Origin: an uncultured Rhodospirillaceae bacterium | GTDB lineage: Bacteria > Pseudomonadota > Alphaproteobacteria > UBA11136 | NCBI GenBank assembly: GCA_964486105.1 | Contig: CAZAKR010000013.1 | Coordinates: 537 to 64,536 of the forward strand | DNA: 64,000 nucleotides | Direction of reading: 5' to 3' | In this document: in pieces, positions 1 to 64,000 of the stretch | Numbering within the stretch: the stretch's first letter is position 1 | How the letters are laid out: every line of letters begins with the position of its first letter | Translations under genes and position numbers: made by a program | The notes under the pieces: model-generated | The model's input: only the letters and a program-made list of their open reading frames with translations | What the model was told of the DNA's origin: nothing | Databases searched by the model: none

Positions 1-952
1 GCCCCAGCGCGACCAGCCGCCCGAATTGATTGCGTGAACGCAGCGCGATGGCAAAGCCAAAGATAATAATAATCATGTAAAGCGTCAAAAGCCCCAATCC
101 GCCGACAATCCCGAATTCCTCGGCCAGCATCGTAAAGATGAAATCGGTCTGTTTCTCGGGCAGAAAATTAAGGTGGCTTTGCGACCCTTGAAGAAATCCC
201 TTGCCGAAAAGCCCCCCCGAACCCAGGGCGATCTTTGACTGCATGATATGATAGCCGCCGCCCAGGGGGTCGGATTCAGGGTTGATAAAGGTAAGTACAC
301 GCTGCTTTTGGTAATCCCGCAGAAACTGCCAGGCAACGGGCAGGGCCCCAAGCCCGCCGACGAAAAGAAGACCGAACAGCCACAACCGTGCGCCGGCGAG
401 AAAGAAAACACTCCCCCCACCGAGAACCAGCAGGATCGCTGTACCGAGATCAGGCTGGCGCAGGACCAGGGCGGCAGGGATTAAAATCATAAACAGGGGA
501 AGAAAAAGCACCGTAAAGCCGGTCACTTCTTCATGGCTGAGGCCATGAAAATAACGCGCCAGGGCGAGAACCAGCGCCACCTTCATGATTTCGGAAGGCT
601 GGAGCTGAAAAAACCCGATATCGATCCACCGTTGCGCCCCCATGCCGACCGCGCCGAAAACCTCAACCGATATGAGAAGAGCCAGCGCCAGCCCATAAAT
701 GAGATAGGCGTAGCGCATCCAGAACCGCAAATCGATCAAGGCGACGATGATAAGCAGGCCAAGGCCAATTCCAAAACGGACCATCTGACGCTCGGCCCAG
801 GGGTCAAGGCTGCCATTGGATGCCGAAAACAGCATGGCAAACCCGATCATCGCCACAAGGCAGATCAAAAGCACCATCGACCAACTGATATGCCAGATTT
901 TTTCTGTCAGCCGCATCTCTGCGGATTCATTCTGGTGCCCGATCACACTCAT
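1..952 (-). CDS. rodA: Rod-shape peptidoglycan glycosyltransferase RodA (FtsW/RodA/SpoVE family); 3' part runs off the window start
   Basis: The minus-strand translation from the ATG at 950-952 reads MSVIGHQNESAEMRLTEKIWHISWSMVLLICLVAMIGFAMLFSASNGSLDPWAERQMVRF... and is a typical polytopic SEDS N-terminus. It lies immediately downstream of mrdA in the canonical mreBCD-mrdA-rodA order. It is absent from the ORF table because it is partial. Confidence 0.85.
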   Translation of the reverse strand, partial: MSVIGHQNESAEMRLTEKIWHISWSMVLLICLVAMIGFAMLFSASNGSLDPWAERQMVRFGIGLGLLIIVALIDLRFWMRYAYLIYGLALALLISVEVFGAVGMGAQRWIDIGFFQLQPSEIMKVALVLALARYFHGLSHEEVTGFTVLFLPLFMILIPAALVLRQPDLGTAILLVLGGGSVFFLAGARLWLFGLLFVGGLGALPVAWQFLRDYQKQRVLTFINPESDPLGGGYHIMQSKIALGSGGLFGKGFLQGSQSHLNFLPEKQTDFIFTMLAEEFGIVGGLGLLTLYMIIIIFGFAIALRSRNQFGRLVALG

Positions 953-955
953 AAT

Positions 956-2815
956 CTAGCTCCCCGCCACAGACACTGGCTTACCCTTGCGTGCCCGATC
1001 CTGGGTCATCGCCATAATATCGCGGGCGATTGGGGCTGCAATCTTGGAGCCGCTGCCCCCATGCTCGATAACAACAGAGATGACGAAGCGTGGGTCATCC
1101 ACCGGCGCATAACCGACGAAAAGGGCATGGTCGCGCTCCTTCCAGGGAATTTCCTCGTTCTTAAGCACACCCTGAAGACGTTCGTTTTTACTAATCCGCC
1201 GAACCTGGGCGGTACCGGTCTTTCCCCCCATTTCCATCCCCCGGGTATAAATCCGCGACCTGTACGCCGTGCCACCAGGAGAATTGGTCACCGCATCCAT
1301 GCCTTTCTTTACAACCGAAAGAGAATCTGCTGAAAAACCGAGATTGGGAAGGACCGTCGTCAACTGGTCTTTCTCCTGACCGGCGCTAATACTATCCAGA
1401 GTAAGATGCGGGTTAACCTCGTGGCCACCATTAACCAGGCGCGCCGTCATAATCGCCAGTTGGAGCGGCGTTGCCAGAACATAGCCCTGGCCGATGCCGG
1501 TCAGAAGGGTCTCACCCTGCTGCCAGGCGCCGCCGACGACCGCCTCTTTCCACGCCCGACTTGGCACCAGCCCATCTCGTCCGTTGGGAAGGTCGAGCCC
1601 CGAGGCCATCCCAAGACCCAGCCGTTGCGCCACCTCCGAAATACGGTCGATCCCGGTACGCCGGGCGAGTTCATAGAAATAGACGTCACAGGAATGCTTC
1701 AGTCCCCCGACCATATCGACATAACCATGACCATCTTCTTTCCAGCAATGGAACTTGCTGTCCTCCAACTCGACATAGCCGGGGCAAAAAAAGCGCTGCT
1801 CAGGCGTTACGATGCCGTTTTCCAGGGCCGCAAGGGCCACCACCATCTTGAAGGTAGAGCCCGGCGCGTACTGACCAGAATGCGCCTTGTTGGTAAGTGG
1901 GCTCTTGGCGTTCGTCACCAGGTCTTGCCATTCCGACTCATTTAAACCCTTGTTAAAGGCGTTGGGATCGAAACCTGGAGAAGAAACAAGGGCCAGAATT
2001 TCGCCGCTATAGGCGTCCATGACGACGACCGAAGCGCTTTCGCCCTTCAGACTATTTGTCGCATATCGCTGGAGCTCGGCGTCAATGGAAAGTACGATTT
2101 CCTGGCCAGGCTGGCCCTCTTCCCTCTCCAGCTCACGGATTACCCGGCCCAGTGCATTGACTTCTATCTGGCTGGTTCCCGCCGAACCGCGGAGATCAAG
2201 GTCATAATTCTTTTCAACCCCGCTCTTTCCAATGCGAAAATCCGGCAATTCGAGTAAGGGGTCTTTCCTTCCCTGGTCTTCAGGCGAGACAGGCGCGACA
2301 TAGCCGACCACATGCCCTGCAGCGCCGCCAAGAGGATAAGAGCGGCTCTGGCCGACATCGATTGCCACGCCGGGAAGGTCCGGCGCATTGACCTCGATCC
2401 GGGAAACATCCTCCCAGCTCAGATTATCGCGCACGGTAACGGGTAAAAACTTTCGCTTGCGCCCAATTTCGCGCCGAACACGCCGCCGGTCTCTTTCGCT
2501 GAGAGGAATAAGGTTGCTCAGCGCATTAAGGATCGACTCAAGGTCCGTGACCTCTTCAGGCACGATCACGACACGGTAATTAAGTTGATTAACCGCCAGG
2601 GGAACGCCGTAACGATCGAGAATACGTCCCCGGGGCGGCGGCAGCAGGCGCAGACTGATCCGGTTCTCGTCCGCCAGCATGGCATAGCGATCAGATTCGA
2701 GAACCTGAAGGTAATACATGCGGCCGGCAAGGGCCGAAAACATTAAGAACTGTCCGCCACCCAGAAGAATGGTCCGCCGCGAAAATGTTTTCGATTGACC
2801 GAGATCGCTCTGCAT
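956..2815 (-). CDS. mrdA: Penicillin-binding protein 2 (peptidoglycan D,D-transpeptidase MrdA)
   Basis: The 642-aa ORF 956..2884 carries the SXXK motif (SGSTFKMV) and transpeptidase-domain features. The likely true start is the ATG at 2813-2815 (MQSDLGQSKTF...), 1 nt after the mreD stop (TGAtATG); the longer listed ORF overlaps mreD. Confidence 0.9.
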   Translation of the reverse strand: MQSDLGQSKTFSRRTILLGGGQFLMFSALAGRMYYLQVLESDRYAMLADENRISLRLLPPPRGRILDRYGVPLAVNQLNYRVVIVPEEVTDLESILNALSNLIPLSERDRRRVRREIGRKRKFLPVTVRDNLSWEDVSRIEVNAPDLPGVAIDVGQSRSYPLGGAAGHVVGYVAPVSPEDQGRKDPLLELPDFRIGKSGVEKNYDLDLRGSAGTSQIEVNALGRVIRELEREEGQPGQEIVLSIDAELQRYATNSLKGESASVVVMDAYSGEILALVSSPGFDPNAFNKGLNESEWQDLVTNAKSPLTNKAHSGQYAPGSTFKMVVALAALENGIVTPEQRFFCPGYVELEDSKFHCWKEDGHGYVDMVGGLKHSCDVYFYELARRTGIDRISEVAQRLGLGMASGLDLPNGRDGLVPSRAWKEAVVGGAWQQGETLLTGIGQGYVLATPLQLAIMTARLVNGGHEVNPHLTLDSISAGQEKDQLTTVLPNLGFSADSLSVVKKGMDAVTNSPGGTAYRSRIYTRGMEMGGKTGTAQVRRISKNERLQGVLKNEEIPWKERDHALFVGYAPVDDPRFVISVVIEHGGSGSKIAAPIARDIMAMTQDRARKGKPVSVAGS

Positions 2816-2816
2816 A

Positions 2817-3326
2817 TCACGCCTGAGGAAGAAAAGCCTGCTGCACACGGATGAACAACCAGGTGAAACAGGGGAAAAGAGCAAAGGTCAGAAGATATTG
2901 AAAGGCCAGGGAGGTGGGATTGATCATCGTCAGGTTGAGGAGAGAAAGAATCTCCCAACCGATTGCCAGGGCGCCGGCGGCGACCAGCATGAAGCCGCCC
3001 CACATGATGAGAAACGAATTCTCCATAAAAAACCGGCGCCGTGAAACGACCGTTGTCCGTACAAGCAGCAGAATAATGGCGTGCAGACCCAGCGGCGTCG
3101 AGACCAGAATGTCCTGGAAAATGCCGACAAGAAAAACAGCCCATGCGGGTATGAGATCGGGACGGAAAATGGACCAGTAATAAACGGCCATAAGGGAAAG
3201 AGCGGGAACAATCGTGCCAAACCCCGGGATATGCGTCGGAATAACGCTCAATACGACGAGGAAAAGCGTTATCGCAAGGGGCGAAAGATTACGCGCGATA
3301 GAGTCAAGTCGGTGCCACAGGGACAA
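2817..3326 (-). CDS. mreD: Rod shape-determining protein MreD
   Basis: This is a 169-aa multi-TM hydrophobic protein sitting between mreC and mrdA. Confidence 0.8.
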   Translation of the reverse strand: MSLWHRLDSIARNLSPLAITLFLVVLSVIPTHIPGFGTIVPALSLMAVYYWSIFRPDLIPAWAVFLVGIFQDILVSTPLGLHAIILLLVRTTVVSRRRFFMENSFLIMWGGFMLVAAGALAIGWEILSLLNLTMINPTSLAFQYLLTFALFPCFTWLFIRVQQAFLPQA

Positions 3327-3333
3327 TGGGGGC

Positions 3334-4209
3334 CTACTTGTTCAAAGGTCGGGTGGAAGATTCCGGAAGAATACCGATAAGCCCGAACTCCATCACCCGG
3401 ACAAATTCCAGTCTGCTTTGATTGACATAGGCCTGAATCCGGAATTCTCCCTCTTTAACCGGCAATACACGTCCAACCGGAATGCCCGGCGGGAAAGCGC
3501 CGCCATAGCCGGAGGTAACCACTCTCTCGCCGGCGGATATTTTCACCCCGTCGGGCAGATGCAAAAGGAACGGCTTGTCCGTATTGTCCCCGGACAGGAT
3601 AGCCCTTTGACGGGAGGTTTCGGTAACCACGGGAATTCGGGAGTTGAGATCAGTCAGCAGGAGAACCCTGGATGCCCGGTCCCCGACCTGTCCGACACGA
3701 CCGACAAGGCCATCACCGGTAATTGCCACCTGACCCTTCTTGATTCCATCCCGCTTGCCGGCGTTAATCAGGATACTGCGCACAAAGGCGTTCCCTGAAT
3801 CGGATATCACGCGCGCTGAAACATAACTCAAGGCCGAACTGGGGAGCAGGTTGAGAAGATTCCGCAGCTCCCTGTTTTCCGCCTCAAGGTGCAGAGCAAG
3901 ATTATGCCAACGTTTGAGCTTTGTGTTCTCTTCCACGATCAGGGCGTTCTGATGGCGAAGATCGATATAACCGCGAGCCTCGTCAACTGCGTGGGCAAGA
4001 GTGGCCGCCGGGCGGGAAACAGCATCAAGTATGGGAGCAACGGCATCGGTGGCTGACACGCGGATCCGTTCCACGATCGCCACTTCGGCCTTTTCCAGAA
4101 ACATCAGGCCAAAAGAGCCGCCGATAAGGACGAGAAGAGCAAACCGCTGAACAAGCACCCGGAAGGGGGTGGTTATTCTCAACATTGAGCTGGCGAGGTT
4201 TGTGAGCAT
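3334..4209 (-). CDS. mreC: Rod shape-determining protein MreC
   Basis: This 291-aa protein has an N-terminal TM, a coiled-coil and a beta-rich C-terminus. It lies downstream of mreB. Confidence 0.85.
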   Translation of the reverse strand: MLTNLASSMLRITTPFRVLVQRFALLVLIGGSFGLMFLEKAEVAIVERIRVSATDAVAPILDAVSRPAATLAHAVDEARGYIDLRHQNALIVEENTKLKRWHNLALHLEAENRELRNLLNLLPSSALSYVSARVISDSGNAFVRSILINAGKRDGIKKGQVAITGDGLVGRVGQVGDRASRVLLLTDLNSRIPVVTETSRQRAILSGDNTDKPFLLHLPDGVKISAGERVVTSGYGGAFPPGIPVGRVLPVKEGEFRIQAYVNQSRLEFVRVMEFGLIGILPESSTRPLNK

Positions 4210-4363
4210 GCCTTACCTCAACCCTCCGGAATTATGATGAAGAATACGGGAACTCTCGTAACGCCCTGATTCTTCCCAAACATTCACCAGACGATCTTTG
4301 AACCTAATTAAACCATAAAAAGTGAGTATCTGTAAAATCTCGATATGTTTTACCTTACATAAA

Positions 4364-5413
<1,050 letters not shown>

Positions 5414-5481
5414 TTATCCTTTTCGTTTCCTTAAAGTCCCGTCATCCGCCGGCGCATAATGCCAACGGTTAGGGCATAATA

Positions 5482-7035
5482 TCAGGCCGAAAGCGCGGCT
5501 GGCGCCGACTTTCCCCTTTTGACAATCAGTTTATTCAACGCCGTCACATAGGCGCGGGCCGAGGCCACCATGGTATCAACATCGGCGCCTTGGCCATTTA
5601 CCGTACGACCATTTTCCTCGAGTCTTACCGTTACCTCGGCCTGAGCATCAGTGCCTTTGGTGACCGCATGAACCTGATAGAGCTGGAGCGTCGCCTCATG
5701 GGGAAAGAGTTTCCGGATGGCGGCGAATGTCGCATCCACCGGACCGTCTCCCTCGGCTGAGGCAGCTTTTATTTCACCGTCAATTTCAAGTTCCAGATCG
5801 GCCTTCTGGGGGCCTTTCGAACCACAAACAACCTGCAAAGAGACAAATTTCAAACGGTCGTTGCCACGCACAATCCGGTCGTCGATCAAGGCCACCAGAT
5901 CTTCCTCGAAAATTTCTTTTTTCTTGTCGGCCAGGGCCTTGAAACGGTCGAAAACGTCTTCAATTGCCTCATCATCCAGATCAAGACCCATTTCCTGAAC
6001 CTTGGCGATAAAGGCATGGCGCCCGGAATGCTTGCCGAGCACAATCTTGGACTGGGTCAGACCGATCGATTCAGGGGTCATAATCTCATAGGTGCCGGCA
6101 TGCTTGAGCATGCCGTCCTGATGAATCCCGGCTTCATGGGCAAAAGCATTGGCGCCGACAATAGCCTTGTTGGGCTGAACCACGAAACCGGTCACCGTCG
6201 AGACCAGATGCGAGGCGCGGGTAATCAGTTCGGTTTTGATTCCGGTGTGATACGGCATCAAATCGTTGCGCGTCCGCAGCGCCATGACAATCTCTTCCAT
6301 GGCCGCGTTGCCGGCCCGCTCGCCGAGCCCGTTAATGGTACATTCCACCTGCCGGGCGCCGTTACGCACCGCCGAGAGGGAATTGGCCACCGCCAGACCG
6401 AGATCGTTATGGCAGTGCACTGAAATGACCGCCTTGTCGATGTTCGGCACCTTGTTCCGCAACAGCGCGATCAAAGCCCCGAATTCTTCAGGCACGGCGT
6501 AACCGACGGTATCGGGAATGTTAATCGTCGTCGCCCCGGCGTTAACCGCGATCTCGACACAGCGGCAGAGAAAGTCCGTATCGCTGCGGGTCGCGTCCTC
6601 GGCGCTCCATTCCACATCGTCCGTATAGCCCCGGGCCCTGGTAACGCTGTCATGAACCGCTTCCAACACCGAATTGGGGCCCATCTTGAGCTTGTGCTCC
6701 ATATGCAGGGGGCTGGTGGCGATGAAGGTATGAATCCGCTTACGCGCCGCCGGTTTCAACGCTTCGGCGGCACGATCAATATCCTTGTTGGTGGCGCGGG
6801 CCAGACCGCAGACCGTCGACTTCTTGATCTTTCCGGCAATCGCCTGAACGGCCTCAAAATCGCCTTCCGAGGCAATCGGAAAACCGGCCTCGATCACATC
6901 GACACCCATTTCCTCGAGAACCGTTGCAATCCGGATTTTTTCCTCAAGATTCATCGAGGCGCCCGGTGACTGCTCACCGTCGCGCAAGGTGGTGTCGAAA
7001 ATAACGACCTGATTTTTATCTGTCTTGGTACTCAT
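5482..7035 (-). CDS. leuA: 2-isopropylmalate synthase
   Basis: The 517-aa protein has an N-terminal DRE-TIM barrel ([27 protein letters not shown]) and a C-terminal LeuA dimerisation/regulatory domain. Confidence 0.92.
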
Positions 7036-7330
7036 GATTCAGGAATCCTTTGCAAATGACGTATTCAATATCGAAATCGACCTATCCCCTGAACAGCCGC
7101 CGAAAAAAGCAACGGTCACGTTCAGAGGCTCCTAAGTCGAAGAGCCACGTCATCGCAAAGCAGAAGGTTGAAGAAGGGGGCAAAAGACGGCGCCCCGGAC
7201 GGACAGGCGGAACCGACACGGAAGATGGCTTCCATGGGGATCGAATTTTCAGATATATCAACGGCTTTCATCATTTCAGCCCGTTTTCTCTTGTACCTGT
7301 CCTGACCCCGAAGGGAATCATATATCACAA
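7036..7330 (-). promoter_or_regulatory. leuA 5' leader carrying a candidate Leu-rich leader peptide and a stem/T-run attenuator-like element
   Basis: The minus-strand ORF 7122..7328 ends ...FFNLLLCDDVALRLRSL* (codons CTT CTG CTT...). Its stop is immediately followed by GAACGTGACCGTTGC TTTTTT CGGCGGCTGTTCAGG, which contains a small hairpin plus a T6 run. The leuA RBS and ATG lie about 85 nt further on. Confidence 0.3.
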
Positions 7331-7503
7331 CATGTATATGGTTAATAACGGATGAATTTCATCCCCTTAACCCTTTGAAGGCCCAATAACTACTGCCTTT
7401 CGGCTATCCGGGGCAACGATTTTGTTGCGGCGCACTCGATCCGGGCACCTTGGTCGCGGGCCGGTTTATCAGGTGGCTCCAGCGGGCCACAGAAAGGCTC
7501 ATC

Positions 7504-9144
7504 TTACAAAAGGCCGGTTTTTTGCCTCAACTCGTCGGTCAAAACCTTCTCGTTTTCCGAGTAATCCACCGGCACCTCAACCAGGTGCACGCCTTTCTCA
7601 CCGAAACAGGCCTCAAGAAGCGGCGCCAGATCATCGGCGGCGGCCAGCCGGTGCCCCTTGGCGCCGAAACTTTCCGCGAAAGCCACGAAATCCGGGTTGC
7701 CGAACTGGAGACTGTAGGGGTTCAGGCCGTGAGCGTTCTGCTTCCAGCGGATCATGCCATAGGCATCGTCACGCAGAACCATGATGATCAGGTTAAGCCC
7801 CAAACGAACGGCGGTTTCCATCTCCTGGCAGTTCATCATGAAACCGCCGTCACCGCAGATTGCCATCACCCGGCGCTCGGGATACAGCATCGCCGCCATC
7901 ATCGCCGAGGCCTGCCCCGCCCCCATGGTCGCCAGGGCATTGTCGAGCAATACCGTATTGGGCTCATGGGCCATGTAATTGCGGGCAAACCAGATTTTGT
8001 AGATGCCGTTATCGAGCGCGATAATCCCATCCGACGGCATGGCCTTGCGCACATCGGCCACCAGCCGTTGGGGAATGACGGGAAAACGCGGGTCATCGCC
8101 CCCCTCGCCAATGTGGGCATGGACCGCATCGCGGACCTTGGTGAAAAAGGAGAAATCGTGACCGTCGCTGTGTCCCAGCTTTTTGGCCAGACGACGCACC
8201 GACGTGGCGATGTCGCCGATCACCTCGGCCTGGGGGAAATACACCGCATCGGTATCAGCCGGGGTGAAATTGACATGCACCACTTTTTTGCCGCCGCGCT
8301 CCATGAAAAACGGCGGTTTTTCCACCACGTCATGGCCGATATTGATCACCAGATCGGCCCGATCCAACACCAGATGAAGGTAATCACCGCTGGACAGCGC
8401 CGCCGTGCCGAGACACAGGGGGTGGCGCTCATCCACCACTCCCTTGCCCATCTGGGTGCTGAAAAAGGGGATTCCGGTTTCCTCGATAAAGTCGCAGAGG
8501 GGGCCACAAATCCATTTACGGTTGGCCCCGGCGCCGATCAAAAGCAGCGGGTGGCGGCTTGCGCGGATCAGGGCGACCGCCTGATTGAGCGCATCTTCGT
8601 CCGCATCGGGCAGGAAAGCCGGATGGCTCTCAAACACCCGTTCGTCGGTTTCCTCGCCGGCAATGTCTTCAGGCAACTCCAAATGCACCGCTCCGGGCCG
8701 CTCTTCAGTGGCGATGCGGAATCCTTCACGGACCAGCGCCGGTATCGCCGAAGCATCGACGATCTGGCGGGCCGACTTGGTCAGCGGCTTCATCATTTCG
8801 ACCACATTGACGATCTGGAATCGTCCCTGACGGCTTGAACGGATCGGTTTCTGGCCGGTAATCATCATCATCGGCATGGCGCCGAGCTGGGCATAGGCCG
8901 CTGTGGTCACGAGATTGGTCGCGCCGGGTCCCAGGGTGGCGAGGCAAACCCCCACCTTGCCGGTCAGACGCCCGTAAGTGGCCGCCATGAAGCCCGCCCC
9001 CTGCTCGTGGCGGACAAGAATGAGTTCAATTTTCGAGCGGCTCAGGGAATCGAGAAAATCGAGATTTTCCTCGCCCGGCAGACCGAATACGTATTCCACG
9101 CCCTCATTTTCGAGCGCCTGGACGAACAAGTCCGAAGCCTTCAT
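7504..9144 (-). CDS. Thiamine-diphosphate enzyme of the acetolactate synthase large-subunit family, a solo paralogue with no adjacent small subunit
   Basis: The ORF 7504..9210 has TPP N-terminal, central and C-terminal domains (GLPGEENLDFLD..., GDGGFMMN). The probable start is MKASDLFVQALENEGV at about 9144. Confidence 0.8.
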   Translation of the reverse strand: MKASDLFVQALENEGVEYVFGLPGEENLDFLDSLSRSKIELILVRHEQGAGFMAATYGRLTGKVGVCLATLGPGATNLVTTAAYAQLGAMPMMMITGQKPIRSSRQGRFQIVNVVEMMKPLTKSARQIVDASAIPALVREGFRIATEERPGAVHLELPEDIAGEETDERVFESHPAFLPDADEDALNQAVALIRASRHPLLLIGAGANRKWICGPLCDFIEETGIPFFSTQMGKGVVDERHPLCLGTAALSSGDYLHLVLDRADLVINIGHDVVEKPPFFMERGGKKVVHVNFTPADTDAVYFPQAEVIGDIATSVRRLAKKLGHSDGHDFSFFTKVRDAVHAHIGEGGDDPRFPVIPQRLVADVRKAMPSDGIIALDNGIYKIWFARNYMAHEPNTVLLDNALATMGAGQASAMMAAMLYPERRVMAICGDGGFMMNCQEMETAVRLGLNLIIMVLRDDAYGMIRWKQNAHGLNPYSLQFGNPDFVAFAESFGAKGHRLAAADDLAPLLEACFGEKGVHLVEVPVDYSENEKVLTDELRQKTGLL

Positions 9145-9311
9145 GCGACGTTCCCCCCGAAAGACAAAATAACGCCGTGAACCTTGCCATGAATGATAAA
9201 GCTTCGCCAAGGCCCGTCTCCCGGGCCATCGCCTTTTTTACAGGAGAGAAATCAAGGCATGGGATGTGGAGAAGAGGGGGTCGCCAATGTCCACAATGCC
9301 CACCCCGACAA

Positions 9312-9353
9312 CCAAAATAAGAAAACCCGCCCCGGCGCATCGGCCGGAGCGGG
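9312..9353 (-). terminator. Rho-independent terminator downstream of ilvC
   Basis: The minus-strand hairpin CCCGCTCCGGCCGATGCGCCGGGGCGGG is followed by TTTTCTTATTTTGG. Confidence 0.5.
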
Positions 9354-9412
9354 TTGATCTTAAAACAAACGGTCAAAGACCGCCGGGTCGAAACCCGTCG
9401 GCTTGAAACCCC

Positions 9413-10438
<1,026 letters not shown>

Positions 10439-10490
10439 TTACCTTTCACAATCCAGACACACGCCTTTCGGCGTAAATTCGGGGTGATAC

Positions 10491-11021
10491 CTACAGGGGC
10501 TTTGGCCCGCGTGCAATAGCAACGATACCTGTGCGGCAGGCATCAACCAGCCCCAGGGGTTCCATCAGTTCAATAAAAGCGTCGATCTTGGCGCTCGTTC
10601 CGGTCATTTCGAAGACAAAGGACTTGATTGTGCTGTCCACCACCCTGGCGCGGAAAATATCAGCAATCCGCAAAGCCTCGACACGTTTTTCACCACTGCC
10701 CTTGACCTTGATTAAAGCCAGTTCACGGGCCACACAAGGACCTTCATCGGTAAGGTCGGAGACCTTATGCACCGGCACCAGGCGGTCGAACTGGGCCTTG
10801 ATCTGTTCCAGCACCATCGGCGTTCCCGAGGTAACAACGGTGATACGGGAAATATTTTCGACCCGATCAACCTCGCTGACCGTCAGGCTTTCAATATTGT
10901 AGCCGCGGCCTGAAAAAAGCCCGATGACACGAGCCAGAACCCCCGGCTCGTTATCGACCAGAACGGCAATAATCCGTTGTTCGACCTGTTCCACTTCCTT
11001 TTGCCCCTTTTTAGCAGCCAT
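10491..11021 (-). CDS. ilvH: Acetolactate synthase small (regulatory) subunit
   Basis: The 176-aa protein has an ACT domain (IIAVLVDNEPGVLARVIGLFSGRGYNIESLTV) and the ALS small-subunit C-terminal domain. Confidence 0.9.
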   Translation of the reverse strand: MAAKKGQKEVEQVEQRIIAVLVDNEPGVLARVIGLFSGRGYNIESLTVSEVDRVENISRITVVTSGTPMVLEQIKAQFDRLVPVHKVSDLTDEGPCVARELALIKVKGSGEKRVEALRIADIFRARVVDSTIKSFVFEMTGTSAKIDAFIELMEPLGLVDACRTGIVAIARGPKPL

Positions 11022-11060
11022 CGCTTAATCCTTCCGGCGGACCGAGGTCCGCAAAGCCCC

Positions 11061-12872
11061 CTAGACCAGCACCATGCCTTCTTCCGTTCCTTTGCCCTTC
11101 GCCTTGTCGGCGGGGCCCAGCAGCATTTCGTTATGGGCCGCACCCGACGGAATCATCGGAAAACAATTCTCGTCAGGATCAACGCGCAGATCGGCGATCA
11201 CCGCGCAATCGACGGCGATCATTTCCTTGATCAAGTCGTCCACCTCCGACGGTTTTGTCGCCCGCAGGCCCACAGCACCGAAGGAATCGGCCAGTTTGAC
11301 GAAATCGGGCAGAGATTCCATATAGGATTCGGAATAACGTCCGCCGTGCATAAGCTCCTGCCACTGGCGGACCATGCCCATATACTGGTTGTTGAGGATG
11401 AAGGCTTTGACCGGCAGGCGATACTGCATGATGGTGGACAGTTCCTGCATGTTCATCATAAACGAAGCCTCGCCGGCGATATCAACGACCAAGGATTCAG
11501 GATGCGCCACCTGGGTCCCCATCGCCGCCGGCAGCCCATAACCCATGGTACCGAGCCCGCCCGACGTCATCCAGTGATTGGGTTTGTCGAAACGCAGGTA
11601 TTGAGCCGCCCACATCTGATGCTGGCCGACCTCGGTAGTGAAATAGGTATCCCGGCCACGAGTCAGCTCCCGCAGCCGTTCAAGGGCATATTGCGGCTTG
11701 ATAACGGTGTCGGACTTTTCATAGGCGAGGCAGTTGCGGTCGCGCCAGCCGTCAATCGTCTTCCACCAGGATTTAAGCGCCTTGGCGTTGGGCTTGGCCT
11801 TTTTCGCCTTCCACTGCTTGATCAGATCAGCCAGCACACTGGTGCAATCCCCCTGGATAGTCAGGTCGACGGCGATGCTCTTGTTGAACGAGGAAGAATC
11901 GATGTCGATATGGATTTTCTTCGACCCCGGGGCAAAATCGGCGACACGACCGGTGATGCGATCATCGAACCGGGCGCCGACCGCAATCATCACGTCACAG
12001 CCATGCATGGCGTAATTGGCCTCTAACGTGCCGTGCATGCCGAGCATGCCCAGCGACTGCTTGCCGTCGGTGGGATAACACCCCAAAGCCATCAGGGTCT
12101 GGGTGCAGGGAAAACCGGTGAGCTTGAGAAACTCGCCCAGCAGCTTTGAGGCCCTGGGGCCGGAATTGACGATCCCGCCACCGGCGTAAACGATCGGACG
12201 CTTGGCATTGGCCAGCATCTCAATGGCCTCGGCAATGGCCGTGGCGTCACCCTTAACCCGGGGGCGATAGCTTTTGTGGGTCGCCTTCGGCTTGCCGCCA
12301 TAGGCCGCCTTGTTGATCTGGATATCCTTCGGCAGATCGACGAGAACCGGGCCGGGGCGTCCTGTTCTGGCGACATAAAAGGCCTCGTGAATGACCGGCG
12401 GGATATTCGCCGTATCCTTCACCAGATAATTGTGTTTGGTGCATGGCCGGGTGATGCCAACGGTGTCGGCCTCCTGAAAGGCATCGTTGCCAATCATGTG
12501 AGTCGGCACCTGTCCACTGAGACAAACAATGGGAATGCTGTCCATCAGGGCGTCGGTCAAACCGGTCACGGCATTCGTCGCCCCGGGGCCGGACGTCACC
12601 AGCACCACGCCCACCTTGCCGGTGGAACGGGCATAGCCTTCGGCAGCATGCACCGCCCCCTGCTCATGGCGCACCAGAATGTGGCGGATACCGCTCTGCT
12701 TGAAGAGCGCATCGTACAAGGGCAGAACGGCGCCGCCGGGATAGCCGAAAATGACCTCGACACCCTCTTCACGCAGGGCCTTGAGGATAATTTCAGCTCC
12801 CGTCAGAAGCTTGCCTGAATTTTTTTTCTTTTTTATCTTCGCCACCTTCAAACCCTCGAAAACCGGAATCAC
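11061..12872 (-). CDS. ilvI: Acetolactate synthase large subunit (biosynthetic)
   Basis: The 603-aa TPP enzyme lies directly upstream of ilvH and ilvC. The N-terminal 20 residues (lysine-rich, encoded over an A-run) may precede the real start. Confidence 0.9.
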   Translation of the reverse strand: MIPVFEGLKVAKIKKKKNSGKLLTGAEIILKALREEGVEVIFGYPGGAVLPLYDALFKQSGIRHILVRHEQGAVHAAEGYARSTGKVGVVLVTSGPGATNAVTGLTDALMDSIPIVCLSGQVPTHMIGNDAFQEADTVGITRPCTKHNYLVKDTANIPPVIHEAFYVARTGRPGPVLVDLPKDIQINKAAYGGKPKATHKSYRPRVKGDATAIAEAIEMLANAKRPIVYAGGGIVNSGPRASKLLGEFLKLTGFPCTQTLMALGCYPTDGKQSLGMLGMHGTLEANYAMHGCDVMIAVGARFDDRITGRVADFAPGSKKIHIDIDSSSFNKSIAVDLTIQGDCTSVLADLIKQWKAKKAKPNAKALKSWWKTIDGWRDRNCLAYEKSDTVIKPQYALERLRELTRGRDTYFTTEVGQHQMWAAQYLRFDKPNHWMTSGGLGTMGYGLPAAMGTQVAHPESLVVDIAGEASFMMNMQELSTIMQYRLPVKAFILNNQYMGMVRQWQELMHGGRYSESYMESLPDFVKLADSFGAVGLRATKPSEVDDLIKEMIAVDCAVIADLRVDPDENCFPMIPSGAAHNEMLLGPADKAKGKGTEEGMVLV

Positions 12873-12952
12873 CGCTGTCCCGAATCCTGAAATTTGCAGA
12901 TTCGGGCATTAATCCCGGAAAAACTCCGTAAAACCGCGAAAAAACTAATCTT

Positions 12953-13936
12953 TCACCCCTCAAGGGTCAACAGAAACCGGTTGAGGAAAGAAAAGATTTC
13001 CTCATCCATATCCCCATTGTAAAGGCTGGAAACAAGTTTAAGCGCCTTAATATCCGATTTTCCCGATTCTTCCCCCGAAATCCCCGCAATCTGATTGCGG
13101 AACCATGTCAACTGGCGCTTGGCATAACGGCGGGTTTCCCGCTGGGCAAGCGACACTGCCTCTTGCATGGAAATGTCCCCGGCAAGATGGGCCATCAGGG
13201 GGCGCACGCCGAGCACCTTCATTACCGGTCGGTCCGGGTCAAGCCGGCGGGCGCTAAGTCGCTGAACTTCCGCCACGGCCCCGTGATCCATCATTTCAAG
13301 AAAACGGCTGTCACAGGCGCCGTACAGGGCTTCACGCGGCGGCATGAGAACAAGGGTCGCGGCATTCAGGGGGAGGCCGGGCAGGGATTTGGCCGCCGTC
13401 TGCCACTCAGCCAGGGAACGGCCGGTGGCTTCAATCACTTCCCAGGCCCGCATCAGCCGCTGACGATCGCCGGGATGGAGCCGGGCCGCCATTTCAGGAT
13501 CACGGGCGGCAAGTTCGGCCTGAAAGCCGGCCCCGCCAAGACGATCATAAAGGGCGCCGGCGGCGGATCGAATGTCGCCCGGAATTTCCGGCACCTCGGC
13601 CAGACCCCGTGTCAGGGCGCGGAGATAAAGCCCCGTGCCGCCGACCACGATGGGCAGATTTCCGGCCGCCCACGCCTTCTCGATCTCAGCGAAGGCCATT
13701 TCCCGCCAGCGCCCGGCCGAACAGACCTCATCCCCATTGAGAACACCGAACAGGCGATGAGGAACCCGCGCCATTGTGTCTGCGTCCGGTCGACCAGTAA
13801 GAATGGAAAGGTCCCGATAGACCTGCATGCTGTCGGCGTTGATGACGACGCCGTTGAAGGCTAGGGCGATTTCCACGGCAAGGGCGGATTTACCGCTTGA
13901 GGTGGGGCCACCGATGATGAGGACGGGCTTGTTCAT
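12953..13936 (-). CDS. miaA: tRNA dimethylallyltransferase
   Basis: The P-loop GGPTSSGKSALA and the MiaA fold are present. The start is the ATG at about 13934-13936 (MNKPVLIIGG); the listed ORF extends to 13999. Confidence 0.9.
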   Translation of the reverse strand: MNKPVLIIGGPTSSGKSALAVEIALAFNGVVINADSMQVYRDLSILTGRPDADTMARVPHRLFGVLNGDEVCSAGRWREMAFAEIEKAWAAGNLPIVVGGTGLYLRALTRGLAEVPEIPGDIRSAAGALYDRLGGAGFQAELAARDPEMAARLHPGDRQRLMRAWEVIEATGRSLAEWQTAAKSLPGLPLNAATLVLMPPREALYGACDSRFLEMMDHGAVAEVQRLSARRLDPDRPVMKVLGVRPLMAHLAGDISMQEAVSLAQRETRRYAKRQLTWFRNQIAGISGEESGKSDIKALKLVSSLYNGDMDEEIFSFLNRFLLTLEG

Positions 13937-14029
13937 GACCGATTTGTTCTCGCGAGCCTCTATTGGGGAATGGCAATCACTTCGAAGTGACAATAGCACT
14001 CTCGGCCCAAGAGCGCTTTACAGCGGAGC

Positions 14030-14070
14030 AGATAAAAAAACAGCGCCGTTTCCGGCGCTGTTTTAAGTTT
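14030..14070. terminator. Bidirectional rho-independent terminator (degP side)
   Basis: The hairpin CAGCGCCGtttCCGGCGCTG is flanked by A7 on one side and TTTTAAGTTTT on the other. Confidence 0.5.
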
Positions 14071-14086
14071 TCAGGGGGGAGAAACC

Positions 14087-15628
14087 CTAGCCGTCGCTTT
14101 TGACAACCCGGAGGGGAACGAATCTGAGATCACCGTTACGCTGCACCAGCATGAGGACGGATTTGCGGTCGGAATTAACCGCCGCCGTTATTTTTTCCTC
14201 AACCGCTTCTGGCGTCGAAACTTCTTCCTGCCCAACCTCAACGATGATGTCGCTTGGGCGAAGGCCCTTTTCGGCGGCCACACCCTCATCATCAACGCCG
14301 ACGATCAGAACGCCCTTGACCTCTTCATTGAGTTCAAACCGCTCGCGCAGGGAAGGCGTGATCGGCGACAGGGTCAACCCGACCGATTCAATGATCGTCT
14401 TCTTACCGGAAGGTTTTTCACTCCCGCCATTGCCGTTTTCGACCTTGGCGATTTCTTCATAGGCCTCAAGCTCGCCAATGCTGACATTAAGTTTGACCAT
14501 CTTTTCATCGCGCCAGACGACAATCGGAACATCCTTGTTGATTGGCGTATCGGCAACGATGCGCTGAAGCTTGCGCACATTGGGCACCTTCTTGCCGTCG
14601 AATTCGAGAATGATGTCACCTGCCTTCAATCCAGCCCGGGCGGCGGGCTCATCCTCGTTGACCTTGGCAATCAGTGCGCCACGGGGTTCCTTCAGGCCAA
14701 GACTCTCGGCAATTTCCTCGTTAACCGCCTGGATACGGACACCAAGCCAGCCGCGACGGGTCTTGCCGAATTCCCTGAGCTGTTTGAGCACCGGCTGGGC
14801 AAGATCGGCGGGGATAGAAAAACCGATACCGACCGAGCCGCCGGAAGGTGAATAAATGGCGGTATTGATGCCGATAACTTCACCCTTGAGATTAAACAGC
14901 GGCCCGCCGGAATTACCGCGGTTAATCGAAGCATCGGTCTGGATATAGTCGTCATAGGGGCCGGAATTGATGTCCCGGGCGCGGGCCGAGATAATTCCCG
15001 CCGTGACCGAGCCGCCAAGCCCGAACGGATTACCGATGGCCATCACCCAGTCCCCGACCCTGGCAACACTGGAATCGCCGAGGGTCACATGGGGCAGCGG
15101 CTTGTCGCTTGCAACCTTAAGGAGGGCCAGATCGGTTTTCGCATCGCGGCCGACGATTTCGGCCTTGAGCTGAGTATCATCCTGAAGGATGACGTTGATC
15201 TCTTCCGCCTCGGCAATCACGTGATTATTGGTAACGATGTAGCCTTCAGGCGAAATAATGAAGCCTGAGCCCAGGGACATGCCCTTGCGGGGCCGGTTAT
15301 CCGGCTGCTGCTGCTTTTTCTGAAATTCCTTAAAGAACTCTTCAAACGGCGACCCTGGAGGGAACTGAAACTGTTCGGGCCCCATATCATCACCCTCAAC
15401 CACCTGGGTGGTGGAGATGTTGACCACTGCGGGAAGCAGTTTTTCCGCCAGATCGGCAAAGCTGTCAGGAGCAGGCCGGGCTTGAACCGATATCGACCAG
15501 ACAAGGATAACGCTCGCCGTGAGAAACATGACCCACAACCGGTTGAGAGGGGATCTGCGCCGGGCAACATCCGGCTTGAGACTGTCGGCTTTGATAGGTG
15601 CTTCGACCAAACTCATCGTTCCAATCAC
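14087..15628 (-). CDS. degP: Periplasmic serine endoprotease DegP/HtrA (Do family)
   Basis: The 513-aa protein has a signal/TM sequence, a trypsin-like domain (GNSGGPLFN) and two PDZ domains. Confidence 0.9.
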   Translation of the reverse strand: MIGTMSLVEAPIKADSLKPDVARRRSPLNRLWVMFLTASVILVWSISVQARPAPDSFADLAEKLLPAVVNISTTQVVEGDDMGPEQFQFPPGSPFEEFFKEFQKKQQQPDNRPRKGMSLGSGFIISPEGYIVTNNHVIAEAEEINVILQDDTQLKAEIVGRDAKTDLALLKVASDKPLPHVTLGDSSVARVGDWVMAIGNPFGLGGSVTAGIISARARDINSGPYDDYIQTDASINRGNSGGPLFNLKGEVIGINTAIYSPSGGSVGIGFSIPADLAQPVLKQLREFGKTRRGWLGVRIQAVNEEIAESLGLKEPRGALIAKVNEDEPAARAGLKAGDIILEFDGKKVPNVRKLQRIVADTPINKDVPIVVWRDEKMVKLNVSIGELEAYEEIAKVENGNGGSEKPSGKKTIIESVGLTLSPITPSLRERFELNEEVKGVLIVGVDDEGVAAEKGLRPSDIIVEVGQEEVSTPEAVEEKITAAVNSDRKSVLMLVQRNGDLRFVPLRVVKSDG

Positions 15629-15787
15629 TTCCCTGTTCTCCTTGTCATAAACTTCGTTTGCCTGAGGCGGAATTACCCAAACGGCTGGCCCGTCTCTTTT
15701 CGGATCATGCTTTAAGTGACAGGGAAATATGGTGCAAATATGGCATTGTGGCCCCGGCGCCAGTACCGGGAAATTCAGGCCAGGGGT

Positions 15788-15973
15788 CTAGCTCCGGATC
15801 AACCAGACAAGAACAAGGCCTAGAGCGGCGGCGAGAAGCCCGCCGACCCTGAGAATCCGGGACGGCATTTCCTGAGCCATCGCCATCATCCGTTTCACGG
15901 CTTGTGGAAAGAGAGCGTACAAAACTCCCTCAATGACCAGGACCAGTCCCAATGCTGTGATGAGGTCTTTCAT
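15788..15973 (-). CDS. DUF2065 family small membrane protein
   Basis: The 61-aa two-helix hydrophobic protein sits in the typical hflC-degP interval. Confidence 0.6.
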   Translation of the reverse strand: MKDLITALGLVLVIEGVLYALFPQAVKRMMAMAQEMPSRILRVGGLLAAALGLVLVWLIRS

Positions 15974-16172
15974 CGAAATCCTCTATCTGTAAGTTAATAG
16001 CCGTCCCTGCTGTCGCCTGGGCCGCCGGGAGCGCAACATCGCCGCCCAAGGTCGCCATTGTTTATGATTGTAGAGAGAGGAACAATGGATGATGATATGA
16101 GTGCGCAATTGGACTCAGGGGGTGTTTTCTCGCCATGGCGGGCCCTCTTATGTGAAAAAGGGGAATACGACC

Positions 16173-16379
16173 ATGAAAATGAACCTTGGTGCCGTTCTCG
16201 TTATCGTCGGCGTTCTCGCCAACAATTACGTCTATCTCCACGATCTTCTGTGGCAAACCACAGGTGGCTATATCATTCTTGGGCAAAAAAGCGGGGCGGC
16301 GATTGCCTTTTCTCTGATCGTGATCGCCTATGGCCTCTACAAGCTCGCCTGTCCGGCGGCCAAATCCGAAGGGGAATAA
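16173..16379 (+). CDS. Small (about 68 aa) two-TM membrane protein of unknown function, on the opposite strand to its neighbours
   Basis: The sequence MKMNLGAVLVIVGVLANNYVYLHDLLWQTTGGYIILGQKSGAAIAFSLIVIAYGLYKLACPAAKSEGE is preceded by a strong RBS (AAAAGGGGAA) 7 nt before the ATG. Confidence 0.4.
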   Translation: MKMNLGAVLVIVGVLANNYVYLHDLLWQTTGGYIILGQKSGAAIAFSLIVIAYGLYKLACPAAKSEGE

Positions 16380-16437
16380 ACACCCCCCTCTAATATCCGG
16401 ACCGCGCGACCAGACAGGATGGAAAACGGACGAGCCG

Positions 16438-17307
16438 CTATTTTTCCATCGACCTGTTGAAATAGCGGAAAAATTCACTGTCAGGTGAGAGCACCATCGT
16501 CGTGCCGTCGCCGCCCAGCGCTTTGCGATAGGCCTGCATCGAACGGTAGAAGTCGAAGAAGCCCTCATCTCTGCCAAAGGCATCGGCATAGATATCAATT
16601 GACTTGGCGTCTCCCTCACCGCGAAGAATTTCACCTTTCTTGCGCGCCTCGGCCAGAATCACCGTTCGGTCCTTGTCGGCCTCGGCTCTGATCCGTTGCG
16701 CCGCTTCAGCACCTTCAGAGCGGATTTTCTTGGCCGCCTGCTCGCGCTGGGATTTCATGCGTTCGAAAATTGCCTGGGAATTCTGAGACGGCAGATCGGC
16801 CCGGCGGATACGCACATCCACCACCTCGATCCCGAACTGCTCAACCTCTCTATTCACCTGATTGCGGATATCCAGCATGATCTGTTCACGCTCTTTCGAC
16901 AGCAGGGATGTCAGCGGCACCTTACCGACGACATTGCGCATGGCGGAATTGATAAGACCGTCAATACGGGTGCGGATAACCGCCTCGGTACGCACCGTCT
17001 CGTACACCTTCAGTGGATCGACAATGCGATAACGGGCGAAAGAATCGATCAGCATTTTCTTCTGATCGTCGGTAATCGGTTCTTGAACCGGCAGGTTAAA
17101 ATCGAGAACGCGCTTATCGTAATATTCGACGTTCTGGATAAACGGCATCTTCATATGAAGGCCGGGATCGGCAACCACCCGGATCGGCTTGCCGAACTGG
17201 AAGACGATAGCCTGCTGAATCTGGTTGACCGTGTAGAGCGACCCGAAAGCGGCGACCGCCAGGGCGACAAGAACGAGACCGGTAATGCCAATTAATTTAG
17301 AGCTCAT
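16438..17307 (-). CDS. hflC: Protease modulator HflC (SPFH/band 7)
   Basis: The 289-aa protein has an N-terminal TM and an SPFH domain. It overlaps the hflK start by 4 nt. Confidence 0.9.
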   Translation of the reverse strand: MSSKLIGITGLVLVALAVAAFGSLYTVNQIQQAIVFQFGKPIRVVADPGLHMKMPFIQNVEYYDKRVLDFNLPVQEPITDDQKKMLIDSFARYRIVDPLKVYETVRTEAVIRTRIDGLINSAMRNVVGKVPLTSLLSKEREQIMLDIRNQVNREVEQFGIEVVDVRIRRADLPSQNSQAIFERMKSQREQAAKKIRSEGAEAAQRIRAEADKDRTVILAEARKKGEILRGEGDAKSIDIYADAFGRDEGFFDFYRSMQAYRKALGGDGTTMVLSPDSEFFRYFNRSMEK

Positions 17308-18443
17308 TGCCCGTCTCCCTGACTACCGGTGGTGGACCCGGAGGGCGCCGTATTGCGGGGCGCGCCCTTACTGCGTTTTTGCACTTCCGGAAGGGGCAGA
17401 TAAGGCACCACGCCGGTTCCGCCGCCGGCCGATTTGTCGATGATAACCTTGTCGATATTACCCAGAACATCTTCCAGAGTTTCAAGATAGATGCGGCGCT
17501 GGGTCACGTCCTTGGATTTGAGATAGGAATCAAGAACGGAAATAAAGCGCTTGGCGTCACCGGTTGCCCTGGCGACAACCTCTTGTTTATAGGCCTCGCC
17601 GCTTTGAGTGATTTTTTCCGCCTCGCCGCGGGCCCGGGGCACGATGTCGTTGCGATAGGCCAACGCCTTGTTCTGTAATGTCTCCTGGTCGGCTTTCGCT
17701 GCCTGAACATCACGGAAGGCGGCGATGACCTGTTCGGGGGGATCGACCTTTTCAAGCTTCACCTGCCTGATCTCAATACCGGCTTTGTATTCATCGAGAA
17801 TATGCTGGATCAACTCCAGGCTCAGGGTTTCGATCTCGCCCCGGCCCTTGGTCAGGATCTGTTCAAGATTATCGCGGCCGATGGTATCGCGCATGGCGCT
17901 TTCGGCGACGCTTTTCACCGTCTGTTCGGGATTGCGGATATTGAACAGGAATTCCCCCGCATCCTTGATCGCCCAAAGCACCGTGAAATTGATATCGACG
18001 ATATTCTCGTCACCGGTGAGCATTAAAGCCTCTTCGGGCACCTGTCGGACGCTGCCCCCCCTGGCCGACTGAGGGGGAGAACGAAATCCGACCTCGATCT
18101 TGTTGACCCGGGTCACCGCCGGGGTCAATACGGTCTCAATGGGGCTGGGAAGATGGTAGTGGAGGCCGGGCGGCGTCGTGCGCACCCATTCACCAAAACG
18201 CAGAACAACACCCTGTTCGTCGGTGTCGACCTTGTAAAAGCCGCTGGCCAGCCAGGCACCGACCGCAACCATGAGAATGAGGAGAAGGCTGCGCCAGCCG
18301 CGCCCGCCACCGGGCAGAAAGCTGCGGAACCTGTTTTGTCCATCACGCAGAATATCTTCCAGATTCGGCGGTTGAGGCCCACCGGGGCCTCTGCTGCCCC
18401 AGGGACCCGAACCGTTACCACCACCTTGATCTGACCAGGGCAT
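17304..18443 (-). CDS. hflK: Protease modulator HflK (SPFH/band 7)
   Basis: The start is the ATG at 18441-18443 (MPWSDQGGGNGSGPWG..., the typical HflK Gly-rich N-terminus). The listed ORF extends to 18551. Confidence 0.9.
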   Translation of the reverse strand: MPWSDQGGGNGSGPWGSRGPGGPQPPNLEDILRDGQNRFRSFLPGGGRGWRSLLLILMVAVGAWLASGFYKVDTDEQGVVLRFGEWVRTTPPGLHYHLPSPIETVLTPAVTRVNKIEVGFRSPPQSARGGSVRQVPEEALMLTGDENIVDINFTVLWAIKDAGEFLFNIRNPEQTVKSVAESAMRDTIGRDNLEQILTKGRGEIETLSLELIQHILDEYKAGIEIRQVKLEKVDPPEQVIAAFRDVQAAKADQETLQNKALAYRNDIVPRARGEAEKITQSGEAYKQEVVARATGDAKRFISVLDSYLKSKDVTQRRIYLETLEDVLGNIDKVIIDKSAGGGTGVVPYLPLPEVQKRSKGAPRNTAPSGSTTGSQGDGQ

Positions 18444-18687
18444 GAGAGCGCAAACACCTTCCATAACAGGAATAATCAGGAAAAAAGCGCCGGAATGGTC
18501 CCCGTTACAACCAATTCCCGACGGGCGGGGGGCGACAGATAGTCTTTGCAATCGACCCCGTGATCTTTATATGACAGCTATATAGGACAAACAGCGGTCA
18601 TTCGCAATCGACAGTTCTTCCAAGCCCGCGCCGCCGCCCGTCGGTACAGCGCGTTTTTTTTGCACCATTAGCCAAAGGTTCCCCCAT

Positions 18688-19824
18688 ATGGCCGACATTA
18701 CCGAAGAAACGATCATTGAGGCCCTGACGACCGTCAGCGCGCCTGACAGTGACAAGGATATCGTTTCATTGGGCATGATTTCCGGCGTCGTCCTGCGCGA
18801 CGGCAATGTCGCCGTCACCATTGAGATTACCCAGGAACAGGGCGCTGCTTTCGAGCCCGCCCGCCGTCAGGCCGAAGAGACCCTGGCTGCCCTGCCCGGC
18901 GTGCTGTCGGCAACCGTCGTCCTGACCGCCCAGCGCCCGGCCCAAGGCGCCGCCCAGAGCGCCTCTCCCGGTGCTGGCCCCGGCCACGGTCACGCTCACA
19001 GCCCGGAACAGGCGCCTCTGGTTCCCGACGTGAAAACGATAATCGCAATTGCCTCGGGTAAGGGCGGCGTCGGCAAATCGACCACCGCCGTCAACCTCGC
19101 CCTGGCCTTTGCCGCCAAGGGCCTGAAAACCGGATTGCTCGATTCCGACATCTACGGCCCCTCTATTCCCCGCATGCTCGGGCTTGAAGGCCGCCCCCAG
19201 CAGATCAGCGAGACCCGTCTCGCACCGATGGAGAAATTCGGCATTAAAGCCATGTCCATGGGCCTGATCGTCGCCGAGGACACACCGATGATCTGGCGCG
19301 GTCCCATGGTCATGAGCGCCATCGAACAGATGTTGCGCGACGTCGAATGGGGTGAACTCGATGTCCTCGTCATCGACTTGCCGCCGGGCACCGGAGACGC
19401 CCAACTGACCCTCGCCCAGCGGGTACCGCTGACCGGGGCTGTGATCGTTTCAACGCCCCAGGACATCGCCCTTTCCGACGCCCGGAAGGGTCTGAACATG
19501 TTCCGCAAAGTGGAGGTGCCGGTACTCGGCATCATCGAGAATATGAGCTATTTCGCCTGTCCCCATTGCGGCGAACGCACGGATATTTTCTCACACGGCG
19601 GGGCCCAGCGAGAAGCTGCACAAATGGGCGCCGATTTCCTTGGCGAAATTCCACTCGATATCGTGATCAGAGAAACCTCAGATTCCGGCAATCCCATCGT
19701 CGTCTCGGATCCCGAAAGCCCCCACGCCAAATCCTATCGGGACATCGCCGACAAGGTCTGGGAGAAAGTCAACGTGCTGACCGGGCCAGAGGGACGGACA
19801 GGGCCACGCATCGTCGTTCAGTAG
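18688..19824 (+). CDS. apbC: Fe-S cluster carrier ATPase of the Mrp/ApbC/NBP35 family with an N-terminal MIP18/DUF59 domain
   Basis: The sequence carries IAIASGKGGVGKSTTAVNLALAF and the CxxC motif (FACPHCGERT). Confidence 0.9.
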   Translation: MADITEETIIEALTTVSAPDSDKDIVSLGMISGVVLRDGNVAVTIEITQEQGAAFEPARRQAEETLAALPGVLSATVVLTAQRPAQGAAQSASPGAGPGHGHAHSPEQAPLVPDVKTIIAIASGKGGVGKSTTAVNLALAFAAKGLKTGLLDSDIYGPSIPRMLGLEGRPQQISETRLAPMEKFGIKAMSMGLIVAEDTPMIWRGPMVMSAIEQMLRDVEWGELDVLVIDLPPGTGDAQLTLAQRVPLTGAVIVSTPQDIALSDARKGLNMFRKVEVPVLGIIENMSYFACPHCGERTDIFSHGGAQREAAQMGADFLGEIPLDIVIRETSDSGNPIVVSDPESPHAKSYRDIADKVWEKVNVLTGPEGRTGPRIVVQ

Positions 19825-19845
19825 GCTGCCGGGCTTACCGCCCAG

Positions 19846-20268
19846 CTACATACGGAACATCTTTTTCAGATTGTCGAAACCGGCGTCGTAGATTCCCTGG
19901 ATGACCTTGGCCGCCTCATCGGTCGCCGCGCCCACAGCATCAAAATCGCTTGCCCACTCGACTTCACAGCCAGTTGGCGTTTCGTGAACCGTCAAGGTCG
20001 CCGTGTAATTGCTGACCGGCAACGGACTATCGACGATGGAATAGCGATAGGTCCGCTCATTAGGATTAATCTGCTCCAGCTTTTCGACAATCACCCCGCC
20101 ACCGACCAGATGCAGGGTCCGGGTGGTGGTTTTGGTTTTCTTGTCTTCACTGACCTCGCTGCGCTCAACCGCCGGGTGCCAGTCCGGCAAGGCATTGAAA
20201 TTACCAATCAAATCCCAGACCTCTCCCGCCGCCACCGGCAACGGTGTTTTTACAGAGACATTCGCCAT
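19846..20268 (-). CDS. SRPBCC (Bet v1/START-like, polyketide-cyclase fold) family protein
   Basis: The 140-aa sequence has a fold-typical pattern (WDLIGNFNALPDWHP). Confidence 0.55.
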   Translation of the reverse strand: MANVSVKTPLPVAAGEVWDLIGNFNALPDWHPAVERSEVSEDKKTKTTTRTLHLVGGGVIVEKLEQINPNERTYRYSIVDSPLPVSNYTATLTVHETPTGCEVEWASDFDAVGAATDEAAKVIQGIYDAGFDNLKKMFRM

Positions 20269-20575
20269 CGGGGGATCCTCCCATAGATGAATATTGCTCT
20301 CAGTCTAGGGGCTTGAAACGGGATTGTCACTGAGATGGGTCAAGAATGAGATGGCATAACCAGTCGAGGCACCTCACTTGCTGATCAAATATTGAAAATA
20401 TTAACCCTTTTGAAGCTAGGATTACACTTGACGTTGTTTAGTACAGGCGTTCAAGCTGATCGGTTCTCCCAAATAGGCATTAAGGGTGGGGGAATATTTG
20501 TGGGTGTTAATTGAAAAACTCATACATCCGTGTTGTCTGTTACCTGAATAATCCGATTGACAGGGGGAGTTCGAA

Positions 20576-21451
20576 ATGGCGAGGTTTGATCTGAAAGATT
20601 TGAAACTCAATGTGCGGGCAAAGCTGACCTTGCTTTTTCTCGCCTTTGGGCTGATTCCGGCGCTGAGCCTTTTCACCATTTTCATGATGCAACAGGAGGA
20701 TTACCGCAACGCCCAGATGCGGCCGACCCTGGATGCGGCCCTTTCCGTCAATGACGTCATCGACCGCAATCTTTTTGAGCGTTATGGCGACGTTCAGGCC
20801 TTCGGCCTCAATACGGCAGCTATCACCCAAAACAACTGGATTAATCCCGCCCCCGACAACCCCCTGATCGAAGCAATGAACGGCTATACGACCGGCTATG
20901 GCATTTACAAGCTGATGCTGCTGGTCGACCTCGAAGGCAATCTCCTCGCCGCCAACACCGTCGATGCAGGCGGCAACCCCCTCGACACCGCCAACCTCTA
21001 CAACAAATCCTTCGGCGATGCCCCGTGGCTGAAAAATGTCCTGAACGGCGAATTTCTCGAAGGCGCCAACGGCCTGACCGGTACGGCGGTGGACCAGCCC
21101 CATTTTGATGAACTGGTGGCCGGCTTATACGGTGATGACGGCTATGTCATGACCTTCGCCGCCCCGGTCAAGGACGCCCAAGGCAACATGGTCGCAATCT
21201 GGGTGAATTTTGCCACCTTCGATCTGGTCGAGGAACAGGGCAGCGCCACCCAGGAAATCTCCCGCAGCGTTCAGGATGCCTCATCGGGCAGCGCCGAGGT
21301 CTCAAGCAATATCAGCGAGGTCAACCAGGCGGCCGAACAAGCCGGCCAGGCCGCCCAGAGCCTTCTTGGAGCCACCGGGGAATTGTCGCAACAGGCCGAG
21401 ACCCTGCGCGGCGAAGTCGCGAGCTTCCTCTCAAAGGTGCGTTCCGGCTAA
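20576..21451 (+). CDS. MCP-derived protein with an N-terminal TM and periplasmic Cache-like sensor fused directly to the last ~75 residues of the MCP signalling domain. It lacks TM2, HAMP and the kinase-control core and is probably a remnant
   Basis: The sensor-like region (LLVDLEGNLLAANTVDAGGNPLD...) ends at ...WVNFATFD and joins LVEEQGSATQEISRSVQDASSGSAEVSS...FLSKVRSG, the conserved C-terminal end of the MA domain. Confidence 0.55.
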   Translation: MARFDLKDLKLNVRAKLTLLFLAFGLIPALSLFTIFMMQQEDYRNAQMRPTLDAALSVNDVIDRNLFERYGDVQAFGLNTAAITQNNWINPAPDNPLIEAMNGYTTGYGIYKLMLLVDLEGNLLAANTVDAGGNPLDTANLYNKSFGDAPWLKNVLNGEFLEGANGLTGTAVDQPHFDELVAGLYGDDGYVMTFAAPVKDAQGNMVAIWVNFATFDLVEEQGSATQEISRSVQDASSGSAEVSSNISEVNQAAEQAGQAAQSLLGATGELSQQAETLRGEVASFLSKVRSG

Positions 21452-21480
21452 CCAGGGCGTAAGTGGACTCGCTCCGGTTT

Positions 21481-22425
21481 TTAAGTTTTTTCTTTTCGGC
21501 CGAGGACTTCCATCAGCTCGCCCCATTCGCGCTGGGACAGCCCGCTTGCTTCGCGGGATACGTCTTCCCCGGCAATGAGGCTGCGCGCCACCTCCAGCCC
21601 CGCCGCCGAAAGCCAGGCGCCGCCCATACGGTATTGGGCAAAGGCGTCATAGGTTAGCGGCACCCAGCGCCGCATCACATCGAGCATTGCCTCGGCGTAA
21701 ACCCGGATTTCGTACTGGGCATGGGCATCGGCACGCAGCCGCAGAAAATGCATAAGGTTGTGAAGATCGATCTTCCAGTACCACTGGGTATAGGTATTGA
21801 GCGTCAGATTCATCCGCGCCAGTTCGCGGGCCAGCCCCTTCTTGCCGGGATCGACCTGCTTACCCTCTTCGTCCTCGTTCAGCATTTCAGCATAATGGCG
21901 GTAACAGGTTTCGGCATCCTCGCGCAGAAGGTCGAGGGTAGCCTGAGCCTCGGCGCCTTCCAGAGACTCGCCGCGGCCCTGGTGATTGATCTGCGACTGG
22001 GCGGCGAGCTGTTCGGGTGCGGGAATATAAAATTCCTTGTCGAGGATTGAATAGCGGGCCGAATATTCGTTCACATTGGCGGTGCGGTGCCTGATCCACT
22101 GGCGGGCGACGAAGATCGGCAGCTTGACGTGAAACTTGATCTCGCACATCTCGAACGGCGTCGTATGGGCGTGGCGCAGCAGGTAATTGATCAGGCCCCT
22201 GTCCTCGCTCACCTTTTTAGTGCCCTTGCCATAGGATACCCGGGCCGCCTGAACCACCGCCCCGTCATCACCCATATAATCGATCACCCGGACAAAGCCG
22301 TGATCAAGCAGGGGCACCGGCTGATAAAGAATTTCCTCCAGTTCCGGCACCGTCGCGCGCAGGGTTTGGGCAGAATCCTGGCGCTGCCGTTCGACTTCTT
22401 TTTGCTGTTCGGGATTGAGGCTCAT
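21481..22425 (-). CDS. thyX: FAD-dependent thymidylate synthase ThyX
   Basis: The ThyX signature [15 protein letters not shown] (RHRx7S) is present. The start is the ATG at about 22423-22425 (MSLNPEQQ). Confidence 0.9.
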
Positions 22426-22569
22426 AAAGAATTCCAAGGCTCCAGGCGCGGCATGATAAAGACAGATCACCTTAAGCTTGGTCGGAGGCGTCGGTGATAG
22501 TCTGTCTTACCCTCTTTATATTCCTGCCCGCAACCCTTCCAAAACCGGGTCGGAGACCATATATTAGTC

Positions 22570-22870
22570 CAGTCGGGCAACCGACTATGACGATAAACGT
22601 TATGCTCACTACCCGTTACGGACCCGGGGGCAGTACCCGGCGCCTCCACCATTTCCCATATCGGGCCTTCTCGGCGGCCTTTATAAACCGAATGGGGGCG
22701 AACCAGGATCGACGTGCGTGGAAACGGTATGACTTTCGTTCGGCATGGTACCCACCGTTATCGGGCCAATCGTTAGTTGCGAACGATAATCAAATCGCAC
22801 TCGCTGCTTAGTTTCTAGGCAAGCGCGGTTCGGGGGGCACCGGGCAACAGAAGCCCCCCACTTGATACGA
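22570..22870 (+). ncRNA. ssrA: tmRNA (ssrA) in circularly permuted two-piece alphaproteobacterial form. The acceptor piece ends ...CGCCUCCACCA at about 22650. The coding piece starts GGGGGCGAACCAGGAUCGACG at about 22693 and encodes tag ANDNQIALAA* (GCG...TAG 22778-22810)
   Basis: The 5' strand GGGGGCG pairs with the 3' strand CGCCUCC, giving a G3:U70 wobble (the AlaRS identity element) before ACCA. The CCA-bearing strand lies upstream of the 5' strand, which is the permuted gene order. A T-arm-like CCGGG-GGCAGUA-CCCGG precedes the CCA strand. The tag reading frame ends in the canonical ALAA. The outer boundaries are approximate. Confidence 0.75.
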
Positions 22871-22904
22871 ATTGTTTGTGATTAGGAAATTCAAGCGCAA
22901 AACC

Positions 22905-23432
22905 ATGGCCATCGAACCCCTGCAATATGACCAAATGGTCGAAGAAGCCCTGCGCAGCGTCATCCGCCGCGCCCTGGTAGAAATCGCCGAAAACGGCCTT
23001 TCCGGCAAACATCAGTTCTACATCACCTTTCTGACCGATTTTCCCGGTGTTGATATCCCTGATCATCTGTACGCCCAGCATCCGGGAGAAATGACCATCG
23101 TGCTGGAACACCAGTTCTGGGGTCTGGAAGTCGGCGCCCAGTCCTTTGAGGTAACGTTGAGCTTCAACAAGACCAACGAACGCCTGACCATCCCCTTTGA
23201 AGCAATCACCGCCTTTGCCGACCCGAGCGTCAAATTCGGCCTTCAGTTTCAAGGCCAGGGCGGCGCCGTCCAGCCGCTCCCGGACAGAGAGCCGGAGAGC
23301 GAACAGGTGACCGGTGACGGCAAGGAAAAATCTCCGCAAGTTTCCAAAAACAAACGCGAAAACGAAAAAGCGACAGAAAGCGGCGAAGTAATCGCCCTTG
23401 ATGCCTTCCGCAAGGATTCAGGCAAGACCTGA
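22905..23432 (+). CDS. sspB: ClpXP adaptor SspB (stringent starvation protein B family, alpha-type)
   Basis: MAIEPLQYDQMVEEALRSVIRRALVEIAENGLSGKHQFYITFLTDFPGVDIPDHLYAQHPGEMTIVLEH matches the SspB substrate-binding-domain pattern. The acidic C-terminal tail resembles a ClpX-tethering motif. Confidence 0.7.
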   Translation: MAIEPLQYDQMVEEALRSVIRRALVEIAENGLSGKHQFYITFLTDFPGVDIPDHLYAQHPGEMTIVLEHQFWGLEVGAQSFEVTLSFNKTNERLTIPFEAITAFADPSVKFGLQFQGQGGAVQPLPDREPESEQVTGDGKEKSPQVSKNKRENEKATESGEVIALDAFRKDSGKT

Positions 23433-23495
23433 TCCCCAGCCCGGTGTATCCTCACCTAATCCCCAATCTGCCGCCCGCGCCCGGAAGGTTTATGG

Positions 23496-25127
23496 ATGTC
23501 CGATTTTGCTTATCATGAAATGTTTCCGCTGGGGGGCGACGACACCCCCTATCGCCGCCTGACGACGGATTATGTCTCGACAACGCCGTTTGGAGATAAA
23601 ACCGTTCTCCAGGTCGAGGCCGAAGCCCTCACCCTGCTCGCCGAAACCGCCCTGCGCGAGACCTCCCACCTGCTCAGGCCCGGCCATCTGAAAAAACTGC
23701 GCGCCATCCTCGACGACCCGGAGGCCTCCGATAACGACCGTTTCGTCGCCTTCGAGATGCTGAAAAACGCCTGCATTTCGGGCGGCATGACCCTGCCCAT
23801 GTGCCAGGACACCGGTACTGCCATCGTCATGGGCAAGAAGGGCCAGAACGTGTGGACGCAAGGGCCGGACGAGGCGGCGCTGGCCGAGGGAATCCACCGC
23901 ACCTACACAGGTACGTCGCTGCGCTACAGCCAGATGGCGGCGCTCGATATGTTTACCGAGAAGAACACCGGCAACAATCTGCCCGCCCAGATCGAGATTT
24001 ATGCCACCCAAGGCGACCAATACAAATTCCTGTTCATGGCCAAGGGCGGCGGGTCGGCCAACAAGACCTTTTTGTATCAGGAAACCCGGGCGCTGTTGAA
24101 CCCGTCCTCGTTGCTGAAATTCATCGATGAAAAAATCCGAACCCTGGGCACCGCGGCCTGCCCCCCCTATCATCTGGCCATCGTCATCGGCGGCACTTCG
24201 GCGGAAATGACCCTGAAGACGGTAAAGCTGGCGAGCGCCCATTATCTCGACACCCTGCCAAGTGAAGGCAACCCCCACGGCCAGGCCTTTCGCGACATCG
24301 GATTTGAACAAGAAGTGCTCAATGTCGCCTGCAACACCGGCATCGGCGCCCAGTTCGGCGGTAAATATTTCTGCCATGATGTGCGGGTGATCCGCCTGCC
24401 CCGTCATGGCGCCTCATGCCCTGTCGGGATCGGCGTTTCCTGTTCGGCCGACCGGCAGATCCTCGGCAAGATCACGAGTGAAGGCGTGTTCGTCGAACAA
24501 CTGGAAACCAATCCGGCCCAATATCTGCCCGAGATCAAGGAGCAAGACCTCGCCGGCGAGGTGGTCAAGATCGATCTCAACCTGCCGATGCATGAAATCC
24601 GCAAGATCCTCAGCCGGCACCCGATCAAGACCCGGCTGTCGCTCTCAGGCCCGATGGTGGTGGCCCGCGATATCGCCCATGCCCGGCTTAAGGAACGGAT
24701 CGAGAGCGGCGAGGGGCTGCCCGATTACATCAAGGATCATATCGTTTATTACGCCGGCCCTGCGAAGACGCCCGAGGGCTACGCTTCTGGTTCCTTTGGC
24801 CCGACAACGGCCGGACGCATGGATTCATACGTCGATCTCTTTCAGTCCCAGGGCGGCAGCCTGGTCATGCTGGCCAAGGGAAATCGCAGCGGGTCAGTCA
24901 AGGACGCCTGTGCCAGACATGGCGGCTTTTATCTCGGCTCTATCGGCGGCCCCGGGGCACGACTGGCCCAGGACTGCATCAAAAAGGTCGAGGTGCTGGA
25001 ATTCGAGGAACTCGGCATGGAAGCGGTTTGGAAGATCGAGGTCGAGGATTTCCCCGCCTTTATCATCATCGACGATAAGGGCCATGATTTCTTTTCCCAT
25101 ATCCACTCAAAGGCCCCTGACGGCTGA
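23496..25127 (+). CDS. fumA: Class I (Fe-S) fumarate hydratase
   Basis: The 543-aa protein has fused alpha and beta domains ([28 protein letters not shown]...). Confidence 0.9.
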
Positions 25128-25774
25128 TGGCGGCGCCACTGCCCGAGTTCCTGATCGACGGCCCCAAGCGCGCCCCGGTTACCCTGGCCCTGGCCCATGG
25201 CGCCGGCGCGGCCATGGACACGCCCTTTATGACCGCCTTTGCCGAGGGTCTGGCTTTAAGGGGCCACCGGGTCGTCCGTTTCGAGTTTCCCTATATGCAT
25301 GATCGCCGCATAAGCGGCAAAAAACGCCCCCCTGACCGCGCACCGGTACTGATGGAAACCTGGCGGGCGGTAGCGGCCAAAATTGGCGCCAAGCGTCTGG
25401 TTATCGGGGGCAAATCCATGGGTGGACGGATCGCCAGCATGCTCGCCGCTGAACGGGAAGAGGCCGGAGACCCTCTGGCCGGAATTGTCTGCCTCGGCTA
25501 TCCCTTTCACGCCCCGGGGAAACCTGACAAGCTGCGCGTCGATCACCTGCGCGGCCTTAAGACCCCGACCCTGATCGTTCAGGGCGAACGCGACCCCTTT
25601 GGCAAAAAGGACGAGGTGAAAGGCTATCGCCTGCCCAAATCGATCGGTTTCCACTGGCTTGGCGACGGAGAACATTCGTTCAAACCGCGCAAAGCCTCAG
25701 GCCTGACCGAAGCCGATAACTGGGCAGACGGAATCGCAGCCATCGACGGCTTTTTGACCAAGATCGGCAGGTAA
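25127..25774 (+). CDS. Alpha/beta-hydrolase fold protein (COG3571/KANL3-like predicted hydrolase)
   Basis: The 215-aa protein has a GKSMGG nucleophile elbow. Its start overlaps the fumA stop (ATGA). Confidence 0.65.
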   Translation: MAAPLPEFLIDGPKRAPVTLALAHGAGAAMDTPFMTAFAEGLALRGHRVVRFEFPYMHDRRISGKKRPPDRAPVLMETWRAVAAKIGAKRLVIGGKSMGGRIASMLAAEREEAGDPLAGIVCLGYPFHAPGKPDKLRVDHLRGLKTPTLIVQGERDPFGKKDEVKGYRLPKSIGFHWLGDGEHSFKPRKASGLTEADNWADGIAAIDGFLTKIGR

Positions 25775-25781
25775 AACGAAG

Positions 25782-26006
25782 ATGACAGCGATGGACGCCG
25801 AAATTCGCAAACGCTCGGTGAAGATTTCCGGCCACCGGACCAGCGTCTCGATCGAGAACGGATTTTGGGACGCCTTAAAAGACATTGCCGCGGCCAAAGC
25901 CATATCGGTGAACGCCTTGATCGAAGAGATCGACCGCGACCGTCAGGGCAACCTTTCCAGCGCCATCCGTCTTTACGTTTTAGGGTGCCTGCAAAAAAAG
26001 GCCTGA
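25782..26006 (+). CDS. Ribbon-helix-helix domain small protein
   Basis: The 74-aa sequence RSVKISGHRTSVSIENGFWDALKDIAAAKAISVNALIEEID is an RHH-type pattern. Confidence 0.5.
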   Translation: MTAMDAEIRKRSVKISGHRTSVSIENGFWDALKDIAAAKAISVNALIEEIDRDRQGNLSSAIRLYVLGCLQKKA

Positions 26007-26028
26007 GCCATCCGGGCCCTGTAACCGC

Positions 26029-27009
26029 CTATATTCCGTGATAGTCGCGGTACCACTCGACGAAACGGGGCACACCTTCCTCGATCGAGGTGGCCGGCTC
26101 GAACCCGAAATCCCGTGTGCTGGCCTCAATATCGGCGGAAGTTTCCTTAACGTCGCCCGGCTGCATCGGCTCAAAACGGATTTCCGCCTTTTTACCCAGC
26201 GCCGCCTCCAGGGTTTCGATCAGCTTCATCAACTGTTCGCTCTTATTATTGCCGAGATTATAGACCCGGTGCGGCGCTTTGCCTCCATCAACCGGTGGCG
26301 GATGGCCGAGGCACCCCAGGGTGCCGGCGACGATATCGTCGATATAGGTGAAATCCCGCTTCATATCGCCCTGGTTGAAAACCGGGATCGGCTCGCCGGC
26401 AAGAATCTTTTGGGTGAAAATATAAAGCGCCATGTCGGGCCGCCCCCAGGGACCATAAACGGTGAAAAACCGCAGCCCCGTAGCCGGCAGGCGATAGAGA
26501 TGGGCATAGCTGGCGGTAATCAGCTCGGCGGATTTCTTGGTCGCCGCATAGAGAGAGACCGGATCGTCAACCCGGTCGTCAACCGAAAAGGGGAGCTTGG
26601 TATTGCCGCCGTAAACGGACGACGAACTGGCATAGACCAGATGTTTCAATTTGGGCAGCAGGCGGCAAGCCTCGAGCACGACAACCTGACCGGCGATATT
26701 GCAATGAATATAGGCGTAGGGGTTTTCCAGGGAATAGCGCACCCCGGCCTGAGCCGCCAGATGCACCACCCGGTCAATGTCGGGATATTTCCCGGCCAGG
26801 GCGAGCATCGCCTCCTTGTCGGCAATATCCAGCTTATGGAAGGTAAAGCCTTTCTCACCCTCAAACCGGGCCAGGCGCGCCTCTTTCAGGGCGACCGAAT
26901 AATAATCGTTGAGGTTATCGACACCGATGACCGTTTCGCCGCGCGCCAACAGAGCCTTGGCAACGTGGGAACCGATGAATCCTGCAATTCCGGTGATAAG
27001 GACGGGCAT
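26029..27009 (-). CDS. NAD-dependent sugar-nucleotide epimerase (UDP-glucuronate 4-epimerase-like SDR)
   Basis: MPVLITGIAGFIGSH is a Rossmann motif, and the YxxxK active site is expected. The start is the ATG at about 27007-27009. Confidence 0.85.
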   Translation of the reverse strand: MPVLITGIAGFIGSHVAKALLARGETVIGVDNLNDYYSVALKEARLARFEGEKGFTFHKLDIADKEAMLALAGKYPDIDRVVHLAAQAGVRYSLENPYAYIHCNIAGQVVVLEACRLLPKLKHLVYASSSSVYGGNTKLPFSVDDRVDDPVSLYAATKKSAELITASYAHLYRLPATGLRFFTVYGPWGRPDMALYIFTQKILAGEPIPVFNQGDMKRDFTYIDDIVAGTLGCLGHPPPVDGGKAPHRVYNLGNNKSEQLMKLIETLEAALGKKAEIRFEPMQPGDVKETSADIEASTRDFGFEPATSIEEGVPRFVEWYRDYHGI

Positions 27010-27122
27010 GAATGGCTTTCCGTTTCGCTCGTATTGGAGTGGTATTGGTCTGGCGGCCAATCTATGCCACATTCGCCGCCCTAATCCAATTATCCCGACA
27101 CCGAATTTACCTGATTTAACCC

Positions 27123-27938
27123 ATGACCGACCCCCTTTTCCCCGAAGACACGCTTGAACACCGTATCGAGGCCTATGAAAACACGGCTGAGGTAAACGAA
27201 GGCCTGCACGCCCTGTTCACCGCCCAGACCGACCGCATCGCCTTTCTCAAGCGCCACCGGGACTGGGTTGAGGAAAACCGCTGGGGCATGGGCGATAGGG
27301 CCTTTCACTATATGTGGATGCTGATCCTGGCCGATGCGGCGGCGCGGTTTCCCGCCCTCGACCTTCTTGAGATCGGCGTGTTCAAGGGCCAGACAATCTC
27401 TCTATGGGCCCTGATCTCCCGCGAACTCGGGCTCAACGCCTCGATTACCGCCATCTCGCCCTTCGAGGGCAATCTCAAGCCCCAGCCCCGCCTGCTGCAC
27501 AGCCTGCGCAAGAAGCTCGACCCCACCTATCGGGAGGCAAATGCGGTGGGGAATCTCCACGCGATCGACGATTATCTGGCGCGCAACCGGGAAATCTTCG
27601 CCGCCTTTGATCTCGACTTTGCGGCGGTAAAGGCGATTAAGGGCTTTTCCAACGCCCCGGAAGTGACCGCCCGGGTTTCGGGCGAAACCTTTGCCCTGGT
27701 CTATATCGACGGCGACCACACGTTAGAGGTTGCCCGCTCGGATATTGCCACCTATGCGCCCCTTGTCGGCGCCGGGGGGTATCTGATTATGGACGACGCC
27801 GCCTGCTTTCTTCCCGGCGAGACTTTCTGGAAAGGGTTTAAGAGCGTATCCCAGGCCTGCGAGGACATACCCGCACTCGGATTTACCAATGTGCTCAATA
27901 TCGGACATAACCGGATTTTCCGGAAAAACAGCGACTGA
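27123..27938 (+). CDS. Class I SAM-dependent methyltransferase (TylF/CmcI-like O-methyltransferase family)
   Basis: Motifs LLEIGVFKGQTISLWAL and VYIDGDH are present. Confidence 0.65.
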   Translation: MTDPLFPEDTLEHRIEAYENTAEVNEGLHALFTAQTDRIAFLKRHRDWVEENRWGMGDRAFHYMWMLILADAAARFPALDLLEIGVFKGQTISLWALISRELGLNASITAISPFEGNLKPQPRLLHSLRKKLDPTYREANAVGNLHAIDDYLARNREIFAAFDLDFAAVKAIKGFSNAPEVTARVSGETFALVYIDGDHTLEVARSDIATYAPLVGAGGYLIMDDAACFLPGETFWKGFKSVSQACEDIPALGFTNVLNIGHNRIFRKNSD

Positions 27939-28024
27939 ATGCCCCGGCATTTGACTTGAGAGACCCATTTGACCATGATCTCGCCGCCTTTCGGCCCCAA
28001 CCCCGTTTATTAGGAACTCGTGGC

Positions 28025-28639
28025 ATGAACATGAAACGCTTTATTCTTACCCTCCCGATTTGCGCTTTCCTCGCCCTGGCTTTTACAGCCTCAACGGCGG
28101 AAGCAAAACGCAAGGTCAAAAACTGGCCCTGCGAGTCGTCCCTGACCGAGGACATTTCCGCCGAAGCTGTGTGGAGCCCACCGCCGGCGCTGGACCCGTC
28201 CTGGCAGGAGGATGAGGGTGTGCGCACGGTCGTGCAGTATGCGGTTAATCCGGAAAACCCGCCGAGTGGAGGCAGGGATGCCATTGCCGAATATGCCGCA
28301 ACGCTGGGCCCCGACAAGGACAAGAAACTGGTACAGATCTTTACCGGAATCCTGGAAGAGATGAACACCTTCCATGACATCATCGTCGCCGGTATTCGGA
28401 ACTTTATCATCAAGGCCAAGGTCCTCGAAAGCATGGTCGAGGAGAACGACGCCGAACTCAACGACCCCAATGTGGATGAAAAACGCAAAGCCGACGTCAA
28501 GGAAGCGCGGTTCTGGAATTTCGCCAATATGGACGACGCTGAGGAAGAAGCAGAGTTCCTCTGCACCCGCTATGACTATGTGGAAAAGAAACTGAGCAAG
28601 CTGACCGAACAAATCCGCTCTGAAATGACGAATAAATAA
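28025..28639 (+). CDS. Secreted hypothetical protein (signal peptide MNMKRFILTLPICAFLALAFTASTAEA)
   Basis: The ORF track lists 27956..28639; the signal-peptide start is internal. Confidence 0.5.
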   Translation: MNMKRFILTLPICAFLALAFTASTAEAKRKVKNWPCESSLTEDISAEAVWSPPPALDPSWQEDEGVRTVVQYAVNPENPPSGGRDAIAEYAATLGPDKDKKLVQIFTGILEEMNTFHDIIVAGIRNFIIKAKVLESMVEENDAELNDPNVDEKRKADVKEARFWNFANMDDAEEEAEFLCTRYDYVEKKLSKLTEQIRSEMTNK

Positions 28640-28680
28640 GCCGGCGATTTATCCAAATCAGATCAAACAGCTATCCTGAA

Positions 28681-28716
28681 AGGGCCACGGCTTAATTGCC
28701 GCGGCCCTTTTTTGTC
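28681..28716 (+). terminator. Rho-independent terminator
   Basis: The hairpin GGGCCACGGCttaattGCCGCGGCCC is followed by TTTTTT. Confidence 0.5.
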
Positions 28717-28861
28717 AGCTCACGGTCAATTACAACATTATATATCTGTGAAATATCAATCGCTTATAAGGATGCATAAAATTGTTCACAATTTATGTTG
28801 CCTTTTATTCCCCAGCGGTTAAAAATCCATACTTCTTCAGGGGGGGGACAACCTTGTCATT

Positions 28862-28897
28862 TCTAGGGAAAAAAACCTCTCTAGGGAAAAAAACCTC
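28862..28897. repeat. Perfect tandem duplication of the 18-nt unit TCTAGGGAAAAAAACCTC, 130 nt upstream of the PQQ dehydrogenase start
   Basis: The duplication is read directly. Additional CTAGG/CTTAGGG motifs occur at about 28930 and about 29012, flanked by G7-G8 runs. Confidence 0.6.
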
Positions 28898-29029
28898 GAT
28901 ATCCTCTTAATTGAGGGGGGTGAGAAATCCTAGGACCGTGACGAGGGGGTAACAAAAAAACCGGACGGGGCTCACCCCTGAGAGTCAGACGTCCCACTCG
29001 CGACTTGAACCCTTAGGGAGGAACACTCT

Positions 29030-30682
29030 ATGAGAGGTAAATCACTTCTTGCTGCTGCAATTCTTCTGGGCGGCGCCCACGCAGCTTCTGCTGGCGATCA
29101 TGCTGATTGGCTCAGTTACGGCGGTGACCTTGGTCAGACGCGCTATGTGACCGAGAAGCAGATCAACACCGGCAACGTAAAAAATCTTAAGGTCAAATAC
29201 ATTTTCCAGACTGGCGTCATCGGGTCTTTCCAGGTTACCCCGATCGTTCAGGATGGCGTAATGTATGTTACCACGCCTTACAACCATGCCTTTGCCCTTG
29301 ACGCCAAGACCGGCAAGCAGCTGTGGCACTACGAGCACAAGCTCGGCACCACTATCTTCTGCTGCGGCCCAAACAACCGTGGCGTCGGCATTGATAGCAA
29401 CAACGTCTATATGGCAACCCTCGACGCCATGCTGATCGCGTTGAACAAAAAGACCGGCGAACTGGTTTGGGAAACAGAGATTGCTGATCCCGAGTTCGGT
29501 TATTCCGAAACCCTTGCTCCTATCGTTTACAAGGGCAAGGTCATCGTCGGTATTTCCGGCGCCGAATATGGTATCCGCGGTTTCATCACCGCCTATGACG
29601 CCAAAAGCGGCAAGAAAGCCTGGCGCTGGCACACTATTCCGGCCCCCGACGAAGCTGGTCCGGACGGTGTTAAAGGCTGGGAAGGCACCTATGGCAACAA
29701 AGCCGATGGTATCAACCCGCTCAACCGCGACGTTGCGGCTGAAAAGGCTGCTGTTGCTTCCGGCAAGTATAAGGATGCCTGGAAGTATGGTGGTGGTTCC
29801 AACTGGATGAGCAACACCATTGATACCAACACCGACCTCATGTACGCCACGCTCGGCAACCCGTCACCTGATCTCGACGGTTCGCTGCGTCCGGGCGACA
29901 ACCGCTGGTCGGATTCCATGGTGGCGCTTGACGTCAACACCGGCAAGCTCAAATGGGCTTACCAGTACATCCCCCATGACGTGTGGGATCTGGATTCCGT
30001 TTCTCCGCCGATCCTGGCCGAAGCCAAGGATAAGAACGGCAAGAACCGGAAAGTCGTGGTTCACGGCGGTAAAACCGGCTGGGTCTACATCCATGACAGG
30101 GCCACTGGTGAACTGATCCGTCGCTCGGATCCGATGGTTCCCCACGAGAACCTGTTCGCACTGCCGACCGAAGGCCAGGGCACGCGCATGCTGCCGGGCG
30201 CCAATGGTGGTGTCGAATGGTCGCCGGGCGCCTACAGCCCGAAGACCGGCATGGTCTATTACGCCAATCTGCACCAGCCCATGCACTATGAAGTCAAGTC
30301 TGTGCCTTGGGAAAAGGGCAAGCTGTGGCTCGGCGGCGCCTTTAAGGCGATCCCTGGCGAAGACCAGTGGGGTAACGTCGTCGGTGTTGACCTCAATACC
30401 GGCAAGATTGCCTGGGAGCACAAAACCGACGAACCGATGATCGGCGGAACCCTTGCAACCGCTGGCGGTCTTGTCTTCACCGGTGAGGCCAACGGTAACT
30501 TCCTGGCGCTTGACGCCAAGTCGGGCAAGAAACTCTGGTCGTTCCAGGCCGGTGCCGGCGTTAATGCCGCGCCGATGTCCTTTACCCTTGACGGCAAGCA
30601 GCACATCGCTGTCGCCGCCGGTGGTAACGCCCAGATCAACGCCAAACGGGGTGACGCGGTTATCGTGTTCACTCTCGACTAG
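29030..30682 (+). CDS. PQQ-dependent alcohol/methanol dehydrogenase family (8-bladed propeller quinoprotein), periplasmic
   Basis: Present are a signal peptide (MRGKSLLAAAILLGGAHAASA), W-motif propeller repeats, a vicinal disulfide (CC in FCCGPNNRG) and the segment PHDVWDLDS (a D-x-D arrangement at the catalytic Asp). Confidence 0.9.
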   Translation: MRGKSLLAAAILLGGAHAASAGDHADWLSYGGDLGQTRYVTEKQINTGNVKNLKVKYIFQTGVIGSFQVTPIVQDGVMYVTTPYNHAFALDAKTGKQLWHYEHKLGTTIFCCGPNNRGVGIDSNNVYMATLDAMLIALNKKTGELVWETEIADPEFGYSETLAPIVYKGKVIVGISGAEYGIRGFITAYDAKSGKKAWRWHTIPAPDEAGPDGVKGWEGTYGNKADGINPLNRDVAAEKAAVASGKYKDAWKYGGGSNWMSNTIDTNTDLMYATLGNPSPDLDGSLRPGDNRWSDSMVALDVNTGKLKWAYQYIPHDVWDLDSVSPPILAEAKDKNGKNRKVVVHGGKTGWVYIHDRATGELIRRSDPMVPHENLFALPTEGQGTRMLPGANGGVEWSPGAYSPKTGMVYYANLHQPMHYEVKSVPWEKGKLWLGGAFKAIPGEDQWGNVVGVDLNTGKIAWEHKTDEPMIGGTLATAGGLVFTGEANGNFLALDAKSGKKLWSFQAGAGVNAAPMSFTLDGKQHIAVAAGGNAQINAKRGDAVIVFTLD

Positions 30683-30744
30683 GTAAGTGGGATTTTGTGC
30701 CGGCTCTGAAAAGGGCCGGCACAATTCTCATCTTTAAGATCGGG

Positions 30745-30775
30745 AACGGGGGCCTTAGGGCCCCCGTTCTTTTTG
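30745..30775 (+). terminator. Rho-independent terminator after the PQQ dehydrogenase gene, preceded by a second hairpin at 30697-30722
   Basis: AACGGGGGCCttaGGCCCCCGTT is followed by CTTTTTG. The upstream hairpin GTGCCGGC...GCCGGCAC is perfect. Confidence 0.6.
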
Positions 30776-30900
30776 AATACCCCCCAAATTTTTGGTAAAT
30801 ACCCCAATTTCCGCCTTATTTACCCTTTAACTTATTGACTGGAACATGCAGTTCGGGTTTTCTCCCCCGGCACGCCCCCAAACCAAGGACTTTTAAAAAG

Positions 30901-31485
30901 ATGAAGTTCACCAACCCGCTTAAATTTATCCGCCCCATGGCGACACTGGCCCCGGCCTTTCTCATGGCCGTCACCGCCTTTTCGCTGCCCGCCCAGGCCG
31001 AAGAAGAGTTCCTCCCGAGCTGGATGAAACCCGATGCCGAAGCCAAGACCGTTGATATGGATATCGTCTCCGGCTTCAACGGCAATTCCGGCGCCCTTAA
31101 TTTCAACGGTTATTACGAGGGCAATGCGACAATCGTCGTGCCGGTGGGATGGAAAGTGAAAGTTGCCTTCCGCAACCAGGATGGCAACATTCCCCATTCC
31201 ATGGCCATTACCGAGCCCTATGCTGAAGACGATTTCCCCCTTGATGCCGGCCCCAAGGCCGTCGCCATCAAGCGCGCCTATTCGCGCTCGCCGATAACCG
31301 GGCAGTCGGCCACAGAGAAACCCGATACGGTCAAATTCAAGACCAAGAAGGCCGGTGATTATTATTTGTTCTGCGGCGTCACCGCCCACGGCCAGGCCGG
31401 CATGTGGATCCACTTCAAGGTCTCGGATACCGCCGAAGGCCCGTCCCTGATCGTCGGCGACGATTCTACCGACGGACGGAAATAA
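30901..31485 (+). CDS. Periplasmic cupredoxin (type-1 blue copper protein, pseudoazurin/amicyanin-like)
   Basis: A signal peptide ends AQA. Ligand spacing H...C-x4-H-x4-M is present in YLFCGVTAHGQAGMWIHF, with an upstream His in IPHSMAI. Confidence 0.7.
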   Translation: MKFTNPLKFIRPMATLAPAFLMAVTAFSLPAQAEEEFLPSWMKPDAEAKTVDMDIVSGFNGNSGALNFNGYYEGNATIVVPVGWKVKVAFRNQDGNIPHSMAITEPYAEDDFPLDAGPKAVAIKRAYSRSPITGQSATEKPDTVKFKTKKAGDYYLFCGVTAHGQAGMWIHFKVSDTAEGPSLIVGDDSTDGRK

Positions 31486-31511
31486 CATCTATCCAGACCC
31501 GGATCATGGAT

Positions 31512-31550
31512 GAAAAAAGCCCGCCCCTGATAAGGAGGCGGGCTTTTTAT
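31512..31550. terminator. Bidirectional rho-independent terminator between convergent genes
   Basis: The hairpin AGCCCGCCCCtgataaGGAGGCGGGCT is flanked by A6 and T5. Confidence 0.65.
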
Positions 31551-31579
31551 TATCTTATCGCCAGAGATGGTTGGCGGGA

Positions 31580-31930
31580 CTAGAAGCGACAGAGCTCCTC
31601 GCGCTTGCTGTTCTTGTTTACCGGATCGATCGTCGTCTTGGTAACGACGAAAAGATGCTTGCCGTCCTCGAATTCCAGCAGCTTTTTGATCTTCTCATTA
31701 TATTGATAGAACTTGATGTCGCAGCGTTCGAATTCCGACGACATTTCTTCCGTCGCAGCGCCGTAGAATTCACCGCGATAGGCCCGATCCCCCTTCGATC
31801 CATCATCATTTTTCTCATAAACGAAAATCATCATCGGATCGGGCCCGCCGGTCGCCATAAGGGGCGCCGACAACGCCATAAAGGTGCCTAAAACAACACT
31901 TGATATCAATAACTTAGAACGTTTTACCAA
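31580..31930 (-). CDS. Secreted small hypothetical protein
   Basis: The 116-aa protein has an N-terminal signal-like helix. The gene has lower GC content than its surroundings. Confidence 0.45.
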   Translation of the reverse strand: MVKRSKLLISSVVLGTFMALSAPLMATGGPDPMMIFVYEKNDDGSKGDRAYRGEFYGAATEEMSSEFERCDIKFYQYNEKIKKLLEFEDGKHLFVVTKTTIDPVNKNSKREELCRF

Positions 31931-31951
31931 AATCTTTCTCCAGTTTGTGTC

Positions 31952-32212
31952 TTATTCCGCCGGCTCCGGCGCCATGTCCAGGGCATGGAGATAGAGGGTC
32001 AGAATCTCTTCCTGCTCAAGGCGGTCCTGAACGTCTATTTTACGCAATTTCACCACCTGACGCATCACTTTCACGTCAAAACCGCTGGCCTTTGCCTCTG
32101 AAAAAATTTCACGGATATCGGCTGTAATTGTCGCCTTTTCCTCTTCCAAACGTTCAACCCGCTCGATAAATGACCGCAATTGGTCTCCAGCGATGTTGCC
32201 TGTTGCCGCCAT
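31952..32212 (-). CDS. gapR: DUF2312 family protein (GapR-like nucleoid-associated protein)
   Basis: QLRSFIERVERLEEEKATITADIREIFSEAKASGFDVKVMRQVVKLRK matches the GapR/DUF2312 coiled-coil pattern. Confidence 0.65.
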   Translation of the reverse strand: MAATGNIAGDQLRSFIERVERLEEEKATITADIREIFSEAKASGFDVKVMRQVVKLRKIDVQDRLEQEEILTLYLHALDMAPEPAE

Positions 32213-32346
32213 ACCCGTTACTCCCTGATGATCGTGTTTATGGATTACCTGATACCCGATACGGGCCGGCGGAAGATAGCCCCCACGCGCATTCGGCGCA
32301 AGACGGGGAAAGGGGTTTTTTACCCTTTAAAAGAAGATCGCGAAGG

Positions 32347-32667
<321 letters not shown>

Positions 32668-32725
32668 TTAATAAGGGCTTTGCCTAGATTTAGGGTGCAA
32701 CAGGGCGAAATACCAGCTCAAGGGG

Positions 32726-33862
32726 CTATAAGCCGGCCATGGTTTCCTCAATCAGCCGGTCAACAACCTCCTTCAGCGCCTCCATGTCATCCTTGCCAGC
32801 CGCCTGCGCCGCTTCAAAGGTGCGAAGCTGTAGGTGAGCGCTGGTGCCGCGATCAAGAATCGCCCTGGCATTGTCGATCTCGGCCCGGCAGTCGAAAAAG
32901 TCGATATCCTCTTCAATAAGCTCAAACAGTTCTTCCAGAAGCTCTTTGTAGGGAACGATTTCGCCACGGCCGAAATCGACCAGACCCTCGTCGATTCCAT
33001 AACGATGCGCCCGCCAGCGGTTTTCCTCGATCAACATCCGCGCATAGACCCTCCAGCGCTGATTATCCCGGCGCAGACGGTACAGCATGCGCAGCACACA
33101 GACGTAGATGGCGGCGATACTCACCGCATCGTCAAGCCGGGTACAGGTGTCGGTAATGCGCATCTCAAGGGTTGGAAAGCGAGCGCTTGAGCGAACATCC
33201 CACCAGATTTTGCTGGCGTCTTCGATCAGCCCCGCCTTGACCAGAGTGGCGATGTGACGGTCATATTCGCCCTGGCTTTCAAAAAAATTAGGCAGGCCGG
33301 TACGGGGTAATTCATCCCACACACTGATCCGATAGGACATCAGCCCCGTCCGGTCCCCGTCCCAGAACGGCGATGAGGTGCTGAGCGCCAGAAGATGGGG
33401 CAGGAAATAGGCCACCTGGTTCATCAAATCGAGGCGCAGGTCGCTGTCCTCTATCCCCACATGAACATGCATGCCGCAGATTAACAGACGCCGCGCCACC
33501 GCCTGAAGATCATGGGCGAGCTCGTTATAGCGTTCCTTGTCCGTATGGCGTTGGGCATGCCATTGGGCAAAGGGGTGGGTGGAGGCGGCAATCGGAGCAA
33601 GCCCGTAAGGAGCGGCGACCTGGGAAATCGTTTTACGCAGATGGACCAGATCGGCCCGGACTTCCTTTATCGAGCGGCAAACCCCGGTCTGGGTTTCGAT
33701 CTGGGAGCGCAGGAATTCAGGGCTGACCTGCTCTTTCAGATGGTCCTGACAGTCGCGGAAAAAGGCTTCCGGCGGATCGGAGACCAGATCGCGGGACTCC
33801 CGCTCCACCAGAAGATATTCCTCTTCAACGCCAATTGAAAAATCCGGTGAGTTCAAGATCAT
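32726..33862 (-). CDS. ybdK: YbdK-type carboxylate-amine ligase (glutamate-cysteine ligase family 2)
   Basis: The 378-aa GCS2 fold has an N-terminus FSIGVEEEYLLV. Confidence 0.85.
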   Translation of the reverse strand: MILNSPDFSIGVEEEYLLVERESRDLVSDPPEAFFRDCQDHLKEQVSPEFLRSQIETQTGVCRSIKEVRADLVHLRKTISQVAAPYGLAPIAASTHPFAQWHAQRHTDKERYNELAHDLQAVARRLLICGMHVHVGIEDSDLRLDLMNQVAYFLPHLLALSTSSPFWDGDRTGLMSYRISVWDELPRTGLPNFFESQGEYDRHIATLVKAGLIEDASKIWWDVRSSARFPTLEMRITDTCTRLDDAVSIAAIYVCVLRMLYRLRRDNQRWRVYARMLIEENRWRAHRYGIDEGLVDFGRGEIVPYKELLEELFELIEEDIDFFDCRAEIDNARAILDRGTSAHLQLRTFEAAQAAGKDDMEALKEVVDRLIEETMAGL

Positions 33863-34680
33863 GTGAAATGCTCTATTTTGTAAAGCTCGGGGTCAGCCAG
33901 AATATCCTCCAGGGCATCGCCAAGGATAGACGCCCATTTTTCGGCCCCGGGACCGGTGGCGATTAAATCATTGCGCAGCTCCAGGGCGACATGGGGGATA
34001 CCACGGTCCTGGGCATGGGTATCGACCGTGTAGTTCAGCATCCGCCCGGTATAGGGGAGGTTGTCGCCGACGCAAAGCCCAGGGTCGCTGCCAAGCCGCT
34101 TAATCAGGGGAACTGCGATGCGTGGGTCACGGTTCCAGAGAATTCCGACCTGCCACTTGCGGGGCGAAGCCTCTTCCAACGCCGGGGTAAAGCTGTGGAC
34201 GGAGATCAGAGCGGGAATGATCCCATGGTTGAGAAAATCGTCAAGCCGGGCGTTTACGGCCTGATGATAGGGCTTGAACAGAGCCTCGCCGCGCCGGGCG
34301 GCGTCTACGGCTGAAAGGTTCTGATTGCCGGGAATGGTGGTGGCGTCGCTGACCGGTGGAATCGAGGCGGGGTCGCCCTCGGGCCGGTTGAGGTCGATGA
34401 CCAGCCGCGAATAGCCCCCGGCCAGGCCAGGTGCATCGAAACGGGCGGCGAGACGCTGCATAACGTCAAAAGCGCCGATATCCCAACCCATGTGATCCTT
34501 AAGCACCCTATCGGACAGACCAAGGTTTTCCAGAGCCCTGGGAACGGCAAAGCTGGCGTGATCGCAAAGAAAGAGGAGCTTCCCCCTACCCTCGGGATTG
34601 AGAATACGACAGGGCGGCGCTTCGTCGGCTTGCAGGAATGAAGCCGGAGCAGAGGGGTCGGATCGGGAGTCGATTGCCAT
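33859..34680 (-). CDS. N-formylglutamate amidohydrolase family protein
   Basis: The start is the ATG at about 34678-34680 (MAIDSRSDP...). The listed 388-aa ORF is an upstream over-extension that would overlap the pyk start. Its stop overlaps ybdK (ATGA). Confidence 0.75.
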   Translation of the reverse strand: MAIDSRSDPSAPASFLQADEAPPCRILNPEGRGKLLFLCDHASFAVPRALENLGLSDRVLKDHMGWDIGAFDVMQRLAARFDAPGLAGGYSRLVIDLNRPEGDPASIPPVSDATTIPGNQNLSAVDAARRGEALFKPYHQAVNARLDDFLNHGIIPALISVHSFTPALEEASPRKWQVGILWNRDPRIAVPLIKRLGSDPGLCVGDNLPYTGRMLNYTVDTHAQDRGIPHVALELRNDLIATGPGAEKWASILGDALEDILADPELYKIEHFT

Positions 34681-34766
34681 GTCCCAACATATGCCAGTTT
34701 GGAAAACAATCTGGCAAGTGCAAGAAATCACTGGCAGCATCGCCGCTTGAGGACTAATCTCCGCGC

Positions 34767-36191
34767 ATGCGACGCTTACGCAACACAAAAATAGTTGCCA
34801 CTCTCGGCCCCACATCTTCTTCCCCCGATGATATCGAAGCCCTGTTTGCGGCGGGGGCGGACGTCTTTCGCCTGAATTTTTCCCACGGGCTCCACGACGA
34901 GCACAAAAAGCGGCTCTATCATATCCGCCAGCTGGAGAAGAAAACCGGGCGGCCGATCGGTGTTCTGATGGACCTGCAAGGCCCCAAGCTGCGCCTTGGC
35001 GCCTTTGCCAAGGGGCCGGTGACACTCAAGGCGGGAGAGGCCTTTCGTCTCGATCTGACAGACAAGCCCGGCACCTCCAAACGCGCCCCCCTGCCCCATA
35101 AAGAGGTCTTCTCCTCACTGAAAAAGGGAACCGACCTTCTGCTCGATGACGGCAAGGTGCGCCTGCGGGTGGAAAAAGCAGGTAAGGGTTTTGCCGACAC
35201 AAAGGTTATCACCGGCGGCAAGCTGTCCGACCGCAAGGGCGTCAACATTCCCAATGCCCTGATCAATGTTTCAGCCTTTACCGACAAAGACCTCAAGGAT
35301 CTGGAGTTCGGCGTCGATATGGGCGTTGACTGGGTGGCGCTGTCTTTCGTCCAGCGGCCCGAGGACATCCGCAAGGCGATCAAGCTTATCGACGGCCACG
35401 CCGGCATCCTGACCAAGCTTGAAAAGCCGCTGGCGATCGAGAAACTTGACGAAATTATTGAATTGTCCGACGCCATCATGGTGGCCCGTGGCGATCTCGG
35501 CGTCGAAGTGCCGCTCGAAGAAGTGCCGATACTTCAGAAAAAAATTATCCGCGCCTGTCGAACCGCCGGCAAACCGGTGGTGGTGGCCACCCAGATGCTC
35601 GATTCGATGGTCCATGCCCCGGCCCCGACACGGGCCGAGGCCTCCGACGTCGCTACCGCCGTCTATGACGGCGCCGATGCAGTGATGCTGTCGGCCGAAA
35701 CGGCGGCAGGCGACTATCCCATCGAGGCCGTCCATACCATGGACAGGATTATCCATGGCGTTGAGCGCGACCCCTCGCACCAGCTGATCATGAACAGCAG
35801 CCATCCCGACACTCAACCAACGACGTCGGACGCCATCAGCGCGGCGGCGGCCAAGGTTGCTGAAACGGTGTCGGCGGCGGCCATCGTCACCTGTTCGAAA
35901 TCCGGCGCCACCGCCCGGCGCGTTTCCCGCGAGCGGCCGGCCGTTCCTATCCTCAGCCTATCTGCCGAGCGCTCAACCGCCCGCCAGCTCTCCCTGGCCT
36001 GGGGCGTCCATTGCGTGCACACAACGGAAGTGCAGAGTTTCTCGGACATGGTGGCCAAGGCGGTGCGGATCGCCAGGCAAGAGGATTTCGCCAAGAAAGG
36101 CGACCATCTGGTGGTTACCGCCGGGGTTCCCTTCGGCACCTCGGGCGCGACAAATATCCTGCGAGTCGCCGACGTCCCCGACGGGGAATAA
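34767..36191 (+). CDS. pyk: Pyruvate kinase
   Basis: The 474-aa sequence begins MRRLRNTKIVATLGPTSSSPDDIEALFAAGADVFRLNFSHG. Confidence 0.95.
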   Translation: MRRLRNTKIVATLGPTSSSPDDIEALFAAGADVFRLNFSHGLHDEHKKRLYHIRQLEKKTGRPIGVLMDLQGPKLRLGAFAKGPVTLKAGEAFRLDLTDKPGTSKRAPLPHKEVFSSLKKGTDLLLDDGKVRLRVEKAGKGFADTKVITGGKLSDRKGVNIPNALINVSAFTDKDLKDLEFGVDMGVDWVALSFVQRPEDIRKAIKLIDGHAGILTKLEKPLAIEKLDEIIELSDAIMVARGDLGVEVPLEEVPILQKKIIRACRTAGKPVVVATQMLDSMVHAPAPTRAEASDVATAVYDGADAVMLSAETAAGDYPIEAVHTMDRIIHGVERDPSHQLIMNSSHPDTQPTTSDAISAAAAKVAETVSAAAIVTCSKSGATARRVSRERPAVPILSLSAERSTARQLSLAWGVHCVHTTEVQSFSDMVAKAVRIARQEDFAKKGDHLVVTAGVPFGTSGATNILRVADVPDGE

Positions 36192-37506
36192 TTTCTAGCT
36201 GTTTTTTTGTTTTCAGCCCCGGTGGCGGCGGGCCGCCGCTGGCCCAATCGAGAAGCTCCACCGTATGGGCAAGGGGCCCATCCACATGGGCCGCCATCTG
36301 AACCAGACAGCCGATATTACCCGCTGCGATCACCCGCACCCCGAGATTTTCGAAATGCCCCGCCTTGCGTGCGCCGAGCTGTCCGGCCAATTCGGGCTGA
36401 AGCAGGTTATAGGCGCCAGCCGAGCCGCAACACAGATGAGCCTCATCGGGTTCAACAATTTCAAACCCGGCGTCCTTCAAAAGCGTCATCGGTTCGGTCG
36501 CGATCTTTTGGCCGTGGCGCAGGGAACAGGCGGCCAGATAACCCACCCGCAACCCGTTTACCGGCGAAACCGCCGGCCTTTGAAAACCAATCTCAGCCAT
36601 GATTTCGCTGACATCGCGGGCCAGAGCCGATATTGCGGCGGCGCGCCCGGCCCATTGGGCATCGCCGCTTAAGAGAAACCCGTAATCCTTGACCATGGTG
36701 CCGCACCCCGAAGCATTGATAACAATGGCGTCGAGGCCGCCCTCAGTGATCACGCTCTCCCAGGCCGCCACATTGGCGCGCACAGAGGCGAGCGCCGTCT
36801 CAACCTCTCCCATATGGTGAGCCAGCGCGCCGCAACAGCCCTGATCTGCGGCAACGACCACCTCAAGACCATGACGGGTCAGCAGACGGATGGTGGCGGC
36901 GTCAATGGCCGGGCGCAGGGTTTCCTGGACACAGCCGGTAAGAAGCGCCACCCGCATCCGCCGCTCGCCTTCGGCCGGATAAATGCCGGGACCGGGAGGA
37001 GAATCAGACTTGTCGCTAAATCCGGCAGGCGGCAGCAGAGCCGGGAAGGCCCCCAGGCTTTTAGGCAGAAAGCGGCTGAAAGGAGCCGCCAGACGCGCCA
37101 GAGCGAGCAGCGGCCGCATAAGCCCCGGCCGGGGCAGCACCGCCAGGATGAAACGGCGCAACCGTCTCTCTCCCCGGGGGCGGGTATGGGTGGCCGCCAC
37201 GTGCCCCCGGGCATGGTCGATAAGATGCATGTAATTCACCCCTGAGGGACAGGTGGTCATGCAGGACAGGCAGGACAGACAACGGTCAAGATGGCGCACG
37301 ACTTCCTTTGATGCCGGTTTATCCCCTTCCAGCATATCCTTGATGAGGTAAATGCGCCCGCGGGGCGAATCCAGCTCATCACCGAGAAGGACATAGGTCG
37401 GACAGGTGGCAAGACAGAACCCGCAATGGACGCAGGTGCGCAGGATCCGCTCCATTTCCTGTAAATCGCCATCGGCCAGACGGGCCAGGCTGAAATTAGT
37501 CTGCAT
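36115..37506 (-). CDS. glcF: Glycolate oxidase iron-sulfur subunit GlcF
   Basis: Two 4Fe-4S ferredoxin motifs (CVHCGFCLATCP, CLSCLSCMTTCP) and CCG domains are present. The listed 3' end overlaps pyk by 77 nt. Confidence 0.9.
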   Translation of the reverse strand: MQTNFSLARLADGDLQEMERILRTCVHCGFCLATCPTYVLLGDELDSPRGRIYLIKDMLEGDKPASKEVVRHLDRCLSCLSCMTTCPSGVNYMHLIDHARGHVAATHTRPRGERRLRRFILAVLPRPGLMRPLLALARLAAPFSRFLPKSLGAFPALLPPAGFSDKSDSPPGPGIYPAEGERRMRVALLTGCVQETLRPAIDAATIRLLTRHGLEVVVAADQGCCGALAHHMGEVETALASVRANVAAWESVITEGGLDAIVINASGCGTMVKDYGFLLSGDAQWAGRAAAISALARDVSEIMAEIGFQRPAVSPVNGLRVGYLAACSLRHGQKIATEPMTLLKDAGFEIVEPDEAHLCCGSAGAYNLLQPELAGQLGARKAGHFENLGVRVIAAGNIGCLVQMAAHVDGPLAHTVELLDWASGGPPPPGLKTKKQLEIIPRRGRRRLAGYLSRPRCRREPRR

Positions 37507-37519
37507 ACCGCCCTGCCCC

Positions 37520-38770
37520 TCACACGCCTTCGTACATGCGGCCGGGGTTAAAGATGTGGAGAGGGTCGAAGCTCTCCTTTACCCGCGCCGTCAGCGCTTT
37601 TAGGGAGATGGGCTGGGGCTGGAAAACCTGGGTACCGGCCCGCAGGGCGGGAGAACCGCGAAAAAGCAGGGCCTGCCCCCCCATGGCTTCCCCCCGCGCC
37701 TCAAGGGAGCGGCGAATGACCGCCGCCCCGCCATCGCCTTCGAGCGGCGGCGAATCGGGGGCCAGCCAGACAAGCCCGCCGCCCCAATCGTAAAAAACGC
37801 GTGAGGGAAATTTTTCCCTCACATCCGCGACAAGGCCGGGGGCCTGGGATGGGGGCAGCGACAGGCGCCATAAAAGATTTTCCCCCCCCTTCCCGTCCCC
37901 GGGCAAAAACGGCGTCACATCGCGGATATTGCGCCAGAAAACATCACAATCGGCACCGCTCAATTCATCGCTTTTCCCAAACTCCGAAAGCAGGGTTGAA
38001 AGGCTGCGGCAGCGCTCGGCGACCGAGGGTGCGGGGCCTTCGACCCGCAGCGCCGTCGTGCCGCCAGAGGAGATGGCAGATATTGCAGTGGCCAGAGGAA
38101 CCCCGGCCGGTAAATGGGCGGCAGCGGAAACCCCTCCATCACTTTTCAGGGCCTCGGTCATCGCCGCAAGCGCCGATACATCATCAAGGCCGGAAAGAAA
38201 GACGGTGCGGGTGGTTTCCGCCACGGGCATCACCTTAAAGGTGAGTTCGGTCATCACCGCCAGAGTGCCGTGGGACCCGGAGAGAAGTTTGCACATATCG
38301 TAACCGGTGACATTTTTGACCACACGGCCGCCTGAGAAAATGGCCTCACCCCGGCCGTTGACCATCTTCAGCCCGAGCAAATGGTCGCGCGCCGCGCCGG
38401 TGTGAATACGGCCAGGCCCGGAGATATTATCGGCAAAAATGCCGCCGATCGTCGCCTTTCCAGCTTGCCCCCCGAAGAGCGGCCCGTAATCGGCGGGCTC
38501 GAAAGCCAGACGCTGGCCTTTTTCCAGAAGTCGTCGCTCAACCTCGGCCAGCGGCGTGCCCGCCAGGGCCGACATCACCAGTTCGCCGGGCTCGTAAAGG
38601 GTGACCCCTGAGAGCCCGCTCAGATCAAGCCTGTGTTCCGTATCCAGGGGCCGCCCGAGCCCCCGCCTGGTCCCCGCCCCGGTGATCTCCAGGGGCGTTT
38701 TACCAGCCGCAGCCCAGGCAACGATTTCCCTTACCTGTTCAGGATTTGTGGGAGAGAAGATTTCCACCAT
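37520..38770 (-). CDS. glcE: Glycolate oxidase FAD-binding subunit GlcE
   Basis: A 416-aa FAD-binding PCMH domain sits between glcD and glcF. Confidence 0.85.
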   Translation of the reverse strand: MVEIFSPTNPEQVREIVAWAAAGKTPLEITGAGTRRGLGRPLDTEHRLDLSGLSGVTLYEPGELVMSALAGTPLAEVERRLLEKGQRLAFEPADYGPLFGGQAGKATIGGIFADNISGPGRIHTGAARDHLLGLKMVNGRGEAIFSGGRVVKNVTGYDMCKLLSGSHGTLAVMTELTFKVMPVAETTRTVFLSGLDDVSALAAMTEALKSDGGVSAAAHLPAGVPLATAISAISSGGTTALRVEGPAPSVAERCRSLSTLLSEFGKSDELSGADCDVFWRNIRDVTPFLPGDGKGGENLLWRLSLPPSQAPGLVADVREKFPSRVFYDWGGGLVWLAPDSPPLEGDGGAAVIRRSLEARGEAMGGQALLFRGSPALRAGTQVFQPQPISLKALTARVKESFDPLHIFNPGRMYEGV

Positions 38771-40258
38771 CTAGAAGCGCGGCAAATCCGGGAAAGGCAG
38801 CTTTCCCTCGTGAACGTGAACGCGACCGAGCTCCACACAACGATGGAGGGTTGGGAAAACCTTGCCGGGATTGAGAAGAGATTTGGGATCGAAGGCGCAT
38901 TTCACCCGCTGCTGCTGGTTTAAATCCTGCTGGCTGAACATCTCTTCCATCAGATCCCGCTTTTCCACCCCGACCCCGTGTTCGCCGGTCAACACGCCGC
39001 CGACTTCGACACAGAGTTTGAGGATATCGGCGCCTAAAGCCTCGGCCTTTTCCAGCTCACCCGGCACATTGGCGTCATAGCAGATCAGAGGGTGAAGATT
39101 GCCGTCCCCGGCATGAAAGACATTGGCGATCCGCAACCCGTAAGACCGGGACATCTCATTCATCCTTTTGAGAACTTCCGGCAGGCGGCCCCGGGGAATG
39201 GTCCCGTCCATGCAGTAATAATCGGCGGCGATCCGCCCGATCGCAGGAAAAGCCGCCTTGCGCCCGGCCCAGAAACGCTCTCGTTCCTCGTCACTGGCAC
39301 TGGCCTTTATGGTCGTCGCATTACGGGTTTCGGCGAGCTTTGAGATAAGCCCGACAAGGTAATCAACCTCGCTTTGCGGTCCATCCAGCTCGACGATAAG
39401 CAGGGCCTCTACGTCGAGGGGATATCCGGCATGGACGAAGTCTTCGGCGGCATGAATGGCCGGACGGTCCATCATCTCCATACCGGCGGGAATGATCCCC
39501 CCGGCGATGATGTCGGCGACACAGGCCCCGGCAGATTCTACTTCCCCAAAGCCAAGCAGCAGGGCGCGGGCGGTCGCCGGTTTCCTTAATATCCGCACCG
39601 TCACCTCGGTGACGACGCCCAAGAGCCCCTCCGATCCCGTCAAAAGGCCGAGCAAATCGTATCCCCCGGCATCAAGATACCGCCCACCCAGGCGGATCAT
39701 GTCGCCGTTTATCAGAACCACCTCAATCCCGAGCACGTTATTGGTCGTCAGGCCGTATTTGAGACAATGAACGCCGCCGGAATTCTCGGCAATGTTGCCA
39801 CCGATCGAACAGGCGATCTGGCTCGATGGGTCCGGAGCGTAATAGAACCCCTCTCCTTCGACGGCCTGGGTAATCGCCAGATTTGTCACGCCGGGCTGGG
39901 CGACAACGCAACGGTTGGCGTAATCGACTTCAACGATCCGGTTAAGTTTTCCCGTGCCTAAAAGAATCCCGTCGGCAAGGGGAAGAGCGCCACCCGAGAG
40001 CGAGGTCCCCGCCCCGCGGGGCACCACCTTTATGCTATTCTTGTGGCAATACTGAAGGACAAGCGCGACCTGGGCCGACGTTCGGGGCAGGGCAACGATC
40101 ATCGGCATCTGACGATAGGCCGTCAGGCCGTCACATTCATAGGCCCGGCGCTCGTCTTCACCGGTCAAGAGAGAGCCGGGGGGAAGAATATCCCCCAGAT
40201 CCGCAATGAACTCTTCCCGGCGCTCTAATATGCGACGATCCGGATCGGGCATCCGCAT
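38771..40258 (-). CDS. glcD: Glycolate oxidase subunit GlcD (FAD-linked oxidase)
   Basis: The 495-aa protein has FAD-binding type 4 and FAD-oxidase C-terminal domains. Confidence 0.9.
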   Translation of the reverse strand: MRMPDPDRRILERREEFIADLGDILPPGSLLTGEDERRAYECDGLTAYRQMPMIVALPRTSAQVALVLQYCHKNSIKVVPRGAGTSLSGGALPLADGILLGTGKLNRIVEVDYANRCVVAQPGVTNLAITQAVEGEGFYYAPDPSSQIACSIGGNIAENSGGVHCLKYGLTTNNVLGIEVVLINGDMIRLGGRYLDAGGYDLLGLLTGSEGLLGVVTEVTVRILRKPATARALLLGFGEVESAGACVADIIAGGIIPAGMEMMDRPAIHAAEDFVHAGYPLDVEALLIVELDGPQSEVDYLVGLISKLAETRNATTIKASASDEERERFWAGRKAAFPAIGRIAADYYCMDGTIPRGRLPEVLKRMNEMSRSYGLRIANVFHAGDGNLHPLICYDANVPGELEKAEALGADILKLCVEVGGVLTGEHGVGVEKRDLMEEMFSQQDLNQQQRVKCAFDPKSLLNPGKVFPTLHRCVELGRVHVHEGKLPFPDLPRF

Positions 40259-40384
40259 GACAACAGCCTTTCCCTTAATCCTCGATTCCGAGAAGAGACA
40301 ATAAACGAAACAATGTCAGCTTAAGCCGCCCGCACGCCGGGCGCAATTTTGCCGTGACCCCAGAGAGAAATGATATCCAGACAT

Positions 40385-40408
40385 GAAAAAGGGCCGTCGA
40401 AACGGCCC
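40385..40408 (-). terminator. Rho-independent terminator of rpmJ
   Basis: The minus-strand hairpin GGGCCGTTTCGACGGCCC is followed by TTTTT. Confidence 0.5.
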
Positions 40409-40434
40409 TCACACATCTCCAATCGCGCTGGAAA

Positions 40435-40560
40435 TCAGCCCTGGCGCGCCTTGAAGCGGGGATTGGTCTTGTTGATGACGTAGACCCGCCCCTTGCGGCG
40501 AATAACGCGGCAATCCTTATGGCGTTTCTTCGCCGATTTGAGAGAATTAAGTACTTTCAT
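40435..40560 (-). CDS. rpmJ: 50S ribosomal protein L36
   Basis: The minus-strand translation [41 protein letters not shown] is 41 aa and falls below the ORF-track length cutoff. Confidence 0.85.
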
Positions 40561-40713
40561 CTCGCTCACCCGATACGTCTTGGTTAATCAGAAGCGCGGA
40601 ACATAAGGGGTGAGAGGGTCCCTGTCAACGATGAAGCCCCCGGAAAAAACAAAAAAACGCACCGGATATTGGGGGTATTAGCCGGATATTGGCCGGAAGA
40701 TACGTATAGATAA

Positions 40714-41808
40714 CTATATAGCTTCGGTTTTCTTGAAGGCGTGGAACCGGAAAACGCCGAGTTCGCCCGAAGAAAGCGCCCTGTCCCTGTTCAGCCAGAA
40801 CTCCGCCTCCTTGATCATCAACATGGCGTTCTTTCCCGAATACCTCCCCCCTTCCAGAAAATCATCACGCCGCAAGCCGCTAACAAAGCGGGCCCACCCC
40901 GAAAACAGACGCTTGCGATAGTCCTGGCTAATATCCTCTTCGATACGGATATCGAAACCGAGCTTTTTAAGGGCGGATCGCATCTGGGAAACCTGCCACA
41001 GAACCGGCGGCACGGGTTCGGACTCACTCCAGGATTTAACTGCAGGGGTGAGTTCCCCCCCCTCGGGAAGCATAAAGTCTGTAATCAGGACCTGTCCCCG
41101 GCTTTTGATCGATTCAAGCAATGTCTTTAAGGCGTCGGTTTTGTTCTTCACTGTAAAGAAGCATTCTCTGGCAAGAATGCAGTCATAGCGCTTGTTTTTC
41201 AGGTCCGGTTGCTCGGGATCGAACACGGACAATGCGGCACGCTTTTCCAGGCCCACCTTCGTCGCCTGCTCAATACCCTTTTTGACCAGAAGAGGCTCGG
41301 CCTCAAAGGCGGTCACCCAGAGATCAAATTTATTTGCAATTGCGCGGGATGCCCCGCCAAGCCCGGCGCCAACTTCAAGCAGGCTTTGTTTCGGATTAAT
41401 GCCAAAGGGTTTGATAAGATCGAGGATATAATCATCGCCGGCAGGGGACGTATAGCCGGCCCCCCAGATTTCCTGGGCCAGGCGAAGCCGTTGAGAAGGC
41501 CAGAGAATTTCGGGCTTTTTTTCTACCGGTTTGGGGGCGGGCTGATCGTCAACGACCTTGGCGACCTCTTCCGACACCCGCTGTTTTTCAAGCTCGGCCT
41601 GAAGGTCTCTGCCTTCCCACCAGGCCCCAAACCTCACCTTGAAAGGAATTTTTGTCCCGGAAACCGGCGTCGCGTCATCCGGGGAAGAATCTATGGCCTC
41701 TTGGGCGCCATCATCTTCATCCACATCAGCAACGGCATCCTCGGCCCCTTCTTTTTCCTTTCCGGAGGCGAGTTTAGAGATCAGCCTGTATAGATAGTGA
41801 AAACTCAA
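40714..41808 (-). CDS. Class I SAM-dependent methyltransferase with an acidic N-terminal extension
   Basis: The GxGxG motif LLEVGAGLGGASRAIA is present. The start codon is uncertain. Confidence 0.6.
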   Translation of the reverse strand: MSFHYLYRLISKLASGKEKEGAEDAVADVDEDDGAQEAIDSSPDDATPVSGTKIPFKVRFGAWWEGRDLQAELEKQRVSEEVAKVVDDQPAPKPVEKKPEILWPSQRLRLAQEIWGAGYTSPAGDDYILDLIKPFGINPKQSLLEVGAGLGGASRAIANKFDLWVTAFEAEPLLVKKGIEQATKVGLEKRAALSVFDPEQPDLKNKRYDCILARECFFTVKNKTDALKTLLESIKSRGQVLITDFMLPEGGELTPAVKSWSESEPVPPVLWQVSQMRSALKKLGFDIRIEEDISQDYRKRLFSGWARFVSGLRRDDFLEGGRYSGKNAMLMIKEAEFWLNRDRALSSGELGVFRFHAFKKTEAI

Positions 41809-42002
41809 ATGACCCCGCTCAATCCCTTATTCCCCACTAGAAGAATAATTAATTGCTATAGGATAAAGAGTGAATCACCCCTTAAGGCATTGATCAAGTG
41901 TCATAAGAGGTTTTTCATTTCAGCCCACAAAATCATTCCCCCTGCAAAAGCGAGAAACCCGGCCTTGAGAGTGTAAAAACAGGGATAAGAGGAAGGGAGC
42001 AA

Positions 42003-42040
42003 AAGAAACGGCGCCTCCGGGTTTTCCCCGAAGGCGCCGA
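42003..42040 (-). terminator. Hairpin plus T-rich tract immediately 3' of tRNA-Val
   Basis: The minus-strand hairpin GGCGCCTTCGGGGAAAACCCGGAGGCGCC is followed by GTTTCTTTTG. Confidence 0.45.
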
Positions 42041-42115
42041 TGGTGGGCGATACTGGGATTGAACCAGTGACCCCCTCGATGTCAACGAGGTGCTCTCCCG
42101 CTGAGCTAATCGCCC
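42041..42115 (-). tRNA. tRNA-Val (anticodon GAC) with genomically encoded CCA
   Basis: The hand-folded sequence is GGGCGAT-TA-GCTC-AGCGGGA-GAGC-A-CCTCG-TTGACAT-CGAGG-GGGTC-ACTGG-TTCAATC-CCAGT-ATCGCCC-A-CCA. It has a 7-bp acceptor stem, D, anticodon and T arms, and a T-loop TTCAATC. Confidence 0.9.
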
Positions 42116-42261
42116 GATTGTTTTCTCACCGTGAAGAAGTTTCCCGGTGCCGGAAACGAGGCGATTTACAACCAAATGGCCGGCAAATGCAAGCCTAGAT
42201 GCCACCTTTCCCCAATGAAAAAAGAATGGCGCTGAAAAAAAGGCCTTCACGCCACAAAATT

Positions 42262-42299
42262 GACAAAAAAAAGGCCGTGCTCGGTTGAGCACGGCCCTA
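42262..42299 (-). terminator. Orphan rho-independent terminator-like hairpin
   Basis: The minus-strand hairpin GGGCCGTGCTCaaccGAGCACGGCC is followed by T8, but no gene lies within about 1.5 kb upstream on that strand. Confidence 0.4.
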
Positions 42300-42620
42300 G
42301 TCTAGGGAGCAAGCACCTTTACGGTGCCAAGCAATGCCGGCCATTCGGGGGGGGGGAGATAGAGTGGCCAGATATCGCGGTGCACAAAATTACATTTCAC
42401 GTTCGCAATTGCAACATAAATTTTCTATATGACTGATATTTTTATCACAAAACGCAATATGCTGTGTAGAATTAAGACCTTATCCCAAGTTAATTTTGCG
42501 TCGCAACATCACTCAGCATGGCCTTTTTTTGCTGTTTTTTACCTTCAGGCTGCGGTTAAAGCGCTCTTGACCCCGGTCGCCGCGCCGGTCATGCTTTTTA
42601 TTAAAAGAAGGCGGCGGTTC

Positions 42621-43067
42621 ATGCAGTTTCCTCAAAAAATAAGGTCATTTTGCTTTCAGCCACGGGCCGGTACGCTCTTTTCACCTGTTTTAATGGTCGG
42701 AACCCTTTGCATGATCGCCCCGACCCCCTCCCCGGGCGCCCAGTCCGGTGAGAGCATGGGAACAGATGCGCAGAATCAACTTTGCGCCAAATATATCGCC
42801 CATTATCAGAAAACAGAAAATATTCCCAGCCACCTCCTGACCGCCATTTCGCTGGTTGAATCAGGTCGCTGGGACAGCAATAAAAAACAAAAATTCGCCT
42901 GGCCCTGGACAGTCATGGCCGAAGGAAAGGGAGTATTCCTGCCAACCAAGGCCGAGGCCGTGGCAAAAGTTAAGGGACTACAAAAAAGGGGGGTCTCAAA
43001 CATCGATGTCGGCTGCATGCAGGTTAATCTAACCCGGTCAATCAGTTGCTTGTCGCGACACTGCTGA
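42621..43067 (+). pseudogene. Truncated lytic transglycosylase (SLT-domain) gene, cut after the GxMQ(V/I)N motif
   Basis: A signal-peptide-like start is followed by LTAISLVESGRWD...AWPWTVMAEG...GCMQVNL, after which the reading frame runs into an unrelated tail and stops. Confidence 0.5.
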
Positions 43068-43792
43068 AAAAAGAAGGGCATCGAGTCGATGTCGTCGGCG
43101 ATGGCCATGAGGCGGTGGAAGCCGTCCGTCGCCTTCCCTATGACCTTGTTCTCATGGATGTGCAAATGCCGGAAATGGATGGCATTGAGGCAACCTCCGC
43201 CATTCGCGGCCTGCCCGGTTCGTGCAGTAATATCCCCATCATCGCGGTTACGGCAAATGCGATGAAGGGTGACAAAGAAAGCTATATCGCCGCCGGCATG
43301 AACGACTACCTTTCCAAGCCTGTAGATCAGGACAAACTAAAAGAGTTGGTGCGGAAATGGGGCGCAAAGAATGAGGCGCCATCCAAAAGCACCCCAGAAG
43401 TTTCAGCCGAGGATGATTCTTCCGTGATGCCCAAAGAGACCGTCAACATGGCCATCCTTGATGAACTTGAAATAACCATCGGCGCGGATAACCTTGCCGA
43501 TCTTCTTGACCAGCATATTTCAGATGCCAGGGAACGGATGCAGAGAATGCGCTTTGCCGCCCGTAAGGGGGATGCGAACTCACTGGGCCAGGAATCCCAC
43601 AACCTTAAAAGCACGTGTGGAAGTTTTGGCGCCAAGCGGGTTCAACTAATTGCTCAAGAGATAGAAACAGCGAGTATAAACCAGCGCCAGGAAAAGGCCT
43701 TCAACCTGATACCAAAGCTGACGGAAGAACTCAGTGCATCACTTGAGATTCTCGAGCAACGAAAAAAACTGCTTCTTGAAAAGACGCCTTGA
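43046..43792 (+). pseudogene. 5'-truncated response-regulator receiver plus HPt domain fragment (hybrid histidine kinase C-terminal remnant)
   Basis: The REC domain begins mid-fold (LVATLLKKEGHRVDVVGDGHEAVEAV...LVLMDVQMPEMDG) and lacks beta1 and the DD pair. The HPt motif is ESHNLKSTCGSFGA. Confidence 0.55.
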
Positions 43793-43807
43793 TAATCTCA
43801 GGAACAA

Positions 43808-46800
43808 CTATCCCAGGGCACCGATAAAATGGGTAATGCCTGTTCCAATACGACGAATGCAGTCGTAGAGGTTTGAAATCGGCCTGAATATCAGATCATG
43901 CTCCTGAGCATAACTCTGTATATCTTCACTGCGATAAGTTGCCCTCTCCCCGAAGTCTCCAGAGATCGTTTTTGGCACCGTTGGCGGAAAAATCTCTTCA
44001 AGCACTTCAATTGTCTCGGGCACATCGAGAGAAAGCAGCCTTGAAAGTATTTCCTCCCTGGTCACGCCGGTCTGCAAACTGAATTCCGGAATCCGGGTTG
44101 AGAGAAGATAGAGTTCGTGGATAAGGGCAAGACGGATTCCATGCAAGAGCAGAAGGTCATCCCTGACCTTTTTTGGAATGACGCGACCCCGCCCAACGGC
44201 CAGATGTCCGGAAAAATCCCGTCCCAGAAGCCAGCCGCGGATCTCCATATATTCCTTCTGGAAGACCCGGTATATGCGGACAAGCTTTTCGTGAAACCCG
44301 GCCTCTTCAAGGGTGCCGGCGAGCTTGATCATATCATCGCTGCGGGCCTGGTTGGATGTACGTCCGGCGCGTGAGAGCCAACGACCGGGATCGAAAGTAT
44401 CAATATAGGCTTTGAATACCTCTACTTCGCTGTACGCAAAGGCGTATTCGACCATTTTCATCACCCGCCTGAAACGTGGCGAGGAGTCATAAAGAGACTG
44501 GAATTTTTCAGGATTTTTGCGATAGACCTGGCCAACACCACCAAGCGTATTCGCCAGCATACCGAATTGCTGAAGTATGGCGTTTTGCGGTATCGCCCTG
44601 GTCTGGGAGGGATGGGCAAACAGTGATGTCCCCGCCCCGCCCTCATGCTGGCGCTTTACCGGGCGGGAGCCCGAAGGATAGAGCATATTGGTGCCGAACG
44701 CCCCGAGCAGGGCGGCATAATCCGGATCGTCCATGACCTGGCAGTTAAACTGCTTGATGGTATTGACGATCTCGGCGGCATAATCCGCTTCTTCGTAAAA
44801 AGGATCTTTCTCGGCCTCGTCCGATGAGGTCAACATAGTTTCGAGGATTCGCGTCACCACAGCATAGGACGCCGTCTCGTTCATAAAATATTGATAGCCA
44901 TCCCCGCCCTGGAAACTGATCTCTTCCTTAAAGGGCAGTTGACTATCCTCAAATGTCTTTCTCGAATAAGGCGAGGCCAGATAATGCAGGCGATCGACCA
45001 GACTGACGGGATGCCCCCCCCGGCCGATGGATTCACCATGGGTGTCGAAAATAACAAGCTGGACCCCCTCTAGCCCGTGACGGGCGAGAATACGACCGAT
45101 ATTGAGATGCAGATTCTCAATCGAAAGGGTGGCGGCCACCTGACCGAGATGCCGGCCGGCGTCAGAAAAACCAGTCTGGATGCAGAGCCGCTGGCGTTTT
45201 TTCACATAAGCCCGGTAATGGGGATTTTCGAGGACCTCTTCGATCACCTTATGGCCGCGCGTCAGAGCCACCTCAGTTTCGAAAAGGGGAGAAATGTCGA
45301 TTTTATCCTCAACCCCGAACAGCTTGGCGAAATAAAGCGCGGTGAGCAGAGTGAAGGAGGTTTCACATTCGGCAATGAGAAAGCGGACCGGGGTCGTTGT
45401 ATCCACATATTTGAGCATCTGGGCGACGATCATAAAGAGCCGCTTACCCGACATCTGCTCAGCCAGGATAGAACCGAAATTTATGCTTGCCGGTTTTGTC
45501 CGGCCAATGAGCTTATTAAGGGCATTGTTATAGGTCGCGCCATTAGTCGGGTCATCCGGCGAGGTTTCCATGCCAATCGCCTTGCGGATCGAGTTATGAA
45601 GCTGTGAAGCGTTAATCCGCACATGAGTGCGCGCCATGCCAAGGCCGTAATTGGTCAACTCTGCGCGGAGAACGCACAACCCATGGACACGTTTGGCCCC
45701 GATGGTGTTCTCGCGGCACTGGTCGATCGCCGTGTTGATATAGTCGATAAGCTCAGTTGACTCGACAAGACGCCGGGACCGCCCCTCGTGCATCTGTTTG
45801 GCGATCAAACGAATTTTTTCATCGTGAGAGGATTCCCTTGATTCATAGGCGCCAAAAACTTCCATTTCCTCGCTGATTTCATCAATGGCTAGTTTCAACC
45901 GCGATTGAAGCTTGGCGAGGGTTTTCCGCAACGGCTTGTTGGTGCCGGGCTTTTTATTGATCGCAATAATTTTCCGCACCGAATCGAGATAGTGCTGGAG
46001 CTGGAACAGCTGTACCCGAAGACGTTTATAGAGAGTGTCTGTCCAGTTGATGTCGGAGCGTCCATCAATGTCATAGCCGACCCAACTGGCGACAGAGAGG
46101 AGTTTTGGCGCCAGATCCTTGGCCTGGCCGGGGTAAAGATCCTCTGCGACCCAGAAAATCACGTCATAAGCGCGGCGCATGGCCGCCTGAAGGTTGGTAA
46201 TCGCTTCCAAAGAGAGGGCATGTTCCTGAGCCAGATCAAGATCCTTGTCCGGGCGGTGCTCCTTCCCCATCGCCGACTTGAAAATCGCCTTTTGCCGGAC
46301 TGAGGTAAGCGTCTTGCCGGCGCTGTTACGACCGGTGGCCAGGGCGACAAGCTCATGCATTAAATCGCCGGTAATGCTGAAAGTAGGATGGGCGGTAAAG
46401 ACGATCCCTAAGAGTTCCTGCTCGACCCGCGCCTTGAATTCATCAAAAGGAACGGGGGTGCCCTTACCCTTTCTCTGCTTTCCTGTTTTCTGCTTTCCGG
46501 CAGGGAAAGCCAATGCCATCACCACCTTGCGCAGCAATTTATCGTTTTTATCGGGATCCAGTTCGCCAAGATAATCCCCCATACGCTCAGCTCTCAGGGC
46601 GAAGGTATTGGCCGTCAGGCGCTGAATAAGGGATTCAATCGCCGAATAGGACAGAGTTCCCTTTTCCAGCCGCCGCGAGATATCAAGAGCCAGCATCATA
46701 ATCGAATTGCTGAAGGGATCTTCATCAGCGCCGGCGCGAATCCGGTCGAGGTCTTTGCACAGATCGTCCCTAAGCCTTCCCGTGTTGATCCCCTTACGAA

Positions 46801-46951
46801 CGGGAAAACAGGCGTCACCCTTGGGAACCAGCGTACCTTTGTCCCCATCAAGTAATTTTGTCAGCTGGACACGGAGCCCTTTTCTGCTTTTTGTCATGTT
46901 CTCTTTTTTCCGCAATCCGGATTTTACGGGTTCCGGTTTTTTTGCCATCAA
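43808..46951 (-). CDS. Divergent phosphoenolpyruvate-carboxylase-family protein (PEPcase fold, 1047 aa) with non-canonical residues in key motifs
   Basis: PEPC landmarks are collinear: VFTAHPTF (canonical TAHPTE), SWVGYDIDGRSDINWT (SWMGGDRDGNPNVT), RTHVRINASQ (LVRIDIRQES), ISPLFETEVALTRG (APLFETLDDL), GFSDAGRHLG (GYSDSAKDAG), FDTHGESIGRGGHP (FHGRGGSIGRGGAP) and RAIPQNAILQQFG (RAIPWIFAWTQNR). The C-terminus ends ...RRIGTGITHFIGALG rather than ...RNTG. Confidence 0.75.
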   Translation of the reverse strand: MMAKKPEPVKSGLRKKENMTKSRKGLRVQLTKLLDGDKGTLVPKGDACFPVRKGINTGRLRDDLCKDLDRIRAGADEDPFSNSIMMLALDISRRLEKGTLSYSAIESLIQRLTANTFALRAERMGDYLGELDPDKNDKLLRKVVMALAFPAGKQKTGKQRKGKGTPVPFDEFKARVEQELLGIVFTAHPTFSITGDLMHELVALATGRNSAGKTLTSVRQKAIFKSAMGKEHRPDKDLDLAQEHALSLEAITNLQAAMRRAYDVIFWVAEDLYPGQAKDLAPKLLSVASWVGYDIDGRSDINWTDTLYKRLRVQLFQLQHYLDSVRKIIAINKKPGTNKPLRKTLAKLQSRLKLAIDEISEEMEVFGAYESRESSHDEKIRLIAKQMHEGRSRRLVESTELIDYINTAIDQCRENTIGAKRVHGLCVLRAELTNYGLGMARTHVRINASQLHNSIRKAIGMETSPDDPTNGATYNNALNKLIGRTKPASINFGSILAEQMSGKRLFMIVAQMLKYVDTTTPVRFLIAECETSFTLLTALYFAKLFGVEDKIDISPLFETEVALTRGHKVIEEVLENPHYRAYVKKRQRLCIQTGFSDAGRHLGQVAATLSIENLHLNIGRILARHGLEGVQLVIFDTHGESIGRGGHPVSLVDRLHYLASPYSRKTFEDSQLPFKEEISFQGGDGYQYFMNETASYAVVTRILETMLTSSDEAEKDPFYEEADYAAEIVNTIKQFNCQVMDDPDYAALLGAFGTNMLYPSGSRPVKRQHEGGAGTSLFAHPSQTRAIPQNAILQQFGMLANTLGGVGQVYRKNPEKFQSLYDSSPRFRRVMKMVEYAFAYSEVEVFKAYIDTFDPGRWLSRAGRTSNQARSDDMIKLAGTLEEAGFHEKLVRIYRVFQKEYMEIRGWLLGRDFSGHLAVGRGRVIPKKVRDDLLLLHGIRLALIHELYLLSTRIPEFSLQTGVTREEILSRLLSLDVPETIEVLEEIFPPTVPKTISGDFGERATYRSEDIQSYAQEHDLIFRPISNLYDCIRRIGTGITHFIGALG

Positions 46952-47165
46952 GATACTCCGTAATTATGATTGTTTTGCCTCTGACACCCTGATCAGGCGG
47001 ACGGGTAAGCGTCTCTTTAGCCTGAGAAACGCAATATTTCCACCCTTACCCCGGGGCCGGGGCCGCCCGCATTGATTTAGACCGGAAAATCCGCCCTCAC
47101 AAGGCCGGGATGCCTATTTTCGCAAATCTGCTATTATTTTCAGCCAGATTACTCTTTAAAGCCCT

Positions 47166-47579
47166 ATGCATAGCATTAAAACAGAACCGGATGGAGGTTC
47201 TTTGAAAGCCCCGCGCATTACGATCATTACACCCTGCCTGAATGCTGCGCCTTTCCTGTCGGAGGCCCTTGAAAGCGTTGTGAATCAATGTGTTACAGGT
47301 ATGGAGCATATGGTTCTGGATGGCGGCTCAACCGACGGCACTCTGGATATTCTAAATTCCTTTCCCGGCCTGCGTGTCGTCAATGGACCCGATCGGGGCT
47401 CTCATGATGCGATGAATAAGGGAGTGGAATTGGCCAAGGGGGATATCATCGGCTTTCTCAATGCGGACGACACCTATGAGGTTGGCGTTTTTACCGATAT
47501 TGCCATGCATTTTGCCGCAAATACGCCGCCTAATATCTTGAATCAGATGAGCAGATCCTCCTTTAGATCAGGCCGGTGA
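47166..47579 (+). pseudogene. Family 2 glycosyltransferase N-terminal fragment (137 aa, truncated)
   Basis: The GT-A N-terminus ITIITPCLNAAPFLSEALESV...LDGGSTDGT...FLNADD is present, but the ORF stops about 100+ aa short of a complete GT2 domain. Confidence 0.5.
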
Positions 47580-47707
47580 TTGTTCCAATTTATATGACGA
47601 TGGACACTGAAACCTAAAAAACGGCAATTGAGGTTTCAGGCCTTTCCCCGGATTAATCTCGATAAGGATGGAGTCCTGGCCGTTTACATCGAGGGCGACG
47701 GTTATGC

Positions 47708-47890
47708 ATGGGCCATATTGACCAGTTGCATTTGATTGGAACCGAAGATGAAATCGTTTCTGTTAATGTTGCCGAAAGCTTCGTCAATGCTCTTCCTCCC
47801 GGATCATGGGTCCACATAGTGCAGACGGAAGGCTTTGACCATCAGTGCTGCTGGATAGAACACTGGCCCAACCTCCTCCATAACCAGTAA
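47708..47890 (+). pseudogene. Possible alpha/beta-hydrolase C-terminal fragment
   Basis: LIGTEDEIVSVNVAESFVNALPPGSWVHIVQTEGFDHQ resembles the C-terminal His-containing segment of alpha/beta hydrolases. Further hydrolase-like fragments appear in another frame just upstream. Confidence 0.3.
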
Positions 47891-47939
47891 AGTGCCGGTT
47901 AATCTCACCCCCGGAACGTTTCACAAAGCACAAAACATA

Positions 47940-49199
47940 ATGAGCCAAACCATAAAAACCCTCAAGGAAGAGCCCCTCCTGTTCCTGGCGGCAACCGTGT
48001 TGACCGGCATTGCCGTACCGCTTTCGGCATTTGGCATCGTCTTTATTCAGGCCGCCCTGGGGCTTGCTCTTATTCTGCTGCTTTGCATTGCATACAAAGA
48101 TACTGGGTTGAGAAATCGGTTTTCCATCCCGCTAAAAACACCGCCGGGAATAGCCCTGCACATAACCTTTGCAATCTGGTTTGTTGTGACGCCATGGTCC
48201 ACGGATTTCGGCGAATCGTTCACGACGGTTCTTCGAACGGCTCTTTATATTCTGGGCTCAATCCTGATCTGGGCTTTCTTGAGTGTATCGGAAAGCAGAG
48301 TGCGGCTGGCGCTTGTCTGTCTGATGGGCGCATCCACCCTCTCCATAGGAATTGCCGCCTTTTGTCTTCTGTTTCCCGAAACAAGTGACCCCATTCTAAA
48401 CGCCCTTCATAAGAGGCAGACCGATTCTATACATTTCTTCAAGGCATATGCTGCCGCCTCAGTCTGTTTAATTCCCGTTTTGATCTGGGCCGGTGGAAAA
48501 CTGGGCAAGAGATGGTCTCGGCTTGGGTGGGGATTGGCGCTGCCAGCCCTATTCATTATTATTGCCACGTCCAATAGGGCCGCCATTGCCGGACTTGTCG
48601 CAGTGCTTTTCATATTAATTGTGCTTATGGTCTGGAACAGAAGCCGTCTGCTGTCTCTTGTCGTTATGATGGCTATCCCGGCTATTGTTCTCCCCTGGGT
48701 GTGGTGGACACGCCGCTTGCTTCCCGGCGCTTCAACCGATTTCATGCCGGCCTGGCTGGTCGACAGCCACCGTCAGTTTATCTGGCAGTTTACGCTCGAA
48801 AAATTTTCCGATTCACCCTGGGCCGGATGGGGCGCCAACCGGATCAATTTTGCCCCGGGGGCCGACACCTATAGCACCGAACTCAAAGGGATTTATATCT
48901 CTTCCCACCCCCATAACTGGATTCTGGAAATTCTGTCGGAGTGCGGTATTTTCGGCCTCACTGCCCTTCTGATTGCCCTGGGGCTGCTGGCCTGGCGTCT
49001 GATCCTTGCCTATAACCGGACAAAGGATTCCGCCTATCTGGCGCTGATCACTTTAAGCACGGCCTTTTTCGCTTCCAGTCTCTTCAACTTTTCGATCTGG
49101 TCAACTTGGTGGCTGCTGACTTATTTCGTGTTGTTTGCCATAATATCGGCCAGTCATGGAAAGCCGTTTGTCATCAAGAAGATCCTAACGGAAAGTTGA
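47940..49199 (+). CDS. O-antigen ligase/polymerase family (Wzy_C domain) polytopic membrane protein
   Basis: The protein has about 10-12 TM helices and a large periplasmic loop. The start is the ATG at about 47940 (MSQTIKTL); the listed ORF begins at 47892. Confidence 0.7.
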   Translation: MSQTIKTLKEEPLLFLAATVLTGIAVPLSAFGIVFIQAALGLALILLLCIAYKDTGLRNRFSIPLKTPPGIALHITFAIWFVVTPWSTDFGESFTTVLRTALYILGSILIWAFLSVSESRVRLALVCLMGASTLSIGIAAFCLLFPETSDPILNALHKRQTDSIHFFKAYAAASVCLIPVLIWAGGKLGKRWSRLGWGLALPALFIIIATSNRAAIAGLVAVLFILIVLMVWNRSRLLSLVVMMAIPAIVLPWVWWTRRLLPGASTDFMPAWLVDSHRQFIWQFTLEKFSDSPWAGWGANRINFAPGADTYSTELKGIYISSHPHNWILEILSECGIFGLTALLIALGLLAWRLILAYNRTKDSAYLALITLSTAFFASSLFNFSIWSTWWLLTYFVLFAIISASHGKPFVIKKILTES

Positions 49200-49200
49200 A

Positions 49201-51216
49201 ATGAACCTTCCTTGCGTCAGCGTCGTCATCCCTGTCTACAACCGGGCCAAGCTTATCGGCCGGGCGCTAGAGAGCGTATTCACGCAGAGTTTCCAGGATT
49301 TTGAGGTGATCATCGTTGATGACGCTTCGACGGATGATCTTGGAACGGCGCTGAAACCCTTCGACGACCCGCGCATGCAGATCGTTACCCACGAAAAGAA
49401 CAGAGGCGCCGGGGCGGCGCGCAATACGGGCATCCGTGCATCAAGAGGCAAATACATCGCCTTTCTCGATTCCGATGATGAATGGACAAGGCGCAAGCTG
49501 GCGCGGCAGGTTGCCTATCTCGAAACGGCCCCTGATACCACGCCTCTCGCCTGCACCGGGTTTTTCATGGATCATTCTACCGACCAGAAGGTTTACGCAA
49601 CCAAGTTAGCTGAAACGACGTTTGATCTCGATATGATTTCTCAGGGCAGCCATACATGCCTCGCCACGACCCTGATGATTAGACGGTCCTGCTTCGATGA
49701 GATGAGCCTCTATGACGAAGGTTTGCCCTGTCTTGAAGTTTGGGATCTTCTCTTAAGGTTTGCCAGGCGATGGTCGATTGGCGTCATCGGCGAACCGATG
49801 GCCTGGATTCACTTTTACAAATCCCCCCCCACCGAAACCATGGGCAGGGCTATTGAACATTTCCAGGAGAATCATCGGGAATACTTGCGCACCCACAATC
49901 GACATGCGGCAACTTATCTTGAAGCCGCCATTACCAAGGAAAGGCTGGAAATATTTTACAGGAACCAGCAATTTAAGGATTCTTTAAAACTTGCTTTCTC
50001 TCTCCTCCTTAAATCCCCTTGGTTGTCCCTAGCCACCATCAAGAAAACAACTGGCGCCATTCTTCACTACATTTTATTCCGCCATAAAAAGAAAACACTT
50101 GCTACATTTGATAAAGAACCAAAAATTCTTCACGTCATTTCTTCACTTCAGACAGGAGGAGCTGAAGGGATGTTGACTTCTCTTCTCCTGCACTCCAAAG
50201 GCGGCCAAGAACATATACAGGTTGCAGTTCTTTATCCTGGGGGAGCTAACTTAGAAAAACTTTTAGAAGCGGGATATACGGTCTTAAGCCTTGGAACAAA
50301 AAGAATCATATACACGCCAATCTCTCTTCTTCGCCTGATAAGGATCATACGGCTTGAACAGCCGGATATTATTCACAGCTGGTTGTATCATGCTGATCTG
50401 ATTTCGACACTTGCCCTCTATCTATCCGGAAGACGTATAAAAACGAAATTGATCTGGGGTATCCGCTGTTCGGATATGAATCTTTCAAACTACTCCCCCT
50501 TTTTACGCTTGTCGGTTTGGCTCTGCCGCCTGCTGTCCACTCTTCCCGATATGGTTACGGCTAATTCCCGCGCGGGAAGAGATTTTCACATTGAAATGGG
50601 CTATAAGCCAAAGCGGATTGAATTATTTGAAAACAGCTACGACCTCTCACTATTCACTCGCTCCCAAAAAGCCAGAAAAAAGATACGGCAACAACTGGAC
50701 ATTCCGGAAGATGCCATTGTTGTCATCGCAGTTGGCCGCAACGATCCCATGAAATCCTGGCCGACCTTTATAGAGGCCTTCTCGGCTAGCGGGGAGATTT
50801 TTGGGATTGTTGCCGGATCTGGGACTCTTGACCTTCCAGACCTGCCCAACCTTAGGCGCCTGGGAAGACGCAATGACGTGCCCGATCTTTTAGCCGCCAG
50901 CGATATTTTTGTTTCTTCTTCAGCCTTTGGCGAGGGGTTTTCCAATGCCATTGCGGAGGCAATGGCCTCCGGCCTACCCGTTATTGCCACGGATGTGGGA
51001 GATTCGGCCTATATTGTTCAAGAGGGGGGAATTATTGTTTCACCTATGAATCCTGGTCAAATCAGTTCTGCTATCTGCAGCCTAGCTGGCGATCCAGACC
51101 TAAGAATGTCGATGGGACAGTATGGAAGAGAACGTATTGCCACTCGATACAATATAGAGGAAGCATCAAGAAAATTATTAAAGTTTTATGATCGATCCAA
51201 TGTCGAAGTCATCTGA
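49201..51216 (+). CDS. Bifunctional glycosyltransferase with an N-terminal GT2 (GT-A) and a C-terminal GT4 (GT-B) domain
   Basis: The N-terminus is VSVVIPVYNRAKLIGRALESVFTQSFQDFEVIIVDDASTDD...FLDSDDEW. The C-terminus is KILHVISSLQTGGAEGMLTSLL...EGFSNAIAEAMASGLPVIATDVG. Confidence 0.8.
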   Translation: MNLPCVSVVIPVYNRAKLIGRALESVFTQSFQDFEVIIVDDASTDDLGTALKPFDDPRMQIVTHEKNRGAGAARNTGIRASRGKYIAFLDSDDEWTRRKLARQVAYLETAPDTTPLACTGFFMDHSTDQKVYATKLAETTFDLDMISQGSHTCLATTLMIRRSCFDEMSLYDEGLPCLEVWDLLLRFARRWSIGVIGEPMAWIHFYKSPPTETMGRAIEHFQENHREYLRTHNRHAATYLEAAITKERLEIFYRNQQFKDSLKLAFSLLLKSPWLSLATIKKTTGAILHYILFRHKKKTLATFDKEPKILHVISSLQTGGAEGMLTSLLLHSKGGQEHIQVAVLYPGGANLEKLLEAGYTVLSLGTKRIIYTPISLLRLIRIIRLEQPDIIHSWLYHADLISTLALYLSGRRIKTKLIWGIRCSDMNLSNYSPFLRLSVWLCRLLSTLPDMVTANSRAGRDFHIEMGYKPKRIELFENSYDLSLFTRSQKARKKIRQQLDIPEDAIVVIAVGRNDPMKSWPTFIEAFSASGEIFGIVAGSGTLDLPDLPNLRRLGRRNDVPDLLAASDIFVSSSAFGEGFSNAIAEAMASGLPVIATDVGDSAYIVQEGGIIVSPMNPGQISSAICSLAGDPDLRMSMGQYGRERIATRYNIEEASRKLLKFYDRSNVEVI

Positions 51217-51262
51217 CTGATGTTCTGCCTATTCAATAGCGAGAGCCAGATCAAGCGAGTAA

Positions 51263-52222
51263 ATGAAAGCCACACAAAACATATCAAGATTTGCCTTAAT
51301 TGGCGCAGCCGGCTACATAGCACCCCGGCATATGCAGGCGATCAAGGAAGTTGGTGGCGACCTTGTCGCTGCGTTTGATCCGGCTGACAGTGTTGGCGTG
51401 ATCGACAGCCATTTTCCCGAGGCCCGCTTTTTCACCGAGTTTGAACGCTTCGACCGTCATATAGACAAGTTGCACCGTGCTGGTGCCAAGGTCGATTATG
51501 TGGCGATTTGTTCACCCAACTATCTGCACGACGCGCATGTGCGTTTTGCGTTGCGTTCAGATGCAGATGCCATATGTGAAAAGCCCCTGGTTCTTAACCC
51601 CTGGAATCTTGATGGCTTGGCCGAAATGGAAAAGCACACTGGCAAGCGGGTCTACACCATTTTGCAATTGCGCCTGCATCCCGCGATTATCGCGCTGAAG
51701 GAACGCATCGACAGCCAGCCCGCGGATAAGGTGTTTGATGTGGATTTGACTTACATCACGTCGCGCGGGCGTTGGTACCACGTTTCGTGGAAAGGGGATG
51801 AAGATAAGTCCGGCGGCATTGCCGGTAACATCGGCGTTCATTTTTACGACATGTTGGAATTTGTCTTTGGTAACCTTAAGGCCAATCATGTTCACCTGCA
51901 CACACCAACCCATGCTGCGGGGTACCTGGAGTATGAACGCGCCCGGGTACGGTGGTTCCTGTCCGTTGATCGCAACGATTTGCCCGAACACACAGCCGAA
52001 GGCCAAACCACCTACCGCTCCATCACCGTGGATGGGTCCGAGGTTGAGTTCTCAGGTGGGTTCACAGATTTACATACATTGAGCTATCAAGATGTGCTGA
52101 ACGGCGGTGGCTTCGGTATTGATGACGTTCGTCCAAGCATCGAGGTTGTTTCCTACATTCGCACCGCTGATTTAGAACCCAACAAAGGCGATATGCACCC
52201 GTTCGCCAAAGATAGGAGCTGA
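51263..52222 (+). CDS. wbpB: UDP-N-acetylglucosaminuronate 3-dehydrogenase-like oxidoreductase (Gfo/Idh/MocA family, WbpB homologue)
   Basis: FALIGAAGYIAPRHMQAIKEVGG...ICSPNYLHDAHVRFALRSDADAICEKPLV...YTILQLRLHPAIIALKERI closely parallels Pseudomonas WbpB. Confidence 0.8.
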   Translation: MKATQNISRFALIGAAGYIAPRHMQAIKEVGGDLVAAFDPADSVGVIDSHFPEARFFTEFERFDRHIDKLHRAGAKVDYVAICSPNYLHDAHVRFALRSDADAICEKPLVLNPWNLDGLAEMEKHTGKRVYTILQLRLHPAIIALKERIDSQPADKVFDVDLTYITSRGRWYHVSWKGDEDKSGGIAGNIGVHFYDMLEFVFGNLKANHVHLHTPTHAAGYLEYERARVRWFLSVDRNDLPEHTAEGQTTYRSITVDGSEVEFSGGFTDLHTLSYQDVLNGGGFGIDDVRPSIEVVSYIRTADLEPNKGDMHPFAKDRS

Positions 52223-52225
52223 TCC

Positions 52226-52810
52226 ATGGGCAACGCGCCGGATATGGAAGGCGTTTCAATTCATGAAAGCGCCTATGTGGATTTGCCATGTACCATCGGT
52301 GTGGGAACGAAAATCTGGCATTTTTCCCATGTCTTGCCCAACACCTCAATCGGTGAGGGCTGTGTGTTGGGTCAAAACGTCGTGGTGGGGCCAGATGTCA
52401 CTATTGGTAATAAAGTCAAAATTCAAAACAATGTCAGCATCTATAAAGGCGTAACACTGGAAGACGGTGTGTTCTGTGGACCGTCGTGCGTCTTCACAAA
52501 TGTGAATAATCCGCGTTCCGAGATTAACCGCCAAGATGAGTTTCGCCCGACGCTGGTCAAGCGCGGCAGCACGATCGGTGCCAATGCGACCATCGTTTGC
52601 GGTCATACATTGGGTGAATATTGTTTTATTGCCGCCGGCGCCGTGGTGGGCGGGGATGTTCCAGATTTTGCTTTGATGGCTGGAGTTCCCGCTAAGCGTA
52701 TCGGTTGGATAAGCCGCGCCGGTGTAAAACTGGGTGATGATCTGACCTGTTCCCAAGATGGCAGCAAATACAGCCTTAATAGTGACGGCTTGCTGGAGGC
52801 TGCGGACTGA
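52226..52810 (+). CDS. wbpD: Sugar N-acetyltransferase with a left-handed beta-helix (hexapeptide repeat), WbpD-like
   Basis: Hexapeptide repeats are visible ([48 protein letters not shown]). Confidence 0.8.
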
Positions 52811-52812
52811 TC

Positions 52813-53955
52813 ATGCCCATCCCCTTTATCGATTTACAAGCCCAGCGCCGCGCTATGGGGTCTGCCCTAGATGAGGCCATGGCGCGCGTGCTGGACCGTG
52901 GTGACTTTATCCAGGGCCAAGAGGTCCGTGAATTTGAAGCCGCACTGGCTACCTTCACCGGCGCGGGCCATGTGGTGAGTTGCGCCAGCGGCACCGATGC
53001 GCTGACCTTGGTGGGTATGGCTGAAAACATTGGCCCGGGCGATGCGGTGTTCGTGCCGGCGTTTACGTTTGTCGCCACCGCAGAGGCATTCACTGTCTTG
53101 GGTGCAACGCCGTACTTCGTAGACGTGCTTCCTGATACGTTCAATATGAACCCTGAAAGCCTTCAGGATGGCATTGCCGACGCCAAAGCTCAGGGGCTCA
53201 ACCCGCGTATGGTCGTGGCGGTGGACTTGTTCGGACAACCCGCCGATTACAATCGCCTTGCGCCCATTGCCCATGAAAACAATATGATTTTGGTCGCCGA
53301 TGCCGCTCAGGCGCTGGGTGGGTCTTTGGGTGGAAAACGCGTCGGTACATTGGCCGATTACACCACCACCAGCTTTTTCCCCGCCAAGCCCTTGGGCTGT
53401 TACGGCGATGGCGGTGCGGTGCTGACGGACGTTGCCGATAAGGCTGCATTGATCAAATCTTTGACCCAACACGGTAAGGGTAGTGAAAAATACGATAATT
53501 TGCGCGTTGGCCTCAACAGCCGCCTAGACACCTTGCAGGCGGCTATTTTGATCGAGAAGCTGAAAATTTATGAAGGCGAGTTGCGGGCCCGAAATGATGT
53601 GGCCCAACGCTATTCAGGCGCGCTTAGCGAGATTGCCCAGACCCCGTATCTGTTGGCCGACACACAGTCGTGTTGGGCGCAATACACTTTGAAGTTTGAA
53701 CACCGTGAAACAGCACAAGAAAACCTCAAAAATGCGGGCGTTCCCAGTGCCGTCTATTACCCCATGCCGTTAAGTCAGCAGGGTGGTTATACACAATGCC
53801 CTGTGGTGCCAGGCGGCGTTTTAGTCTCAGAACGCCTGTCCGGTCAGGTTTTGAGTTTACCGATGCACCCGTATTTGGATACTGATACACAAAGCACCGT
53901 CATCAACGCCTTAAAGGCCGCTGTTGGCGCCCCTCACCACCGCCTTAAATCTTGA
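52813..53955 (+). CDS. wbpE: DegT/DnrJ/EryC1/StrS-family PLP-dependent sugar aminotransferase (WbpE-like)
   Basis: The 380-aa protein shows the fold-type I aminotransferase pattern (DAAQALG, SFFPAKPLGCYGDGG). Confidence 0.9.
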   Translation: MPIPFIDLQAQRRAMGSALDEAMARVLDRGDFIQGQEVREFEAALATFTGAGHVVSCASGTDALTLVGMAENIGPGDAVFVPAFTFVATAEAFTVLGATPYFVDVLPDTFNMNPESLQDGIADAKAQGLNPRMVVAVDLFGQPADYNRLAPIAHENNMILVADAAQALGGSLGGKRVGTLADYTTTSFFPAKPLGCYGDGGAVLTDVADKAALIKSLTQHGKGSEKYDNLRVGLNSRLDTLQAAILIEKLKIYEGELRARNDVAQRYSGALSEIAQTPYLLADTQSCWAQYTLKFEHRETAQENLKNAGVPSAVYYPMPLSQQGGYTQCPVVPGGVLVSERLSGQVLSLPMHPYLDTDTQSTVINALKAAVGAPHHRLKS

Positions 53956-53962
53956 GAGTGAT

Positions 53963-54958
53963 ATGGATATTCGTGGGAAGAAACTTGTTCTAATTGGTGG
54001 TGCCGGGCTTATCGGTTCCCACACAGCGGACTTGCTGGTTCAGGAAGACGTTGGTGAAATCGTTATTTATGACAATTTCGTGCGTGGGCGAGAAGAAAAC
54101 CTTGCCAATGCGCTACGCGATCCGCGTGTTCGGATTTTTGATATTGGCGGGGATATTTGCCAGACAGACATTTTGAACGAAGCGTTGAAGAATGCCGATG
54201 GTGTGTTTCACTTCGCAGCTTTGTGGCTGTTGCAGTGCCATGACTTCCCACGTTCCGCATTTGACGTAAACGTGACGGGTGCCTTCAACGTCATGGAAGC
54301 TTGCCATCAGAACGATGTGGGGCGTCTGGTTTATTCCTCGTCAGCGTCAGTTTATGGCGATGCTGTTGAAGAGCCGATGAACGAAGATCATCCCTTCAAT
54401 AATAAAAATTTCTACGGCGCGACCAAGATAGCCGGTGAGGCCATGTTGCGCGCTTTTCATTTTCGTTATGGCCTGCCTTTCGTTGGGCTGCGTTATATGA
54501 ATGTTTACGGACCGCGTCAGGATTATCAGGGCGCTTACATTGCGGTCATTATGAAGATGCTCGACGCCATTGATCAGGGGCAGGGGCCGACGGTCATGGG
54601 GGACGGTAGCGAGGCATTTGACTTTGTTGCCGTCGAAGATTGCGGTCTTGCAAATGTGTGCGCCATGAAAGCAGGCAGTGTTGATCGTTTCTATAACGTT
54701 GGCACTGGCAAGCGAACCTCGTTAAAGGAATTGGCAGAAATGCTTGTCGACCTGACCGGCACGGATCAAGAAATTCAATACGCGCCCCGCAGTCAAGCAA
54801 CGTTGGTGCGCAACCGTATTGGCTGCCCAAAACGCGCCAAAGATGAAATCGCCTTTGACGCAGAAATCGAATTGCGTGAGGGCCTGCAAAAGCTCATCGA
54901 TTGGCGGAAAAGCCATATTGAAGAAGTCGAAGCGCGGCGCAGTAAAGCGCGCATTTAG
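53963..54958 (+). CDS. NAD-dependent epimerase/dehydratase (SDR) acting on sugar nucleotides
   Basis: The start is the ATG at about 53963 (MDIRGKKLVLIGGAGLIGSH). The YGATK catalytic motif is present. Confidence 0.85.
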   Translation: MDIRGKKLVLIGGAGLIGSHTADLLVQEDVGEIVIYDNFVRGREENLANALRDPRVRIFDIGGDICQTDILNEALKNADGVFHFAALWLLQCHDFPRSAFDVNVTGAFNVMEACHQNDVGRLVYSSSASVYGDAVEEPMNEDHPFNNKNFYGATKIAGEAMLRAFHFRYGLPFVGLRYMNVYGPRQDYQGAYIAVIMKMLDAIDQGQGPTVMGDGSEAFDFVAVEDCGLANVCAMKAGSVDRFYNVGTGKRTSLKELAEMLVDLTGTDQEIQYAPRSQATLVRNRIGCPKRAKDEIAFDAEIELREGLQKLIDWRKSHIEEVEARRSKARI

Positions 54959-54972
54959 AGGGCAATAGCTAA

Positions 54973-56853
54973 ATGTGTGGCATAGCAGGCTTCATCAACA
55001 CAAACAGCGCGCCGGCATCGGCAGTTGTGCTGAAAGACATGATGGACGTTATTGCCCATCGTGGTCCCGATGGAGAAGGGCAATGGGTTGAAGGTGAGGT
55101 TGCTCTTGGGCATCGCCGTCTCGCCATTATTGACCTTACGGCCGCTGCTCATCAGCCTATGCAAACGGCCGATGGTCGCTATGTCATCACGTATAATGGT
55201 GAAATTTATAATTTCAGGGAATTACGCCTAGAGCTGGAAGCCAAGGGATATCGTTTCCACTCTGATACGGATAGTGAGGTCGTTTTAAATGCCTTTGCGG
55301 AATGGGGAGTTCAGTGTCTTCTGCGTTTCAACGGCATGTTTGCCTTTGCTATATGGGATGCGAAACAACGTCAATTGACGTTGGCGCGGGACCGCTATGG
55401 TGTGAAGCCATTATATTGGAGTGTTAAAGGCAACACCTGTCTATTTGGTTCCGAAGTGAAATCCATTCTTTGCCATCCAGCCGTCAAGGCGGAGATGGAC
55501 CTGCCTGGGTTGATGGAATACTGCACATTTCAAAACTTTTTTACGGATAAGACCTTATTCAAGGACATTCATTTGCTGCCTGCGGGGTGTTATGTCGTTC
55601 TACGCAATGGCGTGAATAGCAAACCTGAAATAACGCGCTACTGGGATTATCAATTTGAGGAACCGGAGACCTCAAAGACTGAGGATGAATATGCTGAAGA
55701 GTTGGATTATCTGTTTCGACAGGCTGTAACCCGGCAACTTGTTAGCGATGTCGACGTTGGAGGATATCTGTCGGGTGGTATGGATTCAGGCTCGATCGCG
55801 GCGATTGCGTCACAGCAAATTCCCAATATGCGGACTTTCACCTGCGGTTTTGACTTGAGTTCGGCATCGGGAATAGAGATGTCGTTTGATGAGCGCTCCG
55901 CAGCCGAGCAGATGTCGAACCAATACAAAACAGAACATTACGAAATGGTTCTCAAAGCCGGTGATATGGAACGCTGTATGCCTGCCATTGCCCATCACCT
56001 TGAAGAGCCTCGGGTTGGGCAAAGCTATCCTAACTTTTACATTTCAGGGCTGGCGGGGAAATTTAACAAAGTTGTGTTGGCGGGGACTGGTGGCGATGAA
56101 CTGTTCGGTGGGTATCCGTGGCGCTATTATCGCGCCGTGGTGAACGATGATTTCGAACACTACACAGATAAGTATTACAGTTATTGGCAGCGTCTAGTCC
56201 CCAATGAGCTGGCCAGCAACTTTTTTGCGCCGATCTGGAATGATGTCAAAGACGTATCGACACGCGACATTTTTCAAAATGTGTTTTTAAGCCACGCCGA
56301 GAATCTGACCCGCCCAGAAGATTATGTGAACCACTCCCTTTATTTTGAGGCCAAGACATTTCTGCAAGGGCTCTTCATCGTTGAAGATAAGCTTGGTATG
56401 GCGCACTCGTTGGAAACACGCTTTCCCTTCATGGACAATGATCTGGTAGATTTTGCGATGAGGCTGCCGACGCGCTTTAAACTCGGCAATCTTGGCAATG
56501 TTGTGAAGTTGGATGAAAACGAGCCGGGCGCGAAAACATCTCGTTATTTTCAGAAAACCAATGATGGGAAGTTACTGTTGCGCAAAGTCATGCAACGTCA
56601 TATTCCCGATGAGGTCGTGCAGCGTGAAAAACAGGGTTTTTCTGCTCCTGACGCCAGTTGGTTCCGTGGAGAAAGTATCGACTTTGTCCGTCGCACCTTT
56701 CTGGAAAATGAAGCCCCTCTATATCAGTTCCTTGATCGGACAACAGTGACCGAGCTCATCGAAGATCACCTTCAGGGACGAGATAACCGTCGCTTGCTGA
56801 TCTGGTCATTTTTGAGCGTTAATGAGTGGTGTAAGGAGTTCCTTGATGCATAA
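54973..56853 (+). CDS. Asparagine synthetase B-like glutamine amidotransferase (WbpS-like uronic-acid amidotransferase candidate)
   Basis: MCGIAGF (Ntn Cys2) and the PP-loop SGGMDSGSIAA are present. Confidence 0.9.
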   Translation: MCGIAGFINTNSAPASAVVLKDMMDVIAHRGPDGEGQWVEGEVALGHRRLAIIDLTAAAHQPMQTADGRYVITYNGEIYNFRELRLELEAKGYRFHSDTDSEVVLNAFAEWGVQCLLRFNGMFAFAIWDAKQRQLTLARDRYGVKPLYWSVKGNTCLFGSEVKSILCHPAVKAEMDLPGLMEYCTFQNFFTDKTLFKDIHLLPAGCYVVLRNGVNSKPEITRYWDYQFEEPETSKTEDEYAEELDYLFRQAVTRQLVSDVDVGGYLSGGMDSGSIAAIASQQIPNMRTFTCGFDLSSASGIEMSFDERSAAEQMSNQYKTEHYEMVLKAGDMERCMPAIAHHLEEPRVGQSYPNFYISGLAGKFNKVVLAGTGGDELFGGYPWRYYRAVVNDDFEHYTDKYYSYWQRLVPNELASNFFAPIWNDVKDVSTRDIFQNVFLSHAENLTRPEDYVNHSLYFEAKTFLQGLFIVEDKLGMAHSLETRFPFMDNDLVDFAMRLPTRFKLGNLGNVVKLDENEPGAKTSRYFQKTNDGKLLLRKVMQRHIPDEVVQREKQGFSAPDASWFRGESIDFVRRTFLENEAPLYQFLDRTTVTELIEDHLQGRDNRRLLIWSFLSVNEWCKEFLDA

Positions 56854-56913
56854 ACATGCTCGTTGGACAACACTGACAAAAGTTGGTTTCGCGACTAGGG
56901 GGAAAAGCATCAG

Positions 56914-57750
56914 ATGATCCTGCGAGCCATCCATCCAGCAGCTACCGTCCGTGCTATTGGCGATTTTCTGCGTGTCATGGTCCGCCATCGTGAACTCATA
57001 GCTGCCATGGCGAAACGCGATATCGGGAGCCGTTTCGCGGGCCAGGTGCTTGGCAGCCTGTGGGCCGTTCTGCATCCTTTGGTGTTGATCTGCGTTTATA
57101 TCGTCCTGTTCGCCTTTGTCTTCAATATTCGTATGCCCGAAGGCATGGAATTTGAGCGGTCCTACACGACCTATCTATTGAGCGGGCTGGTGCCCTGGAT
57201 CGTGTTCCAGGAAATCATCATACGCTCTAGCACGGCGGTCACGGAAAATGACAATTTGGTTAAACAGGTAGTCTTTCCCATAGAGGTTCTACCGGTTAAA
57301 TCGGTGTTGTCGTCGATGGTGGTTCCTATCGTTGCTTTCACGGTGCTGTTGTTGCAGGGGGCAGTGGAATCCGGCCTGCCTGCAATTGCCGTCCTGCTAC
57401 CCCTTTTATTGCTTCTGCAATTGATCGCCATGGTTGGAATAGCCATGCTCCTCGCCGCAGTCGGTGTTTATCTGCGCGATCTCAAGGATATTGCCCAGGT
57501 AGGCTGCTTTATTACCATATACGCCACTCCAATCTTTTACCTGCCTGATTGGGTACCCTCAGGCTTGAAGCCAATAACCTATCTCAACCCGTTCAGCTAT
57601 ATGGTGTGGTGCTATCGCGACCTTGTCTATTATGGACGGTTTGAACATCCTTGGGCATGGCTGGTTTTTACATTCTTTGCCCTTCTGTCGTTTGCGATAG
57701 GTTATCGGGTGTTCCGCCGCCTTAAACCGGGGTTCGGGAGCGTGCTGTGA
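56914..57750 (+). CDS. wzm: ABC-2 type polysaccharide export permease (Wzm)
   Basis: The 278-aa protein has 6 TM helices and the ABC-2 pattern. Confidence 0.85.
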   Translation: MILRAIHPAATVRAIGDFLRVMVRHRELIAAMAKRDIGSRFAGQVLGSLWAVLHPLVLICVYIVLFAFVFNIRMPEGMEFERSYTTYLLSGLVPWIVFQEIIIRSSTAVTENDNLVKQVVFPIEVLPVKSVLSSMVVPIVAFTVLLLQGAVESGLPAIAVLLPLLLLLQLIAMVGIAMLLAAVGVYLRDLKDIAQVGCFITIYATPIFYLPDWVPSGLKPITYLNPFSYMVWCYRDLVYYGRFEHPWAWLVFTFFALLSFAIGYRVFRRLKPGFGSVL

Positions 57751-59060
57751 CAGATCTTGCTATTCAGGTTCGCGGCCTCTCAAAGATGTTCAAAGTCTAC
57801 AGTCAACCGCGTGATTTAGCGCTGGAGCTGGTGACGGGCCGCAAGCGACACGAGGAACATTGGGCCTTGCGTGATATCGACCTCGACATTCGCCGTGGCG
57901 AGGTCTTTGGCATCGTTGGGCGCAATGGCTCTGGAAAAAGCACGCTTCTGCGTATTCTGGCGGGGACTCTAGACAAGACTGGCGGGGAGGCAGACGTCAC
58001 GGGGAGCCTGTCCGCGATTCTGGAATTGGGAACAGGTTTCCACCCGGAATACAGCGGCCGAGAAAATATCATAATGGGTGGCATGTGCCTTGGAATGAGC
58101 AGGGCCGAGACCGAAGACAGGATCGAAGAAATTATCGACTTCAGCGAGTTGAGGGACGTCATTGATCGACCGTTCAAGACCTATTCCAGTGGCATGCAGG
58201 CCCGCCTGACCTTTAGCACTTCGGTAAGTGTCGAACCCGACATCCTCATTATTGACGAAGCACTGGCGGCAGGGGATGGAGCGTTCGTCGCGAAATGCAT
58301 GCAGCGGATCAAGGAAATTTGCGACAGCGGCAGTACTGTTCTCCTAGTCTCACATGGCCTTGAAACTATTTCTCGTTTCTGCAGTCGCGCGACTTGGCTC
58401 CACAAGGGGGAGATCGTGTGTACGGGTGGCACCGAGGAGATTGTGGACAGATATAAGGCATTCCTTGATGATGAAGAGGAACAAGAACTTGCTCGTCAAA
58501 ACAGTCGTTTGACAGCCTCCCCCGACCGTCAGCGACAGGAAGCTAAACATCAAGGAATCCCTGGACGGGGAGAAGGCGGCATTACTGTACTCGATGCAGC
58601 CATCTATGACGGCGATGGAAATCAGCGAGATGCATTTTTGTTCGGGGAAGAAATGACAATAAGAGTCCGCGTAAGCTCCGCGCAGGATTTTGAACAACTC
58701 TCTGTTGGAATCGCCTTTCATCGTTCAGACGGCGTGGCAATGATGACGTCTAATAACACTTTCGCATTATCGGAAGATTACCAGCACACAAACACACCAA
58801 TCAGTCTGAAAGCGGAATCTGAAGCTGTGCTGGCCTTGCATATCCCTTCTTTTCCACTTGGCTTAGGGCGTTATAAAATTTTATTCAATATATCCAAAAC
58901 GGTTCATATTGTTTCTCAAATGGAAGCGATTTATTACAATGACCGTCTTCTCGAAATAAGTATCCGCTCTCCAAGCCCAACATATTATTTTAGACACGCG
59001 GCTGAAACTCCGACTTCCTGGTCGGTTGAACATGATCAAACCCACAAGAAAATCACTTGA
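57747..59060 (+). CDS. wzt: Polysaccharide ABC transporter ATP-binding protein Wzt with a C-terminal glycan-binding domain
   Basis: Walker A GRNGSGKST, the signature YSSGMQARL and Walker B ILIIDE are present. A ~190-aa C-terminal beta-rich extension follows, typical of Wzt proteins that recognise a modified O-PS terminus. Confidence 0.9.
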   Translation: MTDLAIQVRGLSKMFKVYSQPRDLALELVTGRKRHEEHWALRDIDLDIRRGEVFGIVGRNGSGKSTLLRILAGTLDKTGGEADVTGSLSAILELGTGFHPEYSGRENIIMGGMCLGMSRAETEDRIEEIIDFSELRDVIDRPFKTYSSGMQARLTFSTSVSVEPDILIIDEALAAGDGAFVAKCMQRIKEICDSGSTVLLVSHGLETISRFCSRATWLHKGEIVCTGGTEEIVDRYKAFLDDEEEQELARQNSRLTASPDRQRQEAKHQGIPGRGEGGITVLDAAIYDGDGNQRDAFLFGEEMTIRVRVSSAQDFEQLSVGIAFHRSDGVAMMTSNNTFALSEDYQHTNTPISLKAESEAVLALHIPSFPLGLGRYKILFNISKTVHIVSQMEAIYYNDRLLEISIRSPSPTYYFRHAAETPTSWSVEHDQTHKKIT

Positions 59061-59102
59061 TCTCAAGATGAAGAATATCCAATTAACGGACGTTGCCAGC
59101 CA

Positions 59103-59978
59103 ATGAGTCGCCGCATCATTATTATGAGGTTTCTTGGCTTGTTCCTCGGATGTTTGCGCTTGACTGTTTGGGGGCGTGGCAAGTCCCTTAATGCGCGCCA
59201 AAAGCAGTTGGTAGATGAAGTCCAGCTTTGGACATCACGTTTCTTTGCGCCTGCCCTGATGAAACCATTGGATGCTCTGGTCGCTGACCAGCTTTTGTCT
59301 AATCACAATTGGAATGGTCCTGTACTTGATGCTGGCTGCGGCGCCTGCCGGTTCGGTTATAGCATCTTCAAACCATGGCTAGACAAAGTAACCATAGATG
59401 GCCTCGATCTCGAGATCGAAATGGAAAGTAATATAGACAGTGGCCATCGAGATATGCTCAGAAATTTTTACAAAATGTCCTTCGAAGATACAGGGCTTCG
59501 GGACAATACGTATGGATTGATATTTAGCAACAACGCTCTACAAGCAGCACCCGTATTAGAAGATGCCATCAAGGAGTTCCATCGGATTATGGTCAAAGAT
59601 GGCCTGCTGATTTTTAATGTGACAACGCCGGCATATCAACGGCGGCTGCGGCCTGATTGGGAGATGTTGCCACGTTATTTCACCGTCAATGAGATCAAAG
59701 ATACGGTTGTTTCCTGCGGGTTTGAGGCGCTTGAGATCACGCCATATAACAGTGGTTTCTTTGCTAAAATGGACTTCCGCTATTTCATGCCCGCCTATAA
59801 GGATTTATGGGCATATGAAGTAAATTCAAGCATTCAGCCTCATGGAGCCCTATATCAGTTGTTGTTTGGGTGGTTCCGAAAGTTTCTTTCCTGCTTCTCA
59901 ACAGCGTATGTCCGGGCACTCCGAGAACAAGGTGCAGGCGATAGTGGCAAGCTGTATGTTGTCGCAAGAAAACGATAG
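59103..59978 (+). CDS. Class I SAM-dependent methyltransferase
   Basis: The motif VLDAGCGACRFG is present. Confidence 0.65.
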   Translation: MSRRIIIMRFLGLFLGCLRLTVWGRGKSLNARQKQLVDEVQLWTSRFFAPALMKPLDALVADQLLSNHNWNGPVLDAGCGACRFGYSIFKPWLDKVTIDGLDLEIEMESNIDSGHRDMLRNFYKMSFEDTGLRDNTYGLIFSNNALQAAPVLEDAIKEFHRIMVKDGLLIFNVTTPAYQRRLRPDWEMLPRYFTVNEIKDTVVSCGFEALEITPYNSGFFAKMDFRYFMPAYKDLWAYEVNSSIQPHGALYQLLFGWFRKFLSCFSTAYVRALREQGAGDSGKLYVVARKR

Positions 59979-60031
59979 GGCCGTAGTTTATCCACGTCAT
60001 GTGCTGTATTTTATTTTTCTAGGAGGGCATC

Positions 60032-61033
60032 TTGAACGAAAATTCACCTGATAACAGTATGCCCTATCAGCTTTTTATTGACGTTGCTTACGCGTGTAAT
60101 CTGCGCTGCAAAATGTGTGACCTTTTTTCAGATGATTCGACAGCTTCATTCGCTATGCGAAATGATGGCGTTCCTCAGTTAATGGATTTCGAGGTTTTCA
60201 AGCAGATCGTTGATAAATCGCATGACATCATCACGACCTATAACACTCAGTTGCGTGGCGAGCCGTTTATCCACCCCCGATTCTGCGACATGCTGGCTTA
60301 CATACGCGAGAAAGCACCAGACGCAAAGATCTGCTTTAACACCAATGGTATGCTGTTGACGCCTGAGTTGATTGACCGCTGCCTGGAGATTGGGGTCGAT
60401 AATTTTTTCTTCTCCATTGATGCGGCTGATCCTGAAGTTTACGACATAATCCGTATCCGGTCTGATTTGGCTAGAGTCGAAAAAAACATCAAATATCTTC
60501 TGGATGCACGGGAAAACCCTTCGTTAAAGCATCGTCCCGAAGTTAATGTCTCATTCGTGTTGCAAGAGGATAACGAGCACGAAAAACATCAATTTCTGCA
60601 ACACTGGTTGGGCCGTGCAGATTCAATATGTTTTTATACCAAGATGGAGTTTGACGGTTCACGGCTGGATCGTTTTTTTGAGCCGGCTGGGCCGCGCAAG
60701 CCATGTGAATCGCTATACCACTCTATTGCGGTTCTTTCGGACGGTGCGGTTGTTCCGTGCTGTGGGGATTCAACCCCTCACGAGGTATTGGGGTATATTC
60801 AAGATGCTTCATTACGCGAGATTGCGGCCGGTGGACGGTACCAGGAAATGCGGCGTCTTCACGAAGCCGGTCAGGCCGGGGAAATATCCTTGTGCAAGGA
60901 CTGTGACACCTGGATCGCCTATGAAACAAAGCAGCTGGAACAAAAGATACGGCCCGAAGGCGCTCTGTTCAGACGGCCATGCACAATTACCCAGTCCCCA
61001 GTATCCGAAACCTGGACCTTAAAAGGGAAATAA
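60032..61033 (+). CDS. Radical SAM enzyme with a C-terminal SPASM/twitch-like Cys-rich domain
   Basis: The CxxxCxxC motif is ACNLRCKMC and the SAM motif is RGEPFIHP. C-terminal cysteines lie in PCESLYHS, VVPCCGDS and LCKDCDTW. Confidence 0.8.
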   Translation: MNENSPDNSMPYQLFIDVAYACNLRCKMCDLFSDDSTASFAMRNDGVPQLMDFEVFKQIVDKSHDIITTYNTQLRGEPFIHPRFCDMLAYIREKAPDAKICFNTNGMLLTPELIDRCLEIGVDNFFFSIDAADPEVYDIIRIRSDLARVEKNIKYLLDARENPSLKHRPEVNVSFVLQEDNEHEKHQFLQHWLGRADSICFYTKMEFDGSRLDRFFEPAGPRKPCESLYHSIAVLSDGAVVPCCGDSTPHEVLGYIQDASLREIAAGGRYQEMRRLHEAGQAGEISLCKDCDTWIAYETKQLEQKIRPEGALFRRPCTITQSPVSETWTLKGK

Positions 61034-61035
61034 AA

Positions 61036-62634
61036 GTGGACATCATCTTCTTTCAGCAGTCTCCATTACACACGGCAGTCGGATGGGGCGATGGTGGCTT
61101 GAAGCGTCTCGATGTAATGGTTGATCATTGGCGCTCGACTTCTGAAGTTATCGACACGATACAAGTGGTTGCTCTTGACGATGATTTTGAGAAGATAAAG
61201 CTTCACTTGGGAAGGCGATGCGAAGTGCTTCCGGCATCGGGAAATGATGCCCTGCCAGTGTGTGGTGACCGACTTGTCATCGTCACTGAGCCAAACTTTC
61301 ATGTGCCAGTCACGCTGTTGCGCCGGCTCAAGATATTCACAGAGAGAAATATTGGCCGAAAGGTTGTGAAGCTCAATTCACGCCATCGTGCTTCGACCGT
61401 GGGGCTTGACTGCCAAGTTTTTACCCGCGAATTGACCTCACTGCTCCGCGAAAAAGGTCGAACCGTACAGGGCGTAATGTACGGGGCATGGACGCAATCG
61501 GACCTAGTCTATGAAGAAACAATCTTTTCAACTAGTGAGGATGAAAGAGAAGCCTACAGGCAAAAGCTGGACATGACTATTTTCCCCAGCGAATTGGCGC
61601 TAGAGCCAACGACACATTGCAACCTCGCCTGCACGATGTGCACGTACCATTCGGACAAATACAAATCGCCCCGGGTCGGCTCTTATGTGCCCAAAGAAGA
61701 GTTCCGGCACATGGATGTCGAACTCTTTAAACGCCTCATCGACGAGGCAGCGGCGATGAATGTTACAAAGCTCTGCCCACAGTACCGGGGCGAGCCGTTT
61801 CTTCATCCGAGTTTTATGGAGATGCTCGAATACGCCATTTCTAAAGGCGTTACAAACATCGCCTTTCCAACCAATGGCACCTCTCTCAATGAAAAAAATG
61901 CCCGACGACTTGTCGATATGGGGCTGCATACCCTGCAATTCTCGATTGATGCCTTGTCCAAGGATGCCTACTTGGATATCCGGATAAACTCTGATTTCGA
62001 GCGGGTCCAAGAAAACCTGCGCAACATCATTGAGTATCGCGACAGCAAAGGGCTAACACACCCGGTCATCGGATTGACGTTCGTGGACTTACCCGAAAAC
62101 GTAAGCGAACGAGAAGATTACATTCGGCATTATAGTGGGCTTGTCGATTTTATCCGAACAAGTGTCGGCGTCAGTTACGCTGAACTCCATTCCGGGTTGC
62201 CGGGTGAGTATTTTGAATGTCCAGACGACTGGCGTCCGCCCTGTCGGCTCATTACCGAGCAAATTGCAGTTTCAAGCGATGGCATAGCCGGTCTGTGCCA
62301 TCCCGATTCAACAAAAAGTCACGTTATAGGCGACTTGAATAAACAGAGCCTTCAAGAGGTGTTCAACGGTCGGCGACTGCGAGATATCTGGGACGCGCAT
62401 CTGGAAAAATCATCTTCGGTTCCGCAAATTTGCGATAAGTGCCAGATTTGGAAGGCTGACATATTCCGTGACCTTCCCTCATTTGACCCCGACAATGTTT
62501 CTGTGACCGGTGGTCCCATGTGGGTTCAGTACTACAAATTAAAGCCACAACCCACCACGCCGACTGTATCCACTGGGCTGGTGTGGGAAACGGCACAAAG
62601 AATCATCAACAAGGCCAAGAGCCTAGTCTCCTAG
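61036..62634 (+). CDS. Second radical SAM/SPASM-like enzyme, a paralogue of the preceding gene with a ~200-aa N-terminal extension
   Basis: The CxxxCxxC motif is THCNLACTMC and the SAM motif is RGEPFLHP. C-terminal cysteines lie in CRLITEQ, GLCHPDS and ICDKCQIW. The probable GTG start at about 61036 has RBS AAAAGGGA; the listed ORF starts at 60979 and overlaps the upstream gene. Confidence 0.7.
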   Translation: MDIIFFQQSPLHTAVGWGDGGLKRLDVMVDHWRSTSEVIDTIQVVALDDDFEKIKLHLGRRCEVLPASGNDALPVCGDRLVIVTEPNFHVPVTLLRRLKIFTERNIGRKVVKLNSRHRASTVGLDCQVFTRELTSLLREKGRTVQGVMYGAWTQSDLVYEETIFSTSEDEREAYRQKLDMTIFPSELALEPTTHCNLACTMCTYHSDKYKSPRVGSYVPKEEFRHMDVELFKRLIDEAAAMNVTKLCPQYRGEPFLHPSFMEMLEYAISKGVTNIAFPTNGTSLNEKNARRLVDMGLHTLQFSIDALSKDAYLDIRINSDFERVQENLRNIIEYRDSKGLTHPVIGLTFVDLPENVSEREDYIRHYSGLVDFIRTSVGVSYAELHSGLPGEYFECPDDWRPPCRLITEQIAVSSDGIAGLCHPDSTKSHVIGDLNKQSLQEVFNGRRLRDIWDAHLEKSSSVPQICDKCQIWKADIFRDLPSFDPDNVSVTGGPMWVQYYKLKPQPTTPTVSTGLVWETAQRIINKAKSLVS

Positions 62635-62704
62635 GTGAACCGTGTGTTTTTACACTCGAAACCCAGGGAGAACATTTCCTTCAAGGTTTCTGCATATTTA
62701 GAGG

Positions 62705-63805
62705 ATGGGCAGCAGATTGGCTGACGGCACCCAATTTCAGATCGACACTGGTTCACCAGGCGCAGAAGAGTGGGATGATCTGGTCGCCAAATGTCCCTGG
62801 GGGTCGTTTTACCATGGCTATGACAACCTGAATATGATTAGGCACCTCTTAGGGGTGGAGCCGCGTTACCTTTTGCTGAGGGAGGGGGAACGGCTTATCG
62901 GTGGGCTGGCATGGTGCGAAAAAGAAGGCCCCGCGGGAACGGTGGCCAATGCGCTGCCTTTTTACGGTTCTTACGGTGAGGCTTTGGCGCTTCCCAACCT
63001 GCCGGACGATGCCATCATACTTCTGTACCAAACGTTCCTTGATGGTTGCCGCGACCGCGACGTGGTAGCGGCGACCATCATCACAAGCCCTTTTGCCGAA
63101 CGAGACCGTACCGAATGGCATATAGAAAGCCTTTCACCTGATATTATCGACAATCGGCTTTGCCAAATGACGTCGTTACCGGATTGTCGAGGATTGTGCC
63201 GCCCGGAGGCCGAGAAGCGGGTATTGAATGTTCTTCGTGGGTCCGCAAGGCGTGCCGTTCGCAAGGCCCGCAAGGAAGGCGTATCGGTTAGGCCAGCTGC
63301 TTCTCTTGATGAGGTTCGGATTGTTGCAAATCTTCATGCCGATAACATCGACGGAAAGGGAGGGCTGAGCAAACCCTTATCTTTCTTTAGATTCGCGTGG
63401 CAGCTTCAACAGGCTCCTACTTCACAAGCCGTTGTATTAGTCGCCGAATGGCATGGCAAAATCATCGGCGGTGTTGTGATGTTCGAGACCAATGACACTT
63501 TGGAGTATCATACGACTGGTATGGACATGGAGCACAGCAACACACGGCCCACCAATGCCATAGTTTTTGGGGCAATGGTTGACGGTTCCATCCGAGGGTT
63601 GCGCTACATAAACTTCGGCGGAACGTGGAAAACTCAAGAAGGCATCCACCGGTTCAAAGCATCGTTTGGTGCTGAAGATCGCGACTACCAATACCTGACC
63701 TGGCTTTTTGATCCCACACTTCTGCATCAAACAGCAGAACAACTGGCTGCGGATTACCCTGGCTTCTTCGTCGTTCCCTATTCTGCCTTGGACGGAACCA
63801 CTTAA
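62705..63805 (+). CDS. FemAB-like/GNAT-fold acyl- or aminoacyl-transferase (Acetyltransf_6/BioF2-like)
   Basis: The 366-aa protein has the pattern WDDLVAKCPWGSFYHGYDNL...TTGMDMEHSNTRPTNAIVFGAMV, reminiscent of FemAB-family proteins found in polysaccharide loci. Confidence 0.55.
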   Translation: MGSRLADGTQFQIDTGSPGAEEWDDLVAKCPWGSFYHGYDNLNMIRHLLGVEPRYLLLREGERLIGGLAWCEKEGPAGTVANALPFYGSYGEALALPNLPDDAIILLYQTFLDGCRDRDVVAATIITSPFAERDRTEWHIESLSPDIIDNRLCQMTSLPDCRGLCRPEAEKRVLNVLRGSARRAVRKARKEGVSVRPAASLDEVRIVANLHADNIDGKGGLSKPLSFFRFAWQLQQAPTSQAVVLVAEWHGKIIGGVVMFETNDTLEYHTTGMDMEHSNTRPTNAIVFGAMVDGSIRGLRYINFGGTWKTQEGIHRFKASFGAEDRDYQYLTWLFDPTLLHQTAEQLAADYPGFFVVPYSALDGTT

Positions 63806-63938
63806 GCCATGATGTTCCTTCCGCGATTGATGGGATTTAGTCGGTGGCATTGGATTGGATTCCCCGCTAGAAAGGGGGGGAATGCTTCTCTTTATTTGTG
63901 TCGTCGGAAAACCCGTAAATGACATGTAAGGTAACGCC

Positions 63939-64000
63939 ATGGGAAGGTTAATTTCCCGTATTCGGAAATTACTAACGGGCAATCTCGAACAACGTTTGCA
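63939..64000 (+). CDS. 5' end of a further ORF (MGRLISRIRKLLTGNLEQRL...) running off the window
   Basis: The ATG is preceded by GGTAACGCC. The ORF is only partial. Confidence 0.25.
   Translation, partial: MGRLISRIRKLLTGNLEQRL

Follow-up and report, generated by a model that had tools for sequence, protein, structure and literature searches.

A probable 'type 9' PQQ-dependent dehydrogenase with a lanthanide-type metal site and a probable cupredoxin partner in an uncultured Rhodospirillaceae-like alphaproteobacterium

The region spanning positions 28025-31485 of the DNA analysed here probably encodes a three-gene module of periplasmic oxidation, which combines a dehydrogenase of lanthanide type, a cupredoxin acceptor, an accessory protein and conserved hairpins. 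As judged from sequence comparison, copper has probably replaced haem as the electron acceptor of the dehydrogenase. The whole stretch of DNA, 64 kb in length, is referred to below as the window. The host of the module is an uncultured Rhodospirillaceae-like alphaproteobacterium. The features of the region are as follows.

28025 to 28639, forward strand: upstream partner gene, coding for a secreted all-helical protein of about 204 residues from an unnamed 'DWPC...C' family, probably the LutG-position family
28682 to 28713, forward strand: terminator-like hairpin and T-run after the upstream gene (gggccacggc..gccgcggccc tttttt), conserved in the related locus L099 (91% identity)
28712 to 28741, forward strand: sigma-70-like promoter match TTGTCA-18-CATTAT, 9 of 12 consensus positions, a consensus match only
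29030 to 30682, forward strand: PQQ-dependent dehydrogenase of the methanol/ethanol family, probable 'type 9' clade, 550 residues
29360 to 29365, forward strand: vicinal Cys111-Cys112, the disulphide ring of PQQ alcohol dehydrogenases (FCCG by translation of 29357-29368)
29987 to 29995, forward strand: D320-L321-D322, the catalytic Asp and the extra Asp of lanthanide type (PHDVWDLDSV by translation of 29972-30001)
30695 to 30724, forward strand: intercistronic hairpin 1, with no clear T-run, identical in L099
30744 to 30774, forward strand: intercistronic hairpin 2, an 11-bp GC stem with a TTAG loop followed by TTTTT at 30770-30774, resembling an intrinsic terminator
30901 to 31485, forward strand: secreted type-1 (blue) copper protein of 194 residues, a SoxE/rusticyanin-like cupredoxin and the proposed electron acceptor
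31195 to 31197, forward strand: His99, fourth copper ligand of the cupredoxin
31372 to 31404, forward strand: copper-ligand loop C158-x4-H163-x4-M168 (CGVTAHGQAGM by translation)

The original prediction described a PQQ dehydrogenase with a Cys-Cys pair and the sequence PHDVWDLDS, and translation confirms the open reading frame and both motifs at their positions. The protein has a signal peptide with the predicted cleavage between MRGKSLLAAAILLGGAHAASA and GD. It scores 494.3 bits with the NCBIfam model TIGR03075, above the cut-off of 480.05, and 297.7 bits with the Pfam PQQ model PF01011 (cut-off 26.7, E 2.6e-88). The nearest solved structures are PedH (6zcv, E 3e-86) and XoxF (6dam). The residues Cys111, Cys112, Glu179, Asn277 and Asp320 align with those of MxaF, XoxF and PedH and are invariant in all 94 aligned sequences.

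The protein SAJ59294.1, named 'pqq-dependent alcohol dehydrogenase type 9', is 69% identical to the window enzyme, while the identity to an annotated XoxF5 is about 37%. In the tree, 91 of 100 bootstraps separate the dehydrogenase family from XoxF5, the outgroup. With the low identity and the lack of xoxG and xoxJ in the window, the enzyme does not group with XoxF (clades 1-5). It probably belongs to the 'type 9' clade of PQQ alcohol dehydrogenases, a clade that has been described before together with its D-x-D motif. The enzyme had been expected to be short and to represent a less-studied clade. The first part is correct, as the mature chain of about 529 residues is about 50-70 residues shorter than XoxF, but the clade is probably the one that already bears the name 'type 9'. 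A literature search on 'type 9' PQQ-ADH phrases gave no match.

The metal site was compared with those of enzymes of known structure. In the alignment, Asp322 falls on the Asp by which PedH (6zcv, WDFD) and XoxF (6dam, WDYD) bind the lanthanide, whereas the calcium-containing MxaF structures (1w6s, 2d0v and 1lrw; WDYA/WDFA) have Ala at this place, their Asp303 and Ala305 corresponding to Asp320 and Asp322. The D-x-D motif is thus located at the metal position, as had been proposed, and not away from it. The motif is retained in all 91 aligned members of the dehydrogenase family, and the four metal ligands Glu179, Asn277, Asp320 and Asp322 are invariant among them. XoxF1 and ExaF both need the extra Asp to bind lanthanides and to be active (bioRxiv 10.1101/2020.02.25.964783). 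The motif predicts lanthanide use without proving it. The eight-bladed 'type 9' enzyme would most likely hold a light lanthanide together with PQQ at this site, and its substrate would be some alcohol or aldehyde.

An unlikely alternative is that the enzyme does not depend on lanthanides in spite of the D-x-D motif: its metal could be Ca2+ or some other, or it could be a quinoprotein with no catalytic role or with a different specialisation. This would agree with the presence of Lys348 at the position where XoxF5, MxaF and PedH carry Arg, with the absence from the 64 kb of any gene for lanthanide uptake, and with the fact that no characterised type 9 enzyme was found in the literature searched. 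However, invariance of all four ligands, including the diagnostic Asp, in 91 family members would be difficult to reconcile with it, as would the need for this Asp in XoxF1 and ExaF. A related 'subgroup 9' gene of strain RH AL1 also responds slightly to Nd (PMC10848612), and the family of the gene adjacent to the dehydrogenase occurs at the lutG position of lanthanide-utilisation clusters.

This adjacent gene is the upstream one. According to the original prediction, no neighbour other than the cupredoxin gene was linked to the dehydrogenase; this proved wrong, since the upstream gene is a conserved partner: among 12 loci belonging to the window clade, 9 have it directly 5' of the dehydrogenase. 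Its likely start is the ATG at 28025, the mechanical open reading frame beginning at the TTG at 27956, and its product is 100% identical to P0121, a protein of 204 residues. Residues Trp34, Pro35, Cys36 and Cys180 are invariant in 56 members of the DWPC family, which comprises 467 clusters at 50% identity and has no Pfam or NCBIfam model. The AF2 model of the protein has a pLDDT of 86.5. A PDB search gave no fold assignment with E below 0.1, the matches being generic helical bundles (PA28, BAR domains, IpaB). The acidic run MDDAEEEAEF is invariant within the window subfamily. It was considered as a family-wide lanthanide site, and this idea is weakened by its confinement to that subfamily, since the wider family keeps only DWPC...C.

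In other genomes, including those of cultured bacteria, the DWPC family follows a permease of the PedC/LutF-type ABC transporters beside clusters of pqqBCDE and xoxF. In loci from Microvirga, Phyllobacterium and metagenomes, among them L100, L107 and L108, the family member lies directly after this permease, at the lutG position. The Phyllobacterium member matches positions 28031-28636 of the window with E 1.7e-15. In one relative (L103/L104), pqqBCDE adjoins the same triad. The DWPC family is probably the LutG-position family, the two being equated by gene position only. LutG is exported and is needed for normal La-dependent growth on methanol, as indicated by the phenotype of a lutG mutant (PMC7391723). 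The window gene may be compared with LutG of the Methylorubrum extorquens lut cluster, as members of its family are placed right after the permease in other genomes. It differs in being detached from the ABC transporter, with no ABC neighbours of its own, in being paired with the dehydrogenase and in having its own acidic motif. We infer that the upstream protein, which is helical and likely to contain a disulphide, probably assists the supply or maturation of the dehydrogenase by handling metal or cofactor.

The remaining part of the window was searched by tblastn for other components. PqqB, PqqC, PqqD, PqqE, XoxG, XoxJ, the CXXCW protein and the Ped/Lut ABC parts were not found in the 64 kb, nor were a di-haem cytochrome c and an ankyrin protein. 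The original observation that pqq, xoxG and xoxJ are lacking nearby thus extends to the whole window. The sole open reading frame with a CxxCH motif in the 64 kb is one of 84 residues and is spurious.

Evidence for the acceptor comes from the gene located directly 3' of the dehydrogenase. In 91 related loci, this slot contains a di-haem cytochrome c in 51 and the cupredoxin in 19. The metagenome part of this sample consists of the 80 best among at least 584 matches, and the loci are not phylogenetically independent. The two do not occur together in any slot or locus and are mutually exclusive across 70 loci. The partner genes were scored by targeted tblastn, as an all-versus-all BLAST of neighbouring open reading frames was partly confounded by spurious antisense frames in the GC-rich loci. 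In the 19 loci the cupredoxin gene is on the same strand, directly 3' of the dehydrogenase, the distance between the two ranging from -44 to about 240 bp, and the gene order is kept over a wide range of identity, 55-100% for the dehydrogenase and 32-100% for the cupredoxin. Neither partner occupies the slot in 11 family loci, two of which are gammaproteobacterial members of the window's superclade, and in the locus L003 the cupredoxin is 6.3 kb from the dehydrogenase. The cytochrome-linked dehydrogenases form one clade containing no cupredoxin-linked enzyme (100 of 100 bootstraps). The alternation in the slot and the partition of the clades indicate a swap of acceptors. The proposed role of the cupredoxin as the partner of the dehydrogenase is strengthened by its conserved 3' position, by the sharing of the slot with the di-haem cytochrome c and by their mutual exclusivity.

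The sister subclade includes enzymes from Ideonella dechloratans, Alloyangia pacifica, Paraburkholderia, Caballeronia and many soil metagenomes. These dehydrogenases are 53-58% identical to the window enzyme and share its invariant active site as well as the layout of a hairpin followed by the partner gene. However, the partner is a di-haem cytochrome c, as in the slot of the cultured Ideonella and Alloyangia, and a secreted protein with ankyrin repeats occurs with it; genes for a cupredoxin or a DWPC-family protein are lacking. In the reference clusters a cytochrome gene also directly follows the dehydrogenase, namely XoxG after XoxF5 (L096) and cytochrome c after the alcohol dehydrogenase of Burkholderia (L097).

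The cupredoxin starts at the ATG at 30901 (MKFTNPL...) according to gene callers and homologues, while the listed open reading frame begins at the TTG at 30835. The earlier description of a secreted cupredoxin with a complete set of type-1 copper ligands is supported: a signal peptide is present, and the ligands His99, Cys158, His163 and Met168 are invariant in 22 homologues. The Pfam SoxE model gives 59.2 bits (cut-off 21). In the predicted AF2 structure (pLDDT 87.5) the core is all-beta, as in the cupredoxin fold. The best Foldseek match of the model is rusticyanin (E 4e-7), and plastocyanin and CuA domains are matched as well with a probability of 1.00. The scores with the equivalog models are low, 63.6 bits against the 168.4 required for sulfocyanin (TIGR03094) and 29.2 bits for the NCBIfam rusticyanin, far under its cut-off of 146.7. 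From these scores the protein carries the SoxE domain and is not sulfocyanin proper. It has the H-C-H-M type-1 site and SoxE domain in common with rusticyanin and sulfocyanin, and rusticyanins are its top structural matches, but it is bacterial, of neutrophile type, Sec-secreted and outside the SoxM oxidase/iron-oxidation chain.

In the proposed mechanism, the reduced PQQ would be re-oxidised by this secreted cupredoxin, the gene of which lies about 220 bp downstream. The cupredoxin would take the role of the dedicated c-type cytochrome, such as XoxG, ExaB/PedF or the di-haem cytochrome of the sister clade, and would then pass the electrons to the respiratory chain. Both the direction and the directness of the transfer from dehydrogenase to cupredoxin are inferred by us. 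The cupredoxin might instead belong to the same pathway without being the direct acceptor, the electrons of PQQH2 being taken by a cytochrome c encoded elsewhere while the cupredoxin acts later or serves another enzyme; we regard this as rather improbable. Pseudoazurin and azurin act one step later in some respiratory chains. The known type I PQQ alcohol dehydrogenases use a c-type cytochrome, the SoxE-like family at large functions in other settings, and the window covers 64 kb only, so that an unlinked cytochrome cL could lie elsewhere in the genome. The azurin precedent described below also passes through a haem domain. However, an identical slot with mutual exclusion across 70 loci is the pattern of a replacement and not of an added later carrier, and the 64-kb window has no CxxCH protein.

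The linkage to PQQ dehydrogenases is a property of a subset of the cupredoxins. The possibility that the whole cupredoxin family tracks these enzymes was rejected, as wider SoxE-like cupredoxins (about 40% identity, Gemmatimonadaceae) adjoin a PF00127 copper protein and regulators and not PQQ dehydrogenases. This indicates that the fold itself is a general carrier.

Two hairpins had been predicted between the dehydrogenase and cupredoxin genes, and folding confirmed them. The stretch of 118 nucleotides containing both has a folding energy of -62.1 kcal/mol (z = -7.4), which was reached by none of 200 shuffled sequences. The stem of hairpin 2 (30744-30769) is kept in L099, the single change being in the loop. 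A strong hairpin between the dehydrogenase and the partner gene was found in each of the 15 cupredoxin loci examined and also in many of the cytochrome type. It is a feature of the whole family and is no argument against a link, and the original view that hairpins or separate transcription would make the genes unrelated is not valid. The hairpins probably set expression ratios by partial termination or stabilisation of 3' ends and would not insulate unrelated genes.

It would be very improbable for the dehydrogenase and cupredoxin to be neighbours with no functional link, the hairpins acting as full terminators and the cupredoxin serving respiration in general or the handling of copper. Hairpin 2 and the T-run after it do resemble a complete terminator, the gap between the two genes is 218 bp and housekeeping genes flank the locus. 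On the other hand, the gene order is retained even where identity between the cupredoxins is as low as 32%, the loci L013 and L024 have the two genes overlapping or very near each other, and the cytochrome c gene of the sister clade is preceded by the same hairpin architecture. In L099, where the ADH protein is 91% identical, the intergenic DNA is still about 90% identical.

In a promoter scan of positions 28000-32500, TTGTCA-18-CATTAT was the sole sigma-70-like match, located about 290 nucleotides 5' of the dehydrogenase start. Judged by its consensus, it may drive the dehydrogenase gene, whose transcript would then begin with a long conserved leader; the part of the leader at 28955-29029 is nearly invariant in comparison with L099. 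A simple scan detected no promoter between hairpin 2 and the cupredoxin gene, and with hairpin 2 being terminator-like, co-expression of the two genes is therefore unproven. The palindrome AAATTGTTCACAATTT 5' of the dehydrogenase was considered as an operator and dropped, as it is not conserved in L099. A resemblance of the double hairpin to the Burkholderia sRNA ncS16 in Rfam (36.3 bits, below the threshold of 48) is that of two hairpins in general, and the remaining Rfam matches in 27800-32300 are weaker noise.

The preferred reading, with a cupredoxin acting as acceptor of a lanthanide-type enzyme, can be compared with several known systems. The XoxF-XoxG-XoxJ system likewise contains a periplasmic eight-bladed PQQ enzyme with the Cys-Cys pair, the Glu, Asn and Asp ligands and the extra Asp, and the acceptor gene is immediately downstream. 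The window differs in the low identity to XoxF5, the shorter chain and Lys348 of its enzyme, and in having a cupredoxin in the acceptor slot with no xoxG or xoxJ. PedH/ExaF with cytochrome c550 (PedF/ExaB) is similar in that PedH is the top solved match and its D-x-D is in register, but the window enzyme belongs to a separate clade, has a non-cytochrome partner and is accompanied in the window by no regulatory genes of the two-component or ped kind. Methylamine dehydrogenase with amicyanin is likewise a quinoprotein of the periplasm whose dedicated cupredoxin acceptor is encoded alongside it; its cofactor is TTQ, and its fold and gene cluster are unrelated to those of the window module. To our knowledge, all characterised type I PQQ alcohol and methanol dehydrogenases pass electrons to a dedicated c-type cytochrome. 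The expectation that a cupredoxin acceptor would be unusual holds, with a partial precedent: in type II quinohaemoprotein alcohol dehydrogenase, azurin is the natural acceptor (PMC8348568). That enzyme is also a PQQ alcohol dehydrogenase with a cupredoxin acceptor, although its electrons cross a fused haem c domain. The window enzyme has neither a haem domain nor CxxCH, and transfer would therefore run directly from PQQ to copper.

In literature searches that combined PQQ with sulfocyanin, cupredoxin or blue copper, no description of the present pairing of dehydrogenase and cupredoxin was found, and no report was found of a link between the dehydrogenase clade and the DWPC accessory family. 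The nearest published idea concerns Thaumarchaeota, for which it has been hypothesised that blue copper proteins may be reduced by PQQ dehydrogenases (PMC7300363). If the cupredoxin does take the place of the cytochrome, this would be the first direct transfer from PQQ to copper in this enzyme class, and lanthanide biochemistry would be extended to uncultured Rhodospirillaceae-like and other lineages. The haem and copper partners within one enzyme family would then offer a natural paired comparison for redox-partner exchange. A comparable copper-for-iron exchange of redox partners is that of plastocyanin and cytochrome c6. A more speculative proposal, possible though doubtful, is a haem-free lanthanide module of three proteins, in which a LutG-like protein would hand the lanthanide (or PQQ) to the type 9 dehydrogenase and the latter would reduce the rusticyanin-like cupredoxin directly, with no cytochrome; the swap of copper for iron might then reflect a shortage of iron where the lineages with the cupredoxin live. 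The DWPC family, with its many clusters tied to PQQ/lanthanide gene clusters, offers an entry point for tests on LutG-type proteins.

Database names such as "alcohol dehydrogenase (cytochrome c)" have been given to the dehydrogenase family on the assumption of a cytochrome acceptor.

The dehydrogenase lies between an upstream gene and a downstream cupredoxin gene. The features of this region are:

27956/28025 to 28639, + strand: upstream gene, product secreted
28712 to 28741: sole promoter match of a simple scan of 28000-32500, past the terminator of the upstream gene and about 290 nt 5' of the dehydrogenase
29030 to 30682, + strand: dehydrogenase, 550 aa with a Sec signal peptide
29357 to 29368, + strand: FCCG, vicinal Cys111-Cys112, by direct translation
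29972 to 30001, + strand: PHDVWDLDSV, with D320-L-D322, by direct translation
30695 to 30724, + strand: hairpin 1, between dehydrogenase and cupredoxin
30744 to 30769, + strand: hairpin 2, followed by TTTTT, between the same genes
30901 to 31485, + strand: cupredoxin, 194 aa from an ATG supported by the gene callers and all homologues

The dehydrogenase is almost certainly a PQQ enzyme of the methanol/ethanol family. It scores 494.3 bits against NCBIfam TIGR03075 ("PQQ-dependent dehydrogenase, methanol/ethanol family"; curated cut-off 480.05), and its Pfam PQQ match has an E-value of 2.6e-88. The mature protein has about 529 residues against 570-630 in the reference enzymes, in line with the claim that it is shorter than XoxF and MxaF. 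Judged by its sequence, it is neither XoxF, MxaF nor PedH, since the identity to these is below 40% and 91 of 100 bootstraps set its family apart from the outgroups. A GenBank protein with 69% identity, SAJ59294.1, carries the name "pqq-dependent alcohol dehydrogenase type 9". For Beijerinckiaceae strain RH AL1 a paper names a "subgroup 9 PQQ ADH"; it also states that most PQQ ADHs are lanthanide-dependent, as indicated by their lanthanide-coordinating residues (PMC10848612). The clade and its D-x-D motif are therefore already known. The original prediction of a less-studied clade stands insofar as no characterised type 9 enzyme was found in the literature searched, the coverage of which was incomplete. 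The 90%-identity cluster of the enzyme includes proteins from "Rhodospirillaceae bacterium" MAGs, and the exact sequence is also found on an 80-kb metagenome scaffold.

The closest solved structures are the lanthanide enzymes PedH (6zcv) and XoxF (6dam). The W-D-L-D segment aligns in register with W-D-F-D of PedH and W-D-Y-D of XoxF, whereas the Ca-dependent MxaF structures (1w6s, 2d0v, 1lrw) have W-D-Y/F-A opposite it. Residues N277, D320 and D322 correspond to Asn261, the catalytic base Asp303 and Ala305 of MxaF, respectively. The alignment thus places the D-x-D at the diagnostic lanthanide position, as was predicted, and not away from the metal; the predicted vicinal cysteines are likewise present. 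Good et al. showed that XoxF1 needs this extra Asp to bind La and to be active, and that ExaF needs it to function; they put it forward as a marker (bioRxiv 10.1101/2020.02.25.964783). Residues C111, C112, E179, N277, D320 and D322 are invariant in all 26 close homologues and all 91 aligned family members. Lys348 of this family takes the place of Arg in MxaF, XoxF5 and PedH. It is highly probable that the dehydrogenase is of the lanthanide type.

The downstream gene encodes, as predicted, a secreted cupredoxin with a full set of type-1 copper ligands: H99, C158, H163 and M168 do not vary among 22 homologues, and the ligand loop CGVTAHGQAGM is present. The signal peptide ends at SLPAQA|EEEF; a mechanical ORF listing begins the gene at TTG 30835. 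The protein scores 59.2 bits against Pfam SoxE (cut-off 21) and falls far under the NCBIfam equivalog cut-offs of sulfocyanin and rusticyanin. Its AlphaFold model is confident (pLDDT 87.5), with rusticyanins as the best structural matches (E 4e-7) and CuA domains and plastocyanin next.

Relatives with 51-91% identity to the dehydrogenase were compared at 8 loci from genomes, at 80 from metagenomes (the top-ranking 80 of at least 584 matches) and at annotated plasmid loci. A cupredoxin gene lies immediately 3' on the same strand in 19 loci, with gaps ranging from an overlap to about 240 bp, and this linkage persists down to 55% dehydrogenase and 32-40% cupredoxin identity. In the other large group the downstream slot holds a protein of about 180-195 residues that contains two CxxCH motifs and a pair of Cytochrom_C domains; in the cultured species Ideonella dechloratans and Alloyangia pacifica its annotation is c-type cytochrome. 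The slot contains the cytochrome in 51 loci, the cupredoxin in 19, both in none and neither in 11, with too little sequence in 10. When 94 enzymes were placed on a neighbour-joining tree, those linked to a cytochrome grouped in a single clade without any cupredoxin-linked enzyme, a split present in 100 of 100 bootstraps. In the XoxF5 reference the next gene is XoxG, its cytochrome acceptor, and in the Burkholderia ADH reference it is also a cytochrome c acceptor. Because two unrelated one-electron carriers alternate in the acceptor slot of one enzyme family, the pattern is best read as a non-orthologous replacement of the acceptor. This alternation is the main evidence, comparative and not biochemical, for the predicted role of the cupredoxin in the cytochrome's stead. 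A functional link between the dehydrogenase and the cupredoxin is quite probable.

Several variants were seen among these loci. In comparison loci L022 (871-1416, - strand) and L027 (327-845, - strand) the cupredoxin gene is upstream on the opposite strand, not in the downstream slot, and the axial Met is replaced by Glu (HAIKGEWI, HALAGEWI). In one subclade (L016 1622-2653, L018 2595-3662, L024 6532-7329) the cupredoxin ORF has a C-terminal extension of about 70-100 residues (YDGHAWRRL, EKLALLSGFL), which is a fused domain or else an artefact of ORF calling. The wider SoxE-like family (Gemmatimonadaceae, about 40% identity) has no dehydrogenase linkage. In Gemmatimonadaceae-type loci L090, L091, L092 and one JGI contig, the genes for a SoxE-like cupredoxin, for a copper protein of PF00127 and for an unannotated product of about 160 residues are a conserved group of three, which adjoins two-component or PAS-LuxR regulators near a Rieske/pyridine-nucleotide oxidoreductase; this looks like a separate, putative copper-protein electron-transfer module. 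In the cytochrome-linked sister clade (L093, L094 and about 45 metagenome loci, e.g. L026, L034, L042) the gene for a secreted ankyrin-repeat protein of about 220 residues, a possible quinoprotein accessory, is conserved next to the dehydrogenase, usually upstream and divergent, and TonB-dependent receptor and cytochrome b561-like genes recur.

The two hairpins reported between dehydrogenase and cupredoxin are strong: for region 30683-30800 the folding energy is -62.1 kcal/mol, with z = -7.4 relative to shuffled sequences. The original prediction had counted working terminators here against a link between the genes. This argument loses its force, as all 15 cupredoxin loci folded have a strong GC hairpin between the two genes, in many cases with a T-run, and a similar one stands 5' of the cytochrome gene in many sister-clade loci. 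The hairpin sequences of the 15 loci are unrelated; therefore the feature is conserved and not the sequence. In L099, whose dehydrogenase is 91% identical, the intergenic region is about 90% identical to that of the window, and the sole hairpin change is in a loop. This recurrence and retention indicate that the hairpin is part of the family gene layout. It may act by partial termination or 3'-end stabilisation, setting the enzyme-to-carrier ratio. A simple promoter scan gave no promoter between hairpin 2 and the cupredoxin start.

Within the conserved region 5' of the dehydrogenase, 28862-28897 is a perfect 18-nt tandem duplication (tctagggaaaaaaacctc, x2) with G-runs at its sides; L099 has a single copy of the 18-nt unit. 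The duplication could change the promoter region or the 5' leader. The last 75 nt or so before the start (28955-29029) are near-identical to L099, more conserved than coding sequence, with a nested stem GGACG-GGGG CTCA CCCC-...-CGTCC. From these two sequences, a regulatory leader may be proposed.

The claim that no neighbour but the cupredoxin is linked to the dehydrogenase has to be given up. Within the clade of the window's enzyme, which 100 of 100 bootstraps recover, the upstream gene is immediately 5' of the dehydrogenase in 9 of 12 loci. Its product has no Pfam or NCBIfam match; the predicted structure is confident (pLDDT 86.5) and all-helical with a long helical hairpin, and no fold match was found in the PDB. 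A profile search gave 467 clusters at 50% identity for this family, here called DWPC. Among 56 diverse members, W34-P35-C36 and C180 are the sole invariant residues, and the two cysteines among them suggest a disulphide. The window subfamily has an invariant acidic motif, MDDAEEEAEF, missing from the wider family. In two metagenome loci the DWPC gene follows genes for a PQQ-system substrate-binding protein, a beta-propeller protein, an ABC ATPase and a PedC-type permease and precedes pqqBCDE. In another locus it is found beside a PQQ-ADH with cytochrome cL-like, MoxJ-like and CXXCW proteins, in a further one beside the formaldehyde-activating enzyme Fae, and in one relative the same three genes adjoin pqqBCDE. 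The upstream gene thus belongs to a widespread unnamed family accompanying PQQ dehydrogenase systems. Members occur in 116 plasmid records (Sinorhizobium, Rhizobium, Azospirillum, Phyllobacterium, Microvirga), annotated "hypothetical protein". In Phyllobacterium and Microvirga the gene abuts the permease gene, the position of lutG in lutABCDEFGH of Methylorubrum extorquens AM1, and by gene position alone the family may be equated with LutG. LutG is an "exported protein" whose loss lowers the growth rate on methanol with La from 0.16 to 0.03 per hour (PMC7391723). The lut ABC system has its homologue in the ped ABC system of Pseudomonas (PMC6850437). In the gammaproteobacterial MAG Bco_10 (L008, 8001-9070) the dehydrogenase match is broken into three frames or pieces; a pseudogene or a frameshift introduced in assembly is probable. 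A DWPC gene is still present upstream.

The three proteins probably form a periplasmic module. The lanthanide-PQQ dehydrogenase would oxidise some alcohol or aldehyde, the type-1 copper protein would re-oxidise PQQH2 in two one-electron steps and carry the electrons on to the respiratory chain, and the DWPC/LutG-like protein would help to supply metal or cofactor, or help in maturation. At 150-680 mV, the known potentials of cupredoxins are above those of PQQ proteins (about 90-100 mV; PMC6315138), and therefore the transfer would be downhill. As a whole, this picture is moderately likely.

There are partial precedents for a cupredoxin as acceptor. Amicyanin is the acceptor of the TTQ enzyme methylamine dehydrogenase. 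Azurin accepts electrons from type II quinohaemoprotein ADH through its haem domain (PMC8348568), whereas the present enzyme is haem-less, and a cupredoxin acceptor was hypothesised for thaumarchaeal PQQ dehydrogenases (PMC7300363). In the literature covered, which was incomplete, no report was found of a PQQ-ADH that lacks haem and has its own cupredoxin encoded next to it, of cytochrome/cupredoxin alternation within one PQQ-ADH family, or of a link between the DWPC family and PQQ systems. The pairing would be moderately surprising to a specialist and is directly testable.

A tblastn search of the 64-kb window gave no match to PqqBCDE, XoxG or XoxJ, as had been noted near the dehydrogenase, nor to the CXXCW protein, a SoxYZ-like carrier, Ped/Lut ABC parts, the di-haem cytochrome c or the ankyrin protein; no credible CxxCH ORF was found in it. 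One flank of the module is housekeeping (ThyX, SspB, fumarase, hydrolase, epimerase, methyltransferase), as is the other (GapR, DUF1244, GCS2, pyruvate kinase, a GlcDEF-like oxidase). Convergent with the cupredoxin gene is a small secreted ORF of 99-116 residues (31580-31930, - strand). It matches neither Pfam nor NCBIfam models, and it is confined to the closest relatives, namely L009 and, as a gene of 92 aa, L099; the other loci lack it. This ORF and the cupredoxin gene share a hairpin region at about 31493-31570, where sub-threshold Thr_leader matches on both strands were judged spurious. Three adjacent genes at 36115-40258 (- strand), 5-9 kb from the module, have CCG/4Fe-4S, FAD_binding_4 and FAD-oxidase_C domains and look like a GlcF/GlcE/GlcD-type glycolate (or D-lactate) oxidase; linkage of this trio to the dehydrogenase was not found in the other loci. 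From about 40000 to 64000 the G+C content falls from about 0.60 to 0.48-0.53, and the ORF list has large ORFs apparently for sugar-nucleotide and polysaccharide synthesis and ABC-2 export, which may be a surface-polysaccharide island unrelated to the module.

Follow-up and report, generated by a model that had tools for sequence, protein, structure and literature searches.

Does a protein that is collinear with phosphoenolpyruvate carboxylase (PEPC), but in which several residues regarded as invariant are replaced, still carboxylate phosphoenolpyruvate (PEP)? PEPC is a textbook enzyme, the catalytic residues of which are treated as universal. The question is raised by a gene in a 64,000-nucleotide stretch of DNA (hereafter the window) from an uncultured Rhodospirillaceae bacterium. 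A preliminary description of the window had proposed that the gene encodes a PEPC-fold paralogue with substituted motifs, possibly without carboxylase activity.

An intact gene under purifying selection

The open reading frame at 43808..46951 on the minus strand encodes a divergent PEPC-lineage protein of 1047 amino acids, if counted from a TTG codon at 46951 that opens the mechanical frame one codon ahead of an ATG. The 1047-residue frame described previously thus exists, but the true product is one residue shorter. Judged from the sequence, translation almost certainly begins at the ATG at 46948 (Table 1), because the homologues begin at this Met (the nearly invariant M2 of the longer frame), a GGAG Shine-Dalgarno sequence lies upstream of it, and exactly this 1046-residue product is the called gene on the 24 metagenome contigs examined (57 index blocks list the product).

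The reading frame is uninterrupted. Comparison with a 92%-identical orthologue gave a dN/dS of 0.064 (dS 0.58), and a second comparison gave 0.126. The gene is intact, strongly conserved and under strong purifying selection. A catalytically dead or decaying relic of PEPC might show substituted canonical motifs and a truncated glycosyltransferase gene in its neighbourhood, as are seen here. Such a relic is, however, highly improbable, given the low dN/dS and the uninterrupted frame of 1046 codons. In addition, the substituted residues are themselves invariant over ~300 clusters at 50% identity, the identical protein is found in many metagenomes, and the structure model is confident. The conservation data essentially refute the idea of a relic.

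Fold and family membership

The protein matches the PEPC family of Pfam (PF00311) over residues 168-855 with 84 bits against a cutoff of 22.4, and so belongs to the PEPC superfamily. Its AlphaFold (AF2) model has a pLDDT of 85.8 and a pTM of 0.89. The best Foldseek matches of the model are the PEPCs of E. coli, maize and Arabidopsis (E 1.6e-19, TM 0.60/0.70, identity 13-15%), and all of the top 50 matches in the PDB are PEPCs (TM 0.55-0.71), revealing a full-length structural likeness to the solved enzymes. An hhalign comparison with PEPC was collinear over 812 columns with a probability of 100. Together, these results confirm the PEPC fold and collinearity proposed earlier.

Four narrower signatures of canonical type-1 PEPC were, in contrast, absent. 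The PEPC equivalog model NF000584 of NCBIfam (EC 4.1.1.31) gave 87.5 bits against a curated cutoff of 815; a canonical Sphingobium ppc scored 1015, and PEPCs of the serine cycle (Ppcs) 754-761. The PROSITE pattern for the active-site His, which we take to be [VTI]-x-T-A-H-P-T-[EQ]-x2-R-[KRHAQ], matched none of 476 family proteins (the window protein has TAHPTF) versus all six canonical sequences. The pattern for the active-site Lys, presumably ending in M-x-G-Y-S-D-S-x-K-[DF]-x-G, likewise matched none of the 476 (the window protein has QTGFSDAGRHLG) versus all eight canonical and serine-cycle sequences. The canonical Gly-rich loop, F-H-G-R-G-G-x-x-G-R-G-G, is replaced in the window protein by FDTHGESIGRGGH.

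The homologues form a monophyletic lineage of ~300 clusters at 50% identity, which branches apart from both the canonical and the serine-cycle PEPCs with a bootstrap of 100/100. Identity is 13-20% to canonical and 15-20% to serine-cycle PEPCs, versus 29-38% between the latter two. On its sequence, the window protein is a member of a deep-branching third branch of the PEPC superfamily, beside the canonical 'regulated' PEPC and the 'non-regulated' Ppc of the serine cycle. The separate clade and the equivalog score of 87.5 bits bear out the description of a PEPC-fold paralogue with substituted motifs, and show that it is not an ordinary bacterial PEPC with all catalytic residues kept.

The lineage has a wide distribution among Alphaproteobacteria. 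Its hosts are Rhodospirillales-like bacteria, Sphingomonadales, Hyphomicrobiales and some Burkholderia, and members also occur in marine single-cell and ~2-Mb alphaproteobacterial genomes. The lineage is common in Methylobacterium/Methylorubrum, many Sphingomonadales, Nitrospirillum, Dongia, Inquilinus and marine Rhodospirillales-like plankton. Cultivable orthologues exist in Nitrospirillum, Dongia, Novosphingobium and Methylorubrum, the last of 989 aa. A search of the literature found neither a description of the lineage nor an assay of any member, and we know of no member that has been assayed.

Active site

Table 1. The gene, its start signal and the active-site motifs of its product (positions in the window; residue equivalences are to E. 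coli PEPC).
Feature	Position	Strand	Remarks
CDS, divergent PEPC-lineage protein	43808..46948	-	1046 aa from ATG at 46948
GGAG Shine-Dalgarno	46956..46959	-	7 nt upstream of ATG start; sequence read directly
TAHPTF motif	46379..46396	-	catalytic His187 (H138) kept; Glu141 to Phe190 in 46/46 members
Arg444	45617..45619	-	R396, PEP phosphate binding; invariant
PLFET motif	45275..45289	-	Glu557 = E506, metal ligand; Leu555 = L504; both invariant
Q591	45176-45178	-	replaces M538, ahead of GFSDAGRHLG
GFSDAGRHLG motif	45143..45172	-	Asp596 = D543, metal ligand, kept; Lys546 to Arg599 in 46/46
Gly-rich mobile loop FDTHGESIGRGGH	45011..45049	-	R643 = R587, kept
GSRPVKRQ, loop II	44648..44671	-	R762 = R699, R766 = R703; both invariant
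RAIP	44588..44599	-	Arg784 = R713; invariant
C-terminal GALG (...FIGALG)	43811..43822	-	terminal Gly kept
Stop codon of CDS	43808-43810	-

The changes noted earlier in TAHPTF, GFSDAGRHLG and the Gly-rich loop are all present at verified coordinates (Table 1). Alongside them, much of the catalytic apparatus is preserved: H138, W248, R396, L504, E506, D543, R587, G588, R699, R703 and R713 (E. coli numbering) are identical in all 46 family members and in the eight reference sequences. The proposal that carboxylase activity may have been lost is thus poorly supported, as the lineage retains the metal ligands, the PEP-binding Arg residues, H138, R587, loop II and the terminal Gly, purifying selection is strong, and the substitutions are fixed throughout the lineage.

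Seven replacements in the active site, all of them near-invariant, are fixed in the lineage: E141F, M538Q, K546R, H579D/N, R581H, G583E and A/G590H. Four of them lie in the Gly-rich loop, where H579 is replaced by D635 (D or N across the lineage), R581 by H637, G583 by E639 and A/G590 by H646; the first Arg of the loop is therefore indeed not conserved. The pLDDT falls below 50 at residues 641-646 of this loop, as expected for a mobile element. Directly after GSRPVKRQ there is a lineage-specific insertion of ~9 residues.

At the C-terminus, the preliminary description was right that the preceding R-N-T is lost, but the terminal Gly is retained, and is found in 101 of 105 full-length lineage representatives. 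Because of this conservation we preferred the MAFFT alignment, which pairs the terminal Gly residues, to a global hhalign alignment, which forced the E. coli C-terminus onto window residue 961. In the MAFFT alignment an Ala at position L-2 stands in for the aspartate-binding Asn881. The canonical aspartate/malate site (K773, R832 and N881, with R587) is not preserved: K773 is replaced by Y/L/F/V and N881 by A, and R832 is unaligned, the C-terminal alignment being partly ambiguous. With the inhibitor site absent, regulation must differ from that of canonical PEPC, and the enzyme is predicted not to respond to aspartate or malate.

The seven replacements are concentrated in the part of the site that handles bicarbonate and carboxyphosphate, and four of them introduce classic metal-ligand side chains (D/N635, H637, E639 and H646). 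Both observations would suit a neofunctionalised paralogue that has kept the binding of a metal and of PEP, or of a related enol-phosphate, but in which the reaction catalysed, or its mechanism, has changed. A second metal on the new D/N-x-H-x-E...H residues, another electrophile or another acceptor are possibilities. We consider such a change of function possible, if on the unlikely side, since conservation extends to all mappable residues for PEP, metal and carboxyphosphate, to both mobile loops and to the terminal Gly.

Genomic context

The preliminary description placed the gene in a decayed low-GC region. This is true of the neighbourhood, where a truncated GT2 gene (47166-47579) adjoins the coding sequence and a low-GC O-antigen (polysaccharide) cluster lies downstream, but not of the gene itself (GC 0.528, GC3 0.603, low dN/dS). 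The tRNA said to be nearby exists (tRNA-Val, 42041-42115), but lies 1.7 kb from the coding sequence with two ORFs between.

Horizontal acquisition had been suggested from this arrangement. In a recent event of this kind, the gene would have been inserted near tRNA-Val along with the polysaccharide cluster. In favour of such an event are the composition of the gene (versus 0.61-0.74 for core genes at 5-40 kb), the tRNA, the truncated GT2 gene, the different neighbours of a 66%-identical homologue, and an integrase fragment that adjoins the homologue of Sphingobium sp. TomTYG74. We nevertheless find this origin improbable. The shortfall in GC3 relative to the core genes is slight, and the value overlaps the lower end of theirs. 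The nearest homologues (66-92% identity) are all from Rhodospirillaceae-like MAGs, and the distribution of the window-type clade follows Rhodospirillales-like taxa. In addition, neither an integrase nor repeats were seen beside the gene, and the gene arrangement is the same on every recovered contig that carries it.

No conserved operon partner that might hint at a new pathway was found in 80 window-type loci, which argues against neofunctionalisation; the best neighbour cluster, an ABC ATPase, is present in 15 of them. A stand-alone gene is usual for ppc. A tblastn search found no second PEPC in the 64-kb window.

Across the lineage, genes feeding PEP from C2 or glycerate metabolism recur in a loose association with the gene, which we count in favour of a PEP carboxylase. 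In the window, glcDEF and pyruvate kinase lie within 9 kb; frc/oxc/oxlT lie near the gene in Hartmannibacter, Methylobrevis and Phyllobacterium, D-glycerate dehydrogenase in Burkholderia, and enolase with a kinase in Sphingobium. The sucCD genes upstream of the Phyllobacterium homologue were considered as a malate thiokinase and rejected, since they share 70% identity with housekeeping sucC but only 52% with Aminobacter mtkA.

Other settings would fit a changed function. In two genera the gene lies in accessory catabolic islands: its neighbours are RraA-family, SDR and biotin carboxylase genes in Burkholderia, and a second copy of enolase and a kinase in Sphingobium. Methylobacterium/Methylorubrum universally carry a lineage member, which lies outside the serine-cycle cluster; Methylorubrum extorquens, for one, has it in addition to a serine-cycle ppc. 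In Methylobacterium bullatum and Sphingobium sp. TomTYG74 a lineage member shares its replicon or record with a genuine PEPC. Such co-occurrence would fit a function that is non-redundant and possibly different. However, two differently regulated PEPCs in one genome are already known from M. trichosporium (Ppc1 and Ppc2; PMC3615186), a precedent that weakens the case for neofunctionalisation.

Proposed function and its implications

We propose that the window protein is an intact, functional member of the third PEPC lineage and that it is probably still a divalent-metal-dependent PEP carboxylase serving anaplerosis. Fold, lineage, residue pattern, purifying selection and co-occurrence are observed; the carboxylase reaction itself we infer from the conserved residues. 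The enzyme would convert PEP and HCO3- into oxaloacetate and Pi. PEP and Mn2+/Mg2+ would be bound via E557/D596, R444, R762 and R784; the carboxyphosphate/CO2 step would fall to His187 and Arg643, beneath the closing Gly-rich loop and loop II; and the C-terminal Gly would complete the active site. The portion built canonically from H579, R581, K546, E141 and M538 would be remade with D(N), H, R, F and Q, plus an extra Glu and His.

What speaks against a PEP carboxylase is that the seven substitutions strike positions considered universal in the enzyme, among them the His and the first Arg of the Gly-rich loop. Moreover, the serine-cycle Ppcs, which are the only 'atypical' PEPCs of bacteria to have been characterised, retain every canonical motif and therefore offer no precedent for the active-site variant of this lineage. 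We thus also put forward, tentatively and as a rather unlikely proposal, that the carboxyphosphate/bicarbonate half of the site has been re-engineered, either by a second metal on D/N635-H637-E639-H646 in place of H579/R581, or for a PEP-dependent reaction other than bicarbonate carboxylation. The latter would explain the retention of the gene beside genuine PEPCs in Methylobacterium and Sphingobium. If such re-engineering has taken place, the lineage would be a mechanistically new class in a family credited with a single, invariant catalytic apparatus.

Annotation pipelines name members of the lineage "phosphoenolpyruvate carboxylase", with EC and GO terms for carbon fixation and the TCA cycle, from a Pfam match of ~70-85 bits. 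As the lineage is common and the name is transferred by this match, metabolic models and carbon-fixation inferences for the host organisms rest on a predicted assignment. If the protein is a true PEPC, H579, R581 and K546 are dispensable or replaceable, and engineering could draw on a natural enzyme that is insensitive to aspartate and malate. Otherwise, the familiar name conceals a new PEP-dependent activity.

Comparison with known PEPCs

With canonical PEPC (E. coli Ppc, PDB 1JQN/1FIY; maize C4 PEPC) the window protein shares the collinear full-length fold and the identical residues listed above, including both metal ligands and the C-terminal Gly. It differs in its low identity, its equivalog score, the seven substitutions and the loss of K773 and N881 of the aspartate/malate site. 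It is also ~160 residues longer, owing to an N-terminal extension and insertions, including one of ~60 residues before the last helix.

The 'non-regulated' serine-cycle type of methylotrophs, represented by M. extorquens ppc and M. trichosporium Ppc1, is likewise alphaproteobacterial and may also stand as the second gene of the PEPC family within one genome. It also lacks the Asn of the aspartate site, ending in A/W-T-G where the lineage has A-x-G. We used the enzymes of M. bullatum (L100) and Aminobacter aminovorans (L101) as references for this type. Unlike the window protein, serine-cycle Ppcs score 754-761 bits with the equivalog model, retain TAHPTE, GYSDSNKDGG and FHGRGGSVSRGG, lie in sga-hpr-mtkAB-ppc-mcl or glyA clusters, and group with canonical PEPCs in the tree. 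None of sga, hpr, mtkAB, mcl and glyA was found in the 64-kb window or in 80 related loci, and the lineage members of M. bullatum and Methylorubrum sit outside such a cluster. We therefore rejected the assignment of the lineage to the serine-cycle type: the two are separate clades, each with 100/100 support, and in M. bullatum a near-canonical ppc (754 bits) lies within sga-hprA-mtkA-mtkB-ppc-mcl, the divergent gene elsewhere.

The archaeal-type PEPC (PepcA, PF14010) is a very divergent yet proven PEPC lineage, showing that the reaction tolerates large changes in sequence. The window protein is set apart from it by score (11.1 bits against a PF14010 cutoff of 25) and by length (1046 versus ~530 residues).

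The gene and its predicted fold

The preliminary description placed an open reading frame (ORF) at 43808–46951 of the minus strand and read it as a phosphoenolpyruvate carboxylase (PEPC)-fold protein with changed motifs. The ORF is present, and every motif quoted from it was found, with verified coordinates. Family homologues start at the second codon of this ORF (M2 is nearly invariant in the family alignment), GGAG is located 7 nt 5′ of the ATG, and the exact 1046-aa product is the called gene on the 24 metagenome contigs read (57 index blocks list it); the gene is therefore as given in the table. The same genes flank it on all 24 contigs.

The window protein matched the Pfam PEPcase profile with only 84 bits and the NCBIfam PEPC equivalog with 87.5 bits, versus a cutoff of 815. 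Tblastn with canonical PEPCs barely detected the gene (best E 1e-4), and the phmmer match to E. coli PEPC in the PDB (E = 5e-8) was limited to the PLFET-to-Gly-loop region. An AlphaFold model built from a 59-sequence family alignment was confident (pLDDT 85.8, pTM 0.89), and the top 50 PDB hits of Foldseek with this model were PEPCs exclusively; the E. coli enzyme 1JQN was matched with E 1.6e-19, TM 0.60/0.70 and 15% identity. These scores and the model confirm a predicted full-length PEPC fold at twilight-zone identity, as had been proposed. The fold assignment is itself already known, as databases label such proteins 'phosphoenolpyruvate carboxylase'.

Conservation and spread

The gene is neither orphaned nor in decay. 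Full-length relatives of its protein (1010–1060 aa, 45–92% identity) number in the hundreds and occur in Azospirillum, Nitrospirillum, Niveispirillum, Dongia, Inquilinus, Elstera, Kiloniella and Geminicoccaceae, with further ones in marine single-cell genomes and many MAGs; NCBI names its 90% cluster 'MAG: Rhodospirillaceae bacterium'. The dN/dS of the gene was 0.064 (dS 0.58) against a 92%-identical orthologue and 0.126 against a 66%-identical one. With such conservation, a dead or decaying PEPC relic that has lost carboxylase activity is essentially excluded.

Of 1.84 billion representatives at 50% identity, scanned exhaustively with HMMER, 660 matched with E <= 1e-10, of which 303 reached E <= 1e-30. 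Tblastn against plasmids and chromids revealed 30–35%-identical members in Burkholderia pyrrocinia, Methylobacterium bullatum, Sphingobium sp. TomTYG74 and Phyllobacterium zundukense, whose PF00311 scores are likewise only 65–70 bits. Searches seeded with these distant members added a second large subclade (Methylobacterium, Methylorubrum, Bosea, Chelatococcus) and a third (Methylobrevis, Hartmannibacter, Labrys, Prosthecomicrobium, Iodidimonas and many Sphingomonadales). In a neighbour-joining tree (54 sequences, 920 columns, 100 bootstraps) the whole divergent group is monophyletic (100/100), as is each of its three subclades (100 each). Its members share 13–20% identity with canonical PEPCs and 15–20% with serine-cycle Ppcs, which are 29–38% identical to each other, so the gene indeed lies outside ordinary bacterial PEPCs. 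Profile–profile alignment of the group with PEPC spanned 812 columns, with a probability of 100 and 17% identity.

Active-site residues

Active-site positions were mapped by hhalign and MAFFT (E. coli numbering). H138, W248, R396, L504, E506, D543, R587, G588, R699, R703 and R713 are shared without exception by the family members (46/46) and the reference sequences (8/8). The replacements E141F, K546R, R581H and A/G590H are fixed in the family (46/46 each), M538Q and G583E are nearly so (45/46 each), and H579 is always replaced, by D in 33 members and N in 13. K773 and N881, involved in inhibitor binding, are not retained. Of 105 full-length representatives (50% clustering), 93 have T[AG]HPTF, 101 SDxGR, 86 F[D/N]THGE and 101 the terminal Gly, with no intermediates toward the canonical motifs. 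Both PROSITE PEPC patterns, in what we take to be their form, match canonical sequences and 0 of 476 family proteins.

By these counts, the divergent lineage preserves the half of the site that serves PEP and metal, together with both mobile loops and the terminal Gly, and differs systematically in the residues surrounding the carboxyphosphate/bicarbonate half. D/N, H and E are typical metal ligands; that the four new residues (D/N, H, E, H) serve as such is speculation.

We are almost certain of the description of an uncharacterised third PEPC lineage, and the window protein is best explained as a functional enzyme belonging to it. It is probably still a metal-dependent PEP carboxylase, which would lack aspartate/malate control. 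The main rival, neofunctionalisation or an altered mechanism, would account for the fixed substitutions and for the presence of the lineage alongside true PEPCs, but the mapped PEP, metal and loop elements are all preserved, and we regard this rival as rather unlikely.

Such co-occurrence is seen in M. bullatum, where one record (NZ_LR743510.1) carries a serine-cycle ppc (2189439–2191970) and the divergent gene (1019049–1021847), and on the Sphingobium sp. TomTYG74 replicon AP027342.1, which has a canonical ppc (1015 bits) and a divergent gene annotated 'hypothetical protein' beside a phage-integrase fragment. Of 14 Sphingobium replicons with canonical ppc, this is the only one that has the divergent gene. 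Several Azospirillum species have canonical ppc on a chromid, other Azospirillum genomes the divergent type. Tblastn found no second PEPC within the 64-kb window.

Genomic neighbourhood

Features of the window
Feature	Position	Strand	Remarks
tmRNA, permuted, two-piece	22555-22902	+	tag peptide ANDNQIALAA
Pyruvate kinase	34767-36191	+	
glcD-glcE-glcF glycolate oxidase operon	36115-40258	-	
212-aa ORF	42429-43067	+	no Pfam match; overlaps receiver+Hpt gene start by 22 nt; 118 or 212 aa, depending on gene caller
Receiver+Hpt fusion gene	43046-43792	+	convergent with PEPC-like gene, stop codons 15 nt apart
PEPC-like gene	43808-46948	-	1046 aa
Truncated family-2 glycosyltransferase (GT2)	47166-47579	+	137 aa; Pfam profile positions 1-106 of 168
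O-antigen/LPS-type cluster	47892-57000	+	lower GC (GC3 0.51-0.61); beyond GT2 fragment

The PEPC-like gene stands alone in the window. The only clear gene fragment close by is the truncated GT2, probably a pseudogene relic bordering the polysaccharide cluster. This cluster encodes a Wzy_C ligase/polymerase, a 671-aa GT2+GT4 fusion, a GFO oxidoreductase, a hexapeptide acyltransferase, a DegT aminotransferase, an epimerase and an AsnB-like amidotransferase. The 'decayed low-GC region' reported earlier thus reflects a real GC drop, due to the cluster, and one fragment, but not decay of the PEPC-like gene. Recent horizontal acquisition, also suggested earlier, is possible though improbable: the GC3 of the gene is 0.603 (0.61–0.74 in core genes), and the GT2 fragment and a tRNA-Val (1.7 kb away) lie nearby, but its nearest relatives are taxonomically coherent. 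Permuted tmRNAs are typical of Alphaproteobacteria, and that of the window is consistent with such a host. Pyruvate kinase and glcDEF, 3.5–9 kb from the gene and not in its operon, bear on the PEP/C2 node.

Genes for ppc usually lack a conserved neighbour, and none was found at 80 window-type loci (the commonest occurs in 15). In other subclades the divergent gene is repeatedly near genes delivering C2 or glycerate carbon to PEP. In Hartmannibacter diazotrophicus, Methylobrevis pamukkalensis and P. zundukense it lies amid oxalate-utilisation genes (frc, oxc, oxlT); those of the Hyphomicrobiales subclade encode a formyl-CoA transferase-type CoA transferase, a TPP enzyme (oxalyl-CoA decarboxylase-like), an MFS oxalate/formate antiporter and GntR regulators. 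In Sphingobium sp. TomTYG74 (AP027342.1, 3343–11522) it lies with genes for a dehydrogenase, a phosphotransferase-type kinase, a second enolase (eno_2) and a hypothetical protein. An accessory island on a B. pyrrocinia plasmid (NZ_CP150851.1, 1524–11882) encodes BCCP, biotin carboxylase, PxpB, a PxpC-like protein, BCCP, PxpA, an SDR, an RraA-family protein, the divergent protein and D-glycerate dehydrogenase, followed by an amino-acid ABC transporter; it looks like an uncharacterised catabolic pathway employing a PEPC-like enzyme. These contexts fit a PEP-to-oxaloacetate step without proving it.

Comparison with known PEPCs

In the literature searched, we found no paper recognising or assaying the divergent lineage; the M. 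extorquens genome-scale model text searched has PEP carboxylase as its one named C3-to-C4 reaction, with no discussion of another gene. The lineage, most likely to prove 'a divergent PEPC', exposes a gap, clear and testable, in an enzyme family of the textbooks, and matters for annotation and carbon-flux models of common Alphaproteobacteria.

Regulated anaplerotic PEPCs and serine-cycle Ppcs are two distinguished types (PMC3615186). We asked if the window family belongs to the latter, 'non-regulated' type, and rejected this. In M. bullatum, the classical cluster sga-hprA-...-mtkA-mtkB-ppc-mcl has a 919-aa ppc that reaches 754 bits with the PEPC equivalog and an mtkA that reaches 761 bits with the malate-CoA ligase model; the ppc on an Aminobacter aminovorans plasmid, which adjoins glyA, reaches 761 bits with the PEPC equivalog. 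Both Ppcs keep TAHPTE, GYSDSNKDGG and FHGRGGSVSRGG, in contrast to the window protein, and depart from canonical PEPCs solely at the C-terminal allosteric residues. In M. bullatum the divergent gene has another place on the same record, beside leuS and aroB, and in Methylorubrum it is also outside the serine-cycle cluster. Because serine-cycle Ppcs keep the canonical motifs and the divergent gene sits elsewhere, the characterised atypical enzymes offer no precedent for its active site, and the divergent group is a third PEPC lineage.

Follow-up and report, generated by a model that had tools for sequence, protein, structure and literature searches.

BtrN, the 2-deoxy-scyllo-inosamine dehydrogenase of the butirosin pathway (PDB 4M7T/4M7S), joins a radical SAM core to a twitch domain, which is a truncated SPASM domain with a single set of cluster-ligating cysteines; four cysteines hold its auxiliary cluster, and the enzyme carries out a two-electron alcohol oxidation (PMC9012708). 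Its substrate is small and amino-carbohydrate-like, not a peptide. BlsE (cytosylglucuronate decarboxylase) and DesII (TDP-4-amino-4,6-dideoxyglucose lyase) are likewise radical SAM enzymes of sugars or nucleotide sugars with a C-terminal auxiliary domain, and they perform other chemistry. To our knowledge, every twitch radical SAM enzyme of sugars that has been characterised (BtrN, BlsE, DesII, SpeY and similar) belongs to an antibiotic pathway, and we know of none assigned to LPS, capsule or protein-glycan biosynthesis. The pair of radical SAM proteins described here, rSAM1 and rSAM2, lies within a polysaccharide locus and probably serves glycan or nucleotide-sugar tailoring through BtrN-like radical chemistry.

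The locus and its conservation

The window, the whole 64,000-nucleotide stretch of DNA that was analysed, carries the following features.

47892 to 51216, plus strand: locus head, a Wzy_C/O-antigen-ligase-like membrane protein (PF04932, E=3.5e-17) and a GT2+GT4 fusion glycosyltransferase of 671 aa (GT2 plus GT1/GT4 domains)
51263 to 54958, plus strand: nucleotide-sugar genes assigned by Pfam families (WbpB-like GFO/IDH/MocA oxidoreductase, WbpD-like hexapeptide acetyltransferase, WbpE-like DegT aminotransferase, SDR epimerase)
54973 to 56853, plus strand: AsnB-type glutamine amidotransferase, 626 aa (TIGR01536)
56914 to 59060, plus strand: wzm (56914 to 57750; ABC2_membrane, PF01061) and wzt (57747 to 59060; ABC_tran, PF00005, plus Wzt_C)
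59103 to 59978, plus strand: class I SAM-dependent methyltransferase (MT), 291 aa (Methyltransf_11, E=3.7e-8)
60032 to 61033, plus strand: rSAM1, BtrN-like twitch radical SAM enzyme, 333 aa (PF04055, E=3e-20; PF13186, E=3e-11)
60095 to 60118, plus strand: CX3CX2C of rSAM1 (C22, C26, C29), predicted SAM-binding [4Fe-4S] site, invariant or nearly so in alignments A1 and A4
60704 to 60904, plus strand: predicted twitch ligands of rSAM1 (C225, C243, C288, C291), spaced C-x17-C-x44-C-x2-C and invariant in 60 family members
61036 to 62634, plus strand: rSAM2, three-domain paralogue of rSAM1, 532 aa (PF04055, E=7e-19; PF13186, E=3e-8)
61036 to 61575, plus strand: N-terminal domain of rSAM2, about 180 aa, cytidylyltransferase/nucleotidyltransferase/GT-A fold, sequence signature absent
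61618 to 61641, plus strand: CX3CX2C of rSAM2 (C195, C199, C202), invariant in alignments A5 and A7
62242 to 62442, plus strand: predicted twitch ligands of rSAM2 (C403, C421, C466, C469), with the x17/x44/x2 spacing of rSAM1
62705 to 63805, plus strand: GNAT-fold, FemAB-like acyl/aminoacyl transferase, 366 aa (PF13480, E=1.4e-9, 38.7 bits)

The four tightly spaced plus-strand genes of the original prediction are real. They encode a methyltransferase, the radical SAM paralogues rSAM1 and rSAM2 and a GNAT/FemAB-like transferase, and they lie downstream of AsnB-wzm-wzt(Wzt_C) in one tightly spaced operon of 13 genes with intergenic gaps of -4 to 70 nt. rSAM1 starts at a TTG codon with an AGGAGG ribosome binding site 5 nt upstream, and rSAM2 is translationally coupled to it across a 2-nt gap. 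We place the start of rSAM2 at the GTG at 61036 because its orthologues P0019 and P0020 (56% and 46% identity, with the start and architecture of rSAM2) begin at the same MDII residues; the longer reading frame from the ATG at 60979 is unsupported.

The upstream context that had been proposed for the pair also stands. The AsnB-like protein scores 454 bits against TIGR01536 (cut-off 267), and Wzt has a C-terminal carbohydrate-binding domain (Wzt_C, PF14524, E=1.3e-13, 51.6 bits; cut-off 30.4). On the model of P. aeruginosa WbpB/E/D, we read the genes at 51263 to 54958 as a putative 2,3-diacetamido-2,3-dideoxy-uronic acid pathway. The idea of a tail module, by contrast, arose only because the window stops there: eleven further locus genes follow over about 12 kb beyond it, among them glycosyltransferases, a second DegT aminotransferase (DegT2), a third radical SAM gene, a WbmS-like gene and two formyltransferases. 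Beyond 47 kb in the window, GC content is down to about 0.50, and the flanking region ends at an opposite-strand PEP carboxylase gene.

The order AsnB-wzm-wzt(Wzt_C)-rSAM-rSAM-GNAT recurs in two independently diverged loci (L004 and L005) at 46-65% identity, with wzm-wzt directly 5' of the radical SAM genes in both, which argues for a pair that is part of the polysaccharide locus and against a RiPP or cofactor cluster. An orthologue of the methyltransferase sits immediately 5' of rSAM1 in L004 (345 bits) and is absent from L005, and the GNAT/FemAB-like protein has orthologues in both (430 bits in L004, 238 bits in L005). This last protein matches PF02388 in its C-terminal part only (model positions 307-380; E=2.6e-7, 30.3 bits against a cut-off of 24), scores 47.9 bits against TIGR03019, far under the cut-off of 260, and reaches E=0.24 at best against aminoacyl-tRNA-dependent peptide synthases in the PDB.

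The close subfamily of the window pair is rare, and the wider family comprises about 13,800 clusters at E<=1e-30. Its members occur in glycan loci of bacteria and an archaeon, often among GT, NeuB, DegT, AsnB and SDR genes, so radical SAM genes in such a locus are not the oddity that they were first taken for. The family is heterogeneous, with some members beside sulfatase or kinase genes. Tandem fusions of 2-4 radical SAM repeats occur, as do fusions to Methyltransf_23, FkbM, Methyltransf_24, sulfotransferase, cytidylyltransferase and D-2-hydroxyacid dehydrogenase domains, and methyltransferase genes flank family members in the window and in L004, L010, L125 and L153. AsnB is the most recurrent neighbour (5/5 loci with radical SAM genes versus 17/47 WbmS loci, and 8/46 unbiased family loci) and is non-exclusive, while FemAB-like genes are also found elsewhere without radical SAM genes; the supposed tie of these two genes to the pair is thus not specific. 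The WbmS/formyltransferase pair is also widespread without radical SAM genes. DegT2 lies in the same operon as the pair, and one family locus (L089) has the order WbpE-rSAM-DegT2-AsnB. Since DegT2 homologues are as common without radical SAM genes (25/47 WbmS-type loci) as with them (3/5), and a DegT gene is present in only 5 of 46 unbiased family loci, coupling of a dehydrogenase to a transaminase is not general.

Resemblance of the pair to BtrN

The two radical SAM proteins are paralogues far above chance (E=3e-43, with 32% of residues identical across 295 aa), and both exceed the PF04055 cut-off of 29.5 bits (rSAM1 73.5 bits, rSAM2 69.0 bits). The motif pairs CNLRCKMC/CNLACTMC and RGEPFIHP/RGEPFLHP that first drew attention to them are present as described; the shared NTNG block is not, as rSAM2 reads PTNG. 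Their C-termini had been called SPASM or twitch, and the twitch half of that label holds: only four cysteines are conserved in 60 family members, consistent with one cluster and not with the seven cysteines and two clusters of SPASM, and no CX5CX3C follows the CX2C despite the PF13186 match. The C-termini are thus twitch domains on sequence grounds, each with a single predicted auxiliary cluster. In rSAM2 the twitch cysteines are invariant in 13 long-form relatives, the third radical SAM protein of each locus included.

Among the analogues offered by the original prediction, BtrN proved the best: in profile comparisons it is well ahead of every other solved structure, and in Foldseek it ranks first. 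A family profile finds BtrN in the PDB at E=4.9e-35 (124 bits), covering both core and C-terminal domain, with the runner-up at 1.4e-18; a narrow profile of the window pair and its orthologues only gives 4.6e-15 for BtrN and 6e-8 for the runner-up. The AF2 models have pLDDT values of 91.3 (rSAM1) and 84.1 (rSAM2), and the best Foldseek matches of rSAM1 are BtrN (1.7e-12) and BlsE (1.9e-12). The four family twitch cysteines align one-to-one with those of BtrN (chain positions 169/187/232/235 of 4m7s), the C-x17-C-x44-C-x2-C spacing is identical, and an acidic motif follows the second cysteine in both.

No curated NCBIfam radical SAM family reaches its whole-protein cut-off for either protein. 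The best scores against cut-offs are 94/400 bits for TIGR04311, 94/380 for TIGR04317, 74/170 for NF033640 (N_Twi_rSAM), 69/250 for TIGR04321 (spiro-SPASM), 35/400 for TIGR04466 (BlsE) and 32/450 for TIGR04426 (DesII).

Candidate reactions and substrates

The reading we favour, tentatively and at a little under even chances, is that rSAM1 and rSAM2 are cytoplasmic, BtrN-like twitch enzymes that tailor a nucleotide-activated amino-uronic sugar, most plausibly by turning an alcohol into a ketone, for an ABC-dependent O-polysaccharide of an uncultured marine Rhodospirillaceae-like bacterium. We infer the amino-uronic type of the sugar from gene content only; that the reaction is specifically an alcohol-to-ketone dehydrogenation is a plausible but less secure part of the proposal. 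In an amino-uronic acid or uronamide carried on a nucleotide, the 5'-deoxyadenosyl radical would take hydrogen from a carbinol carbon of the ring, and the degenerate NTP-transferase-like domain of rSAM2 may help to hold the nucleotide handle. The substrate radical would then give one electron to the auxiliary cluster and yield a keto-sugar, a BtrN-type two-electron oxidation. This ketone could be taken up downstream in the locus, first by DegT2, the second aminotransferase, and then for formyl, aminoacyl or methyl decoration. Because natural tandem fusions in the family suggest it, rSAM1 and rSAM2 may form a heteromer or take consecutive intermediates as their substrates. This reading gives no reason for three radical SAM genes per locus.

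Radical SAM families switch chemistry easily, and the sugar-acting relatives BlsE (a decarboxylase) and DesII (a lyase) have fold scores similar to that of BtrN. It is also possible, if less likely than the oxidation, that the pair works on the same nucleotide-activated amino-uronic substrates by redox-neutral or reductive chemistry: NeoN-like epimerisation at an unactivated carbon, BlsE-like C5 decarboxylation of a uronic acid, or DesII- or AprD4-like deamination or dehydration. The substrate of BlsE is a uronic acid, the sugar class that the window locus implies. The sequence matches of BlsE and DesII nevertheless span the radical SAM core only, not the C-terminal domain, and by profile BtrN is a better match than either by 20 orders of magnitude; the part that such a reading gives to C244 is speculation. 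Alternatively, the pair might act on a sugar substituent and not the ring, an N-acyl, hydroxyacyl or aminoacyl group that the FemAB-like transferase would set and the MT would methylate afterwards, to give an unusual decorated cap for the Wzt C-terminal domain. The family's fusions to class I and FkbM methyltransferases and to D-2-hydroxyacid dehydrogenase, the neighbouring methyltransferase genes, the GNAT/FemAB-like gene after the pair in three loci and the presence of Wzt_C would all suit this. We nonetheless consider it unlikely, as L005 lacks the MT, other family loci lack a FemAB-like gene, no evidence points to a side-chain substrate, and BtrN-like relatives of known function work on ring carbons.

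By far the least probable reading makes the pair a chance neighbour of the polysaccharide genes that matures peptides or proteins (RiPP, anSME-like) or a metallocofactor. Pfam does label the C-terminus SPASM, the best NCBIfam matches (TIGR04311 and TIGR04317) are maturases, SuiB, SkfB, anSME and CteB are among the structural neighbours, and one distant family member adjoins a sulfatase (L120). Those NCBIfam matches, far below their cut-offs, cover the N-terminal half only, however, and four conserved cysteines stand against the seven of SPASM maturases. We found no PqqD/RRE domain, and the locus is without a protease, a sulfatase or a tungsten/molybdenum oxidoreductase. The module gaps of 2-70 nt leave no room for a conserved precursor; the sole small intergenic reading frame (63809-63922, after the GNAT gene) is not conserved in L004 or L005, and in L004 the next gene begins 2 nt past the GNAT gene, with no space for one. 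The conserved synteny with wzm/wzt argues in the same direction.

Wider meaning and comparison with known systems

Glycan gene clusters of very distant lineages commonly hold members of a BtrN-like family, and in a limited literature search we found no paper that links BtrN-like enzymes to LPS, capsule or protein-glycan loci. It is tempting to speculate, with low confidence, that this family (at least 13,000 clusters, often in 2-4 copies or tandem fusions, some joined to a cytidylyltransferase, methyltransferase or sulfotransferase) forms a major group of glycan-tailoring enzymes that has gone unrecognised in bacteria and archaea. Here, the two or three paralogues would, one after another, functionalise C-H bonds of a nucleotide-linked amino-uronamide by radical chemistry and produce a sugar beyond the reach of conventional NAD-dependent enzymes. 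As the non-reducing cap that the Wzt domain reads, this sugar would let radical chemistry gate chain termination and export. A specific role of the pair in making a terminal cap recognised by Wzt is possible; if the product is the chain cap, radical chemistry would be tied to the control of O-antigen export. The window operon offers a compact, syntenically conserved and concrete test case. Its reaction, once worked out, would bring into the nucleotide-sugar toolkit an enzyme class that is new to it, and would aid genome-based prediction of surface-glycan structures, uncultured marine bacteria and archaea included.

With the ABC-dependent O-polysaccharide loci of the E. coli O8/O9a type and the 2,3-diacetamido-uronic acid loci of the Bordetella wbm type, the window locus shares wzm, wzt with Wzt_C and a bifunctional glycosyltransferase, as well as WbpB/D/E-like genes, AsnB, a WbmS-like deacetylase with formyltransferase, and extra DegT genes. 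No radical SAM gene could be confirmed in the described Bordetella wbm locus from the accounts consulted, which leave WbmJ and WbmK undefined. We found no WbdD-type kinase/methyltransferase terminator in the window locus; a small class I MT adjoins wzt, with neither a kinase nor a coiled-coil domain detected.

The architecture of rSAM2 (NTP-transferase fold, radical SAM core, Cys-rich C-terminus) is that of spiro-SPASM (TIGR04321) and other cytidylyltransferase-rSAM-SPASM fusions. Scores against TIGR04321, however, are 64-69 bits (cut-off 250), and the matches cover the radical SAM half only. Whereas the relatives P0228, P0258 and P0202 carry a genuine CTP_transf_3 domain, the N-terminal domain of rSAM2 has no recognisable sequence signature left: it has no Pfam match and no nucleotide-binding or catalytic signature, and hhalign gives a probability of 0.5% against the CTP_transf_3-type N-termini of relatives.

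BtrN itself shares only about 15-20% identity with the window proteins. It is a 250-aa protein without an N-terminal domain, whereas rSAM2 has its 180-aa NTP-transferase-fold domain, and both window proteins, unlike BtrN, bear C-terminal beta extensions of about 35-60 aa. The settings differ as well. BtrN acts on a free aminocyclitol and is encoded in an aminoglycoside cluster; the window pair has no 2-deoxystreptamine pathway genes around it, and its genes, two or three per locus, belong to a wzm/wzt operon for O-polysaccharide.

A co-directional operon inside a polysaccharide locus

The four co-directional genes of the original prediction were all recovered on the + strand, and their Pfam matches are given below. 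The proposed paralogy of the two radical SAM proteins is borne out by 32% identity across 295 residues (E=3e-43).

Genes of the radical SAM module (Pfam)
59103-59978, + strand: class I methyltransferase
60032-61033, + strand: rSAM1, Radical_SAM plus SPASM
61036 (GTG start)-62634, + strand: rSAM2, Radical_SAM plus SPASM
62705-63805, + strand: GNAT/FemAB-like protein, Acetyltransf_6, with a partial FemAB match

The rSAM1 start is a TTG at 60032 with AGGAGG 5 bases 5' of it, and the rSAM2 start is a GTG at 61036, 2 bases past the rSAM1 stop, with the same first residues in its orthologues. Public gene calls differ, placing rSAM1 at 60032 or 60059 (333 or 324 aa) and rSAM2 at 61036 or 60979 (532 or 551 aa); the position of the ribosome binding site and the N-termini of orthologues favour 60032 and 61036. 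The 13 genes from 47892 to 63805 run in the same direction with spacings of -4 to 70 nt, and thus form a single operon. Upstream of the module, the expected wzt does carry a Wzt_C carbohydrate-binding domain, and the AsnB-like amidotransferase scores above the equivalog cut-off. Between the GNAT/FemAB-like gene and the glycosyltransferase that follows it, a gap of 133 nt holds a 37-codon ORF (63809-63922, + strand). This ORF is probably spurious, since the related locus L004, with 2 nt before its next gene, has no counterpart.

The exact proteins of the window also occur on ~80-kb metagenome contigs, where the operon runs past the window end, for a total of roughly 28 kb. Further on it encodes a glycosyltransferase (GT1), the second DegT aminotransferase of the locus (DegT2), one more GT1, the third radical SAM protein (625 aa), a deacetylase resembling WbmS, a pair of formyltransferases, another SDR and two proteins without a known family, before unrelated genes resume. 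The four-gene module had been described as the tail of the locus; because the operon extends so far, it is the middle. The third radical SAM/twitch gene (L001:17973-19850, 625 aa) lies ~8 kb downstream of the window end, is 26% identical to the rSAM2 core and has an N-terminus that weakly matches NTP_transf_3. In the population variant L002 (17973-19822) it is called as two ORFs of 374 and 241 aa, a sign that the gene may be frameshifted or a pseudogene in some strains.

The locus starts at ~47.9 kb with a Wzy_C/ligase-like gene that follows a PEP carboxylase gene, and this start coincides with a fall in GC to about 0.50 (~0.55-0.62 over window 1-47000, ~0.48-0.53 over the polysaccharide locus at 47000-64000). 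GC skew switches sign near 52 kb, and 2 proteins make up the AsnB cluster, compared with 6-10 for flanking housekeeping proteins. The GC shift and the small AsnB cluster fit a horizontally exchanged, strain-variable O-antigen island. The housekeeping proteins encoded in the window share 90% identity or more with those of MAGs labelled Rhodospirillaceae bacterium. On the upstream side, the 1047-aa ORF at 43808-46951 (- strand) has a PEP carboxylase match that is weak for its length (84 bits, residues 168-855), and perhaps encodes a PEPC that is atypical or divergent. A glycolate oxidase-like GlcD/GlcE/GlcF operon (36115-40258, - strand; FAD_binding_4, FAD-oxidase_C, CCG/4Fe-4S) and a PQQ-dependent alcohol dehydrogenase (29030-30682, + strand) bear no relation to the radical SAM finding.

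Twitch domains and kinship with BtrN

The original prediction placed SPASM- or twitch-type domains at both C-termini, and of these the twitch assignment holds. In alignments of 13, 60 and 50 relatives, CX3CX2C is accompanied by exactly four more invariant cysteines, and rSAM1 and rSAM2 lack the CX5CX3C of true SPASM domains. With only four extra cysteines and no CX5CX3C, these are one-cluster twitch domains, despite the SPASM HMM match. Both proteins score far below every cut-off of the curated NCBIfam models.

Auxiliary cysteines conserved in the alignments
rSAM1: C225, C243, C288, C291
rSAM2: C403, C421, C466, C469

A 60-member family profile matches BtrN, the radical SAM dehydrogenase of the butirosin pathway, at E=4.9e-35 over the core and C-terminal domain, with the next structure at 1.4e-18; a narrow profile of the window pair and close orthologues only still ranks BtrN top (4.6e-15 vs 6e-8). 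In BtrN, a twitch enzyme, four Cys ligate the auxiliary cluster; its reaction turns a secondary alcohol group of 2-deoxy-scyllo-inosamine into a ketone (PMC9012708). The four auxiliary cysteines of our proteins align with these four at identical spacing (C-x17-C-x44-C-x2-C), and an AlphaFold model of rSAM1 (pLDDT 91.3) has BtrN and the sugar-acting BlsE as its top Foldseek matches. rSAM1 and rSAM2 are putative twitch-type, sugar-acting radical SAM enzymes, homologues of BtrN and not orthologues. Cluster look-ups of relatives returned generic names only.

The paralogues differ beside one auxiliary ligand. rSAM1 has C243-C244-G-D (window 60738-60764), with a second Cys whose conservation across the family reaches 90% or more; rSAM2 and its orthologues replace this Cys with His (C421-H-P-D, window 62296-62310), and BtrN has Phe-Glu-Asp at the matching position. 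C244 may be a catalytic residue that tells the two paralogues apart.

The extra N-terminal domain of rSAM2 resembles in fold IspD enzymes, CMP-NeuAc synthetase and GT-A glycosyltransferases, and sequence methods gave it no match. In several other members of the family, the equivalent position is occupied by a genuine CTP_transf_3 domain; homology by sequence to these domains was rejected (hhalign probability 0.5%), leaving a link of fold only. We infer that the domain may be a degenerate nucleotide- or nucleotide-sugar-binding module.

Conservation of the module and its wider family

Few proteins belong to the close subfamily, with three reaching at least 50% identity to rSAM1 and three reaching at least 46% to rSAM2. 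We found no relative of rSAM1-type proteins among 185,579 species-representative genomes, and none in a metagenome scan with rSAM1 motifs. Two independent loci, L004 (65% identity to rSAM1, 56% to rSAM2) and L005 (46% to rSAM2), keep the arrangement AsnB-wzm-wzt(Wzt_C), a larger radical SAM gene, (methyltransferase), rSAM1, rSAM2 and the GNAT/FemAB-like gene, the last separated from rSAM2 by a GT1 gene in L005. Co-conservation with polysaccharide genes, whose absence would have refuted the original prediction, is therefore seen in both, and the association is real. GT1 and carbamoyltransferase genes lie nearby in both loci, and WbmS, formyltransferase and DegT genes in L004. The larger radical SAM gene, directly 3' of wzt, is not orthologous to the third radical SAM of the window locus.

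An exhaustive profile search recovered 13,792 clusters of the wider family at E<=1e-30, and sampled neighbourhoods are often glycan loci, with NeuB, CMP-transferase, UDP-sugar dehydrogenase, DegT and STT3 genes around one member (L009) and a Wzx flippase, GT4 genes, AsnB and methyltransferases around another (L010). One to three family members occur in 7 of 80 WbmS-type loci from named genomes, whose hosts include a Methanoregula archaeon, Planctomycetia, Nitrospirota and Desulfobacteraceae. The archaeal locus (L066; uncultured Methanoregula sp. MAG, OY781161.1, ~4.2-20.7 kb) holds AsnB, DegT, SDR, WbmS and formyltransferase genes together with two genes for Wzt-like ATPases and three radical SAM genes of the family, one of them ~830 aa; with the same gene set in an archaeon, the toolkit spans the divide between bacteria and archaea.

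An unbiased set of 46 metagenomic loci of at least 8 kb, chosen by the radical SAM motif alone, had at least one glycan marker in 17 by an insensitive test, and a Pfam recheck of eight sampled "negative" loci showed three to be glycan loci. The family is heterogeneous, as other loci of the set adjoin a sulfatase or STAND kinase. Among neighbours of the family, AsnB recurs most consistently, well above expectation from its genomic frequency. It is present in 8/46 loci of the unbiased set, and in WbmS loci in 5/5 with a family radical SAM gene vs 17/47 without (p=0.01, uncorrected, 18 tests).

AsnB beside a family radical SAM gene
Window 54973-56853
L010, L021, L047, L055, L066, L067, L089
L093, L116, L123, L126, L130, L138, L151, L162

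Fusion partners in the family include methyltransferases, sulfotransferases, a cytidylyltransferase, D-2-hydroxyacid dehydrogenase and 2-4 tandem rSAM-twitch copies. Multidomain relatives from the exhaustive search (P0143, P0145 and P0146, 1431-1927 aa; P0144, P0147 and P0149, 726-795 aa) comprise 2-4 tandem rSAM-twitch units, or fusions to sulfotransferase plus TPR, Methyltransf_24 or D-2-hydroxyacid dehydrogenase. The tandem copies within one chain parallel the pair rSAM1 and rSAM2, whose genes are translationally coupled.

The WbmS-like deacetylase and formyltransferase were rejected as part of the same module as the radical SAM genes, the pair being found alone in P. fluorescens and Azospirillum. 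As a module of two genes they are widespread, with 289 relatives in species genomes, and they probably exchange N-acetyl for N-formyl on an amino sugar; the P. fluorescens pair adjoins pilus genes and an IS66 fragment.

WbmS and formyltransferase module without a radical SAM gene
L006: 10001-11652
L007: 10001-11671
L008: 10001-11715

Possible chemistry and comparison with BtrN

Alongside the established cluster-binding motifs, BtrN relationship, NTP-transferase fold, operon and synteny, we consider it quite probable that rSAM1 and rSAM2 carry out a BtrN-like radical tailoring of glycan precursors. Dehydrogenation specifically is a more tentative proposal. The enzymes would be cytoplasmic and would act on the nucleotide-activated sugars of the pathway, which by gene content (WbpB/D/E-like plus AsnB, assigned by analogy) are probably 2,3-diacetamido-2,3-dideoxy-uronic acids or the amides of these. 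In the proposed reaction, a hydrogen would be taken from a ring C-H and an electron would then pass to the auxiliary cluster, giving a keto-sugar that could supply DegT2 and the formyl, aminoacyl and methyl transferases. DegT2 is equally common in related loci without a radical SAM gene, and was rejected as an obligate partner; this frequency, and the rarity of DegT genes near distant family members, count against a general coupling of dehydrogenase and transaminase.

Redox-neutral chemistry, by an epimerase, a BlsE-like decarboxylase or a DesII-like lyase, is a serious rival to dehydrogenation, as is modification of a side chain. That the pair matures a peptide or a cofactor is very unlikely: we found neither a conserved precursor ORF in the module nor an RRE, just four Cys are conserved, and the scores against curated families fall below threshold. 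We rejected the maturase reading.

No paper in the literature searched describes BtrN-like or SPASM/twitch enzymes in the biosynthesis of LPS or capsules. The idea that the Bordetella wbm locus holds such genes, with WbmJ and WbmK as "Fe-S oxidoreductases", found no confirmation in the papers searched and was dropped; one paper puts wbmK among epimerases/amidotransferase. The radical SAM module is real and conserved, is not categorically new, and offers a good starting point for experiments on its reaction. Compared with BtrN, the window system differs in its context, its substrate class, its added domains and its two to three copies per locus.
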